The translations under genes were made by a program, and so were the position numbers. A stretch of DNA of 63,703 nucleotides, filler included, from Rhabdomonas costata (taxonomy: Eukaryota): NCBI GenBank assembly GCA_019059605.1. It is 30 parts of 30 records of this genome, joined end to end, with 100 filler letters (N's around TTAATTAATTAA, not from the genome) between each part and the next. Parts side by side here need not be neighbours in the genome. Positions count along the whole stretch, not along the records: positions 4,255 to 6,280 come from JAHMHO010006301.1; positions 6,381 to 8,406 come from JAHMHO010006302.1; positions 8,507 to 10,531 come from JAHMHO010006303.1; positions 10,632 to 12,657 come from JAHMHO010006304.1; 26 more parts are not named here. One strand, 5' to 3'. Of this stretch, positions 1 to 63,703 are shown in pieces (positions within the stretch are counted from its first letter, which is position 1; every line of letters begins with the position of its first letter). The notes below the pieces were generated by a model. The model ran no database searches. It saw only the letters and a program-made list of their open reading frames with translations, and was not told where the DNA came from.

Positions 1-124
1 TTAACTTGGGATCCTTTTCGAGCCACAATTTTCGTTTTTTCTTTCGGGTGCAACTTTCCGGAACTCTTTTTTTGTTTCCACGGGTGGAGCACCGCTCTCC
101 CCGTTCCCTACTGTGGTGTGCACC

Positions 125-1561
125 ATGCTCCTGGACACCAGCTTGGCCAACCCTGTGGTGTGGTCCGATGTCTATCTCATTGGGGTTCCGCTGATCGACA
201 GTCAGGTCCTCCGCCTCTCCCTCCCTCCCTCCTCGACACGGAAAGATCAACCAGTTTTGGCGGCGGGGCGATCCATCGTGGTAATCATGATTTATGACTC
301 CCCACCCCCAGCTGGGTTTGCACAGTACCCCCCTCGCACGTCTGCACATTCGCTGATTGTTTGTTTTCCCACTTCAACTGCTGACCGCAACCCCAAACCC
401 ATTCTCGCGATTTTCTCGGTAGTTCCCGGTGGTGGTCATGACAACCATCGCTCCCTCAACCGTTTTGGTGTACTCACATCCTAACCCGACCACAGGAATG
501 CGGCCACGCAATGAGTTTACATTCGCTTTTTTCTGTTTCGCAGCACCGGCGGCTGTTTGCGTTGGTGGAGAGCCTGCGGCTGTCGTTTGTGCTGCGCAAG
601 GCGGACGCATTTGTGATGAAGACCCTGAAGGGGGTGCTGTCTTACTGCGCGGAGCACTTCGAGTCTGAGGAGCTGGTTGTTCCCCTAACTCTCAGCGTGG
701 CATTTGGGAATCGGCTCGATGGCTCTCCAACCGCCTGGTGGTTGGTCTAAATAAAATGCCTACTGTTCTCGACGTTTCAAGTGAGCAAGTGAGTTCTGGG
801 ATCATGGTTTGGGTTTCGTGGTCCAACCGAAATTGAGACTATCTTGCTTATGCATGTGTGCATTTGTTTGTTCCCTCTTTCCATGCTCGTACGCAGCTGA
901 TGCAGGTCGTGGGGTACCCCTCGTTCCGCTCCCACGTGGCGCAGCACCGCAGGTTCACTGCAGCCGCTCACGGGTACGTCGCTAGCTTTGAGCGCGGCGA
1001 GCTCAGCCCCGAGGAGCTCTTCAAAGTTCTACTGGACGTATGCCCAGGCCGTTATGTTCGTTCGCTGGTTTTTTCTTGCCCATGCTTGTCCTCTGAAACT
1101 ACCGCGCAACGCATTCTTTTCGCTTCATGTGGGTGTCCTCAGATCTTCTTATAGGGCCTACTGGGTGTGCACTGTAAGAGTGGTGTGGTATTAACAGAGT
1201 CAGACTCGTACGTATTGTACCCTGGGCGCCTACCACAATGCAACCGTACAACGGACTGGTGCACTTCCCTCGGTTGCCACCATCGTGCACACTTCGGCGA
1301 AATCACTTTGCTTCTCTTTTTCGCATACAGTATGCTTTTCCGCGGTATGGAAGTTTGTAAGCCGATTCTGGGCACGCGCAACAAGGACACTCCGCATGCT
1401 TGCGCCCTCCCACAACTCGATCACACAGTGGCTGGTGAGTCACGTGATGACGGTGGACGTAACCATTGCGCAGTACTGCGCCAGGTCTGCGGTGGACGTG
1501 GCGTCCATCGTAACGGTGTACGATCTGGTGAAGGCCATGGAGCGCGGCACAAGCACTGGCC
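125..1561 (+). CDS. Hemerythrin-domain protein, 5' part; exons 125-205, 544-675, 897-1037, 1429-1561 (gene continues)
   Basis: GT-AG splicing gives MLLDTSLANPVVWSDVYLIGVPLIDSQ|HRRLF...YCAEHFESEEL|LMQVVGYPSFRSHVAQHRRF...VLLD|WLVSHVMTVD. This has W-x3-Y-x2-G-x3-ID-x-QH plus HxxxE, HxxxH and HxxxxD di-iron ligand motifs, and all three internal junctions keep frame. Confidence 0.9.
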
Positions 1562-2027
1562 GTAAGTGCAACCTGCCCCCAGGCGTGTCCGGATACCGCT
1601 CTTTAACTTTCGATTTTTTCGTGGTGGCCTGAGACCAATCCGCATATTTGCATGGAACACTACCTCCGCCTTTTCGGCGGCGGCGACCTCGCCAGGGCAA
1701 CGCCGTGGCAAAAATGCATAGCGGTAGCGCACTTCTACATTTCACCCACATCTTCAGATGGAATATGTGACTTCCTTTTCGCCATCGCCCTTGCCACTTG
1801 CCAGCGCTGGTTGGTTTGCCACAGAGGCTGGACTGCGTGTGCTCCTTCTGACCACGCTGGCACTGTTCTGTGGCTTCGCCTTCTGGGGAGCGGGCTTGGG
1901 CTGCTTTGGCTTTGGTCCGGCCGCGTATGTTCTCGGCAGCCGCCAGCTCCCTTCACTTTCAAACTCAAACGATGGATGTTTTTCAACCTCTTCGAAACCA
2001 ACTATCAATGTTTGTAAACACACAACA

Positions 2028-2127
2028 NNNNNNNNNNNNNNNNNNNNNNNNNNNNNNNNNNNNNNNNNNNNTTAATTAATTAANNNNNNNNNNNNNNNNN
2101 NNNNNNNNNNNNNNNNNNNNNNNNNNN
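2028..2127. other. Artificial contig linker (44 N + TTAATTAATTAA + 44 N); first of 29 such linkers about every 2.12 kb, last at 61580-61679
   Basis: The same 100-nt block, with stops in all six frames, separates 30 contigs of nearly equal length. Confidence 0.98.
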
Positions 2128-2133
2128 GGGTGT

Positions 2134-4150
2134 TGTGGCATGCGGAGATAGTAAACTAAACCATGTTTCCAGTTTCCATCTTGGTGTTGTGGTGAAGAGC
2201 GCCACGGCCTTCATTGAATAATATGCGCAACAAAAAAACAGCATCTTGGCTATTGGATCTCACTGCTTGGCACATTTGCGAAAGGTAAGAACCACATATT
2301 GGTTGGCAATCAATGGGTCATCAGTCATATATAGGACCTCAACAAAGGTAACAAGTTAGTGGCACATTTGCGCGCACGGCCAATAAATCATGCGCGGTTG
2401 CATGCATTCAATTTATTATTGATTTACAGGAGTATTTTCGAGGTATCACAGATTCTTGATCAGCTCGTTTCTAGGACGCCTGGAATCTTGATGACAGCAA
2501 TATTATTACGACTCCATTCCAAAAATATAACTGACACTGTGTTTTAACTGACACTTTGTTTTTCTAAATGCCTAAGTTTCTAAGGACCTTCCTATCAACC
2601 TGTAAAAAATAGCCAAAAAGTACAATGAAATCGTGTACTACGCCATATATGAACGCCCTTGGCTTCTGGTTTCATGGAGTTAAGGGTCATGATACGGGAA
2701 GTTCCTCACGTCTGCTTAAAACCAGCTTGCACAACCACATGGTGGCGTGGATGGCAATTCTTTGCCCTTCAAACAGCGCCGCTAGTGGCATGCCAGCGCG
2801 TGGTCGCTGTGCAGCTCCTAAAGTACATTGTATGTTACATACACCTGCTTACATCACGATTGCGGACCAACCCCACACAGAAGATGCTGTGAAGAGGATG
2901 TCGAGGTTGACCCCTGACCGCCTCTTTGTCTACAACTGTGGTTGGACTTTTTTCTGCAAATTACATGCTACCTTTCCAATGTCCTGCTGTTTCTTCACTC
3001 GTTTTTTGTGTTGTTACAGTTTTTGTCCACCATTGTCATTTTTTATTCCTTGCGCACCGCCTGTTAGAGCGTAATGTTTCGATCATAGTCGTAGAAAAAG
3101 ATTCCACAGGATTGGGCATCTACAAGTGTAGTGGTTGCTACCATGCTATTCCAGGACCGTGTGGAGCGTATCGTGTGGGCCACAATTGGAAGTTGCAAGA
3201 GCTAGGTAATCGGTCCTACCCCACTATGTCGTTTGATGCGTGGTAGCAGATAGTTAAATTCAGTGGAAATCCAATGGGCGGTTTGCCACAAAAATATGGT
3301 GCCCTTCATTGTAAGCAACATTAATACCCACAAATTAAATGCTTAATTTTAACCACTTCGTCTTGCAAAGGCGTCAAGAGAAATTCTTTTTCGTGTCTGC
3401 AGAGCTTGCAAGCGCCTTCCAGCATCAGCACATTACCAAAATAGAGAACAACAGCTTGATATAATGCTGATCAACAACAGGGATGTAAATTGCAGAACCA
3501 ATTACACATGGCCTTCTTCTGCTATTTACGCATTCAGAAACACCATACCAACAATTTTGAACTTTTCCAGTGTGTAATGGCTAGCGCGAATTCTCAGAGC
3601 GACACTGTAATGTAACATACACACAGCGTGGGATATGCGCTTCTTTCCAAGAAAAACTCAGAAAAGTTACACCCAACACCATTTTATCACTTGTGGAGCT
3701 CAATTCTTGACCTCACGTTGCTTTTTCTGGGCTGTCCTTCACCTGTTCATGAAGATCTCGACATCCAAGCGTAAGACTGGATGGAAGAACTTAGTTTATT
3801 TCCAATAAGTAGTGCTGCATGACCAAGTTGCATCCTTCCTAGTCATATTCTTGAGGCCACACGCTGCAGTGCCTCGGGTCCCAGCTCTGATCTCCGCGAA
3901 GCTTTGGGCCGTCCTACCTCATAACTCTTCCAGTAATCTTGATGCATACAGCTTGCTTCAGTTCTCCAATAATGATGGTGGTATTTGACACATTTTTGTG
4001 GAAGACGTCTTCCGACGTCTAATTCGCAAAGTGTTGTTAAAGATGTGGCATGCGGAGATAGTAAACTAAACCATGTTTCCAGTTTCCATCTTGGTGTTGT
4101 GGTGAAGAGCGCCACGGCCTTCATTGAATAATATGCGCAACAAAAAAACA
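2134..4150. repeat. 107-bp direct repeat at both contig ends (2134-2240 = 4044-4150), unit length 1910 bp
   Basis: TGTGGCATGCGGAGATAG...ATATGCGCAACAAAAAAACA is identical at both ends. Confidence 0.92.
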
Positions 4151-4509
4151 ACACNNNNNNNNNNNNNNNNNNNNNNNNNNNNNNNNNNNNNNNNNNNNTT
4201 AATTAATTAANNNNNNNNNNNNNNNNNNNNNNNNNNNNNNNNNNNNNNNNNNNNGGGGTTTTTTCTTCTTGAAGACGTGGGGTGAGAGAAGGCACCCTGG
4301 CCTGTTGAGCGGTGGGCCAGTGACTCGGTGACTCACGGCACCCAACCTCCGCAAGTCCAGGTTTCGTCCCTTTTCTCTATTATTTTTCAGCTTTTCACAG
4401 CTCTTTCCATTAATTTGTTTCCAAGCAAATTCAGAACTGCTGCGGAGAAATTCAACGGTCCGACCGAAAAAAATGTCGGGAACGAGCGGTGATTGGGGGA
4501 AGGGGAAGG

Positions 4510-4836
4510 GAGTCTTGCCTGGGTGCTGTTGGCTCGACTGAAGTGCATAAACTGCACTGGGGTGCCACTGGGGTGGGCGTCGAGGCTGGGCTTAACACTT
4601 TTCATATAATCCGGAAGGTTTAGCGCCGACGTATAGAAGTCATGCAGGGTGAACGGTGTGAGCCGCGGTGCCGAAGGCGGGCCAGCAGGCACGGGAATAA
4701 TGGGACGCACAGGCTCCCCAGGGCATCCTGCGGGCTTGTGGCGCAAGCGCCCCGCAACAACGACGATCACTACACTGAGAAAAACCGACGCCACGCTGGC
4801 CAACCAGGCCACCGCAGGAGGAGGCGAGGAAAGCAT
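4510..4836 (-). CDS. Putative first exon of a type II membrane protein, function unknown (3' boundary approximate)
   Basis: MLSSPPPAVAWLASVASVFLSVVIVVVAGRLRHK: one hydrophobic anchor followed by a Pro-rich stem, with GC-rich codons. Confidence 0.35.
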
Positions 4837-6383
4837 TCACTCCTGGAAGCCCTTCCGGTTCATTTCAGACACGAAAATGGGAAGAGAGCTTTTCAAAAAC
4901 GGCTGCACACCACAAAAAAAAAGCAGGTAGTACCAACTCTGTAATGCACAGTGGGAGGGAGGGAGGGGTTCAGGCTGGGCTACTCACGGGTACGCGTGAG
5001 TGGAGTTACTCCTACATTGACACTTCAAGCACAACGGCCAAACAGTTCTGTTCTGTATAACAAACGAATTGCAATTAAGAAGGATGTTGCCATTGTGAAC
5101 TTCTTGAAGAAAGGCTTTGCGTGTCCCGCTGGAAAGGCTATTCCAGAAAATTGTGTGATGAAGCCCGCGAGCAGCGTAACTCTCAATCGTGCAAGGATTC
5201 TCTCTCCTCACCATAACATCTGATCCGTACAAGAAAGACAAACACCGAAGGTAACAGCGTCTTTTCTGCGTCCCATTTTGTGTGCTCCCTTGCTCCGCTC
5301 CAGCAGAGCCTATATGGCCAGCCAAAGTGCAGCCCAACAATCCCTCGGCAGTGAAAGGAAAGTGCCAGAGTTTTCGCCGAGACAGGCGGTTTGGGCAATC
5401 ACCCGGGGCCAACCCTGGGGATGTTGTGGTGCTCTGTGTTGCAAAAAAAAATACCGCAAGAGATGATAGAGAGAGAAAACGCATCAGAAGACAGAATGGA
5501 CTCTAGGATGAAAACAAAGAAGGTATTCCTCACCGCACCAGAAAGCAAGTGGGTTTCGGTGTGTTAGCTCTCGCTTGCATTTCAGTTAATAATGATTCCA
5601 AGGGAAACGACAGGGAGCACCTATCAGCACATTGATTCAGTCCTTACCGCGGAGGAAAGACCACGGGAAAATCAAAGCAAAACAAGGGGGGAGAATCGTC
5701 CAAAGGAGCTCAGGCACAATTTTTCAAAAGTCGACGAACGCTTGGCATGGGCAAGGTGCCAGGTGAGGAAGACCGGTTTCACGATTGATATAGCCGATGT
5801 ATCAAGGGGAAACACTGGCGACTCCGGAAATCTCCACAGACCTCCGCAGCGCAAAGAACACAACGACCGATGAGCTGAGGAACTAAATACGAGCACAGTA
5901 CACAAGCTCGCATGAATGAGCACGCGAAAAAACATCCACTAACTCTTTGAACTCATCCCTGCCACGTTATCACGTCAATGATGGCCCAGTGTCGTCTATG
6001 TGACCGCCAGGTAGACCTCTTCCAATACTTTCTCGGCCACCCTTTTGGGCGGAATTGCCAACTCATCCAACTCACGTCTATTCATGCCGAAATCCTGCAA
6101 ACGTTGCCCACGTACCAGTCATCGTGGACAGTTTGGCGTTGAGCTCATCGATGCTGTCCCGATAGGTCTTCGAGGCAACCTTCTTGTACCTCTCCGCGGC
6201 CTGCGACACCGCAGACGCGAAACTTGAGCTAAACGCTTAACCGGTATACCCCAACTGAAAACGCAGCGAGAACCAAAACCNNNNNNNNNNNNNNNNNNNN
6301 NNNNNNNNNNNNNNNNNNNNNNNNTTAATTAATTAANNNNNNNNNNNNNNNNNNNNNNNNNNNNNNNNNNNNNNNNNNNNTGG

Positions 6384-6646
6384 GTGTTTTACTTAATGCT
6401 AATATACGTTGATTTAGTATTTTAACTGTTATTTTATTACCATAATTTACATATGTCGCATCAAGATTAATTGTATATAACTGATTATCATTTAATTGCG
6501 ATATTAAATCTTTGATATTATTATCTAAATTTTGTTCATTTAATAAATTACGATTTGTGATCATTTTAACAATATTTGTAAGTACGTAATATCTTACGTT
6601 TTGTTTCATTATTAATTTCAACTGGTTCAAAAAGTTTCTGTTCCAT
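6384..6646 (-). pseudogene. Giant-virus-type RNA polymerase subunit RPB5-like N-terminus, frameshifted
   Basis: MEQKLFEPVEINNETKRKI, then a frame change near 6585 into VLTNIVKMITNRNLLNEQNLDNNIKDLISQ...KITVKILNQRI. It resembles the Mimiviridae RPB5 N-terminus as I recall it, and the start context is AAAATG. Confidence 0.55.
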
Positions 6647-6763
6647 TTTATATTTATTTGTTTTATTATATTTATTTGTTTTTTATATTATTTATTTTAT
6701 ATGTTACTATATTTACTATATATAGTAAGTATATAGTAAGTAGTATATACTACTACTATATAT

Positions 6764-6822
6764 TACTACTACTACTACTACTACTACTATATATTTTATA
6801 TATAGGGTTAGGGTTAGGGTTA
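6764..6822 (+). repeat. (TAC)n microsatellite followed by telomeric (GGGTTA)3 at 6805-6822
   Basis: Sequence reads ...TACTACTACTACTATATATTTTATATATAGGGTTAGGGTTAGGGTTA. Confidence 0.9.
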
Positions 6823-7046
6823 TGCCATTTAGTCATTAGATTATCATTTACATCTTCACTATTTTTATGTCTAAAGTATGATTTTCGTTTTGGACCATCT
6901 GCACATATTAATTCATGACCATGATTGCATAGTATATTTATTTTTTGATTTATATTCTTATAATTTTTGATATATTCTGTAATATGAATGATTTCATTAT
7001 TTATATATGCATACTGAGATTCAAAATTTTTATTGCATTTCTTCAT
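6822..7046 (-). pseudogene. Truncated NCLDV CoiA-like family gene (N-terminal part)
   Basis: LCNHGHELICADGPKRKSYFRHKNSEDV...MTKWH resembles the C-x2-GHEL...YFRH...MTxWH N-terminus of CoiA-like giant-virus proteins. The frame then runs into telomere repeats (NPNPNP) and microsatellite. Confidence 0.55.
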
Positions 7047-7128
7047 TTTTTATCTATCATAAAAAATAGTGTTCGTCTTTATACTTTTATATTTATGTTA
7101 TATTATTAAATAATGATACATAAAATTT

Positions 7129-7592
7129 TTAAAAAGTAAAAAGAAGAGAACCTAAACCATTAACGATTTGTAATACATTGTAATTTAATACATAAATTCG
7201 AACATCAAATAAGGATGAATTGGAAACCAGTGAATTAAAATTAATATTTAATGTATTCTTTTGTTATTTGCCCATATTTGAACATCCACTTGGTTGCATC
7301 TCTTCTGGATATAATGAAAATGAATATACATTTATACCTAATGTTGGTGTACTTGTATGAGATATATACGGCTGTACACAATTGTAATATAATGATGGCA
7401 AGTCAATAATACGATTATAACCATTGTAAAATAACGATGAACTTAATACTGGTTCTATTTCATTTGAAGATTATTGGAGCTCATTATTATGTGACATTTG
7501 TATATGAATTCATCATCATATAATTGTAATTGATCAATTAAATATTCATGTTTCGATTGCGCGAATTTTTTACGTTCCATACTATCTATATA
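7129..7592 (-). pseudogene. NCLDV major capsid protein (double jelly-roll) fragment with internal deletion, frameshift and premature stop
   Basis: Manual translation gives YIDSMERKKFAQSKHEYLIDQLQ (7592-7524). Another frame gives EPVLSSSLFYNGYNRIIDLPSLYYNCVQPYISHTSTPTLGINVYSFSLYPEEMQPSGCSNMGK*QKNTLNINF...RIYVLNYNVLQIVNGLGSLLFTF* (7455-7129), with in-frame TAA at 7264-7266. These match the MCP motifs ERRRFAQxxHEYLIEQLQ, VQPY..H...GINVYSF.L.PEE.QPSG and YNVLRI..G.GG. Confidence 0.92.
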
Positions 7593-7918
7593 TATAATTG
7601 AATAATTTTATTTAATTAGATGTTGTTTTGTATTAATATCAAGTATATTATTGTTAATATTTTCAAAAAAAAATAATGTTCATTTAAGGTTTATTTTTCT
7701 TTAATTCTAAATATTTTGATTTGTATTTTAAATATTAATTTTAGATCCTATTGTCGATAATATATCATTAATTTTACTTTCAACTTCTATTATTTTCTGC
7801 ACATTTTTATCAAATATATTTAATTTAAATGTTATAGTACCATGTCCATCAGGTGACATTGCTAGTGCAGTATGATCTACTAAATCTTTATATTGTTTGT
7901 ATAAATATATTAATTTAA

Positions 7919-8405
7919 TTATATTAATTTACAATCTTCTAATGTTGTATAATCAGACATTGATATACGTATGATTTTATTTGAATAACTGGGATTAATT
8001 TTCATAGATGCTAAAACATGTGACAAATCACCAGCATGACAGGCACTACCTACAGATACATAAATATTATATTCACTTAATCTTGCAACTAATGTTTTAT
8101 TACACATTTTAAGATCTTCAAATATGACAGCTATTGTATTATCCATAGAATTACGTTTATAAGGACCAACAATCAACACATTAAAATTATTTAATTCACG
8201 TAATAACCAAAATTTTAATTTACGAACTTTACTATTTGTTTTATCTCTGTCTATATGAACTTTCTCAAATGCTTTTGTTAATCCAGATATATACCCAACA
8301 TGGTGTTCCTGGACGTAATCCATTTTCTATCGAACTACCAATACGATCTGGATTATTCGATTCATAATGTTTAAAAATATTAAGAACACTTGGATGTTCA
8401 AATGA
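7919..8405 (-). pseudogene. NifS/IscS-like cysteine desulfurase, internally deleted and frameshifted
   Basis: SFEHPSVLN (8405-8379) is followed about 20 codons later by ENGLRPGT (8327-8304). After a frameshift near 8302 come VGYISGLTKAFE...IYVSVGSACHAG...SHVLASM...IIRISMSDYTT. The catalytic GSAC is present but the PLP-lysine segment is missing. Confidence 0.85.
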
Positions 8406-10912
8406 ANNNNNNNNNNNNNNNNNNNNNNNNNNNNNNNNNNNNNNNNNNNNTTAATTAATTAANNNNNNNNNNNNNNNNNNNNNNNNNNNNNNNNNNNNNN
8501 NNNNNNTTGTTGTGGGGGACGATGGTGACGCCGTTGTGCAGGTAGGCGCCGGGTGGAGGTGCAGGGCCGAGGATGGGAGGGGAAGGGCAAAGGCCCGTCA
8601 TTTTGGCGCAAAACAAGGCAAGACACAGGCCAGTGAGAAGGACGATGTAAAGGATATACTTTGACACACCGGCCTTTGAGATGTGGTGCAGCGGATGCAA
8701 TGATTGCATACTTCCTCTGGAAAGTCAGGGCAGCCTTAAGTTGTGGCAGATGCGATGATTACGTTAATTACCTTTTTGTGCAGAAACCATTACCTTGTGT
8801 GTTTACTTCGTTTATCTCTTTTGTCTTTGTTCCCGGGCTTTATATTCATACTGCCTGTTAACCATGAAACTCGATTGCCAACACCATTTGTGCTGTGATG
8901 TCAACCAAGGATGTCCTTACAGACAACCTTACACAGCCTTACAGATAGAGGTGAACACTTGTCACCAAGTGAGTTGCAGGGACCATTTGACAACGACCAC
9001 GAGGGAAACTGCACCCTGTAATAGGGTGGAAGACCCATTGGAACCACTAACATGTCTACTGCCTCAAACCGATCGGTGTGTGGAAACGTCGGTTGAAAAC
9101 CAACCACGAACAGCTTTTTGCAGCATTGCAACTTCGACGTCATCCCAACGCATCCTCCCACTTACAGAAAGGCACACCCTGATTTCGAGGGACACTGCAG
9201 CGTGCAGAGGAAAGATGGAAGAGAACTGACAATGAGCTCACGTTATACGCACACGTCACGAAGTCTATACCTACAATACACCGTGAAATTAGACACACTC
9301 GACATGACATATAAGCCATAACCTTAACTTGAAAAGTCCCCCGCGCGGTGCTGGCCATTCAGGTAGGAGACTAGGAGGGGCCATCCAAGCATGGCCAAGT
9401 ACAGGATTGCGAGGGGGTAGAATGCAGCCGCAAACACTGTGAAGGAAACAACTCAAAATGAACGCGAGAAAGGTCGGTAAACCAAGCTCTGCCTCCAAGG
9501 GTTATTAAGGCACCGGAACGCGAAACCCTTCCCGTGAAAACTGCTGTTCACACCCAGAAACCATTCAATCACAACAAAGGACGGTGAGTCACACACTATC
9601 ACACACTATCCAAAACGCAGGCAAGAACAAGGGATAGGAAGATTGTCCTATACACGCCACCAAAAACATAGACCGCCGACTTATTGCAGTGGCTACTCGA
9701 CGCTGGGTATGGTGTGGTTGAGATGCAGGAAAGGCGTCGGTGTGGACGCGAAGCAGAGTACGTGCCCGTCATCCTGGGTGGGTGCTTGGCGGAGCAAAAA
9801 AACTATGGAAATTCGAGAGAATACGCAAAAAAGCACACCCAAGTGGGCCTGGGAAGACCGCCAGTGTGGAATCTAAGAAAAGAAAATGGATAGGAAGCGC
9901 CTCCCTATAAAAGAGGCCACCACACATGGAAGAGGGAGGAGTATGAGAAACAAAACTTGACCTGGTGCTTATTTCACAACATTGAATATGAGCAACAGTG
10001 CAACAGCACACGGATCAGAACTTGTGCCTGTCACACTGATTAAAAAAGCAAGGTCGAGAAAATCACTTTTTTCAAAAAAAAAAAAGGGATAGAGACGCCC
10101 CTGGGAAGATATGGATATGGATGATAGGATATGGGAACGATGATGCACTATCCATTGAATAACTCATCGGCACCGAGGGTACGTTGATTTCATCACCTTT
10201 CTCTTGCCAGGCGAGGGCGACTGAGGTGCCGCAGTCGAAGCATGCTGGATTCGACGAGCACCGTGGAGAAACTCCATCTCCAAGTCCCGGCGCTCGGAGT
10301 TCTCGAGTGTAACCACAAACCTTCGGGTAAATTCTCCCTCCACTGCCAGGTCCGCGAGAAGGGCCTCCAGAAGGCCTCCCTGAAAGAAGCCACGTCACCG
10401 GAAACACATCCGTACCCATTGACAACCTACGACGCGCTTCAGAGTTCACGGCATTCATTATTCTCATGCTACTCTCAGCCCGGTTCAATACGCAGGCGCA
10501 GATCAGATGCTTACCCCGGAACACCACCCACNNNNNNNNNNNNNNNNNNNNNNNNNNNNNNNNNNNNNNNNNNNNTTAATTAATTAANNNNNNNNNNNNN
10601 NNNNNNNNNNNNNNNNNNNNNNNNNNNNNNNAGGGTGGAGAAGAAGAGAGTGGGCCTCTGCTCCTTCTCCCCCCAGATTTAAAGGACTTTGGAATGCGTC
10701 CTTTGTAGGGGGCGGGGGTGAAAACTGTGCGTTGTTGTACCCCTTTTTCAGTATGCGCGTTCATGCTTGTTTTTCATTTTGCGGGCTTCCCATCCGGTTC
10801 ATGTCACAACACATACACTGTAATGCTCGCGTCGTGCTCTGTTTATTTCCATTGTTGACTCACTAGTATGTTTGCGCGTTTGTGATTTGCTTGCTTGTCA
10901 GTATTTGTGAAA

Positions 10913-10983
10913 GGTAATGAGGAGACCGACAGAATCGCTTCGGGCTGAATCTCCCTCGCGTAGTTAACGAAAAGGCTGAAATC
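10913..10983 (+). ncRNA. Box C/D snoRNA guiding LSU rRNA 2'-O-methylation
   Basis: C-like box ATGAGGA at 10917-10923, guide CAGAATCGCTTCGGG at 10930-10944, D' CTGA at 10945-10948 and D CTGA at 10976-10979. The guide is antisense to CCCGAAGCGATTCTG, a variant of the conserved LSU segment GGAGGCTCGTAGCGGTTCTGACG. Confidence 0.7.
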
Positions 10984-11129
10984 TGGCCAGTGATAAACCT
11001 CGGTTTACATTTCCGAAAGCCAGAAAGTCAGAGATTCGGAGTGTTCACATCTCCATGTAAGGTTCCATAGCTAAATGGCAATGGCCGCTGAGTTCCACTT
11101 CTTGTCCCGCTCACCGCCCGACGCTCCGG

Positions 11130-11194
11130 GATGATGGGAAAGCACATTCGGTGATGTTGGTTTCGAACTCGGACCCGCACCCATCTGCAGACGA
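11130..11194 (+). ncRNA. Candidate single-hairpin AGA-box (H/ACA-like) snoRNA
   Basis: Stem GATGGG (11133-11138)/CCCATC (11180-11185), a pocket, inner stem TTCGG/TCGGA, and AGA at 11189-11191, 15 nt from the top of the 3' pocket. It lies next to a C/D snoRNA. Confidence 0.35.
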
Positions 11195-11488
11195 AGCTTG
11201 GAATGGGACATTCTCCGTCCTGCTTTCATTTCTTTTTGTCACAGGCAAAGGGACGATTGTTGACCTTGGTTGTCAGGTTTTGTATCTTGCTTGGCGGCAG
11301 TTATCTTATCATTTTTTGTCTTAATTTGTTTTCTCTCTTTGTAGCCATTCGTAAAGTTGAAGTTACCCGTACTATATTTCTGTCCCACTCATACGCATAA
11401 CCGTTTTTCAGTAATTGCAGTGATGTCGTTTTCTTTGCCGGTGGCTTCCGGTGGTAGCGGAGTTGGACCTGTGGTGTTTGGTGGGGGG

Positions 11489-12388
11489 ATGGCGGCGGAG
11501 CTGGCGCAGCTGGTGAGGCAGGTCGGGGAGGTTCTGCCCGAGGACCATCCTTCGATGGCCCAGGTAATGACCGCGGTGCAGGCCTACCATAGGACATGCC
11601 TTCCCAGCGGCGGGAAGAAAGACCAGCCCCTGGAGGCCAGGGAGCTGATCAGCGTGCTGTCCGACCGGATCTCCACGAGCTCGGGAGGCGGTCTGTGCAG
11701 ACTACACAGTGTGGATGTGCGCGGTGGGGCGCCCAAAAGGATCCTCTGACGATCCACTAGATCTGCACTAGGTAGATGGCTGTATCGTGCGAAGTCTGCG
11801 TCAAGATGCAATCATTTGAAGTGGAACTTAGCTTATTTCAGCAGCCCAATGGTGAATTTCTGCTGTGCGTTTTCATCTTTGTTTTGCTCTTCAAGAGGAG
11901 CGGAACACATCGGTCCGATCGGTCCGTGGTAAATGTCACCACACAGTTTTATATATTTATACACATTTGCAAAGTTTGTAAACATCGTTGTGTGAGTGCC
12001 GCCGCGTTTTACTGCGTGTGGGCGCTTTGACGAGGGGTCGTAGTAGATGATGAAGTGGCCCCGGTTCCCTAAGCGGGGTTGCTTCCTTTCTGCTTCAGGT
12101 CATTATATCTTTTGGTTCTCACTGTTAGCACGGCTGGCCGCGTGGCGGATCGTCGACGTCGTCGCGAACCGCTTCCCAGCATTCGCCGAGGCCTTGTGCT
12201 CGCTGATCAGTGATCACGTCGACTGCCTCCCAGATCGCACCCGCGCCGCGCTGCAGCAGAGCGGTGAGGCCCTGGAGAGGATGGGCACCTTCTCGACCGC
12301 CCCCTCTGCTGGCGCTGGTGCCCCAGCGAAGCCGGACCTCGCAGCGTTGTCTTCAATGGCAAAACAAAAAGGACATCCACCCCAGGAG
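11489..12388 (+). CDS. Protein with possible N-terminal CID/VHS-like helical domain; exons about 11489-11690 and 12129-12388
   Basis: MAAELAQLVRQVGEVLPEDHPSMAQVMTAVQAY...RISTSSGG|ARLAAWRIVDVVANRFPAFAEAL, joined by a phase-compatible GT-AG intron with GC-rich codons. The domain call is weak. Confidence 0.4.
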
Positions 12389-13377
12389 GTGTTTGCTTTT
12401 CTTTTGCGGGCTCATGGGATAATTTACAGAAACGAGGGGGCTCGCAGCTTTGGTCTCACTGGAGCATCACTGGACTCCTGATGCAAGCATTGTTCTCTGC
12501 TGACGTTGAACCCCACGCATGCACAGGGGCGTGCTGGCACTGGAAAAAAACTCAAGAGGCTGCGATAGGATGCATTGTTCTATGGAGCTCAGATTTCCGA
12601 GAGACGCGGCATCCTGGCAAGAAATGTGGGCCTCTGCGGTTTTGTGCAAAGTCCCGANNNNNNNNNNNNNNNNNNNNNNNNNNNNNNNNNNNNNNNNNNN
12701 NTTAATTAATTAANNNNNNNNNNNNNNNNNNNNNNNNNNNNNNNNNNNNNNNNNNNNGTGGTTGGTGCCATAGCCGAACTAGAACCCACTGTTGATATTC
12801 ATAGCCATCGAGCGAGCGGAACCAAGCTCCTCATATAGTTGTAGTTGAGCCGAAGAAGCGCACGAAAAGACCGTAACACTCGATCTACAATAAAAGAAGT
12901 ACATATCTGCACTGATGGGCTTTGGCGATTTGGGCCAATCGAGCACAGCGGAGGGGTGCGCGTCCTCTGTGATCAGAATCAACAAATAACATCACAGGAC
13001 AGCATGGTACCCAGGCACACGCGAGCGTTTCAAATGCTCAACACGTGAGATGAAGCGCACACTTGTGGAAGCGGATTCAGAGCACACTGCCAACGGCAGA
13101 GTCAAGCGGGGGAGGGGACAAGAAATGGGGCTCGCGGAACAGGTGGAATAAATTGCAGCGTCCCTGTCTGAGGAATGGAGATGTAAGCATTTTGACTCAG
13201 ACTCACACGTACAAGAGCCTGATCAGGCGGCAAGGTCCTTCTTAAACCCAGGCAATCCAGAAACACAAGCTGCTCATGCTCACACACCAGCAAGTCTTCA
13301 CCACCATCTAGAGACAAAGGTGAGCGAGACATAAATCAAAAATATTAGTTTGCAGGCTATTGGGGCAGCCCCTCCAG

Positions 13378-14701
13378 TCAAAAGCGCCACGTGGAGGATT
13401 CCGCAGTCGCGGGTATCTCCAACGCTGCGGGGGGATCCACCCCTTTATACACCACCCGAAGCTGGTGGGGCTCCTGATTGACATGGTCGTACAGGTCGCA
13501 GAACGTGTTCAGGCCAAGAACCAGACGATGACCGGCGTGCAGGCGATAGGCCAGGGCCCGCAGCTGGACTCTCAGTAGGATGGCCTCCCCCACGGTAGCA
13601 TTTCGGCTGCGGAAGCGGTGCCAGGGCGGTGCACGGATGGATTCAATGGAAAAAATCCTTTCTACTATTACGAAGGCGTCCAACAGCGTGAAAGCCAAGA
13701 GTCTGGCTCCAACCACAACTACCAAACCAGAGGCATAAAGCACCAGAGGCACAAAATACACCAAGTCACGAAATCGCAGCGGAGCAGGCGCACAGGATGG
13801 GATTGATTTCTTTCACTGATGACAATGCGAACGACGGCCTTCAACCAGCCGGCATTGCCCAAAGCAGGATAGACTAATATATAGGCGCTAATTCGGCCCC
13901 TCGCTCAGTACGCGGCAACTGAGAGTGGTACCTGCTGATGGTGCCGTCGGTGATAAGAACGCCGCGATGAGAGCTGGGGGGCAAGTCATACAGGTAGACA
14001 TCCAGCTGAAATTGCGAGGTGTCGGAAACGACCTGCAAAATGGGGAAGAGGAGCGCGGGCGAACCGCAGCGAAGATCTGGTTGCTGCTTCCGCTGTGCCA
14101 CTGACAGCCTAAGTCGAACTCAAAAGAAGAGGGGAGGCCACCCTATTGAATATAAACATCACTCAGGGGGTTGAATCTCAACCACCACAACCTGCACAAT
14201 CACCATCCTAGGGATCCGAGAGGAAGGAACGGTGGTCGCTGCAAGGGCACACCCACACGTTCAGAACGGGGTCACCAACGATATCCATATCATCAGGCGG
14301 CGCCGTGGTGAGCACATAGATCACCGTTCCGTTGTGCGGAAGCTTGTGGAAGTCGGCCGTCACGGGGATATCCACATACGTCTGCCGGGAAAATGAAGGC
14401 ACAAGAGAATCGTGCCGTGTAGGACAGGCAAGAAATGAAGATAAAATGAACAAAGAGGTGTTTTACAGATGCTTTTCTTTCGCTGGAAAAGAACGGAACC
14501 AAGACAGGGAGAAAAAAGGAGGAAATGGAGAACAGTGGGTGGGCGGCAGATAGAGCAACAACACCACAGACAAATGCAAAAAAGTGCGTGCAGCATGCAA
14601 CGCGGCGAGTGCCTGAAACATGTCCCCCAGCACGGGCAGCCCGGCGGTCATCCCCGTGTGCACGACGTGGGGCAGGATGTCCGTGCAGTTTTCGAGGACA
14701 T
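13378..14701 (-). CDS. CocE/NonD-family hydrolase, C-terminal PepX_C-like domain; exons about 14701-14613, 14381-14253, 14032-13932, 13606-13378
   Basis: Spliced product ...MDIVGDPVLNVW|VVSDTSQFQLDVYLYDLPPSSHRGVLITDG...LRVQLRALAYRLHAGHRLVLGL...* follows the G-x-P-x-L, L-Y-D, AYR-x2-AGHRL pattern. Intron phases are consistent. Confidence 0.8.
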
Positions 14702-15219
14702 CTGGAGCGGCGGTTGTGGGGAACGAACGAGAGAGCGGGCTGAGGGTGCCTGCCTTGGCCGCTCTCTCGTTCGTTCCCCCCAANNNNNNNNNNNNNNNNN
14801 NNNNNNNNNNNNNNNNNNNNNNNNNNNTTAATTAATTAANNNNNNNNNNNNNNNNNNNNNNNNNNNNNNNNNNNNNNNNNNNNGTGTTGGGTGTGGTTGG
14901 GGGGTGTTGGTTTAAACTGGCTTAAGACTGGGGAAAGGTCAGTCCTGAAAGTTGGCTGGTTTTTTTTTCTTTTCTTGGGTGCTTCTTCTTTTTTTTTCCT
15001 TTGCTCAAGAGCAAGGTTCACTCTTTTGGCTGGAAGCAAAGCAGCGTAAAATTTGGCGAGAGTGCAGAAGCGCGGTTCAATAAAAGTGTAAAGATGGGGG
15101 AAGGAGGCATGAAAGGTAAGGACAGTGGGGAGGATGGGGGGCTTCTTGGGCTCTGCCTCCGCAACAAACCTGCAGAATAGAATTAAGTTCGAAGAAAGGA
15201 TGTTGAGTTTGCCCCGCAG

Positions 15220-16810
15220 GATGTGAACACCACTGCGCACTTTTGGACGGTGAAGGCCTTCCTTCCCGACATGCTCCATCGCAATAGCGGCCACATTGTG
15301 ACCATCGCCAGTGCCGCGGGCCTGGTCGGGGTGTGCGGGCTGGCGGACTACTGTGCGTCGAAGTTCGGCGCGTTTGGGTTCAACGAGTCCCTTCGCTATG
15401 AACTTCGCAAGCTGGGCAAGACGGGCGTGCACACCACCTGCGTGTGCCCGTACTACATCAACACGGGTCTGCTGCGCTCAGCTGCAATAACGTCATGGCG
15501 AGGGCTCTAAAAGCTAAGAGGCACGGGGCCGCTCCTTTCGCCCGATCGATTTTATCTGTTTTAAAATGGGATTCGAGGTGGGGGGGTCCTTGCACAAAAA
15601 TGGTGTGTATTCATTTTAGTTATGTTAATGGAAGGATAGGATGATCGATTGGTATGGCTCGGTGGTGCAGGTTGTCATGGTTCTCATCAAACAACAAAGG
15701 GAATCTCACCTGGGAATGGCACAATGGAAAATCAAATTGCTGTTTCCGACGTGCTGCAATTTTTCGGTCACTTGAAAAAGAGCAATTTGTTTTGGTGGTC
15801 TTTCGTCTCAGGCGCGTCGGCAGAAACAATCAACAAAAATCGTTGCTGGCACACCGGCGTGCAGTTGGTCCCGCGTGTCAGTTCTTTCAATTATCAAAAT
15901 CCAAGCCCAATTAAAGTAAAGCAAGCGTTAAAAAATGATCCTTCCAAACTTCTGCAAAGGCAAAAAAGAAAAAAAGGGGGGGCCTAAAACACCCTTAAAT
16001 GGCCCGTGTCCAATGGCCTCTATCCTTTGTTTTGGTTAGGTCCGAAAGCTTAGGCTCTGCTGATTCCTTTTTTCTTTTTGAGGCTTCTGCTCTGCGGCAA
16101 CGGAACGGCTTGCTCATGTGGGGGCATCCCTCCGCTGCTCACGTGGTAATGGTTGTGCTGGTGCGGGAACACCAGTGTGCATGGCAGGCTTCCATAAGTG
16201 GGCTTTGTGCCTTTTGCAACTTGGGAAGGTGCCACATTGTAGTCCTCACAGACTGAGTCGCTTCAGCCACCCTGCGCTGCTCGCAGGCTGCTGCCATATG
16301 GCTCAGGCCACTTCTGCATGTCATTGCTTTCTGTTCACATTCGCCTATCGCGCACCACAAGGAATGTTTGACGGGGTGAAGACCAGGTTCTCCTTCCTCC
16401 TCCCCATCCTGGAGCCGGAGTACGTGGCGTTCAAGGTGATCCAGGCGATCAAGCGCCGCCGCGAGGTGCTGTACATGCCTCGCCTTGTGCGGTTCACCTG
16501 CCTGGGCCGCTGCGTGCCCACCCCGATCAATGACTGGTTCATGGACTTCCTCGGGGTATGCTTTGCTTGCTTGCGATGGGTTGCTGCGTTCCCACCCTGG
16601 TTGTTTCCCACCTTACCTTGGTGCAAAATCCAGTTGAGACAAAACATATCTTGTGTGAGGAAAAAATATTTCGGGACTTAACAGCGATGCTGTTGAATCT
16701 GAACAGTGTTCCTCTCCATGTTTTTGACCCTCTTCGTTCTCTCACGTTCACTTTCTTAATTGCGTTTTCCTCAGATCTCGAACTCGATGGACCAGTTCAA
16801 GGGGCACTAA
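15220..16810 (+). CDS. Short-chain dehydrogenase/reductase, SDR16C (RDH10/17-beta-HSD11-like), 3' part; exons 15220-15466, 16362-16555, 16775-16810
   Basis: [18 protein letters not shown]...[11 protein letters not shown]...[15 protein letters not shown]...[19 protein letters not shown]...[11 protein letters not shown], with the YxxxK catalytic motif. Confidence 0.93.
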
Positions 16811-16903
16811 GCTTGGGATCTGAGGAAAACGCAATTAAGAAAGTGAACGTGAGAGAACGAAGAGGGTCAAGAACATGGAGAGGAACACTGTTCAGATTCA
16901 ACA
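16691..16903. repeat. 87-bp inverted repeat (16691-16777 / 16817-16903, 1 mismatch) at contig end
   Basis: Direct reverse-complement comparison. Confidence 0.9.
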
Positions 16904-17489
16904 ACAACNNNNNNNNNNNNNNNNNNNNNNNNNNNNNNNNNNNNNNNNNNNNTTAATTAATTAANNNNNNNNNNNNNNNNNNNNNNNNNNNNNNNNNNNN
17001 NNNNNNNNATCCCATCAATCAAAGTCCCTCGCCTTCTACAGCTACTGATGAAGCAAGGACAGTCTCCATGAATCGGAGATTTCTTTTGTTGTGGCCATAT
17101 ATTATCAGAACACATAGGGGCAATAATCCTGATGTGCAAACGGCTATTGGCAGGCACTATAATTCAATCGGTGGTTATGCCCTTCACTATATTCTACTCA
17201 GAGAGCTTGATGGGATCCCAAACAGTACCTAATATTGATTTGCTGTTTGTGTTCGCAGCATTGCTCGCATTCCCTGTTTCACTCGCCAAGAAGCAGCCGC
17301 GACTTATACTTATACGCGACTGTGTGTGAGTAAAAAAGCCTGTCAAGACCAATTATGTGCTAATCAAAATCAGGGATGACACACATTTCACTTTTCATTA
17401 AAGCCACGCCACCGCCTCCGAGGAGTCTGCAACCTCACCCTCCATGATAAAGGAAGGCGACTGCTCCGACGTCCTCCCGCTCCACCACC

Positions 17490-19027
17490 CCTCCGGTCCC
17501 CGCTGCGGCAGTTCCACAGCAAGTCATTGACCAGGAACAGCAGGGCACAGAGCCGTGGAGGGCCCTCGCCCACCCCTGGCCCGAACTCCGCGGCGAGAAG
17601 CTGAACCAGCTCCCGGGCCATCCCCAAGTGGTCCATTACAAACACCATCGCGGCCTTCACGGAGCCCCGGTCGGTGGAGAGACCGCGCAACAGCGCCGAG
17701 AATTCCAGCCGGAGAGGCTCCGGCAGGCAGGTCTTGACCACAGCCCTGGCGCAAAAACAGGGGCTTATACCTCCGGCTCACTGTTATGAGGAACGCTGTT
17801 CTGAGGTACGAATCCGAATTTCATTTACGGTCTTTTTTCTGCGGTGGTTGATCTTTCGTCCCACTCGAGCACGCACGCGGGCAAAAAGGAGTCCTCAGCC
17901 AAGCACAAAAACCTGCACGCGACAGAAATTGTGCAAAGCGTCTTATGGTGCTGCTGTCCCCGGTTCACACACAAGAACTATATAAGACCGCTACCCGCCC
18001 ACCTTGCAAAATCCTATCAACAGAATGTCTGAGGGGACCAGAGAAATATCGCACATCACATCCTAATGCTTCCAAAAGTCGATCATATCACATCTGACAA
18101 GACAGAAAGGGCACGAATTGTAGCATCCAAACCCACACAAGCGTGCACATGCAGACACACCCGGGAAGGGCAAATGAAGGCTCCGCCATGTCTCCTACAG
18201 AGTTCTCCAGGCTGGCACCTTTCCCGGTCCCTTCTCTTGGACCGGACTTGCAGATCTGGTTGATGTCCACCTCCCTGTGGAGTGAAAAGAAAAGGTGTCA
18301 TTATGATGCCAGCAAAACCAATAAATGGTGAAGAGAAGGATGGCTGTGACGAAGGTTCACTGTCAATGTCACTGTGGGGAGTAATTGACCATAACATTGA
18401 ACATGCAGTATGCAAACAAGCACAAGGTTGCAGGGCTATCCTGCTGCGGAGAAACAGTTCCCAAGAATCAATGCAAATTGATGATGCCAATGCAGCGAAG
18501 TCATCTTGAAATTTCTCTCCTCCACAGCGAAAACTTAGTGGCAACGGGCTGCCAAGAAAGGCAAAGTGGTTACTGAACCTTTCACCCTCCTTGGACTTCG
18601 AGCGCTGCTTGGATCGCTGACGAGAGCGGTGCTTGGTGGCACCTTTCTTCCTCTTTTCCTTTTTCCTTTTCTTGGTGCTCTTTTCCTTCCCCTTTCCCTT
18701 CTCGCGATGCTTCTTCCTCTCCTTATCCTTGTTCTTGAACTTTTCCGCCTCCGCGTCCACCTCAGAGCCTGTGAAGTCCTCCGAGCCATCCTCACTCCCC
18801 ACAGTTCCGGTGCTGCCCCCGCTGCTTCCCGTCGAGCCCTCGCTTCGGCTGCTGCTTCGGCTGCGACTTGAGCTGGAGCTCCGGCTACGCTTCCTTCGCT
18901 TCTTCTTCTTTTTCTTCTTCTCCTCCTCCTGTTTCGGAAGAGGCAGGACCACAGCCGCAGGGACGGCAACGCGGTGCACCTGGGGATGCAGCTGCTGCTG
19001 GTGCGGCCACTGGTGAGTTGCGGACAA
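17490..19027 (-). CDS. U2SURP/SR140-like CID-domain protein with K/R/S-rich region (partial, several exons, boundaries approximate)
   Basis: EFSALLRGLSTDRGSVKAAMVFVMDHLGMARELVQLL...LLFLVNDLLWNC (about 17490-17745) matches the SR140 CID pattern LRGLT...AMVF...LYLVSDVLYN. The upstream exon (about 18580-19027) is RS/K-rich. Confidence 0.6.
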
Positions 19028-20149
19028 ACACCACNNNNNNNNNNNNNNNNNNNNNNNNNNNNNNNNNNNNNNNNNNNNTTAATTAATTAANNNNNNNNNN
19101 NNNNNNNNNNNNNNNNNNNNNNNNNNNNNNNNNNTGTGGTGGTGGTAATTCGCATTCAGCGAGTTTGTGGGACTTGGAAATGGAAAGTTGGAATAACTTG
19201 AGACGCTTGGTTTGAAGTGGCGGAAAAGGGCCTCCCTCTTCAGCTGCACCGTTTTGCAAAGCTGCATGAGGACCCCTTCTTTGAACTAACAACCCAATGT
19301 TAAAATACTGGGTAGCCAGCCATGAGTCCTCTCTGGCCACGTCCCGATGCAGTCCAAGATTGACAGCGATGATTGAGCTCGAGCAGGAAGCCGCGTCTGG
19401 CGGTGCATTCACGCCCAGTGGTCTCCTGAAGCAGCCAACAGGATACGAAATGTCTTTGTCTTTGTGTTTTGCCTTTGTCATTCAATACATCCGAAACCGT
19501 CTCAATGCCTGCTCCGCGCCCCTCCCAGAATGCTAGCTCACTAATCCCAGAAACAAACTGGCGCTTCCCCAGCATTTATGGCGTGGCAGAATCATATCGC
19601 TGACACCAAACCGAAACAGAAAACTCATCTGGGTTGCACCGGCATATTTACTTGACCTTCTTATGATTAAAAATCAGAATTTCCAAGTAATTTTTTTTGG
19701 CTCCGATGGTAACCGCCACCATCCCGACCGCCAGTACACTACTGACTTGTTGTTCACCTCACTAATCTCCAATTTCAGCATTCTGAACTTAACAGTTCGC
19801 TTCATCTGTCAAAGCCCACGAAACAGAAAACTTCAACCAGTAACCTCTCCAAAGCTCCAACGCAAAGAAACCCAATTATTTAACCAAAACTGTGGTCCTG
19901 TACAGAGAGTTCCACCACAGTAACACCCACCTTACTGTTCCCTCACTGCCGTTTTTTTCTTCCCACCCTCAGCACACCCTTTCCAGTTCCGCAGCCAGTT
20001 CATTCGCGCACGTGGAATTCCGAGTAGTACGCCGCACGTGCTGATGACACCCCTACGGAACACTGTGGTCACGAGTGTCACGGTCACCACCAGCAACCCT
20101 ATCGAAACACCCACCACATAAAAGGCCGAGACGCCTGTAAAATCCAGCT

Positions 20150-21150
20150 GATGGCAGAACAAGTTTTTCATTGTCCAGCTCGTTGCGCGAACGCTCCGGT
20201 GTATTAAGGAGGGCTTCAGCCGGTAACGCTGTTATACGATATAACGGTTTTATACGATGGGAACGAAATTAAACCACGTAAACCACCAAGTACCGTGTAT
20301 TGTATTCTTGTAGTTTTGAAATCTACCCCCAGGCAACGTCCTCGCCTCACCCGGGCAGCGCGAAATCGAATCTGACTTCCTCCATCTTTTCCAATTCATC
20401 GATGAAAAGGTTGGTGTTTAATAAAGGGCGTTGGTAACATTACGCGACCACACGCCTCAATTCCCCATTGGATGTACTGGAAACATTCATATAAGGCCAC
20501 CCCTTAAGGTACACCGGCTGTCACGAAGCTTAGCGATGAAGAAAAAATCTCGGGCAGCATTGCCACCAATGAGAGGCTTTCCAATGATCTCGATCACCCC
20601 TTCGTTTGATAGCTTCGCGAGATCGCGATGAGTTGCGGGCATCAGGAACATTGTTCCAGCTTTGGAATCTGACGGGAAGGTCACCCCCTTGATGTTGTGC
20701 TCGGCCGGCTCCACAATTTTCCTTCCCAGCATGCGCTTGACCAAGGCGTGCACTTTTTTGGAAGTATTTCCCAGGGAAGGGCGAAGCAGCAGTTGCAGTT
20801 CCTTCGGCGCGGAAAGCACCGATTGGGCCTCCTCTGGGCTCGGGAGTTAGCCTCGCCCAACGCAAGAGGATAAACTCAACCTTGCTGTCTAAACAGCTCG
20901 CATGGCATTCCCTCAATCCGCACAAATGATGTTCTTTGCAGAAAAAAGATTGCCACTGCAGCCCTCAAAGGTAGCCCGAAGCAACCTCCGGTCTATTGGG
21001 AGGGGTGGGGGGAAATCGGTAAACGCCGTAACACGTAACTACTGCACGGGGGCTTCGGCCCAACTAGACATTACTGTGCACGCTTCGGTTTGACGCGTAT
21101 CGCCACGAAGATGTGAAACCTAACTCCAGGCAACGTCTCCGCCTCAGCCA
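20150..21150 (-). mobile_element. Degenerate reverse-transcriptase relic, possibly DIRS-order (VIPER/TATE-like)
   Basis: LSNEGVIEI...FFFIAKLRDSRCTLR/WPYMN, FDFALP and YRITALP...PE fragments with frameshifts, plus a 33-bp imperfect direct repeat (20317-20349 / 21114-21146, 28/33 identical). Confidence 0.3.
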
Positions 21151-21639
21151 CCCACACACCNNNNNNNNNNNNNNNNNNNNNNNNNNNNNNNNNNNNNNNN
21201 NNNNTTAATTAATTAANNNNNNNNNNNNNNNNNNNNNNNNNNNNNNNNNNNNNNNNNNNNGAATGACAACAAGACAACAGACATTTTCAAATTCGGCGCT
21301 GAACACGGTTCGATCTTGTACCTACCTGCCCTCAGCCGCAGAGAAAGCGAAAAAGAGCAGGAGCAGGCTCAACATCAACCTTTGACCCACACTTGCGAGG
21401 AAGCGTATGTGCAGTGTGGCTGTTTTTAGAGCACGTGCGTGCCTCAGTAACCTGAGGCTCGTCAAGGGTCGTGAAATTGTGCGCTTCCCAAACGAGTTGC
21501 ACACAAAACATAAAACATAAAACACAAAGGAGCTGAGCGTACGGTTGTGTTGGAGGGGAGACCCCTGTCAACTTTGGCACCTCACTATTTTGCGAATCGT
21601 CAGAGATGATAATTTGGTGGGGGGGCGACGTGGCTCAGA

Positions 21640-22884
21640 CTGCACCTTCTTGCTGGTGCTGCGGAGGCAAACCACCCTGGTGCTGCGGAACTACGTGCTG
21701 CTAGTGATCCGGTTTGTCCGGATGGCCGTGCTTGGCACTTTTGTGGGCACCGTCTTCCTTATGACCCCCGTGGATAGCTACAAGGCGCGCGCGCACGCTC
21801 TCTCATCCGTTCCACGCAAACTCTACCCTAACCCCACTTCACACCCGAATCCCTAGCACAATTCGAAACCCAATTCCAGCGCAACTACAGCCCACTATGT
21901 CACTGCATTGCACTTTCTAAAGCATTTCGAGCAAAAAGCTCTATTGTATAAGGCACCCCCAACCCACCCCACGTTGGCGTGGTGAGACTCTTGCATTCCA
22001 GTCCGAACTGCAGTGAGCCCTAATCCGAAATCTGCGCGGTCCATGCAAGCAAGTCCAACTCTTACTCCTAATCTGGTGGATATTTACCAGATAAATACAA
22101 TCACTCCGCTTGCTACCGTTGTATGGCTCGCGCCTTTGCGAGGGCACGTGCTGCCTCCCCTCACTTTATTTTTCAGCTCCGAATGGCGATCCTGTTCAAC
22201 TCCCTGATCGCGCTTTCCATGGGTGGGATGTCCTTCCTCCCCGCAGTGATTGAGGGCCGGAAAGTGCTGCACAAGCACTTCGACGCGAGGTTCTACCCTG
22301 CGTGGATCTACACCGTGGTCAACTTCCTCCTTTTGGTGTGCGTGCTCATCTTTCTCTCTGGAAAAAGCAAATGACACAGTGGCCTGTTTTGGGCAAATGG
22401 ACTTCACGGAAGGCATGCCCTCACAGTGGGGTCCCAAGTGTATGCAGCGACACAACAGCGCGAAAAAGTGCGTCACCAGCACAGCACCAACGGGCGGAAT
22501 GGCCACGGGACACCGCTGCAAATCAGACTCCAAAGCAGATGCCAACAAGAAACCGACACAGGCAGTGGAATTGGCAACGAATCGGAAGCAGAAAAAAATA
22601 ACCAGCATCGGAAGCTGGGCAGAAATAAGACAAGCCGTTTACAGGAAATCTTCGGTGTGTGAGAAGGTTGGTGGAATTGGGTTTCCGCGTGTCAGGCTGC
22701 ATTTTGGGGGAAGTGGGGTTCCAATTCTAATGTTCAACGAAGAAGGGGTTTCCAGAGCCCTGGTTCTTCTTTTTCTTGGCGTGTCTGAAAGTGGGCTTCT
22801 TCAGTCAGGTTATTCTTTTCCTGTAGATCCCGCATTGCGTGATTGACGCCTGCATTTACGCCTCTATCGCCTACTGGATCTCAG
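21640..22884 (+). CDS. ABCG/PDR transporter transmembrane domain, internal exons about 21640-21784, 22177-22335, 22827-22884
   Basis: LLVLRRQTTLVLRN...RFVRMAVLGTFVGTVF...|LRMAILFNSL...RKVLHKHFDARFYPAWIY...|IPHCVIDACIYASIAYWISG is the ABC2_membrane pattern. Confidence 0.88.
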
Positions 22885-25599
22885 GCAGTGCACGACCCTC
22901 AACCGCCCTTCACACGCACACACTTTAGAGCATTCCTTCAAACGAGTTTTTGTTTCGCAACACACCTATGATTGGATGCGAATTGCCGCACCAGAAAAAA
23001 GCCCTGGCGATCCTTTGTCGCTGATCCTCTCGCCGCTTTCGGCCGCACCTCCCTTTTCTGTCCGAAGTTGATGCATTTCGATCTTTGCAACGTTGTCAGC
23101 TGCTGGGCTGCCACTCCGATCCCTGCCCGCACTCATAGCCGGGCTGCGGAAAAGTACGCGCGCGCAAGTCTGGGTTTGCCAACTTGACAAAAAATGAAAC
23201 TGCAATACTTCTTGCGCACGTGAATGTTGTCAGAGGCGCCTGCTGTCCCGTGGCGTTGCATGTGTGTGCATCCCTCACCAACCCCCNNNNNNNNNNNNNN
23301 NNNNNNNNNNNNNNNNNNNNNNNNNNNNNNTTAATTAATTAANNNNNNNNNNNNNNNNNNNNNNNNNNNNNNNNNNNNNNNNNNNNGTGTGGGGGGGAAG
23401 CAGGTTCCGGAACACAAAAGAAAGTTTGTGATGTTTCGCCATATACCCTTTCTAGCCGATCACATTACAAACTTTCCTTTGTGTTCCGGAACCTGCTTCC
23501 TCCCCACCCTCGATACACTTTGCGGCGTGTTTTGATGCAAGCCTCCTAAGCCCCATATTCGCCGCACCGTCCCGCGGCCTTCGGGCCGCTGTTTTAGGTC
23601 CGTCTGAGTGTTGTTTGGTTTCCAGTTGAAAGTCGTTGAGTTATGAGGCACGTGCCCGTCCTACCTTCCCACCTTGTGGGCAAACCAGGAGTGTACTAGC
23701 AAACGAAGCATTTATTCCGCACACACGGGCGGGAGTCCGAAAGAGGGCCGGTCAAGCGGAGCCACTCAAGCTTTCAACCCATAGCGCTAGCATCAACGCA
23801 CCCTCCGGTAGCGCCGAGGCGGTGAGCCTTCCGACAGGAAGAGGTATGTTTGGCGCCTTGGTCCACCTTAAAAATAGTACTACCATCCCTCCTTGTGGCC
23901 TTGGCGCTAGTATTTCGACACCTTTTGAGATTTCACGACTAGTGCGAACTAGCTCCAGGTTGTCATCGCCCATGGCCTTTGAAAAGCTGCATGTGAAAAC
24001 AACAATCATCACAGCTACTACCTTACTAAGGAAAATATAAGGTCAAGTTTTGAAAGCTCGCCTTTCAATCGGGACCTCTGAAAAGGGTTTTCTTCAGCTT
24101 GCGCATGGTTTTGCAGTGCTCTCCTTGCCTTCAGGACTGGCAAGTCTTACAGAATCTTGCATTTGGCCGTCAGGATACACGCCTACGGCACAATCCAGTT
24201 TCCAGTGTCCCATACCTGTACCGTGCAACTCGCCATCACACATCTCTTGAAAAATGGCAGCAAGGCAACAACGCATTGCGAGCAACTGCAAGACACTGCA
24301 CTGCAACAAAACAAGCGCAGGGGTGAGTATTTTCATAGCCAACTGCGAAAACGTGCAGAAACACACTCGTGGGGAAAAAAGGAGGAACACCAAGCAACCC
24401 CCGACGAGGATATACAGACAAGTGGCCTTCCACACAGGTTGGTCCATCCCCTTTGTACTCAAAGTAGTCCTTGTCACATACAGCCTTTAAAGCGGCGGCA
24501 CGCCGATTCCGGAAACCCAAAAAGTCCATATTCCAACCGCAGGAAGCTTCGCAATGATGGGGTAAGGAATGCACCGTCACCCCCTTCCTTCCCCCCCTTC
24601 TCCACAGATGCGGGAAAATGACGCTGCTCTGCCCGGAATTGCTCCCGAAAGCAGCATCTGCCGGGTCTTCTCTCTCAGTCTCAGTCATGGATGGTGACCT
24701 CACTTCAGCTCGGGCTCATCGCCAGACAGCACATTGGAAAGGTTCACCCGCAAGCTAGTGTGCGGACACTCTGTGACCTCTTGGGGAGCCTCCGCCGCGG
24801 CCGCCCGCGCCACACACTGCATCACTCCACCGTAGTGCCGCGTCATGGGCATCCCGCCGTGAGTAATCCCCTTGCCAATACTAATGTTCGTCAGGTGGTG
24901 TACCAAGAAGAGGCGGAAGTAGGGCTCGGGAAAGATTGGAATGAGCTTTGTGAGGTTGCAACCTGTACATCTGGGCCCAGCAAAGTCTCCAAAGATCTGC
25001 AGGTGTGCGCAGGGACCTTCGTTCGGGGGGTGGGGCCAGAAAATACTACATGCACGCGCAAAGCAAAGTGAAGGCGACACGAGAGAGGGCTTGGATAATA
25101 GACAGGGGTGCCCTCAAACCAGCGGCGACAGTGCGTTACTCATCTGAGCAAAGAAGCCACGGCCGGCTGCGCCATTACCCCTCACCGCGACACACAATTG
25201 CAGTCACTATCACGAGAACCCGTGCAAAGAAAGAATAGGAGAAAACCAATTTTTACAGTACCATCAGCGGAATCACGTCCGCGACAATGGGTAACAACAG
25301 TGGATACAGACGCATGACATACTCACGTGCACTGGTATTCTTCCTTCTTTCTATAAAAAGCCACATCGAAAAAGTAAAATCTATCTGGCGATGTTTCCGT
25401 TACCAAAAACANNNNNNNNNNNNNNNNNNNNNNNNNNNNNNNNNNNNNNNNNNNNTTAATTAATTAANNNNNNNNNNNNNNNNNNNNNNNNNNNNNNNNN
25501 NNNNNNNNNNNTATGTTTTCACTACCCCCCCCCCCTACACACACACACACTTGCTCGCAGTCTCCGGCCCCCGAAGGCGCACTGGAGTCCCAAGACAGC

Positions 25600-25602
<3 letters not shown>

Positions 25603-25658
<56 letters not shown>
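25603..25658 (+). repeat. (GT)n microsatellite
   Basis: About 28 GT units. Confidence 0.95.
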
Positions 25659-25661
<3 letters not shown>

Positions 25662-27713
25662 AGATGTTGGTGGCTTCTGCGAGGGCTTGCTGTTCATTGT
25701 TTTAGAGAGATAATTTGGAGAGGTTTTTCTCTGAATGAGCCTATCTTCCTTTGCACACGGTACGCAGTGACAGGGATGGACATGGATGACAACGACGTGG
25801 ACCGCCCCGCGGATGCCCCAGAGCCCCTGTCTGCAAGGCACTGCCTCTGCGCCTTCTCTTCTTTCGTTTCCTTTTTCTCTGTCTTTCTACCTTTTTCTGG
25901 TCTTTTTCTTTTTCTTTCCTGTTTCTCCTTGCTCTCGTTTTTTTTCTTTCCACACGCACAAAGAATGCCTCTCTCCTCCCCCTATCCTATCCTCGCCTTC
26001 TCCATTTTAGGTGTGCGCCTTAGTTAGCAGGCGGTCATTTTCTTTTTGAGGCAGCTTGCTCTGCTCTCAGTCTGAACCCATCTCCTTCCCCTTTCCCCAT
26101 TGCACAGCATGTACGTGCCAAAGCTGCACGGCAGCTCCCGGCCCCTCCTCGATGAGGCTGAGATGATAGCGGTATGCGGGAGCTTCCTTTTTGTGAATAC
26201 CTCTTTCCTTGTGTTATCCTCTGTGCTGGAAGAATTTTTTAAAAAAATCGGCATCTAGGGGGCAGTAGAACAGTAAACCTAACCCCTTTCGCTAAAATAA
26301 CATCATCTAGTGAGTACAGGCACAGTTAACCTAAGCCCCGTGCTGAGAAAATGACTTTTTTGAGGAAAAATTTTCTTTTACCATTTAACGCCGATAATCG
26401 TTTAACATCGTTAAACAGCAAAAGTCATTTTTTGCAGGACCCCCCTCCCCGGCAAGTCCCCGCCTCATCCGGCCGCTCCGGCCGCCGCGGGCTGGAATAC
26501 AATTGTTCCCGCTTAAGCGGGGACATGTCTTCACAGTTTTTCCTGTACCTTCGGGGCACCGCCAGTGCAGTCATCCCCCAAAAGACGGGAACTGCGTCCA
26601 AGCGCACCTACTGTATTCTTCGCTATTCTTCGGAAGCCGATATTCACAAGGCGGACGGCAAAACTGGGCTGAGCGGACCAAATTTCAACCCCTTTGCACC
26701 CCTGGAGACATGAGATGGCAAAATGCCAGTTCACACAAGAGGCTTCTCTTCTTCAGTGTCCGGCAAATAGTCTGGGCAATGCCTTGCCTCAACGACTGCG
26801 CTGGAACGTGCACCACAGCATAAAGGGAGATGGTATTGCACTTAACGCTGCCCTGCATGCGCTCCCCCAACTATGAGTCGTGACATCTTCGTAAACTCTT
26901 GAAAAATTCACACCACAAAGTTCACAAACCATTCCCTTTTGTCAGAAACCAATGTCAAACAAAAGCAAAAAGTAAACTTTACTGCCAACACAGAGGCCAG
27001 GAATTGAGCACCTAACCTTAACAAGGATATTTACAGAAAGAGCCAGGTTTTTTCCTCTCCAATGGAGGGCGCACAGGAGAAAGAATAGAGAAACAGGAAT
27101 AAAACTGGCAGCAAAAACAACTAGAAACTTCCAGAAATACAACGAGCCAGGTTTGGACAAGAACGGAGCCTGTCTCAAGCAAGCAAAAGAAGAGACCTAT
27201 GCGGTCGTCTGGAGAGAATACGTTGCCCAACTGACAAACAAAAGCCAGCAAGAGAGCACCGCGGATACATTCCAAAAAGAGAGAGTACGCCCCCCCCCCC
27301 CGCCCCTCATTCGACTGTTGTATCTTGAGGAGGAAAGGCTGGAGGACTGGGAGGGGTGGGCGAAGGGGAGGGCGTGGGTGTGGCGGTGTCCACATCACAA
27401 GGATCATCAATAATAACCAAAACTTTCGCCTGCTGGGAAACGGGCTGAACCTTCGGCTTCGGGTCCACAGTGACAGATTGCAGCACAATGCCCCCCGAAG
27501 GTGCGTCAACACCATTGACTTCGGGCCCAGTGGTGTCAGTGTCCGCACTGGAGTGCGCTCTCTTGCGCCACCAAAAGAAGAGAATCACGCCAACGGTAAT
27601 GACAACCNNNNNNNNNNNNNNNNNNNNNNNNNNNNNNNNNNNNNNNNNNNNTTAATTAATTAANNNNNNNNNNNNNNNNNNNNNNNNNNNNNNNNNNNNN
27701 NNNNNNNGGGGGG

Positions 27714-29732
27714 GTGGGAACTACGCCTGCGTTTGACACCCTGCCTGCGGACGTTTGCGATGGCAAGCGGTGGAAGGACTGGTGCGAGTCGGAGAAGCCA
27801 GAGGAGGAGAAGATGCCCATGGAATGGAAGAACCTGAGCCCGCTGCCCAAGCTGCTTGTTTTGCGCTGCCTGGTGTGTTTCGATTCTCGATCCTTCGCTT
27901 CTTGTTCTCCTTTTAGGGTAGGAGCTCAAACAGGACAAATAGAAATGCGTCCAATTGAGATACGGCGCCGAGCATACGAACATTTTCATGGTGCTCTAAC
28001 CGCCACTTGACTATGTGCCGTTATTGCGGTTGCCACATACGATGGGCCGGGTTCCAGTATATTTTTGTTGATGTTACGACGTTCAGGGTTTTCATGTTTT
28101 TATCATCCGCGTCGATTTGCAGAGGCCAGATCGGTTGACTGCGGCTCTTGAGAGCTTTATTTCGGCCAACATGGGATCGAAGTACATCAAGGACCAGGCC
28201 GTCGACTTGACGGTCTCCTTCCAGGACAGCAGCCCCACAACCCCTGTTTTTTTCATTCTCTCGCCTGGGGTAAACCCGCTTCTTGACACTGAAGCCCTTG
28301 GACGCAAGCTTGGTTACACTGAGGACGCTGGGCTCTTCCACTACGTCTCCCTTGGGCAAGGACAGGAGCCCGTCGCCGAAAAGGCCCTGGAAGCGTGCTT
28401 CCAGCGTGGAGGTTGGGTCTTCCTTTCAAACATCCATCTCACCCGCAAGTGGCTCCCCATGCTTGAGAAGATTCTGGACATGTACTCCGAAGGTTTTAAT
28501 CGCCAGGCACTCGCGGCTCGGCGCAGGCTCGAGGAGCGCCGCAGACGCACTCTTAGCCGCTCTTCCCCTCGACCTCAAGTTGCCGAACCACCTGCAATCG
28601 AATCCGGCCCTCCGGCAGATCCTGCATCGGCCCCAACACGAGAGACAACCCCTTCAGCTGAAGCGCCGCAGCTGGAGCCGCAACCACAGCCGCCCCAGTC
28701 GCAGCCAGAGTCGCAGCCCGCAGCTCCCGAAGCGCCAAGCGCGGAGCTGCCTGTTTCCAAGCAAGACGAGGAAGTCGAAGAGGAGGTCGAAGAAGAGGTC
28801 TTGGTGGGCGGGATTCGTGGAAACAAGAACTTCCGGGTCTTCCTCTCCGCCGAACCTTCTGAGAAGATCCCGGCGGTATGGTGCGGTTTTATTAAGGTGG
28901 TGCATCTTTTGGACAAAATTTTTCTTTGCCCTTGTACCAATTGGTTGTTGCCCCCTGTACGTATCGGGCGATGTGCTAGTTCAACCTAGTTCAACCTAAG
29001 TCCAGCCTTTGACATGTATATATATTCCTGGTATAATTCATGGATCCCATGTTTCAGTGTGGGTTTGATTCGTTTGCGATGATGCTTCAGTCGAAATTGC
29101 CCTTCTCAGGGTATCTTACAACGTTCGATCAAATTGACGAACGAGCCTCCTCGGGGGCTCCAGGCGAACATGAAGCGCGCTCTGGCATGCTTTGGTGAGG
29201 AAACGTGGGAGGCCTCGTCCAAGCAAGCGGAGCTTAAGTCGATTATTTTTTCCCTGTGCTACTTTCACTCAACCATCGTGGAGAGAAAGAAGTTTGGGCC
29301 GCAGGGTTGGAACCGGAATTACCCCTTCAATCTCGGCGACCTGACGACTTGCATTGCGGTTTTGAATAACTACCTTGAGGACAGGCCAAAAATTCCATGG
29401 GATGACCTGCGCTACGTCTTCGGTGAGATTATCTATGGCGGCCACATTACTGACGACTGGGACCGCAAGCTCTGCATGACATATCTGGAGAACTTTATCA
29501 GAGCCGAGGTTGTCGACGGGATTGAGCTGTGCCCTGGCCTAGCCGTACCTGGTGCTATGTCTCACAAGGGCTACCTGGAGCTAGTGGAGCGCGAGTTTCC
29601 CTTGGAGTCACCCATACTCTACGGACTACACCACAACGCGGAGATCGGTTTCCGCACAACGCAGGGGGATCAACTCTTCCGGACTATTAATGAACTCCAG
29701 CCCCGGCAGGCAGCCACCGGATCAACCAGTGG
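27714..29732 (+). CDS. Axonemal dynein heavy chain (outer-arm beta-like), AAA6/C-terminal region; exons about 27714-27872, 28123-28875, 29110-29732
   Basis: LRCL|RPDRL, FFILSPGVNP, VSLGQGQE, GGWVFLSNIHL, FRVFLSAEP, SIKLTNEPP, CYFH..ERKKFGPQGWNR.YPFN.GDL, PWDDLRY.FGEI.YGGHITDDWDR and LYGLH.NAEI. Confidence 0.97.
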
Positions 29733-31989
29733 NNNNNNNNNNNNNNNNNNNNNNNNNNNNNNNNNNNNNNNNNNNNTTAATTAATTAANNNNNNNNNNNN
29801 NNNNNNNNNNNNNNNNNNNNNNNNNNNNNNNNCCGATCTATTGCCTCGCTGACTCTTTTCCCTGGTGTGTCGATTGCCATTGGTGATAGCATGACGGCTC
29901 TGCTTTCTTGAGATGCTGGATGGTCCACTTGTGGGTGCCAAACTGACTGTGTCGAGCATCGAATGGTACACCTTTCTCATCGAACACTGCGTAAATACCG
30001 CCACATGGTTTTTTAGACAAGCAGGCGAGTCTCTGCCAGCGAAAAAGAAAGTGTGGGCCGGGGGTCAAACCGGTCTGGCTCCTGGGGAGGCGGCAGGAAG
30101 CTGCGAAGGCAGGGGGGTGCCCCCGGCGGCACGTGTGGGCGCCTGGGCAGTGGAGTTCAAGGGCCATGGCCAGCTGCCATTGCCACCGCGAAGAAGGCAC
30201 TGGGTCAGTGCAGAGGCCTGCATCGGAATACATTCACTATTGCGAATGTGTGGTGAAGAACCCTGTCGTCCAATGATACGCCGTTTGAGGGGGTGGTAGC
30301 GGTGGTAATCATAAGTTTACCAACAGTGGTCATCACATCAACGACCTGGAAATAGATAGCAATGTTCCAGAAACGCACCATCCTTCAATGATTTCCAGTA
30401 GTAATCATGTTAACTGTCAATGCAATCGTACCTTCCCCAAATATCATCACTGGGCCCACCAACAACAACGCAATGATCAAGTTTCACTGAATCGGACAAC
30501 ACACATTTTCCTTGGGAAACCAACACAGTCCGATTGCAAGCTTCAGTTACGGGAATAGTGGGGTTCTTTGGGGTGGACTGCGACGCTGGAAACGAGAGGT
30601 GTAGGATTGCTGGAGGTAGGTTGTGGACGTGACTGTTACAAGGGAATCCCCAAGAGGGTTGCAGTGTAGCGAAGATTTGGCCCGGATAAGAGCGCGTGAC
30701 ATGATTTGTGTGTAGTCTAGGAAGGTGGTGTTAGCGGCGCCAGGGAACAAGAGCGCGGGTACCATGCACTCCGAGAGGAACTTCAGCTGCGAGCTCCACG
30801 GGGGCTCCTCTCCCTTGTCCCCAGCGCGGTGCAGGCCGGCTTGCCGTTGAGTCAGCGGCATCATCAGCATCGCCGCCCTGGGGGCGGCATCCGGGGGGCC
30901 CCCAGAGGGGCCCTCCAGAAGCGCGACCTCCCGCGAGTCCTGTGTTCCATGGCAGCCAATAAATGACCTGAAACTCTGTTTTGCACTTGGTAGCGGTAGT
31001 CGTTGATATTATTAGGAATGTTCAGCTGAATGGCATGTCCTTAGCGCGGCTTTCTGCCCGTGCCATCTTCCTGGCCAATTGCTGGGATGCCGATCCACAT
31101 GAGTGTCCCTTAGAACTCTCACAAAAATATCGGAATGGCGAAGCCCCTATCTGAAAAAGTCGCTGTTAGGGGAAACTCCAAACCCGAACAAAAACACTTC
31201 CACAGAGTTTATTTGGAGTTCTTCCCCTTCAGGACGATCTGGCGCATGGGAACCGACACTTCCCGGATGCCCAACCTTCTGCGCTTGTCAAGCCCAACTT
31301 TGTTCCTCCTCCTCCTCCTCAGGCTTTTATTCGCACACAGAGAACAAAAGCATTGGGTGGATGCCACGTGTACCGAGGAGAGACGACTGTACGGCAGAAG
31401 AATCACTCCGCCGTCGCCTTCTCCGCGCTGCTCGGGAAGGACCCTAGCGCCATTCCCGCCTCGGCCTCGCTGGCGATAGGGCCGCCCAGGCGTACCATGC
31501 CTCAAAGAGGCCACAGGACCTCTGCAACCACACAGACCTCAAAGCTCACGCTGGAAAACACTATTGGCAGTCACGCTGCAGAATGATGGGCCTTGACTAA
31601 ACCATCGATAAACACAGGTCTGTGAGATGATCACAAGGATAGGTCTTCAAAAGATTGGAAGGCGATGAACTGGTTCGAACCAAAAACCCAAGGTTGGCTC
31701 CATCCGGAAACAGCGAGTTTCTGTAAAACCGTTGTGAAGGACGCCGAGAACAGAAACCGTGTTTGGACTCCTTTGTGTCCAGGTTCACGTTTTGACAACT
31801 TCCTTTTCCCCCCTTGGTTTTGCTGTGGTGAAAGCAAGGTTAACCTTCACAAAACAANNNNNNNNNNNNNNNNNNNNNNNNNNNNNNNNNNNNNNNNNNN
31901 NTTAATTAATTAANNNNNNNNNNNNNNNNNNNNNNNNNNNNNNNNNNNNNNNNNNNNGTGTTGTGGGAGTATTTCACTTACCTCACCAC

Positions 31990-33000
31990 GACTAACCGCG
32001 ATGAGGTAAGTGAAAGACTTCCACAACATGAGAGTCAAGAATACCACGCCAACACTATCGCCATGTCCTCCATGGCGTCTGTCAGAATGTGCCTCACCGT
32101 GGTGAATGGCATACCTCAAGGGGCTTAGCGCAGAAGAGGCATGTTTCAAAGGTAGACGAGCCAATTTCGCCTCGTTCACCGCAAGAAGATGAAGGTTAGA
32201 GGTTAAACCTAAGATATGAGGTGCTGAGTATACCAGAAAACATTCCAACTCACCACAAGTAGGGGCCATCAACAGTGTCCCACTCACAGCCACCACACGT
32301 GGAGCTAGACATTGGTGGGAGTACTCCAACCCGTCCGGATCCATCTCGCCATCACTACCAGAGATATCCACTGAAGGGGGACCACTAGTTTCCGCTGTGG
32401 CTTCAGAGCTGCTGGAACGCCTGGAATTGAGGTACCGTAGTCTACGAGGACTGGAAGTGCAGCAACACCGAAGCCTCTGCAAAGTTCACCACCGATGAGT
32501 TGTCCAGAGATTTAGCACAACCTGTAGTGATGGTGGGATCAGCCTTGGCACAGAAGTAGGCCCATTCAGAGGCCTCATACACTACGCTTCGTGGCACCGT
32601 AACAGACACCAAGACGCCTTTGACGTCTCGTGATCCACCCGATCATGCGGGCGGGTCATGTTGTCGGGCAGCACCACAAGTGACAATGGCTTGGAGGCTG
32701 AGACACACAGAAAATTGGAGGCGATCTTCCATATATACGCTGACCCCACAGCGCCCCGAGAGATCTCCAAATCAAGAAAGTGGTCTCGCGCAATGTGTGA
32801 GACCACCAGCTCATTGACAAGCGCCGTGCGGCCAGCAGCACTAAGGAAGCGGCGATGGAGGTGGATCAAGGCGTCCTGGACCAGAGCGAGGTTGATCCCC
32901 GCAGCCCTTGATCGGCCAGTCCGAGAAGATAACCCGTCGTAGCTACGTGGTGGAAGAGGAAGATGACTGTGTATGACAGCGGACACAACGACAACGTCCA
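31990..33000 (-). mobile_element. Possible decayed non-LTR retrotransposon (post-RT region and RNase H-like)
   Basis: HLPLPPRSYDGL resembles the post-RT L.LPR..GGLG motif, and HGEAHSD resembles the RNase H HV.AH motif. Frames are interrupted. Confidence 0.22.
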
Positions 33001-34697
33001 TTATAGTGAAGAGCACGTACTGCCAGATTCCGGTCGCGACGAGACACAGCCACAGGAGGAGGTGCACTTCAATAGCAACAGAGGAAGTAGTAAGAGAGAA
33101 AGTCCACCCGGACACCCAAGCCACCGGTTTTTTCCAAGCAGGCATGGACTCAGTGCGTACTGCTACGCTCTTGACATGATTTTCTGGAAATCATTTATAT
33201 TAAAACACATTAGCGCAACCCTGTTGCACCTATTTGTACAAGAGTGATTGTGAAAACTGGGTTATCACTTCCAATATGAGGATACTTGTTGTCGCCGGTG
33301 ATCTAGTAGAGTTGGACCTCTCACCATCTGTATACCCATACCATAAATGGTTCTGTGTAATCATCCTCTTCCACTGCCAAAAAAGCTTCCCCCACTGTGT
33401 TACACCCTTGTAGTTGGGTATGGTGGTCTATGTTACGTGGTACTAACTGCGTTGTATTGATCATTTATACGTTTCACAAATTACACCCTCTTAGCAGCAA
33501 CGTGATTGCCACAAACAATGTTTCTAATGTAATGAAATCACTCCATCCGTCAACCGACACCACATTCAGCCCACTTAAACTTGCGCTTACAAACACACGC
33601 TTGATGAACTGTGTGATTGAATTTTGTGTGGCTTTTCAAAGTACAGCACACATCCAAACGGCACGTTACCATGTACTATTGAATTCAGATCATTTCCTGT
33701 CGGTTTTGCTGCCTTTTTCTCTGCTATAGGCGCGGCAACAATGAATTTGGGTGCAGTGCCGCTCTGTGTTTCCTGTGACTTCCAGGCTCCCAGAATGCGG
33801 CAAAGCCAGCGTTTACCAGCAATCTTAAAAGCTTTTCTTCATAAACGTAGCATGCATGTCTGTATTAAACAATTGAATGAAATGTACATAAAATGCAAGT
33901 CGTGAAAAAGAAGGGACAACCTCTCAGTAGCTTTGCTACCAGTGGAACTGATACAAAAATGAAAGTTTCTGTAAACACCACANNNNNNNNNNNNNNNNNN
34001 NNNNNNNNNNNNNNNNNNNNNNNNNNTTAATTAATTAANNNNNNNNNNNNNNNNNNNNNNNNNNNNNNNNNNNNNNNNNNNNGTTTGTTGTGTGGAAGGG
34101 TGCTGGTTTGAGCGGGGGTGACGCCAATTGACTTCTGGTCGTGGCCATTTCTATTCGCCGTTTTTTTTCCCGTCTCGGAGTTTGGTGTTCTCTACCACCA
34201 ATTCTCGTTATTCATTTCTTGTAGCCAATGCTGAGAGCACGCAAGTGGAGCAATCCCGCTTTAGATTCCAAGCCTTACAATTTTTCATATTTTTCAATGT
34301 AATTCTTTTTGGAAAGTGTGCACTGACAAGAGCGGCGAAGGCAAAGCAGGCCTGGGGTCTTTTGTATGTACAGTTACCTCCCAAAACGCTGCTTAGGTGG
34401 TCCTTGCACTTTTAGCGGTACCCAACCTTGCCACCTGGCGATCTTTCCCTATTTTTCTTTAAACTTGTGCCGCTTCTTTCCCCAGCGCAGCGAAGGGTTT
34501 ATCGACGGCACCTCATCGCCGCGATATTTTCAGCTGAAAAGTTTGAAAACCTAAGGAAATATTTTGCTTGAAAATTTGGAATCTCACGCCCTCACTTTAC
34601 AGTGGGGTGTGGGGCGAACCCAAACAGGAATTGTGCTTTCCAAAAAAAAACGTGAATCGTGCGTGCACAAAACAGGCTAGCAGTTCTGTGAGGTTCC

Positions 34698-36098
34698 GGT
34701 GGAGTACTTCACTCTGTCCCTCGTGGAGGGAGAGTTTCTCTCGAGTTGCCGAATCACGCCAGCACATTTCTGCGCTGCTGGCTGGTTTGACAGTCCGAAA
34801 GTTGTGTAGTTTATTCGTGTTTGTGTATGTTTGCGACGGAATGAAACACATTCACACATATTCACCTAGAAAACCGGGACTGAAAAAAGCTGCCCCTGTC
34901 CTATGTCGCACGTAGCGTTGGTATCCATTGTCTGTTGCCAGATGCGTCCCAGGCATATATACAAAACGTGCGAAAGAAACTCTGCATCCTCCCCAACCGG
35001 CGCCCAACATTGGGGAGGAATTGGTGAGCAATTCTTGCAGGGGAACCGCTGAACGTTCAATCCACTCACTGCTGAATACCCGTGCGGAAAGGAAAAACAA
35101 GGAAAAACATTCCTGAAAAGCAGTCACTCATTGCAGAAGTCAAGCATGTCAGTGCTTCCGTCGGCGTTTTCGGCGACGTGAAGGAGCGAAAGATCTGCGA
35201 CCCTGAGAAAACTTTTTGTGTGGATCAGGTGACATGCGGACCACACTACCATGAGACGAGGAGCTCCAAGAATGAAAGGAATCCCCATCCGAATCTGCAG
35301 TTTCCGCGTCACACAAACCAATTCGATACTCGGCCAATCTCTCGGTCTCGCAGTGCTGAGCTCGCTCTTCACTTTTCCACGCAACTTCCCGGGCTGCTCG
35401 AGCAGCTTTCGCGGCGTGGCGATGAAGTTGGTACTGCAGGCTCCACTGCTGATGGAGCACAGCAACAGGAACGTACAGTGGATCAACAGAATATCGAAAG
35501 GCGTCCATGAATCTTCGTTGGTCTTGTGCAACCTTGTGAGACAAGGCAGGTTAAAACAGAAAATCTAACATAAAATCTTTTGAAAAGAAAAGGGTGAAAC
35601 AAAGACTCTGTGAAACTTATCTTTGTGAGTCACCCCCCTCCCCCACGCAACCTATTTTGCCGCTGCTTCTGCAAAGCTTTCATCTGCAGGCAGTGTTGGT
35701 TCAGTATCTGCTTTTGATAAAAAAAAAGTACTGTCCTTTCCCGCCTCCAACAACCACGAACATGTATAATTTTGTACGATTCAAAAAATGAATTGCGCTT
35801 GCAAAGCTTCGCCACACGTTTAGCCACAACTGCCCCTGTATGTTTGTTGGGAAAAGGGGGGAGCGGCAAGAGGGAAAAACACAACGAAACATTCAGACCC
35901 CCCGGAGCTGCTGCTCACGATGGAGGCGCTCTTTTTCAGAGATGGCCGACGCTTCCGCTTCCGCAAAACAGCCTGTTCGCACAGCGCTTACGTTTGCACT
36001 GGCTTTCAAACCAGCCAGCAGCGCAGAAATGTGCTGGCGTGATTCGGCAACTCGAGAGAAACTCTCCCTCCACGAGGGACAGAGTGAAGTACTCCACC
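34698..36098. repeat. 93-bp inverted repeat (34698-34790 / 36006-36098), second arm at contig end
   Basis: Direct reverse-complement comparison. The peptide KPASSAEMCWRDSATREKLSLHEGQSEVLH appears on both strands in the ORF track. Confidence 0.9.
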
Positions 36099-37394
36099 CC
36101 AACCCCCNNNNNNNNNNNNNNNNNNNNNNNNNNNNNNNNNNNNNNNNNNNNTTAATTAATTAANNNNNNNNNNNNNNNNNNNNNNNNNNNNNNNNNNNNN
36201 NNNNNNNGTGGTGGGCGCGGTCGAAGGCCACCATGTTTGTCACCGGAATGCTGCAGTCATGGAGCTCCCAGTCTTCCGTACATGAACACCAGCTGCAAAT
36301 TCGTACTCTCATAGCATCAATGTAGGTCTGCCCTCCTAAACGCTCCAGTTCCAGGCGAACCTCCTTCACAGGAATGCCAACGAAGTCCTCCCCAGAAAGC
36401 CTTCCTGCAACACATGGCATATTCTCTGCCGCAATTCGTGAGCCTTCCGCTTCTCACACTCCTGGGGTCCACCGCAACGCCCGACCTGGTGCGCTGGACA
36501 GAGAGATCCAACTTTCCTCGCAGGAATCGCAAGAAACAGAGAGCTTCCATCTTGGGCCACAGGATACCAACCCCGGGAAAAGGAGGAACAATGGGGAGAG
36601 GACCTATTGTGCCGGCCGCCGCGGCGGATGGCCCAGCGTCGGTTGGGTTGAAAAACTTTCGTGAACTGGAGCAGCGGCGTAATCTGTACAGGAAAGAATA
36701 AAATCTTTTTATATCCAGTTCATTGCAACTCTTCGGTGACAAATCTTTAAATGTCTGAGAAAGAAAGTTGTGAGTGAACAGGCGTGGAGACAAAAGTCCA
36801 GGAAGGAAGTCAACGGGTGGATTTCTGCTGCCACGGACGGAGGCAATCGCAAAAAATGTGGTACATAACCTCAAACATCACAATATTCTTCGCCGTCCAC
36901 TGCTCGAAGAGCTCTTGTACATATTTAAATTCTCGGGTGCCAGGCTCAAGGTACTGGCCTTCCTCTGTCCTGAGCGAACACAATGTAAAGGGATAAGACA
37001 TTCTTTCTGAAGTCTGGTTGTTCTCGAGTTCCCACACACCCAAGCGCGAAGGCAATACGCGGAAGTGGGGAATCCCAAAACGCGCACACCAAAAGGTGGC
37101 TTTCAAAGTATCCTACCTTTCCTTTGCATTGCATAGCTTTAACCGCAACAAATCCTTCCTCAGGAGTGGCAGTGCTGTGAAGCAAATTATTTGTGGTTTA
37201 GTAACTTCCTCACGGGGGGTTTTGGTGGCGATCCTTTTCTTCTCCAAGGTGGGACTTTCTCTGGCGGCCCCCCCCCGCCAGGCTACGGCTTGCATTGTTC
37301 TTGTTTGTTGTTGTTAGCTTCATTCAGAACTTCATTCAGAACAAACGTTGTGCGGGCATCCGTCCACCACCACCATATGGAATACCTGGATATA

Positions 37395-37565
37395 CACTGC
37401 TTCTGGGCAGTTCAGCTTGAGATGGCACGCCGCGAGATAGTTCCAAAGCTTTGCGCAGCCCGGGGCCAGCATCATTGCCAAGGTGAAGTAGCCAAGGGCC
37501 TCGACGAACTGACCCGTTCCCAAATGCGCTGGCTCCCCTCGCTCTGACCTCGTTGACCTCGGCAG
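37395..37565 (-). pseudogene. TPR repeat with 1-nt frameshift
   Basis: AEVNEVRARGASAFGNG / QFVEALGYFTLAMMLAPGCAKLWNYLAACHLKL forms a TPR consensus only across a frameshift near 37512. Confidence 0.6.
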
Positions 37566-38665
37566 AAAGAGCTCCGCAGTCCCGAGCCACCTCGGAAAGC
37601 AGCGAACTCCGGAGAAACGTGCCCCCTTCTGAAAAAAAACGGCACATGTACCACAAAAACCGACCACCAGTGGTCCCTAATGTCGGGCAATGTCGTCGTG
37701 CTGGGCACCGCCAGAACCCCCAATACGGAAGTGCTATAATTCTGGGCAAGCCCGAGGACATACCACACAAGCACCGAGCGTTGACACATGCATACAAGGT
37801 TACAGAAAGTTGTGGAAGGGAAAGAGCGGTGGGATGGTGAGGTTGGGTGGGAAGGACGGGTGGAAATGCGAACGTCAAGGTCATCAGCGCCTCCAGGAGG
37901 GGATAACTCTTAGTTTCGAGGGCGGAGCGCAAGGTGACGGGGGTGGTTCTCTCATTTTTCAAGCAGATCCGGTAGTTCACAAACTCCGTCATTCTCTCCA
38001 ACGTGGCGGGCGAGAAAGCACCTGGCACACGAGCAGTAATGCGGCTCCGGGAAATTAAACTCATCCATTACAAAACAAAACAAAAATTGAGGAAGGAAAA
38101 CGAAAACAACCACCTGGAACGATAGAAACCCTCTGGGATGAGACCACGCCCCCACAAAGTTTTCTTTCCCTTTGACTGTTCCGAAAATCTAATTTCGACC
38201 ATTGCTCTTACTTCGGGACATTGCACTTTTTNNNNNNNNNNNNNNNNNNNNNNNNNNNNNNNNNNNNNNNNNNNNTTAATTAATTAANNNNNNNNNNNNN
38301 NNNNNNNNNNNNNNNNNNNNNNNNNNNNNNNTGTTTTGGGTCTGGTTTTGGTCTGGAAGACTTTGTTGGGGATCTTAGAGATTTGTCGGTGGTGTGTCCT
38401 TGCCGCCCCTTGAGATCCCCAAGGGGTGTCAATGCACTTAAATACTGTCGTACCCTTCGCCATTTGCATTCAAGATGGGAGGAGCAGGCGGATTACCATG
38501 CGGGAGCAGTGAGCTTTGACTTTTTTGGTTTAAATCTTTAAAGTGTTTGTGGAGGTCCCCAGATTTTTCTCCGCCTTCGCTCCGATATGCTTCCCTGATG
38601 ATGGGCTGTGATGATTCCCACTGTTCTGTGCACTGCACTTGTGTGGAGGGGGGGGGGACTTGCAG

Positions 38666-40278
38666 GGTTTTACATGCCCAAACCCTTCATCCCCGCGGCC
38701 TACATGTGGCTGTACTGGTTGAACCCCTTTAAGTGTGTCTTGTTTTCACACACGCACACACTCACACATCGCCGATCAACCGCGGCCAACAGCCTGTGCG
38801 CTCAATATACATAGTCACACAGGGAACGTGTTTTGAGGACGCTTGGCCGGGATCTTCCCAAACGCCTTGCAAACACGGTGCAAATCAACCCCCAACTCGT
38901 CGACGCAATCGCAACGCTCCTTTTCACCCTCCGATGTGCCCAAATAAGACCCATTCACCCGTACCCGTGCACCCCTCCAAACCCAGTGCTTTGAAGGTTG
39001 GGGGGGGGGGTCACTGGTAACCTTTCCCGGTGGTCATAATTTGTAAATTGTTTTATATTTATATTGTCCTCGTCATCTCAAAAATTCACCCGTGTCACCT
39101 CAAAAAGTCCCAACCGGAAAAAGTGCGCTTTACATCAGGCATTTTCGGACTTCGAAGCTGAAAAGGGTGGTGAAAAAACTGGTTTTGACCTGGAGGTGGC
39201 TTGCCTCTTACTGTTGAGATGTCGCGGGCCATATTATAGCTATATTGTGTATAAATATTATTTGTAATCTTTTTGTATCTTATGTTTTACTACTATACTA
39301 CTACTATTACCACTTACTGTTTTACTATACCACTATATTATATAAGAGTCGCTAAAGGTCCAGGTCAGGTTCCCTCTGTGGCCGCCTGCTCTGGCCTCTG
39401 CGTTGCTGGCCTTTGCCCCTAAACTAATGCTGTCCTACTCGTCCGCCCATATCCCAGCCATCGGCGAGTCCTCAGCCAGCAGCACGTTCGAGCTGTAAAT
39501 AAAAGCACATAGGGAGCACTGGCACAGTTTACCTAATTCCCCCTTACACTAAAACAAAGTTATTTCGAGTGTGCTGGCATGCTTTACCAGACCGTTTTCA
39601 AAGGTAATACCGTTGCTGCAGTTTTACACTGCTGTGTTCCCACCTGTTCCCACGCGTCACTCAGCCCCCCCTTCCCACCCGTTCTGCTCTCCCTCTTCTC
39701 CATCTTGTGTTTGCCCAAGACCCCATTGTCATCCATCTTGGCCCTTTGTACTTTTTGCTAGTCTTGTGTGTGTGTGTGTGTGGAAAAATCGCGTGTTTTC
39801 AGGCCCGTTTCCTTCGCGCATTGCTCAGCTTACAAACCTCTGGACAAATTAAGTTTTTGATTTTTGTCTTCTAAGACGCACTCATCCGAAGTAAGCCGAG
39901 GACTGTGGTGGTTTCTGGATGCTTTGTTTGCCTTCAAGTTAATTCAGCATTCAACATTAAGCCAGTTTACTGTTGCTGGTACCCCCTTCCCCCAACTTCC
40001 ATTGGGCACCTCACCCTCACTACCCGCCTGCGTGGGGCAGGTACACCTTCGAGTGCATGATGGTGATTTTCTTCCGGAACCGGACCCTGGCATGTCAGGA
40101 TCCCAACCTTCCCGGCTGGCTGGTCATCGGATGCGTCTCTGGGAACGATGTGCTACGGATGATGGGGATGGACCCTGCCCTGGCCATCCCTGGGCAATTC
40201 GTGGTGGTGGGGTACATTTTTGCTTGGATAATCCTGGACCTGCTTCTGTTGCAGTATCTGCGGTTTAGTAATAAGTGA
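38666..40278 (+). CDS. ABCG transporter C-terminus; exons 38666-38732, 40041-40278
   Basis: GFYMPKPFIPAAYMWLYWLNPFK|YTFECMMVIFFRNRTLAC...SGNDVLRMMGM...QYLRFSNK*. Confidence 0.9.
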
Positions 40279-40700
40279 GGTGACTGCCGGACCTCTGTAG
40301 AAGGCCTTCATTGGTGGCTTGTGTGTCTTGATGGGCTGCTGCGAGATGTCTTCTCNNNNNNNNNNNNNNNNNNNNNNNNNNNNNNNNNNNNNNNNNNNNT
40401 TAATTAATTAANNNNNNNNNNNNNNNNNNNNNNNNNNNNNNNNNNNNNNNNNNNNGTTTTGTTGGCAACCTGTGAAGAAATGTGTCAAGCACAATTCCAC
40501 CCACACACTAGAAAACATGATGCAAGGATGTGAAAAACTAAAATTGTATTTATTATATTTTCCCAAATTGTGGCACATCCGGGCCTTTTGTTTATCAACG
40601 AAAATGGCGTGAAATATAGACTGCTCCTTTTGCGAGCACTGGTGTGGGTGTGCTTGAGAAGGTTCCCAAGCACAGAGTTGAGCACTGGCAGCGGACGCAC

Positions 40701-42332
40701 CGCAGTAACCCTCACCCGCTTGGTGGTGTTGACCACTTGTTCGTACTTCGCCGTGGCACTCTGGAGGGACACAGTGCCGTGCTCCGACATCATGATCTTC
40801 ACCTCGACGGAGGACTTGCTCTCCGGATGCGCTGTGTGAAACGAAACCCTGAAGCTGCACTTCGCAGCCAGTAAAAATAGGCTCAGAAAAACGGTGGTGG
40901 TGAAATGAAGGCAGCCCCATCAAAGCCAGGTCGTCCCCTGCGGAACCTGGGGAACAGCAAGTGCCTGGTTGGGGACACACTTGGTTTCTTTTTTGCCTGC
41001 ACCTTTCTCGGTTACGTTGACTGTTCTAGAGCTTCTGTTCTTTTCTGTAAATTAATCGTGCTTCAAGTTGCTTCCAGCCAAAACTGTGAACGTCGCAGTG
41101 ATGCATGCCACTTCAGTGCAAAGAAAAATGGTTCATTGCACGCGCGCAGCAAAAAGAGAGCACACCGTCCGGAGCATCCACCCCCATCCGAGAAAATATG
41201 GAGCTGACTCCCTGAAAACTGTACATGGTGAGGGGATCCAGCGTCTCCTCTCCACTGCAGCAGAAAAGCAAGAAAAGACCACCATGAGCATCAGGACGCT
41301 AAAAGAAAAGCAGAAGATGTGCATGGTGCATGGAAAAGAAGAGCTTTGTGGTTAAAGGAAAATGAGTAATGCTCGAAAGGAAAAGAATGCTGAAAGTTCA
41401 GTATTGATTTCCAAGATCACTTGACTTTTCTGGCTGAGTGGAAAGTTTTACGACGAAAAAAAAAAGGGACAAGAACAAAAGCTTTTGAGCACCATTCGGA
41501 GTGCTCGCGAAAGGCCGGAGGCAAAAAAAAAATGATGCGTGTCGCGGGCCTTTGCGGATCCAACAGACGCTCAAAGAGGGTCAGGTTGAAGCTCTTCTTG
41601 CGGAACACCGTGATCTGTTTCTTCGCGGGCAAGGAACTCTGGGTGAAGAGGGGTCGCACGGCCGGCTCAGGGTGCTGCTCGTCAGGAGACAGAGCGAAGG
41701 AGATGTTGCGAGGATTGGGGCTTGCGATGTCAAAGCTTCGCACGCGGAACGAGCCCGACAGCCGAGCAGCGTGAAACGCCGCCCCTGGGGACGAGCAAAA
41801 ATAACGGCAGGAAGCGAATAAAATGAAGTGTTTCACGGCAACCTGGAAAACCATACAAACTGCAAGTTCACACCAGAACCACAGTCAGAACAGGGTTGCA
41901 CAGCCAGCTGCGTTCTACAATGATAAACAACACGGAACTACTCCCTTCTACCCAACCGTTTCCAACTTTTAGCTGATGCAAGCCCATGAACCACATAGTT
42001 AGTTTACCAGCAACTTACCTACCAGAGCACAGACACGTACCTCCGGAACAAGGTGCCGTAATTTTTTTATAACAACGTCTTCAGCAACAAAAAAAACTGA
42101 GCGTGAAACAACACATACCCAATGCGGTCGCCTCGTCCGTGTTCAGCGATCTGCCAAGCGGTCTAACACAAAAGCGAAACAAGTACAAAACATGGAGTTC
42201 CAAACTTGAAAAACCCCGCAAAAAAACCCCGCCAAAAAGAGCGACACACTTCTTAAGAGCGGCCTGGAGGGCCTCCTGAATAGCAACAACACGGGAGCCA
42301 CCACCCATCAGCTCCACAGAGTCCAAGTCTGC
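40701..42332 (-). CDS. Hsp70 superfamily, Hsp110/Grp170 type; exons 42332-42250, 42162-42119, 41784-about 41567, 41254-41166, about 40831-40701
   Basis: DLDSVELMGGGSRVVAIQEAL...K|PLGRSLNTDEATALG|AAFHAARLSGSFRVRSFDI...KKQITVFRKKSFNLTLF...SSVEVKIMMSEHGTVSLQSA. Confidence 0.88.
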
Positions 42333-42581
42333 CTGAAGGGAGCAATAGAGAGAGCGCAAAGAAATTATCTCTCTGACAAAAGGCCCACTGGCCACTGCAA
42401 AACCGCGGGATGGCTCTCCCCTCATCCTTTCCAGGTGACGAAAACCACCTCACTGAGGAACGTTCAAAACCCAAACACANNNNNNNNNNNNNNNNNNNNN
42501 NNNNNNNNNNNNNNNNNNNNNNNTTAATTAATTAANNNNNNNNNNNNNNNNNNNNNNNNNNNNNNNNNNNNNNNNNNNNGC

Positions 42582-42986
42582 CTTTCTGAGGTGTCATTTG
42601 TGCTACTCCTTACAAGGCTTCGGGTATTGCAGTCAGGACTCTGTTGGTTGTGTGCTTATTCGTTGTGGTGCGTGGATTTACGGTTACTTATGGTGCTAGT
42701 GTTGATGTTGCTATGAGTGTGTGTGGTGTTTCTGTGGGTTATGGCGCTAATGGTATTTATGATGTGATTTATGTGTCAAGAGTTGTGTTTCTTGGTCATA
42801 TGAGTCAGGTTATGCATCTGTACGTGCGGTTCTGTGTTACTGCGCTGGTGTTTTGTTATTTTTGGGTCAAGTGGTGTCATGGTTAGTTTGGTTTTCGTAG
42901 TTTATGGTAGTGCTTCTTCACCTATGCGCATATTCATTGTGCTTGCACTTGTGGTGCTATTTTTGTTTGTAGATCCAGTGGTTTAG
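42582..42986 (+). other. G/T-skewed hydrophobic frame open only if TGA=Trp; possible mitochondrial nad2-like fragment or NUMT
   Basis: Three in-frame TGA codons lie among hydrophobic residues. LRWCFVIFGSSGVMVSLVFVVYGSAS has SSG...YG spaced as in nad2 LKYFILGALSSGILLFGCSMIYG. Confidence 0.27.
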
Positions 42987-44694
42987 GTGGCAATTTGTGT
43001 GTTTATACGGTGTATGGGTCTATTGTGTTGTGTTTTGTCTTCTCTATAATTTTTTGTGGTCAGATTAATGGTTTTTGATGGCGGTAATTCATCCTATCTG
43101 GAGAAGTGTAACTCTTAAAGCACCTTAATTACACTACGAGGCCACAAGGCTACGAGACCTGCATTTAGAAAGTAGTAATCAGATATCCGCAATGTCACGC
43201 AATTAGTGACGGTGGAGAAACGGTGACTAGGATCACGATTGCAGAAGTGAGGCAATCATGATACAACCACATCATGCGGCTATGTCCAACCAGCATCCAG
43301 ATAGGTCCATACATCACATAGCAGGCATCCACGGTAACAGTATCAGTTGTTTCACTGGAAGGAAAGTCATGCACATGTGCTACACAACGTACAGGAAGTG
43401 TGTGCCATGACAAAACAACCATAGCGTGTGTGTGTGTGAAATGACAGCATTGACCAACACGTATCCAACAATGACGATTCGTTGAGACACACTACTGTCC
43501 AAAACCTGGCAGAACGTGACCGCTATAATGCACTTATCGAACCCACTGAGTGTATATGGCCATGGCGTGTTATACCACATTTAATTATGTGATATGTATC
43601 CCAAACTGATCAACTGTAGCTGTTGAGACTGCTAGCTTGGTGGTTTCGCGCATTACGACAACAATAATAAGAGATTACTGTAAGCAATACAGTGGTCAAC
43701 GCTTACCACCAGAACTACTAATATTCGAGTAGAAAGCAAACGGTGGTCCCATAAATCAAACACTAAGAAATAGACTCCCCAAAAGTTCTACGAAAGGCGC
43801 TTGGCAAACAAATTAACCACGAAACTGGATAGGAAGAAGTTGGGGAAACCAATCTGTGGGCAAACGGTCCGAAGGCACAGAGAAGAGCATAAAAAAGGGC
43901 GCGTGGCGCTGTCAAAAAGTGGTTGAAGCCGCAAGTCTCGCCCCAGGGCGCGGACGGAGAGAAAAATCAAAGCCCATAGCGGCAACGCACGTGGAAAACA
44001 CAACGGAAGCAAGAAATACGTTGAACAGAAACACAGAAACGCTTGGCTCGCTTTGGTGGTCTGTCTGAACCCGACGGCTGGCGCTGGAACTTGGGATCGC
44101 ACAGGGCGCCCGCCAGGATTGGAAAGACCCCTGGTGACGTAGCGCCGGGCTGTTCCCAGTGTGGCGGCGTGGGTGTGTTCAAAGCTGGCGGGCCCATGGA
44201 GGAAGGATGCGCACAGGCCGTGGAAGGATAGATGCCGAAGGCCTCCGGCTCGCCGTCTTCGGTAGAATTTCGCTCGTGGATCCGCAGGCAGTGCCTTCGA
44301 CACCCCAGCGTCCAGGTCGGCGGCCATGCGCCTTCCAGATGTCCTTTTTGCGAACGAAATGGCCTTAGGGTGAATTGCGCCACTTCCTTCGCCAAAACGG
44401 TAATGCTCCATCCCGCTTCGGCTTCCCCCGCAGATACCGCTTATCCTTTTGCTTTCGGGCCGAATCCGTAGGACCCGGGGCCGCGTAAGTCCGCGAACAG
44501 ACCAAGCTTGGGGGTTCCGCCCCACACGAAAACGAATGGAAGACTAAACGCAAAAAAAATATCTGTTAACAACACGCCCAACACACCCACCACANNNNNN
44601 NNNNNNNNNNNNNNNNNNNNNNNNNNNNNNNNNNNNNNTTAATTAATTAANNNNNNNNNNNNNNNNNNNNNNNNNNNNNNNNNNNNNNNNNNNN

Positions 44695-45785
44695 GAGAGG
44701 GTATTGGCCAACGTACCCATTCGGGTCATCATACGGTCCACGGAGACATCCTCGAAAAGATCGTCCACAAGCCGGGCCGTGACCTGTGCTGCATTGAGCT
44801 GATGGTCTTTCGTGGTGCGCAGGTTGACAGTGTAGCCGACCTGCTCCACCATGGCCGAGAGCATGAATGTCGAGGAGCGCTGATTAGAGAGCTAAACAAG
44901 GCACAGGGTCGAAGCGCATTAAAGAGTCGATGACGATGTGCTTGAAAGATAGAGAAGAATGCAGTGGCAGGAGTCTCTTATTGAGAGTATGTCACTATGC
45001 TCAGAAGAACAGCTCAGCTTCACATTCGAGCAATGCAACAAGCATTCTTAACTTCACTTCACTGATGGCATGATTCCTTACCGCAGCTCTTGTGCTCGTA
45101 TTCCTTACCGCGGCGCGTGTGCGTGTACGCGTGTGTACCCGGTATCACTGGTATCCAAGTTCAACTGCATACAATAAAGCGGTGAATGATTCTCCAGTGG
45201 TTTGGACGGGATTCGAGGGAAATGCTCCGTCCTTGTGATTCAAGCAGATGATTCGCAGGGGGTAAGATTGCAATGACTGAACCCTTGGATTAAGTGGAAG
45301 CTAGATGGGGTCAGAGGGCTGAAAATGGTTCCAATGATATAAGCAGATGATGTCCTGGACCGCTTCGGTGCGCCCCATGGCTCAAGATACCAAGGTAGTT
45401 TAACGCTCCGCTTCATATTACTTTGCTTAAACACACAAATACACACTCCCCTTACGGGGGCACATCAACAACATTAAAACAAGCCCCTGTGCCACCGCAC
45501 GTTCTTTCTATACTTGTTCTTTTGTCTTTATTTTAAGAGCGCGTCCGGAAAGCCAGACTTCTCAGAAGTCTGAGAACTCAGACAAACCACTCTTTGGTGG
45601 GCTTGCACGACAGCAAAAGAGTCCATCGCGTGGTGCACCAGGACCAGCTCATGCTGGAGCTGATCTTGCTTCATGGTCATCGTGCTGCTCCAATTGAGCA
45701 CAATCGCTGTGGCTGCCACGGCCATTGCCATGATGAGGGACATAATCACCACGCTAATCACCAACTTTGTGGTGGGCTTCATTCG
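44695..45785 (-). CDS. N-terminal exons of a membrane-anchored protein, possibly a receptor-type cyclase or kinase
   Basis: MKPTTKLVISVVIMSLIMAMAVAATAIVLNW transmembrane segment, and a second GC-rich exon at about 44695-44880. Confidence 0.35.
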
Positions 45786-48700
45786 GTTTTCGTAAACCTG
45801 TCCCCCATTGAAACCCCAAAGCACTTTTATGTTCGCAAACTCCTGCGGAATATGTTTCCTTGCGAGGCAGATTTCCAAAGTATTCAATTGAAAGTTGAAA
45901 TTAATATTATACCATATTTAATAATAAAAATGGGAATCGGACCGCTGCACGAACACCGCGTAAGCAGCGGATCTCGAGGGAGAGTAGGAATTTACAGGAA
46001 AGGACACGCGCACTGGGACCCACCTGGTCCCAGTGCGTGTGCACTCCCTCTTGGAATATATAGTTGATTCGCATGGTATTCATGTTGTTGTTTTTGTGTG
46101 TCTCCCAGCCCAGCTCAGACCCCCCTTCCAAGGACACAAAGCACTTGCAGCAAAAAAGGGGCACCGTTCCGATATTCGAAATAACACAGAAACCGAAGAA
46201 AACAACGAATTGGTCTGCACCAGGACATCAATCACAGGAGAGTGGCTGCAACTGGGTCAATCCATCTTGGACGTATGATCTAAATGTAATTAAGGTGAGA
46301 CCTTGAAGCTTGGGGTAATGCGCACCATCTTAGAGTTATTCCAATCAGCACCTTAGCTGCCCCCCCCCAAAAAAAGTGGGAACGCAAGGCACAGGACACA
46401 AATGGCTCACAGCACAGCCCAATCTCTTCTCCACCCCCCATAATGATCCCCACAACAATTACAATACGCGGCGGCTTCACGCAAATTCAAGAAAAGGAAT
46501 TGCTCTTTCCCTTGGTGCGCCTGCCTACCCGTGCTACACATACCTCCTCCCCATTGCGACGGTGGCGAATCGCTGCCCACAGCGCTGAGGCCTTGAGGTG
46601 AACCCAATGAAGTGCTCTGGCAATGGGTCCCACTGAACGCCCCTGAGTGACCTTTGGCCGGCCCTGTTCAGCGCACGCACAAGGGAAAGGTAGTGAAAGC
46701 GGCGTAAAGCAAAACACCNNNNNNNNNNNNNNNNNNNNNNNNNNNNNNNNNNNNNNNNNNNNTTAATTAATTAANNNNNNNNNNNNNNNNNNNNNNNNNN
46801 NNNNNNNNNNNNNNNNNNTTTGTTTTGTAGAAGATTCTGTAAAAAACGTTGTGCAATAAAGGCATGTGTGTGTGCACAAAAAGCATGGTATTGTTTACGA
46901 CAATTCATTGGATTAATTTTTTGGTTAAAATCCGTTTTGTGGTTATGGGAGTTTTGATCTATCAAAAGGTGGTTTTCAATTAGATTCCTTTGGTTTTGGT
47001 CTAATGCGGTAGCAAACTTCAAAACAAGCCGGTAAGGTCATGTGACCGAATGTCCGCTGGTGGTAAGCGGTACCAAGGAAATTAAAAGACAAGTGATGTC
47101 GTGCAGCAGTGAAATACCATAGCAATGGTCAATGGAAAATGTCCACAAAGATCAATTGTGCAAAAGGAAATTTCGTTAGGGGTTGCGGGTGAAAGTGTGT
47201 GTTGTTTGGAGTTGTATTCACGGTCAAGTGGTAAAACTTGGCCTGTGGAGATTAATCTTTTTGTCAGTTTCTGAGAACCGTTACACGCAGCCCCTCGTCA
47301 GCAAGATCTTGGCAAAATGCTACGTCAGGTCACATAGCACAGTGGTGACAGTGGATTGGACAGAGATTGATGGCCAAGAGACAGATGGCTATAGAGTGAC
47401 ATTGTGGGAAGACCACGGGATCAATGCCACATGGAATGGAAGTGCGTGCACACGACCAAACTTCAGTGGTTTATGTGTACGTTTTCGAAGTTTTTCAGAG
47501 AAAGAATGATGCATCAACACACACCCCGCCAAAAACGGCCGCGGGAACTACTTCTAAACGACCTCAGAAGAGTGTTCTACCCACAGCTGTCGACACCGTT
47601 GAAATTTCAGTCACCGCAGCCACTTTATTGCCGCCGACTGAATATCTCCCGACATATAACAAGACACACTGTGTCATACACCAAATATTATAGAGAACAA
47701 TGTGAACTTTTTGCGACCCCAGAAAGTCTGGCCGCATTGTTGGCGCCCTTTTTGACTCTGGTTGCAGCAACAGCGTGATACTGGACACACTGGTAACATT
47801 GCTTCACATTGCCGTCCACAAAATCACTCCATAAGTTTACGTGCACAGTGACCTGTGCTTCAGATCTCCATTCCTCGTTTCGGAGTTTGAGCGCGATGGC
47901 ATTTTTGGCCATCAAATTCCCGAGTTCCATTCACAGCAATTCATAAACAGATTCATCCACCTTCTTGTGTCATACTCCACACAACTTTCATTCCCAATTC
48001 CCCCTGACGAAATTTTATTTTGGCCAAATGACCATTTGGCCATTCCCCCTTGATTATTGCTACCGTATACTCCCGGGGCCAGCGGGAGTTTAAACAGAAT
48101 TGCCACCAGGGTTGAAATGCAGATATAGCGGAAGTGTCTTTCTTTCCCAATTCACCCCGGCCCAAAGTAAAACCGCCCAACCGGTGCCCATGATCACCCA
48201 TCTTTTTTGACACGTCTGGGTTGGGAAACATGCGCGATTCCAGAAAGGTTTCGTTTGCTGGACGTTTCTTGTTCGCCAGGCGCTGGCCCCAATATTTCAA
48301 TGCACTTTGCCTTGAATGCAATCCTTTTTCTCCGATAAAAGTTATGTTGCGCCGTGTGGCATTGATTGAATCAATATTGGGTTGTTAATCTTCTTGCGTT
48401 TCCCCAAGAAGGTGCTTCGTTCCACCGCAAAGGTCCTGAATGGTCGGACCGTGGAGCAAACTAAACGATCACGACCTGCAACCGCTTTGCGGTTTTGCTT
48501 CTGATTTATGTCAGACGGCACGGCGGCTCTTTCCCGGCGTAGCCCACTCGATCCGATCCACTCCGTGGTCCCTCCAGACAAAGCTTTCGCTTTGTGAGCG
48601 CTTTCAAATCACCTAGATGAGGAGACTTCTTTCCCCCGGGTTGGCCTCGCTTTCGCCAAGGGCCAGGTAGACCATGGTCGCAACCACTCCTCGCAGCTGA

Positions 48701-50147
48701 CCAATCCTGTGGACTCTTGGTCGACTACTCTAGGTCGCAACCTGCCACTCCGTCACACCCTCTCGGTCGCTTCTCAAACTCCTTCAAATGGGACTTAACC
48801 ACCTTCGTTCCGCAAACCCCCTTAATTCGACAAACCCCCACANNNNNNNNNNNNNNNNNNNNNNNNNNNNNNNNNNNNNNNNNNNNTTAATTAATTAANN
48901 NNNNNNNNNNNNNNNNNNNNNNNNNNNNNNNNNNNNNNNNNNGGGGGGTGTGGGACAAGCGGTCGGCCGGTGGCAAAGCGCTGGGCTTAGTCCGTCCCCC
49001 CCTCTTTCCGCGGTGATAGGGAAGTCAAAAAGATGAAAGACCGGCCACGCAGCGTTTCGGGAGGCCTGGTGTATGTACAAAAGACCCCAGGCCTGCTTCG
49101 GCTTAGCCCTCTTTTCTCATTGACCGTGTCATAGCAAAAGACGATGATGTTTAATATTGTCTTTTGTTTTTGACTTAGTTGATTATGTTCACTGTCGTCT
49201 TTTTCCTGGCAACCCAAATAGGACACTCTCCATATAACTTCAATAAAATGTTGACATCATCAGTCAACCACCTTGACATTATCAGGGCATCAAGAAAAAT
49301 CATCGCATCCAAGAGGGAGGAACTCAGGTTGGAGGACAACAAATCAGGCACAAAAAGGGAGCAGGACTGGAGAGCAGGTTCTAGGAGCGCGAAGGGAACA
49401 GTGCGGGAGGCATAAACCAGCTTGCAAGCAAGAGCGGGGAATGAGATGGCATTTCTGTGGGCAGTCGAGAAGCTGCAGATTCTCTGCAAAGCGCTCAAAG
49501 TCACCAAATTTGACTCGGGACCCGCATGCGAGCCAAGCACTCTCCTTCCACAGGTAAGCGGAATAGGCGCGAACTTGTGGAGTAAAGAGTTGGGCGGGAG
49601 GCGGGACACATCACCCCACAACTGTCTTCGAAAAGTTGGGCTCAAGCCCGAACTCTCAAAAGAAGGGCAAGAGAGAATTGAGTGCATGAGAAAGCTGCTC
49701 GGGTGTACCGGCAAGCGTGCCGCTGGCAAGGAACCAAACCCCCATTCTTCAAGGCGGTGGGCAAACTCAACAATGGAAAGCGTTCCCACAGCGAAAAGAG
49801 CCCGACCCAAGGGGTCTCCCCCCACCATAAACGGCCGGAGGAACTACAGCGAAAACGAAAAGAAGAAGAAGAAGACTGCGGTTTCGAAATCGCCTTAACG
49901 GACGAAGCAACCCTTTCCCCTTTCCCCAGGGACTTTTTCTGTTGTTTTCGTTCGCAATGCATGCAGCCGAGACTCCTTTGCTTCCTTTCCGTCTCTGGGC
50001 TCAAGTTGAACTGTTGTGCAAAGGTTTCATTGCTCGCGTGTCTTGGTTCTGTTTTTGTTCTGTCGCTCTTTTGTTCGGGACGCCACATTCTTTGCGTCTG
50101 TTGTGTGATTGCGCGCTTGCCTGCTTCCCCTGTTCAGGGTTTTGAGA

Positions 50148-50240
50148 ATGGACTGTGTCAGTAACACAAACTACTATGAGCTACTTGGGGTCTCTCGACA
50201 TGCCTCTTTGGGAGAGATACGACATGCCTACAAGCAGAAG
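50148..50240 (+). CDS. J-domain (DnaJ) protein, first exon
   Basis: MDCVSNTNYYELLGVSRHASLGEIRHAYKQK followed by a GT donor. Confidence 0.85.
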
Positions 50241-53200
50241 GTGGCATTATTGTGTCGATCATGTTTGCTTGTTTGTTGTTGCTCGCTCAGTGCTGGGCAG
50301 GAGTTTGGTGAGGGGTGGGTTATAGGCATTTCGTTCCGTTCTCCTGTCTTCTCAGTGTTTTGTTTCCCAAGATATGCAGCAAAAACTGATCTTTTTATAC
50401 AAGTTTTTCAAGAAGGAAAGTGAGACAGCTCTGCGTGAGATACTCAGTTGTTGTGCCTTTTCTCTCTCTCTCTCTCTCTCTCTTTGAAACAAGAATAGCA
50501 CATAAAAAATACTTAAAACAGCGATCCGTGCAAAGATAACATAAAGCTCGGCGAAGGCAATGGGGGAAATGGGAGGTACCAAAGCAGGTAAAAGGTGGGT
50601 CGGGACATGGGTTCAGTAGGAAACAAGGGAGTTTAGTTCGAGAGAGACCTAAGGAGGAACCTAGCGCCCCCTGGGAAAGCGATGAACCACGGACAAGACA
50701 AAAAACACGAACAAGACACCTAACTAAACTTCAATTGACACAACACCAAGTGCACCCTCAGGGAAGAGGAGGGGGGGGGCATCACTCCTGAATGAGGGGA
50801 ACGAACCGCCGAAGCAAGTGTTTGGGCCACCGCCTGACTCGCTAAAACAAAGCGTGAGATCCCCAAAAGGGTCCTGAGGGCCGATGACAGGCTGGAGGTT
50901 GTGGGAGAGAGGCAGCTCAAGGCTTCAATTTTTTCTGCAGGCTTTGGAGCTACACCCAGACAAGAACNNNNNNNNNNNNNNNNNNNNNNNNNNNNNNNNN
51001 NNNNNNNNNNNTTAATTAATTAANNNNNNNNNNNNNNNNNNNNNNNNNNNNNNNNNNNNNNNNNNNNTGTGGGGTGTCTGAAATAAACACTTTTCAGCAA
51101 TTCCTCTACAATACATGGCTTCTGTGAAATGGACATCAAGTTTTCATGGGCAAAGTGTTTGATAAATTTGTGAGCCTTTAGATTGCAAAACTTGCCTCTC
51201 TGAAAGCTAGGAATACATAAACAGCTTAATACAAACACTCGTCAACGGCACAGTGGTCCACATTATCCTCTACATTGAAACGCGAATTCCACACACGCTG
51301 TCACAAGTGACATGGGTTTGTTGTATACACGACAAACCTGAATGGATACAACAGGCTGCTGTAGAATCCGGAGACAACGCAACTGGATGCTTCACTTTTA
51401 CGGTGTGGCGCACCACTGTATGTGGATTGTCCGGAAATTATACCAAATCAAAATATTTGCTCAGCAGTTAAGCCTCCTCTGGATTACCCTTGACCATTAA
51501 ATTATCTGGATTCATTGTAATCACAGCCGACTTCCATCTCTGCAACGCCTGCTCAAACGTCAAATTTACTGGACTGCGTATCAACTGGTGTGCATTATTC
51601 TCTGCATATCAACAACTATGAGCCACATTGTTATGCACTCTGGACGGCCATCAAAATTGTGTCAGTACAGGTCATGTTTTGCACTGCTCATGTGGTGAAC
51701 TTTGTACACGGCAAAGCAAACGTTGTTTCCATCTGGAACTCTGTAAACCCACGGCAACCACACTGCACAAAGTGGCCTCTTTCACCTCTAGTATAGTGTT
51801 GGATTTAGAATGCTGCGATTATTTTGTGTAGGTGCGTGCGCGCCAATTTTAGGCGGAAGCCTAGGGGTGTTCGTACTACCACATGTTTGTATTAGAAAGC
51901 CATACAATGGAGTTGGTATGGACAACACGGGCAACCGAGCTGGAGTTACCAAAAGATCAGGAGCAGCGCTTAACACTTTTAGAAGATCATTCGCTGTGAG
52001 CTGCCCGGAGTTTTTGAAAACAAAGGACCGTGAAGGCGAGGGCATTTTAAAGGATGAAGATGCTCCTGGCGATGGGTTTCGGTTGGCTGCAATTACGAGC
52101 AGCTCTGAATAACCGCTTCAAGGCGGGACACCGGACAAAGATGGAAGTCCCGAAGAAATGGTGGGTCAGCCAATTCAAGTCGGCGGGAATAAACTGCAGC
52201 AGGGCGCGGGGAAGGATCCCAACAGATATTTGCAAAACCACATCCGGTTATGAGGCAGTGACAGTGGTCTGGCGTTCAGGCCCAAAAAATAGGCGCTTTT
52301 TGATGAACCAGACGCGTGCGGGCGTCCTTTTTAGAATTCCTTCCGCCCTTTTGTATGTTCGTTCTGCGGCAAGTTTGTGTTACGGACTCCGGTCCGCACA
52401 AGTATCCGCGGGCTGGTCAGCACGGTCCCGTCCTATCCGCCGGGTGGCACCGCGGCGCGGCGGCCGAAGGAAAGCAGGAGTCAAGAAGAGATACTCGCCC
52501 CGGCGTTGCCGCACCGGCCGGGTCTTTGGAACCGGACCAGCCACCCAAGAAAAGCCAGACATAAGACCGGCCATCTCTGATTTACGGTTCGCCAAAACCC
52601 CCGCGCAGGACGATTTGGTGCTTTTGTGCTCCGGCTATGCCCTTGCCCAAAATCCTCTGCCGTGGTGTGCCGTTCTCCGGAAGTCCCCGAACATCTCGAC
52701 AAGACTTGGCTCCTAAGACTAGTTCGGTGGTTTGGGCCCATTTCTCAGCCACAAAAAAAACCAGAAAACTTGCGGACAAGCAGGGCAAAAAGCAGCAAGA
52801 CAATAATAATAACAACAATAAGGGGCGGCAAGCTTCCAAGCACCAGGGACGAGGGGGGAACGGCACAAGGAGCACACACTCACGGGACACAGGACTGAAG
52901 AAACGGAAGCGGAGGCGCGTGGGGGACACGTGCTCGAAGGTTTTTGCGAAGATGCCTGGACCAAGGTGGCCGTGAGTCCACATAGCAACCCAGGAAAACG
53001 CGTTTCCTGTCGGAAAAAGTCCGGCGAACCGGTTTACTCCTACCGGGGTCCAAAATTCTCTGAAAAATACTCCACATGGGCAAAACCACANNNNNNNNNN
53101 NNNNNNNNNNNNNNNNNNNNNNNNNNNNNNNNNNTTAATTAATTAANNNNNNNNNNNNNNNNNNNNNNNNNNNNNNNNNNNNNNNNNNNNCTGCGGTTTC

Positions 53201-55628
53201 CTCGGTTGATGACATCTCAATGGTCTTTCGTACAAGTGTCATGCGTGATTCAACGTCACCCATAGGCTGCAAGTGAACGCCCCCGTGAAGACAAGCCCCA
53301 CCAGGACAACACTTACCCAGATGGGAACGGTGCGGGACATGAGACCGAAAGGCACACAAAAAACACTGATTAATACTCAGCTAAAAGAACCAACAAAGGA
53401 AAACGTAAGCAAATGTGTGAGCAAAGGGAACAACCAAAAACCGCTGTCTGCATGGTTCCGCTGCGCGAGTGCAAACCAGAAACAAAGCATTCACATTTTG
53501 GAGGCAAGAAGGAAGGCCAGACCGGGACATCTGAAAGGCAGCAGGAGGTACCAAGGAGGTCTAAGCTGTGGTTAGTAGAAGCTCGGGCCTTGGGGGTAAC
53601 GCCAGGGAAACCGGCCTCGCGTGACGCTTTGTCACTTTGCTGTCGTCAGGTGCAGGTTTGCTTCACTGATGAAGTTCTCTTTTTTATTTCTTCTCGCTTC
53701 GCGTGCACGCGGGAGTGAGACATAGAGCAACCACCCAACGTTGCAAAAAAAAAACCCACCACGTTTTAGGCAATTACGAGGCAAATAGGGGGCGGTATGA
53801 GGCGGCATCTTTGCAACATTTTGTTGATAACCCTGCCCTTGTGCCTTCGTGAACACGAAGCTGGGAACCAGTGGAGCAGGTTACATACGCTTACAGGCCC
53901 CTTGGATGGAATTTCAACAGAGCGCAAAGCTCTGCACCGTCTTTTTTTGACTCAACAACAACAATTTGTTCCTGACGACAGACAATAAAATAAATGTTTG
54001 ACTCTCTGATGTCGGTGTGGGAACTAACACAATGCACTTTCCAGCTTTCCAGCTTTTACTGAGTTGCTATTACTGAGTGCAGTTTATTTTCCGTGTGGGC
54101 TAATGGTGCGGTTTTTGACAAGAAGCGAACGAAAACTCGGCTTTGGAGCTTTCTCAACTCACCGAAGGGAGGGAAGCTCTTGCGGGTGCTGGTTGTTTAA
54201 GGCGGTTGGCAGCTCCGGCTGAAGGACGCCGTGAAGTGTCTGAGGGTGCAATCATGGGGTCGGATAATAGAAGTGAACCATGTGTGACAGTTCCCGGCAC
54301 CTTCACGAGGTCGAGTAGCCAGTGGCCGGCTGCCACCGCTGTTAGAAAGGACGCCAGATATGGGACGCCTGATATCCTCGTTGTGCAACTGCTTCCGCCA
54401 GAGTTTCTCATTCCCCATGCGCCCTGGGCTCAAAGTGGACCCTCTCCTTGATGCTGCCCAAGGAGAAGCTCTTCATCCCACTCATCCAGGTTGTCACGAT
54501 CCACACGGGCGGGCCCAGGGTGCTGGAGGGGCTGCGTCAGTCGCTTGGATCTACCGTGGAGCGCTTCCGTGCCTCGTGGAAGGGCGGGTGGCGGAGAACT
54601 GTAACCTTTCCGGTCGAGCAGCTTGGCTTGGTGGCATTCCATCTCGCACGTGCCTTGAAGTCCGTCATGTGTCTTCTTTGGAAGAAACCGGGTTCCCGTC
54701 CGCGTCAACATGCACGACCGGTTTGTTTGGCAAGGTCGTTCCTTGGTGATCTCTCCACCTGCGGGAGAAGGCGCACGGGCGCCTCGTTGTTCACGCAGAC
54801 GCAGACGTCAAAGTACTTGCAATAGCAGGGGTCAGCACCAAAACAGCTTATACAAGAAGAAACGAAAGGAAACCAGCAATGCAGACTGAACAGAACTGCT
54901 GCGTGGGGTCACCGAAAAATTCACAAGAAGGAACGCGAGAAGAAATGAAACGGTAAACCAGAGCGAACGAAAAAAACAAACCAGGAGGCAGGGACGTGGC
55001 CTTCTCGAGCTCGGCCTGTGTTTGTGTGGTGGTGAGATAGACTCTGCAATTGAAAGATCATTTCCCGCCACAGTCCCACGACTTTTTTGTCTTCCAAAAA
55101 CTTCCTGCCTTTCCATCGCCAGGCTACTTCCATCTTTTCATCTACTTTTTCTCGCAAAAAGAAATTCGGCAAACATTGGCATTAAAACGCCATTAAAACA
55201 GCACTGAAGAGTTNNNNNNNNNNNNNNNNNNNNNNNNNNNNNNNNNNNNNNNNNNNNTTAATTAATTAANNNNNNNNNNNNNNNNNNNNNNNNNNNNNNN
55301 NNNNNNNNNNNNNTTAAGAAAACCCGAGACTCCTCTGCCTTATTTGGTTGCCTCAGTAGCCTTTCGTTTTGGACAGGTCAACACGATCTCATGGGAAACT
55401 ATACAGCATTGTGGCAATACACAAACGTGAGCTCGCGTTGGAGGTTGCTCTTTTATTTAGCTTGTTTTAATTTGTATCCCACCTATTCGCTGCAGCATCT
55501 GGTGCTCTGATTCTTTGTCTGCTTAGGTCGCCTTCGGCTTTTTTTACCAGCCCTGTGTTAACTGCTGCATCGAACGTGGGTTCGACCACAGTTCAGCTGT
55601 TCGTTTTCACGACCTGCAGCGGCTGCAG

Positions 55629-56233
55629 ATTTTTTAATGACCGCTTGCTAGAAGTTCAAGTGCCGTGGTTGAAGGAACAACTTCTGCATTCTAAAGCTGA
55701 GCACCGCTTTCTTGTCACTCATGAACCACTTTTTGGGCATAGTGCAGGCACGCAGCGGTCACGAAAGAGGCCGAACAAGGTTTTGGTTTCACAGACTGAC
55801 CAGTCTGTTACCGAGTTGTTCTCGGCGCTTGCGGAACAACACAATGTTGCGGTGTGTCCAACGACGCCAATTTCACTGTTGAACCTGGAGTTTTTTTCAC
55901 CACGACTTGTCTTCCTCATTTGAATTTCCCGCCTTGGAGGGGTTTTTCCGGTCGCAGGCTGTATTTTCGGGAGATGTGCACTTTTTGGAACTTCTGAAGT
56001 TCAATCGGACACTGCAAGTCATCTCGGGAGGGGGCGGCGGCATGGTTTTGGACCGACCTGCTCGGCGGCACCCACATTCCTTGTTTGTTGCTCGGAAGAC
56101 AGGCTTCACGTTCCATGAGCTGTACCCGTCTCCGCCGCACTTATTCACTTGGGTTGTTGACGGAAAAAATGGAAACGTTTTGTTCTTCAATGACCATCCT
56201 CTGAGCGTGGGACATCCAGTGATTTGTGAGTAG
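55629..56233 (+). CDS. Calcineurin-like metallophosphoesterase (purple/tartrate-resistant acid phosphatase-like), 3' part; exons 55629-55851, 55958-56233
   Basis: QVPWLKEQL..SKAEHRFLVTHEPLFG...HNVA|AVFSGDVHFLE...QVISGGGG...GF. Confidence 0.8.
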
Positions 56234-57439
56234 ACTTGCGCTGCTTTTAATTTCGAGGTCTTTGACCCATTGAGTTCAGCAATAATGTGGGCGCGGGAAT
56301 TTCGTAAAGAAACGTTTGATCGGCGGTTGACCCGCTCAGCGCATTTCCCAGTCCTATCCCTGTTTGGTGCCCAAGTTGCAGTAATTTTGGGATCGTTGCT
56401 CCTTGGGATGGGCACAATCCAAGAAAGTCACAGAGCCATCTATTTGGTGAACATTTGGGTTTGTGTGACAGTCTGTTGGGACCTTGTTGTTTGGTGAGAC
56501 AAAGCTTTTGCCGTTGCACTCTGTCACCGTTGTTGTGTGGTGCTTCCTCCTTCCTACTTCTTTTTCAGAATTTTACTGCCGAAACACTCTTTCAGTAATT
56601 GTTCACACCTTGTTCACACCTTGAATGCATGAAAAGCGAAGCGACATTAATTTACAGTAGCAGTAGTACTTTAAGGAGAAGGAGGGTTAGATGATGTTGA
56701 CTCTTGATGCTAGAGAGCATCAGTGTGCACTATGTTGTTCTGTTTATTTTCTGGCTTTTTGTGTTATTGGATCCAGCTGTGCTCCTTTCTGCTGCTTTGT
56801 CATTTGGAATAAATCTGCAAGTCGTAAACAAAAAGTTTGAAGTCCTATATGGAAAGCCATGCCAGGATTTCTGCGAAGTCGTGAGGGCTTTGAAGAGCTC
56901 TCAACTGGACCTTCTGGTATTACTCAGCCAAAATACCGCAGCAACGTTTTTGCGGGTTTGGAGAGGATTCCAACAAACAACAAGTACCTCTACCACCTGC
57001 GGCCCTGGGACTCCACTCCATCCGTGGTTTACGTGGATCATGTACACCGTCGTGATTGGTGGAAGCTGAACCCACCCACTATGACGGTTTGTCTGCTGTG
57101 GTTTTATTTCTTCTCGCGTTCCTTCTTGTAAATTACTTCGGTGACCCCACGGAGCACATGTAGTTGTCTGCAGTTTGCTGTGTAACGTTTGGAATGGCGA
57201 ACATGCTGTCTTATTCCGTTGCAGCGGGTGATGTTGTTTCTCGCCCTGGCGGTGCTGGTGCAGTTCGTGGTGTCGTTTCTTCCTCTCTTGGCAAATCTGC
57301 AGCTCCTTCAAATCCGGTACGTATTTCTTTTTCTTTNNNNNNNNNNNNNNNNNNNNNNNNNNNNNNNNNNNNNNNNNNNNTTAATTAATTAANNNNNNNN
57401 NNNNNNNNNNNNNNNNNNNNNNNNNNNNNNNNNNNNGTG

Positions 57440-59450
57440 TTGGGTGTAGCTGGAGCCCTGGCGTCGGTTCAGCGGGGGGGGTCAACCCCTCCACCTTCCG
57501 CTGCCTCTGCGCCCACTTCGACCGCCTCGCAACCGGCGAAGGAGCCTGAGCTCGTGGGTGTGCTTGCAATGCTTGCCATCCCTTTCTTCGGCCGCCGTTC
57601 ATGCCAACCACTGGTTGGGCAATACCTGCATACCAGGATATCACTGGGTGGACGGAGCGGCGGGAATGTGGGCTACCTGCCATCCTCCTTACAGCAAATG
57701 TGGATAGTGGATAGGCAGATCATGTGTGGAAAAGAAGCATCAAGGAGAGCAACGCAAGACAGAAGTAAGGATGTGGTCGAAGAAAAAATGGGAGAAGTCG
57801 GGCTGGGATTAGAAGACGATACCATCCCGAATGAACAACATACAGTAGGGCAACCAGGGTTAATCATGCGTGGTGGATGAAGGTGGCCGCTCTGTTTCTT
57901 GTTGCCCACTCAATCCGCCCGCTACCTCTCAGGCGTTTCTAAAAGTAAGGCACTCCGACTCGTGCTTGTTTTTGTGTGGTGGGAACACGACGAAACGTCT
58001 GTCAGTATGAGAGGTTACCCAAACCTAAGCCAGGGTCATGCGCTGGCACTGCGAAGGGTTAGGAGCTACACAGCTCTGGCGATGGCAGTGCCACCAAACC
58101 AGTTTTCGGAGCAGATCAACAGATCCCCTGCGGGCAGGATGCGGGTTAGAGAATGACACGTGCATCTCATTCTCCTCCAGAAGGGGAGGTCTACTTGGTG
58201 CGGTACAAGGGCGATGGCCAGCTGTACCGTGCGGAGGTTCTGCGGGTGCGCCCCTCTGCTCGCACGGCCGTAGTGCTATGGCTGAACTACGACGAAACCG
58301 AGGAGGTGCCCGTGGCCAGCATAGCCCGTCGGGCCCCCACGGCGGAAACCGAGGCTGGGGTTGGCGGAGGTCCCTCCACCGCTTCCAGCAGCCCCGCTGC
58401 CGAGGCAGCACCGTCCGCGACGGCCACTGAACGGGCCGTGATGCACGTGGAGAAGCATCGCCATGGGCTACTAATTGGGAAGGCTGGGGCCACCCTTAAG
58501 GTACTTTCACACACGAACGCACCCGTGGCTGACTTCAATGCTTGCAAAGACACCCGCCACACGAACATCTTGAACCTTGAAAAATCGGAACGAATCAAGA
58601 AGCGAAAAGGCATCAAACCTGCTGTGGCAGAAGGGTGTCTTCAGAGAAGAAGAAGAAGAAGAAGAATCCGGAAGAAACACAACGAAAACGCAAAGAAGAA
58701 GAAGAAACCACAGTGAAAACGGAAAGATGAAGCTTGTGGTTTTTTTGAACGTGGCGAACAGACAACAGATAAAGGAAGTGAGTGGTCCCGAAAGCATTGT
58801 ATGCGTTGGGTCTCTCGACAATCCGATAATCTGGAAGTCAATGATGGTAAGCGACCGATGTCGAAGAGCTCGTTCTGGATCTGTGGAGTTGGATAGATTC
58901 AGTTAAATTGTGAGAGTTGTCCCCCAACCCCTTCCTCTGCCGCACGCTAGAAGTTGGCTCCAACCGTCTTCAGAGTAGATACGTACGCACCCTTCCGGCC
59001 AAACTCGTCAGAGAACAACGTCTGAGAACAACGGGGTGTCGACTTCCCGCTCATCTTCAACTGCCTGATATTTGCCGGATGTAATACTTCTGCCCCGTCT
59101 CAGTCACCAAAGTCGTTGGAAAAATAGCATCAGACCCACAACCACTGTCACCGGTTTCTGCTTCAGCCACAGTACACCACAGCAGGATGCGACCGAGTAT
59201 CCAGCATCCGATCCTGCTTCCCTCGCCTTCTGCGTGCTTCACCCATACGCACACGTACAGCGGCTGCGCGAGGCCTCAGGGGCTCAGATCACCATCCCCG
59301 CCCGGGCGGACCCCTCCGAGGCCATCACCCTCACTGGCACCGCCCCTCAGGTGGAGCGCGCCCTAGTCCTCCTCGAGGAGCTCCTCTCTGCCTCAACCCA
59401 CGCCGCCCATCCCCCGCAGTCCCGGCGACAGCAAAACCGGGGCGCTCCAC
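57440..59450 (+). CDS. Tudor + KH domain protein (partial); exons about 57440-57557, 58181-58500, 59261 to contig end
   Basis: Tudor: EGEVYLVRYKGDGQLYRAEVLRV...VLWLNYDETEEV. KH: HVEKHRHGLLIGKAGATLK|RLREASGAQITIP...ITLTGTAPQVERA, with a GxxG loop. Confidence 0.88.
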
Positions 59451-60171
59451 AACCCCNNNNNNNNNNNNNNNNNNNNNNNNNNNNNNNNNNNNNNNNNNNN
59501 TTAATTAATTAANNNNNNNNNNNNNNNNNNNNNNNNNNNNNNNNNNNNNNNNNNNNGGTTGGTTGGGAACACCGCGCTTAGCCGGCAGCTGAGGTGGAAA
59601 TTTGTTGAGCAGTTCTAAATGAATCGTCCGATGACGGTTTGACAATGTAGTTACGGGGCATCGAGTCAAGCAAACAGGTCCGACCCGTCAATGTGTCAGT
59701 GTCAAATTACTTTTGGAAAAGGAGTTTGGGTATTTTAGTAGTAGTTTGGGTAAACTGTGCCCGGAATAATGCATCTGCCCCCTCACCGAAAATGCAGAAA
59801 AGGAGACAAGTGAAGCAAGTGGAGAGCACAAACGGACAGCCGGCTAAGCGCGGTGTTCCCAAGGACAGAAGACGAAGACAGAGGACAGAACAAAAGACCG
59901 GAAGGTGAGCGGCGCGGCCCCTACATTATGAGTACGCTCCCCCGAAAGGAGGTGCAAGCCACAACCGAACCTTCACACACCACCAACAGCCACGTAACCT
60001 ACGAACAACAGGGCCGCACCGCTCGACAGAAAAACAAAAACTTAGCAAGAAATGGAATGCAAAACGCTTCCAGCGACTGCACAACGGACAATGGCAGAGC
60101 ACAATGGTGGAACCGGCAAGGCAGGCACGACGGTGGAGGAAGAGGGAACAGCACGCCGCGTGGCGGCGGCG

Positions 60172-61050
60172 TCACGGCCGGGAGGGAGCTGAGGTGGCAG
60201 TCTTGAGCAGTGCCACCAACTCGTGCTTCTCGCAGGCACCCGTGTAGTCCACCCCAAGCCTATTTTGCAGTGGGTTTTCATCGTGCCCGGATGGGTCCGC
60301 ATCCACACACGCATATATAGTGTGTGATTGGGACTGCCTCGACATTGAATTGGGAACGTTTCTGCCATGGAGCAAGGTGGACTCAATACTCGCCAAGTCA
60401 CAGCTGATCGTCGCCCACCTTCGTCCCCCCTGTCTCAGGCAGGGATACCGTGTGAAAAGTGCGCGCTCAGAATGAGAACGACAATCTGAGGTATACTCCA
60501 AGAGCACACTGTCGGTCCAGAAGCAGCGGGAAGAAGCCATTTACATTTCACCCCCTGCTTGGGGTCGTACCCATTGTCGCCAATATGTGTTCATCGGCAC
60601 CGTTGCCATCACGAGTCAGAATGAGCCATCGCATGCCCACACCGGCCCGAACTGGACTCTAGCTTCGGTCCCAACCCACTCTCGCATAAAAAAGCAAAGG
60701 CGCCAGCTTCAGACAAACACAGTCCACTACGGCACACTGCACAAGCAACCACCGCGCAGTGATGCGTTTCGGAGTGGAGGATTCCAGCTCATTCATGCAC
60801 ACAAAAACGCATCCTATGCCATCACACAGCTTTTCCACCACCACAATTGCGAAAGAAACAGAAACAGAAAGTTTGCCCATGCCCTTCTGAACGCCATTTG
60901 CCCCCACACACACTATCCCAGAGCCAAGGACCTGTCCAGGCGGCGCTTAAGCTCCGAGGAAGACAGCGTGCTGGGATCCGTATCTGCGGCGGGTGGTGGA
61001 GACGGGGAGGCCGACGATCGCGGGCTGTGCACCGGGGCTTCGCAGGGCTG
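60172..61050 (-). CDS. C-terminal SAP-like (ARMET_C-type) domain; exons about 61050-60932, 60259-60172
   Basis: STLSSSELKRRLDR|LGVDYTGACEKHELVALLK...*. Confidence 0.72.
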
Positions 61051-62337
61051 GCTCTGCCACCCCAACACCCAACCCATCTCACACTTCACCATCTCACACA
61101 TCGTCGCACAGCACTCAGAAAACCCGAAATACTGAGGGTTCACGCAAAAATAATCACTGGTACATAAATTCTAATGGCGTACCATGTGATTTTGGCAGCG
61201 AGGACGATCTCACCCATAGAAACGAAAGCGCATCGCACGATGGGTGGCGATGATCTACGGCTTCTTTGCCACACCATGTCCAGCTCTCCGTGGATCTCAC
61301 CAAATGGCGAGGGGGTTTTCTTTGGCCTTCATCGGCGCAAGGAAGCATTTTTGATGGAAACCATGAGAAAGTACAGTGCGAAGCGAGTCGATGGGTGGGT
61401 GGGGTGCACAGTCAAAGTGCACAGTCTACAGAGCAATTCATGCGGTCACAGCAAACGTGTGGCGACAAGAGTAAAGTAAGGTCCGGAATGGAAGTGGACA
61501 ATGCACCTCGAACGGGAAGGAGCACAAAAAAGAGAGAGCTGACCCAACTGAAACCCGTGAGAAACGCTTCCCACAAACANNNNNNNNNNNNNNNNNNNNN
61601 NNNNNNNNNNNNNNNNNNNNNNNTTAATTAATTAANNNNNNNNNNNNNNNNNNNNNNNNNNNNNNNNNNNNNNNNNNNNGGGGGTTGTGTGCACACGGTG
61701 GGTGCATCAGCGGCTGCTCTGGACTTCGGATCAAGGCCTGGCAACTTCGGCACACCGAGTCTGCTTGCCATGAGGTTGTATGGATGGATGGGGTGAGTTG
61801 GGGCTTCCCAGAAGCTTGCCATCGTGCGCAAGTCCCTCCGAGCCCGTGACTCTGCTCTTTGAGGCCTCTTCAGAGTTGCGCCAGTGGTGAGTGTGGTGGT
61901 AGTCACCAGAACAGCGGTTTAATGCGCCATTGAGGTTCCGAAGAACAAGACGTCCTAATAACAAGACGTATACGCAGAAATACGTTAAGATTCAGGGCTA
62001 CCACCTTCGGTTGGAATGGAGGCTGTTGAAACGACGGTTTTCGCATTTTTTGTGTGGTAATGCGGTGGTTTTCGACGGGTATTCAGGAAGAGCCATGGAG
62101 GTCCTAACCGTGAGGATGTGGGGATATGACGTGAAGTGTGCGCAATTTTCACGGAGCATCGTGTGCTCCTGTCGCTCGGGATCGGTGATGCTACACAGTT
62201 TAAGCTCTGCTAGATCTGCTAGTGTTCACCGCACCGGCACCTCCACCCCACCACGTGGGCAATCGGGCTCTATTTCCACCAAGAAGCCCGCAAAGATGAA
62301 CGAAAATGGGCTGGAAGAGTGCACGGCAATTTCGCCT

Positions 62338-62478
62338 CTCTTTCTCTCTGTCTCCTTCTCCTTCTCTTTCTACTTCTCTTTCTCTTTATTTATTTATAAA
62401 TTTATAAATTCATTTATTTCCTTCCTTCCTTCCTTCCTTCCTTCTTTCTTTATTTCTTTATTTCTTTATTTCTTTATT

Positions 62479-62510
<32 letters not shown>

Positions 62511-62532
62511 TATTTCCTTCTTTCTTTCTTTT
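62338..62532 (+). repeat. Compound pyrimidine-rich microsatellite (TTTC/TTCC/TTTA)n
   Basis: Visible tandem units. Confidence 0.93.
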
Positions 62533-63703
62533 GAACTCCGCAATCATTGCGCCTTTGTCCTCCAAACCTTTCTTCCTGCACATGCTTTAAGGCTCGTGAG
62601 TATTTAATCGAGTTGTATGGGGCTCGACAACTGTGAAGGTTTTCGGGTGTGATGGGTCGTATTTTCAGATGTAATGAAACAACTCTTCTTATTGACTCTC
62701 TTTATTTTCAAAATTGTGCGCTATGTATTCCGAACGCAATGAACTGACGCGACATCCACGTTAACCACATGCTGTGCTCAGCCACTAATGACGGTCAGTG
62801 TAGCTTGCTACACCGAGGTGTATGCCAGCGGAAGTGGGGAGTGGAATGTTTTGTTGTTTTGAGAGTGCAAAGTGCATAACTCACTACGCTGAAGCTTTCT
62901 AATGCTCATCCGCTCATCCGTGTTGAATGCTTTGAGCGCAGGTGGACCACCCACTTTGGCACTTTGCTGAGTTTTAGCTGTTGCGAGATTCCCACTATTG
63001 CAAGAACAAGTAAATGTCTTCTTTTTGTGATGTGTGTGGTGATCAAAAACTTCACTAGTCACATCTGATAAAAAGGGGTTGAAAGGATACCGTAAAAATA
63101 TCATTAAAGCGGTGGTTCTTTGAATACCATAAAAGTAGATTCACGCTGGAGTTTGCCGTCGTGGAGACCACTGAGGTGTGGGGTCATACTTCCATGGCGT
63201 CTTTTGAGAGAAAAGCGCTGGAGAAATTCATGTTACACTAGGCTGTTTACTCAAAATTGTTGTGCGGTGTTTCGACGTGCCTCTCTTTAGCGTTGTGGAT
63301 GTACCTGAGTCGGTGGGTTGTGATGGAGGAACTACAATGATTGCCGATTGTGTGGACTTGTAAATGGCGTGCCCAGAATTTGCAAAAAACAAAAAGAGCA
63401 CATTTTGTCAATTGTTTTTGAATCTACTTTCCAACTGCTGGAAATAGCACTGTGCTCATTTCCTCTTTCATCAAACACACAATAGTATTTGCCAGTAGAA
63501 CCAAAGCTATTAGCACAAAGGCCACTCCATTCAATTGCTTAATACCAAGACTAATATATCTGTGTTCCACTCGCTTTTATTAGAGTATACTTGTTCCTTT
63601 GTCATCTGCTGATTCGTACAATATCCAAGGCACGTGTTCTAGTGTTCTCGCCTTTTTTCTTTACAATTTCTCTTTTGACCTCCACGCATTCTCCACAAAA
63701 CAA

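Follow-up and report, generated by a model that had tools for sequence, protein, structure and literature searches.

Giant endogenous viral elements (GEVEs) of Euglenozoa are known from Euglena gracilis, in whose genome eight such elements were reported (Jivaji et al. 2025, J Virol, PMC12455990). These elements span 86-311 kb, carry host flanks and have markers placed in Asfuvirales; they are eroded and show 25-37% GC in a genome of about 51% GC, with one outlier at 25% GC and one element forming part of a telomeric region, and their duplicated marker genes were judged by the authors not to be pseudogenised (PMC12455990). The same source presents Bodo saltans virus, a member of Imitervirales, as the single giant virus isolated from a euglenozoan, the giant-virus records it gives for Euglenozoa amounting to this isolate and one set of endogenous elements, and it describes truncation, deletion and core-gene loss after integration in the GEVEs of green algae, Amoebidium and Porterinema (PMC12455990).

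In this study, one AT-rich contig of the window, the whole stretch of 63,703 nucleotides that was analysed, was found to carry genes whose derivation from Nucleocytoviricota and whose decay are both supported by their sequences. We consider, at somewhat better than even chances, that the contig is a non-functional giant-virus remnant, most likely an eroding endogenous viral element in euglenozoan nuclear DNA, the contig itself having no host-like flank. Like the E. gracilis elements, it is low-GC Nucleocytoviricota DNA with erosion in a euglenozoan setting; unlike those elements as they are described, it is 2 kb long, unflanked and heavily pseudogenised, and its major capsid protein (MCP) and RPB5, judged by sequence comparison, are not asfarvirus-like. 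It shares its mode of decay with the elements of green algae, Amoebidium and Porterinema, which, unlike the contig, were established from long assemblies that include the host junctions. The remark of the initial annotation that few such records are known for intron-rich euglenozoans has been overtaken by the elements published in 2025 (PMC12455990), so that the contig is at most another case of a known phenomenon, and for now it represents that phenomenon by one short, unlinked fragment. If the integration is true, it would add one more virus-host record for Euglenozoa, from a lineage that may differ from the published one.

The window is composed of 30 unrelated, size-sorted contigs of 2015-2096 bp each, separated by spacers of N44-TTAATTAATTAA-N44, and the assembly is strongly fragmented, with contigs of about 2 kb; the sequences next to the AT-rich contig in the window are therefore unrelated to it. 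Its GC content is 22.9% against 43.5-56.6% in the other 29 contigs, and every recognisable gene lies on the minus strand with short spacers in between (Table 1), which bears out the strong AT-richness and the co-oriented giant-virus gene remnants described in the initial annotation. The attribution to a euglenozoan genome also agrees with our data, as a dynein heavy-chain fragment on another contig obtained its top scores with kinetoplastid axoneme chains. No MCP signal at E<=0.01 was detected on the other 29 contigs, and scanning the full window for Rfam families and tRNA genes gave no match.

Table 1. Features of the AT-rich contig, in window coordinates
Feature	Position	Strand	Basis or remark
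AT-rich contig	6381..8406	none	2026 bp, 22.9% GC, artificial N spacers both sides
RPB5 N-terminal domain continued (VLTNIVKMITNR...), open to contig end	6382..6585	-	homolog and profile search
RPB5 first 20 codons (MEQKLFEPVEINNETKRKIL)	6587..6646	-	10/13 identical to P0005 residues 9-21
AT-rich tandem repeats, periods 9-20	6645..6747	none	repeat scan
(TAC)14.7 microsatellite	6748..6789	none	tandem-repeat scan
Telomere-type repeat (TTAGGG) x3.3, also (TAGGGT)3.3	6803..6822	+	adjoins end of CoiA-like match
CoiA_N-like N-terminal 74 codons	6825..7046	-	language-model features 0.93
MCP piece 3, C-terminal end, HMM states 387-428	7132..7263	-	Pfam and custom HMM
In-frame TAA separating MCP pieces 2 and 3	7264..7266	-	alignment to 8 reference MCPs
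MCP piece 2, HMM states 319-384, frame unlike piece 1	7267..7470	-	Pfam and custom HMM
MCP piece 1 (ERKKFAQSKHEYLIDQLQ motif), HMM states 227-259 of 429, TAG at end	7458..7607	-	Pfam and custom HMM
ORF-X, 66 codons, overlaps NifS stop	7728..7928	-	no homolog found
NifS-like (class V aminotransferase) C-terminal ~165 codons, two frames	7919..8406	-	Pfam match and frame reading

The capsid gene is preserved in three pieces, and with two frames and an in-frame TAA it holds no complete double jelly-roll in one open frame. Piece 2 reached 71.7 bits with PF04451 (Capsid_NCLDV; cut-off 34.8), and pieces 1 and 3, at 20.9 and 18.7 bits, each fell below this cut-off alone; with a custom 429-state MCP HMM, the E-values were 1.6e-24 for piece 2, 3.9e-11 for piece 1 and 8.5e-9 for piece 3. 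States 1-226, which make up the N-terminal jelly-roll, and 59 internal states (260-318) are absent, so that more than half of the gene is gone. When remnants of the N-terminal jelly-roll were sought with hmmsearch --max in all six-frame ORFs of at least 8 residues, ORF-X included, none was found, every further hit having E>1, and the AAAATTGA motif, which we take to be mimivirus-type, was absent from the contig. The TAA sits at a column occupied by I, L or V in 8/8 reference MCPs. An alternative genetic code was considered for this codon and rejected, because of that column and because the frameshifts would remain.

The NifS-like piece scored 33.3 bits with PF00266 (Aminotran_5, Pfam; cut-off 21.5) and aligns with residues 244-361 of 384 of the NifS structure 1ecx. 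It keeps a GSAC motif, opposite SSAC of 1ecx, whose Cys is presumably the catalytic one. A +1 frameshift near 8303 falls within the conserved GT-x-x-V-x-G stretch, and no single open frame of this gene is found on the contig. A word-based protein search detected no homologs of greater length, 3 of 56 candidates in IMG/VR were confirmed, all weak and with no close intact relative among them, and NifS was found in neither of the records of two MCP relatives (0/2), both of which are incomplete. Beside this gene, ORF-X gave no match in Pfam, atlas and homolog searches.

The RPB5 remnant has 23 homologs at E<=0.001, with PF01191 (the Rpb5 C-terminal domain) present in nine of the ten tested, and its profile matched eukaryotic RPB5 at 106 bits; RPB5 homologs in IMG/VR lie on contigs that measure 113-481 kb with 24-28% GC. 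A frameshift near 6586 places the first 20 codons and the remainder in different frames. With a start at the alternative in-frame ATG at 6609, an almost full-length RPB5 might still be made. The initial annotation took all four genes as broken, and this stands as regards frameshifts, stop and deletion; the truncations of NifS and RPB5, in contrast, are contig ends and not lesions, since the NifS 5' part (the N-terminal ~220 residues, with the PLP-binding part) and the RPB5 3' part (the contig end at 6381 corresponds to about residue 96) lie off the contig. NifS, MCP and RPB5 were confirmed by profile or homologs, whereas the fourth remnant, the CoiA-like one, has no Pfam match and was recognised by language-model features.

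These features, at 0.93 to CoiA_N clusters with 201-207 of 256 in common and a low recognition (2063), are the whole of the support for CoiA. In Pfam no CoiA family (PF25164 CoiA_N / PF06054) matched at E<=1, a word-based protein search returned no sequence homologs, and 0/10 IMG/VR candidates were confirmed. The reading frame of the CoiA-like start continues into a (CCCTAA)3 tract and a microsatellite, (GTA)14, so the telomere and microsatellite DNA noticed at the outset is indeed there, and an imperfect inverted repeat (6716-6745 / 6776-6805) lies in the same block of repeats. In vertebrates, short interstitial telomeric repeats are left at repaired double-strand breaks, and the contig resembles them in having about three TTAGGG units exactly at the end of a gene match. 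Unlike those repeats, its 18-mer also occurs on AT-rich viral contigs, 12 of them (GC<=0.31) among the 120 IMG/VR loci listed, with arrays lying between ORFs in at least one locus (L099) and within an 841-codon ORF in another (L106), and a repair origin is here a proposal. The telomere-type repeat is thus weak evidence for a host nuclear location.

Searches for relatives confirmed 77 of 100 IMG/VR candidates with the MCP query and 8 of 27 with the RPB5 profile, the best identity being 49% in both cases; in metagenomes, 75 of 427 MCP candidates were confirmed, again with 49% at best, and 0 of 218 for RPB5. The nearest relatives of MCP and RPB5, 45-49% identical, lie on AT-rich giant-virus contigs, and the free relatives have 20-30% GC. 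As regards synteny, tblastn of the contig ORFs against 283 loci never joined MCP to NifS, CoiA or RPB5.

With reference to these data, the four viral-type genes have kept viral compactness, co-orientation and AT-richness, but they are frameshifted at three sites and hold one nonsense codon, the capsid gene has lost more than half of its length, and one gene start ends in simple repeats; the contig combines viral hallmark genes with a composition unlike the host, as is expected of a GEVE. Under the favoured reading of a decayed insertion, giant-virus DNA would have entered the nucleus and, once selection for virion production had ended, would have gathered small indels and point mutations, lost segments by deletion and seen its repeats expand; the short TTAGGG tract where the CoiA match breaks off may have been left by the repair of a double-strand break in the nucleus, and the element, now presumably without function, would record a past virus-host contact. 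It is improbable that the lesions are artefacts in intact viral genes, arising from low-coverage assembly errors or from chimeric joins via low-complexity repeats. The high fragmentation into contigs of about 2 kb and the low-complexity block at 6645-6823, which has an imperfect inverted repeat and may be misjoined by assemblers or in amplification, would suit such artefacts; but none of the three frameshift sites lies within a homopolymer run of more than 3 bases, the 59-state internal gap and the absent N-terminal MCP half are unlike base-calling errors, and at least five independent artefacts within 2 kb would be needed. In addition, a dynein exon elsewhere in the window is open over 215 residues with no break, indicating that the assembly is not generally indel-ridden. 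More serious, though still unlikely, is a free or episomal giant virus, infecting the culture or sample or residing in another organism in it, of which the contig would be a region that contains accessory genes in decay together with a spare paralog of the MCP. The GC of the contig equals that of free relatives and so gives no sign of drift to the host composition, and the compact spacing of co-oriented genes would also fit. The initial argument that the lesions exclude a replicating virus proved weaker than claimed, as the RPB5 frame is open from ATG 6609, NifS and CoiA are accessory genes, TTAGGG arrays occur on giant-virus MAG contigs, and the nearest relatives often carry arrays of MCP paralogs (2-3 genes each in loci L015, L051 and L020, several tandem matches in others), so that a live virus could carry a decayed spare copy. 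Against a free virus, every recognisable gene of the 2 kb bears a lesion, including the normally single-copy RPB5, NifS is broken within a conserved motif, and no intact close relative appeared in IMG/VR or metagenomes.

Very improbable, again, is a functioning virus whose MCP gene is divided by introns, as in faustovirus-type Asfuvirales, with the other exons of the gene off the contig. It would accord with the NifS on the contig, a gene typical of Asfarviridae that runs against the non-Asfuvirales signal of MCP and RPB5; in the survey concerned, NifS genes are given for ASFV, Faustovirus, Pacmanvirus and 21 of 35 Asfarviridae MAGs (PMC8005611). However, MCP pieces 1 and 2 overlap at 7458-7470, so that neither an intron nor the missing 59 states could fit between them, and the TAA stands in frame with no spacer. 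The PDB holds p72 and faustovirus capsid entries, but among the 11 PDB matches of the MCP fragment at E<=1 there was no ASFV p72 or faustovirus capsid; the literature under PDB code 9e5c gave no relevant paper. Similarly, the weakest of the 21 matches of the RPB5 profile was the 8q3b 'RPB5 homolog' chain (43.7 bits), and none of the 14 relatives with GVMAG names appears among the 35 Asfarviridae MAGs listed.

A more specific form of the decayed insertion is tentative and on balance doubtful: that the relic came from a mimivirus-like (Imitervirales-type) virus, of a lineage unlike the Euglena Asfuvirales elements, and lies in the nuclear DNA of a euglenozoan whose genes have introns, with the TTAGGG tract at the CoiA breakpoint as a telomerase-type repair scar. 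If true, it would make a second, independent giant-virus lineage entering euglenozoan nuclei. The contig would then share a mimivirus-type nature and a euglenozoan host with Bodo saltans virus, reportedly described by Deeg et al. in 2018, and may be related to it in so far as its MCP falls, with weak grouping, beside long-form MCPs from AT-rich contigs; Bodo saltans virus, unlike the contig, is free and replicating. In a tree built from 74 MCP C-termini, no end branch is longer than that of the contig fragment (1.86; median 0.063), which speaks for decay, although it could mean a divergent lineage instead. The fragment falls with L015, L051 and L020 at an SH-aLRT of 85, subject to a long-branch warning. 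The MCPs of this group are long-form and lie on AT-rich contigs, and the L015 record, of 529,694 bp, encodes a 1091-codon MutS, which we take to be a mark of Imitervirales.

The 63,703-base window consists of 30 contigs (2015-2096 bp each, roughly size-sorted, with N44-TTAATTAATTAA-N44 spacers), and the AT-rich finding is confined to exactly one of them, at 6381-8406. The GC content of this contig is 22.9%, against 43.5-56.6% in the other 29, and the coding remnants recognisable on it all lie on the minus strand, so that both the extreme AT-richness and the co-orientation proposed in the initial annotation were borne out. Its neighbours on either side, though from the same assembly, are unrelated contigs and are therefore uninformative on its physical linkage.

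Features of the AT-rich and dynein contigs (window positions) and TTAGGG-type arrays in IMG/VR loci (locus positions)
Feature	Position	Strand	Remark
NifS-like remnant	8406-7919	-	Pfam Aminotran_5; alignment to NifS structure 1ecx
ORF-X	7928-7728	-	66 codons
Major capsid protein (MCP) remnant	7607-7132	-	three consecutive ORFs matching Pfam Capsid_NCLDV
CoiA_N-like ORF	7046-6825	-	74 codons; language-model similarity
Repeat block	6645-6823		tandem repeats and inverted repeat
Telomere-type tract (TAGGGT)3.3	6803-6822		in repeat block
Microsatellite (TAC)14.7	6748-6789		in repeat block
RPB5 remnant	6646-6382	-	homologs of main frame
Dynein heavy-chain exons, outer-arm-type	28072-28989 and 29083-29784	+	two ORFs of contig 27708-29732
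TTAGGG-type arrays	L099 5072-5103; L116 152-177; L128 10269-10581; L146 5888-5916; L162 1108-1226		IMG/VR

The three MCP ORFs scored 20.9, 71.7 and 18.7 bits in order against Pfam (cut-off 34.8), and a custom HMM of 429 states, built on 73 distinct MCP ORFs, each 400-750 residues long, from 77 IMG/VR loci, placed them at states 227-259, 319-384 and 387-428 (E = 3.9e-11, 1.6e-24 and 8.5e-9). Beyond these pieces the HMM gave no further MCP signal with E<1 on the contig; thus the remnant lacks the N-terminal jelly-roll (states 1-226) together with 59 internal states, the internal loss taking in the NFNHPxKELxW strand present in all 8 aligned references. Pieces 1 and 2 are read in different frames and overlap one another, and pieces 2 and 3 are split by an in-frame TAA, which would fit a nonsense mutation. 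A reassigned codon is disfavoured, as that column is I, L or V in 8/8 references.

The 135-codon NifS-like frame scored 33.3 bits against Aminotran_5 (cut-off 21.5) and aligns with residues 244-361 of 384 in 1ecx, with a GSAC loop opposite SSAC. Upstream lies a second frame (8405-8265), which reads ...ENGLRPGT and gives way to the 135-codon frame at HHVGYISGL, the two, as read from the sequence, being offset by one surplus base near 8303; the N-terminal ~220 residues fall past the contig end. ORF-X had no match in Pfam, the protein atlas or the fetched loci. The RPB5 main frame recovered 23 homologs (E<=0.001) among 1.84 billion representatives; the Rpb5 C-terminal domain, which in the remnant falls outside the contig, was detected in 9/10 homologs tested, and 3/10 are named RpoH/RPB5 by their own source. 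The frame differs for its first 20 codons (MEQKLFEPVEINNETKRKIL), which match residues 9-21 of the homolog P0005 (10/13 identical) and 7-23 of the homolog P0008, directly before the main-frame match, with a surplus base near 6586. The claim that every gene is broken probably stands for the NifS-like frameshift, for the losses, frame change and TAA of the MCP and for the RPB5 frameshift, with the reservation that an in-frame ATG at 6609 could rescue an RPB5 protein short of only its poorly conserved first residues.

The sole support for the CoiA_N-like ORF is a language-model similarity to CoiA_N clusters, scored at 0.93 and accompanied by low recognition; Pfam and word-based searches returned no match. 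This similarity stops at ...MTKWH, and the frame continues first into (CCCTAA)3 and then, past a spacer, into (GTA)14. The repeat block also contains AT-rich tandem repeats. An imperfect inverted repeat (6716-6805, 70-86% complementary) in GTA/TAC-rich low-complexity DNA directly adjoins the TTAGGG tract; it might fold into a hairpin, and breakage or misassembly could plausibly have occurred there.

The lesions are probably real, judging from the sequence. An artefact appears quite improbable, since none of the three frameshift sites is inside a long homopolymer, base-calling errors are not the cause of the two large MCP losses, and another contig carries a dynein exon that stays open across 215 residues (302.7 bits). 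That the MCP pieces represent a split functional gene is highly improbable. We regard it as moderately probable that the contig is a decayed endogenous element, a reading favoured by the lesion density and by the precedent of Euglena gracilis, for which PMC12455990 describes eight giant endogenous viral elements (86-311 kb, 25-37% GC, in a genome of ~51% GC), eroded and in one case part of a telomeric region. These published elements overtake the earlier remark that few such records were known for intron-rich euglenozoans; a limited literature search found no non-Asfuvirales endogenous element in a euglenozoan, and absence is not thereby established. The endogenous reading is weakened, as the contig shows no host flank and no drift of composition towards host GC. 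Several MCP paralogs per locus occur in relatives, so that a decayed spare MCP could be carried by a live virus; that the contig samples part of a free or foreign viral genome is judged unlikely.

The telomere-type tract is weak support for the endogenous origin. An exact scan of IMG/VR found its TTAGGG-type 18-mer in at least 120 loci, and 12 of 120, among the matches listed, had GC<=0.31. In the GVMAG locus L099 the tract sits between two convergent ORFs, and in locus L106 the (GGGTTA)3 18-mer lies within an 841-codon ORF, coding GLGLGL; some IMG/VR contigs with the 18-mer may themselves be endogenous elements. L106, L117 and L198 share this (GGGTTA)3 18-mer in identical flanking sequence. 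Giant-virus MAG contigs were also noticed to contain TTAGGG-type arrays (26-130 bp), some of which are degenerate and lie close to contig ends; these may represent viral telomere-like ends, or some binned 'viral' contigs could be endogenous elements.

As to viral order, we lean towards an Imitervirales-like placement. The nearest MCPs (IMG/VR, JGI metagenomes) share 45-49% identity across ~108 residues and the nearest RPB5 is 49% identical, with RPB5 relatives on IMG/VR contigs of 113-481 kb and a GC of 20-30% in the eleven related loci measured. A quick ML tree of 74 MCP C-termini clusters the fragment with the long-form MCPs of L015, L051 and L020 (SH-aLRT 85, not starred; a long-branch warning applies), the fragment's end branch of 1.86 being the longest in the tree (median 0.063). 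The L015 record (529,694 bp) encodes a 1091-codon MutS, of a kind typical of Imitervirales. An asfarvirus affinity is favoured by NifS genes, reported for ASFV, Faustovirus, Pacmanvirus and 21/35 Asfarviridae MAGs in PMC8005611. NifS was not found in the two relatives' records searched, both incomplete. As evidence against such an affinity, the PDB capsids matched by the MCP fragment are PBCV-1-type and others, with none from ASFV or faustovirus at E<=1, and among the hits of the RPB5 profile eukaryotic RPB5 reaches 106 bits, with the viral chain 8q3b ('RPB5 homolog', presumably ASFV) last at 43.7 bits. Likewise, 0/14 GVMAG-named relatives appear in the PMC8005611 set of 35 Asfarviridae MAGs. 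In each of L025, L032, L038, L040 and L041, several MCP-like stretches within ~6 kb match the contig, which suggests tandem MCP paralog arrays in the related group.

The host is fairly read from its dynein sequence as a euglenozoan with introns. The best PDB match to the dynein ORFs was 9e5c, which we take to be Trypanosoma (302.7 bits). It was followed by 9y6s (298.6 bits), a Leishmania axoneme according to PMC12637542, and by mammalian (283.7 and 281.8 bits), Tetrahymena (229) and Chlamydomonas (228.2) chains. Between the two exons ~96 residues are absent, and a low-complexity stretch rich in Arg, Glu and Pro comes after the first, suggesting an intron or insertion. The dynein gene is interrupted, whereas kinetoplastid genes are intron-poor. 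Elsewhere in the window, a (GT)n microsatellite (25512-25700) translating as CVCVCV... opens contig 25512-27607, and a long T/C-rich low-complexity tract at 62300-62600 gives repeated SFFLSFF within a 234-codon open frame.

Follow-up and report, generated by a model that had tools for sequence, protein, structure and literature searches.

What is a short run of telomere-type repeats doing at the very point where a viral gene breaks off? The question is raised by a single contig from the assembly of the eukaryote Rhabdomonas costata, for which an original prediction had placed a telomeric (GGGTTA)3 exactly at the breakpoint of a CoiA-like viral gene and had read it either as the scar left when telomerase helped to repair a break inside viral DNA or as subtelomeric integration. 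The contig lies in the window, that is, the whole stretch of 63,703 nucleotides that was analysed. This window was put together artificially from 30 unrelated contigs of 2,015-2,096 bp each, set in roughly falling size order and joined by linkers of the form N44-TTAATTAATTAA-N44 with stops in all six frames (e.g. 6281-6380 and 8407-8506); that two parts are adjacent in it has no biological meaning. Three features define the locus.

6381..8406, unstranded: stand-alone contig (piece 4) of 2,026 bp and 22.9 % GC, with a linker on each side
6803..6822, G-rich strand on +: telomere-type tract TA(GGGTTA)3 (Tandem Repeats Finder: period 6, 3.3 copies, 100 % matches)
6822..7046, - strand: CoiA-nuclease/SF1 (UvrD-like) helicase, first 75 residues from the native start (phmmer, tblastn)

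The repeats themselves are readily confirmed. On the + strand the sequence runs ...TATATA GGGTTA GGGTTA GGGTTA TGCCATTTAGTCAT..., with the three GGGTTA units at 6805-6822 as had been predicted, and Tandem Repeats Finder extends the tract to 6803-6822, the TA at 6803-6804 being in register with the repeat. The tract is both the sole TTAGGG dimer and the sole perfect tandem repeat of a 6-nt unit with at least three copies in the 63.7-kb window, and a search of both strands of the contig (6381-8406) for further telomere-like 10-mers with at most one mismatch found none. The number of perfect 18-nt telomere-type tracts expected from the base composition of the contig is 1.4e-8, and the tract is far beyond chance. 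Its G-rich strand points, 5' to 3' on the + strand, from an AT-rich filler toward the CoiA fragment, as had also been claimed, and this is the polarity expected if the left piece had been extended by repeats at its 3' end. Unique, non-telomeric sequence lies on both sides, which is how short interstitial telomeric tracts (short ITSs) are flanked; with 1,584 bp of contig on its right, the tract is internal and constitutes neither a terminal telomere nor a healed chromosome end.

What the tract adjoins is the beginning of a large gene. The - strand ORF at 7046..6759 reads MKKCNKNF...NLMTKWH-NPNPNP-IYKIY-SSSSSSSS-NI*, so that past His75 NLMTKWH passes into NPNPNPIYKIYSSSSSSSSNI*, the formal frame crossing the tract and a (GTA)n repeat before its stop at 6756-6758. 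Searched with phmmer against 1.84 billion representative proteins, the ORF has 108 matches at E <= 1e-3 (best 3.9e-18, 64 % identity), and a word-based protein search with the same truncated ORF returned nothing. Every best stretch found by phmmer is the N-terminal part of the query, and the match ends at residue 78 or earlier in 103 of the 108 and at 80-86 in the other five. Full relatives are about 1,150 aa long (many matches are of 1,030-1,295 aa) and carry the domain at their N-terminus; the CoiA nuclease domain (PF06054) directly follows the matched part in all seven relatives scanned against Pfam, the longer of which also have AAA_19 or UvrD_C_2 helicase domains. Few of these proteins are named, names being available for two of the ten closest clusters of helicase relatives and for three of the ten closest clusters of the capsid protein described below, and they amount to 'competence CoiA-like predicted nuclease', a gene-call description, or 'hypothetical protein'.

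The point at which homology is lost can be fixed closely. The family has a Cys/His-rich N-terminal domain ending in ...FRHK...M(T/S)xWH, which is found in the ORF at 7046..6759, and C4, H44, F58, R59, H60, W74 and H75 are invariant in an alignment of 22 sequences, in which the window ORF has nothing to align past W74-H75. The ...xWH motif is present in 79 of the 108 matches; 77 of these continue for at least 10 residues past it, and 76 of the 77 go on with x-E/other-W/M/Y-Q/S/E into the core xEWQ(G/S)NFPxTE...RRAD...EFQHS. Neither the nuclease core (xEWQ...RRAD...EFQHS) nor the helicase is present here, and the Pfam family CoiA_nuc has no match in the window ORF. When six full-length or long relatives were placed on the contig by tblastn, the alignments ended at 6819-6822, and no credible match to the rest of the helicase gene was found elsewhere on the contig (6381-8406) with the low-complexity filter off, the leftover pieces being short, of low identity, at most 30 bits and mostly in low-complexity DNA (best E 2e-4). 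The end of homology and the end of the tblastn alignments together show that the gene is cut after codon 75 of about 1,150, to the base at the tract. The A at position 6822, with which the tract closes, also serves as the third position of the His75 codon (6824-6822; CAT on the - strand). The earlier reading of a frame that is virus-like up to MTKWH and then switches into the repeats, with one base shared at the junction, is thus borne out, as is the exact coincidence of tract and breakpoint. The ORF is a fragment and not a functional member of the CoiA-nuclease/SF1-helicase family. An intron or inserted element interrupting the helicase gene was considered and ruled out, there being no downstream remainder on the contig.

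Further, it is instructive to see what an intact gene looks like across the same point. A locus scan with a 6-sequence alignment returned a single locus, and the comparison at the DNA level is with this one relative.

44349-60874 of JBBAJS010000024.1 (60.9 kb), unstranded: locus L001 (1-16526), 29.8 % GC over 16.5 kb

This locus holds an intact ORF of 1,140 aa with CoiA_nuc and AAA_19, and across the breakpoint it reads ...ATGACTTTATGGCAT-ACTGAATGGCAA..., i.e. TGGCAT followed by ACTGAATGGCAA. Its 16.5 kb contain no TTAGGG dimer, and its neighbourhood consists of compact full-length ORFs with no telomeric repeat. In these related, non-orthologous genes the tract is not seen: NPNPNP occurs in 0 of the 108 proteins, and the tract is absent from the one DNA locus. 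The contig of this relative is binned in a MAG labelled Sediminibacterium, and of nine ORFs scanned seven lack a Pfam family; a giant-virus contig placed in the wrong bin is a possible explanation.

The DNA on the other side of the tract is of a different kind, a repeat-rich filler followed by an open frame that runs off the contig.

6610..6802, unstranded: AT-rich filler of 193 nt, mostly tandem repeats (Tandem Repeats Finder)
6648-6700, unstranded: tandem repeat in the filler, 18-nt unit, three copies
6719-6747, unstranded: tandem repeat in the filler, 11-nt unit, 2.5 copies
6748-6789, unstranded: tandem repeat in the filler, (TAC) in about 14 copies
6707-6727 and 6785-6805, unstranded: imperfect inverted repeat, 21 nt, 86 % complementary, abutting the tract
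6382..6609, - strand: putative ORF, 76 codons from ATG, running off the contig end

The filler, which had been described as TAC/TA-rich and about 150 bp long, is AT-rich and measures 193 nt (6610-6802). The inverted repeat flanks the (TAC)n array, and its end lies 2-3 nt inside the telomeric tract. For the RPB5-like gene whose start had been placed beyond the filler, none of the sequence or structure searches gave support, and the label is unverified. No RPB5 family appeared for the ORF at 6609..6382 at E <= 1 in Pfam or NCBIfam; RPB5 was likewise absent from its seven PDB sequence matches (E <= 10), the Atlas gave no usable match, the word-based protein search returned nothing, and Foldseek found 0 matches in the PDB at E <= 0.001 for a single-sequence AlphaFold model (pLDDT 55), although for an ORF of 76 residues the missing RPB5 match is weak negative evidence. 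The motif AAAATTGA, which we take to be the Mimiviridae-type early promoter, has no exact match on the contig (6381-8406); among three variants assumed alongside it, AAAAATGA alone matches, and it overlaps an ORF start codon.

To the right of the helicase fragment lie further gene pieces, which bear on the state of the viral DNA as a whole.

7132..7470, - strand: NCLDV major capsid protein, C-terminal end (Pfam Capsid_NCLDV, profile 79-195 of 196; E 1.2e-25)
7509..7595, - strand: second capsid piece in another frame (Capsid_NCLDV positions 1-26, E 1.7e-4)
7859-7728, - strand: small ORF of 43 codons, no match
7919..8405, - strand: NifS/IscS-type cysteine desulfurase, C-terminal part up to the native stop, running off the contig end (Pfam/NCBIfam/PDB)

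The capsid assignment is supported by PDB capsid proteins down to E 8.7e-13 and by 52 capsid relatives, and it provides the contig with a hallmark gene of the NCLDV. Over 29 aa, the piece at 7509..7595 is 58-62 % identical to P0131 and P0121. Profile positions 27-78 of Capsid_NCLDV are absent from the contig, and in tblastn comparison with full-length relatives the first 160-290 residues as well as an internal 38-252 residues have no counterpart, the size of the internal loss depending on the relative compared. Moreover, an in-frame TAA at 7264-7266 (- strand) falls in an aligned, conserved jelly-roll column of solved capsid proteins. A genetic code with TAA as a sense codon was ruled out: the NifS-like and capsid frames end natively at TAA, and TAA is therefore a genuine stop here. 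The pieces at 7132-7595 read as a pseudogene of the major capsid protein that has lost its N-terminal jelly roll. The NifS-like piece (Pfam E 3.3e-8; TIGR03402 E 2e-14; PDB 1ecx E 1.5e-8) has an open frame that shifts near 8303, where two open frames overlap; read with a NifS motif that we presume to hold for this family, the change resembles a frameshift of 1 nt. Taken alone, the 38-aa frame that lies upstream of the NifS-like ORF has no significant match.

The signs of decay on the contig accordingly comprise the helicase truncation, the capsid losses with their in-frame TAA, and the change of frame in the NifS-like piece. If coverage of the contig was low, sequencing errors could account for the frameshift and the capsid stop, and the argument for a decaying relic would then be weaker; the helicase truncation and the capsid deletions are not explicable in this way. 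All recognisable gene pieces are on the - strand and, apart from the pieces at either end, which run off the contig, all are visibly damaged, such that the contig, to judge from its sequence, is a mosaic of broken NCLDV genes only. That pieces of unrelated genes share one strand fits deletions in a co-linear viral segment better than random rejoining. The damaged neighbour genes suggest that the DNA is no longer under selection, i.e. that it is an endogenised relic. Overall, this giant-virus DNA is probably decaying and endogenised.

How far, then, can the contig be tied to the nucleus of its supposed host? It differs sharply from its companions, with 22.9 % GC against 43.5-56.6 % in the other 29 pieces and 12-33 % GC in each 60-nt window examined from 6381 to 7100, and blastn and tblastx against those pieces gave chance-level or low-complexity matches only. 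The other pieces look like eukaryotic nuclear DNA in their low coding density (longest open frames of 135-316 codons per 2 kb) and their CpG observed/expected ratios of 0.61-0.91, and one carries a recognisable gene.

28072-29730, + strand: dynein heavy chain domains, D6 P-loop and AAA lid 11 (piece 14; E 1.9e-28 and 1.3e-45)

The dynein heavy chain lies in two open stretches about 96 nt apart, which looks like a short intron, and a dynein gene with an apparent intron marks the neighbouring pieces as eukaryotic nuclear DNA. Elsewhere, TTCC/TTCT/TTTC microsatellites form a dense cluster at 62385-62530 in the eukaryote-like piece 30, and a scan of the whole window against Rfam returned 0 families. 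None of the other 29 pieces holds a telomere array, and the telomere motif of the host is hence not visible in the window. The viral contig (6381-8406) carries no host-like sequence and is not physically linked to any; having no host flank, it does not by itself demonstrate integration, and any statement about a host rests on co-occurrence in one assembly and on the tract. Of the tie to a TTAGGG host nucleus that had been proposed, the tract is the part that stands; neither host-like sequence on the contig nor an array in the other pieces is there to meet it.

Given these observations, a telomerase-assisted break-repair scar in viral DNA, or else subtelomeric integration, is the most economical reading. 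In its fuller form, to which we would give a probability of roughly 0.5, the tract is a short interstitial telomeric repair scar in non-functional Nucleocytoviricota DNA that most likely lies, or once lay, in the nucleus of a eukaryote with a TTAGGG-type telomerase. The order of events may have been as follows. Viral DNA would have been broken upstream of the left ORF, in AT-rich sequence, so that the + strand ended 3' in ...TATATA, with a second break inside the CoiA-nuclease/helicase gene just after the codon for His75. Telomerase would then have primed on the terminal TA and added GGGTTA three times, or, alternatively, a scrap of telomeric DNA would have been captured. End joining to the broken helicase gene would have followed through the shared A at 6822, and the sequence between the two breaks, including about 1,075 helicase codons, would have been lost.

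Short ITSs are described as insertions made during double-strand-break repair in vertebrate genomes (PMC2246262, PMC7215372, PMC8537989), and PMC7215372 gives as their features in-register nucleotides at the 3' side of the break, loss of flanking sequence and a shared nucleotide at the other junction. The tract shows the same set, with the TA at 6803-6804 in register, the A at 6822 shared and about 1,075 codons lost. Like the vertebrate cases, it consists of a few perfect TTAGGG units between unique sequences, with two in-register nucleotides and flanking loss, and it is absent from uninterrupted relatives. This match points to telomerase, or to capture of telomeric DNA, at a viral break followed by end joining, and a telomeric repair in turn points to a nucleus; the two nucleotides of register at 6803-6804 are by themselves weak evidence for break repair. 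It is unlike the vertebrate cases in that the broken DNA is derived from a giant virus and the comparison is with paralogous or related intact genes. With its 3.3 units it also falls short of the minimum of four repeats applied in PMC7215372.

Other systems resemble the locus in part. Chromosome healing would likewise give a primer-like TA end and a G strand oriented in this way to the left piece, but yields a long terminal array, whereas the tract here is internal and of 3.3 units. HHV-6 and avian alphaherpesviruses, mentioned in 10.1101/2025.04.19.649669, integrate at telomeres and carry telomeric repeat arrays, and thus also have host-type TTAGGG repeats inside viral DNA. In those herpesviruses, which are intact, long arrays at defined genome termini serve for integration; here a tract of only 20 nt disrupts a gene, and intact relatives do not have it. 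Closer in kind are the degraded, sub-telomeric giant-virus insertions of Acanthamoeba (PMC12210455), which often sit on small unplaced scaffolds with GC unlike the host. The reading of the contig as an endogenised relic would agree, by analogy, with that work, in which the association is regional and at chromosome scale; what is seen here is a gene breakpoint resolved to the base pair, without a host flank. Both components, the insertion of a few telomeric units where a break is repaired and the presence of giant-virus relics beside telomeric repeats, are therefore already known. Among the papers found on giant viruses and telomeric repeats, judged mainly by title and the opening of the abstract, none reports a telomeric tract at a giant-virus gene breakpoint resolved to the base pair.

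Among the explanations that compete with such a scar, the one that survives best, although it is unlikely, is an artefact of assembly or amplification, in which unrelated AT-rich viral-like sequences were joined via telomeric k-mers or in a chimeric product and no real molecule carries the junction. The assembly invites the suspicion, being very fragmented into tiny pieces on a scale of thousands, with 28 of the 30 contigs within 2,020-2,027 bp. Further, the 20-nt tract is about k-1 for a common k of 21, a size at which a short-read graph assembler could collapse a longer array or misjoin; the size of the tract would then be a lower bound. Viral insertions are also reported to be prone to mis-assembly (PMC12210455). 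Yet at the right junction the G strand runs inward into unique sequence, which is not the orientation of a terminal telomere, and at least that junction needs either a real interstitial event or a chimeric read. Chimeras from multiple-displacement amplification are mostly inverted, unlike the gene pieces here, all of which keep one strand. The other breakpoints on the contig, moreover, lie in ordinary sequence, so that the damage does not depend on the tract.

About as unlikely is that the scar is real but sits in a free, replicating giant virus, e.g. in a pseudogene-rich terminal region, with no endogenisation, the repeats having come from the host in a nuclear phase or via recombination with host DNA. 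The contig is indeed uniformly virus-like in composition with no host flank, and its relatives occur on metagenomic contigs of up to 104 kb for the helicase and 700 kb for the capsid protein and hence belong to genuine large viruses. Against this stands the density of the damage: three identifiable genes broken within 2 kb would be unusual for a replicating genome, the capsid protein is left as two out-of-frame C-terminal pieces with a nonsense codon, and the intact relative has compact full-length ORFs and no telomeric repeat. A microsatellite that arose by chance through slippage in the AT-rich spacer, with the gene truncation unrelated, is very improbable, for though other tandem repeats extend over 150 nt beside the tract in a slippage-prone region, the other repeat units there are G-poor, a unit with three Gs is expected at about 1e-3 from composition (an estimate), homology is lost exactly, to the base, at the tract, and no other perfect 6-nt repeat of at least three copies occurs in 63.7 kb.

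A bolder version of the repair scar would make telomere addition the route of capture itself, with host telomerase healing and stabilising broken giant-virus DNA in the nucleus, the fragments being joined afterwards to one another or to chromosome ends. Three large breakpoints can be placed on the contig, and telomeric repeats are found at one of them; the N-terminal break of the capsid gene (about 7600) and its internal break (7509-7464) lie in ordinary AT-rich sequence with no telomere-like motif. The suggestion that the tract reflects how this host fragments captured viral DNA therefore does not extend even to the other breaks on the contig, and one junction of three on one contig does not strongly support telomere addition as a route of capture, which we hold to be doubtful. 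Were it true, it would supply a mechanism for the sub-telomeric bias of the giant-virus insertions in Acanthamoeba, and the contig would be a base-pair-resolved footprint of capture.

Finally, it is worth stating what the repair scar would mean for the biology of these viruses and their hosts. Taken alone, a single 20-nt tract on a single contig of 2 kb serves chiefly as an illustration of two processes that are already on record. If the junction is present in real molecules, it would constitute a base-pair record of giant-virus DNA that was broken and repaired in a nucleus with TTAGGG telomeres, and it would offer a hint as to why endogenised giant-virus DNA gathers near chromosome ends.
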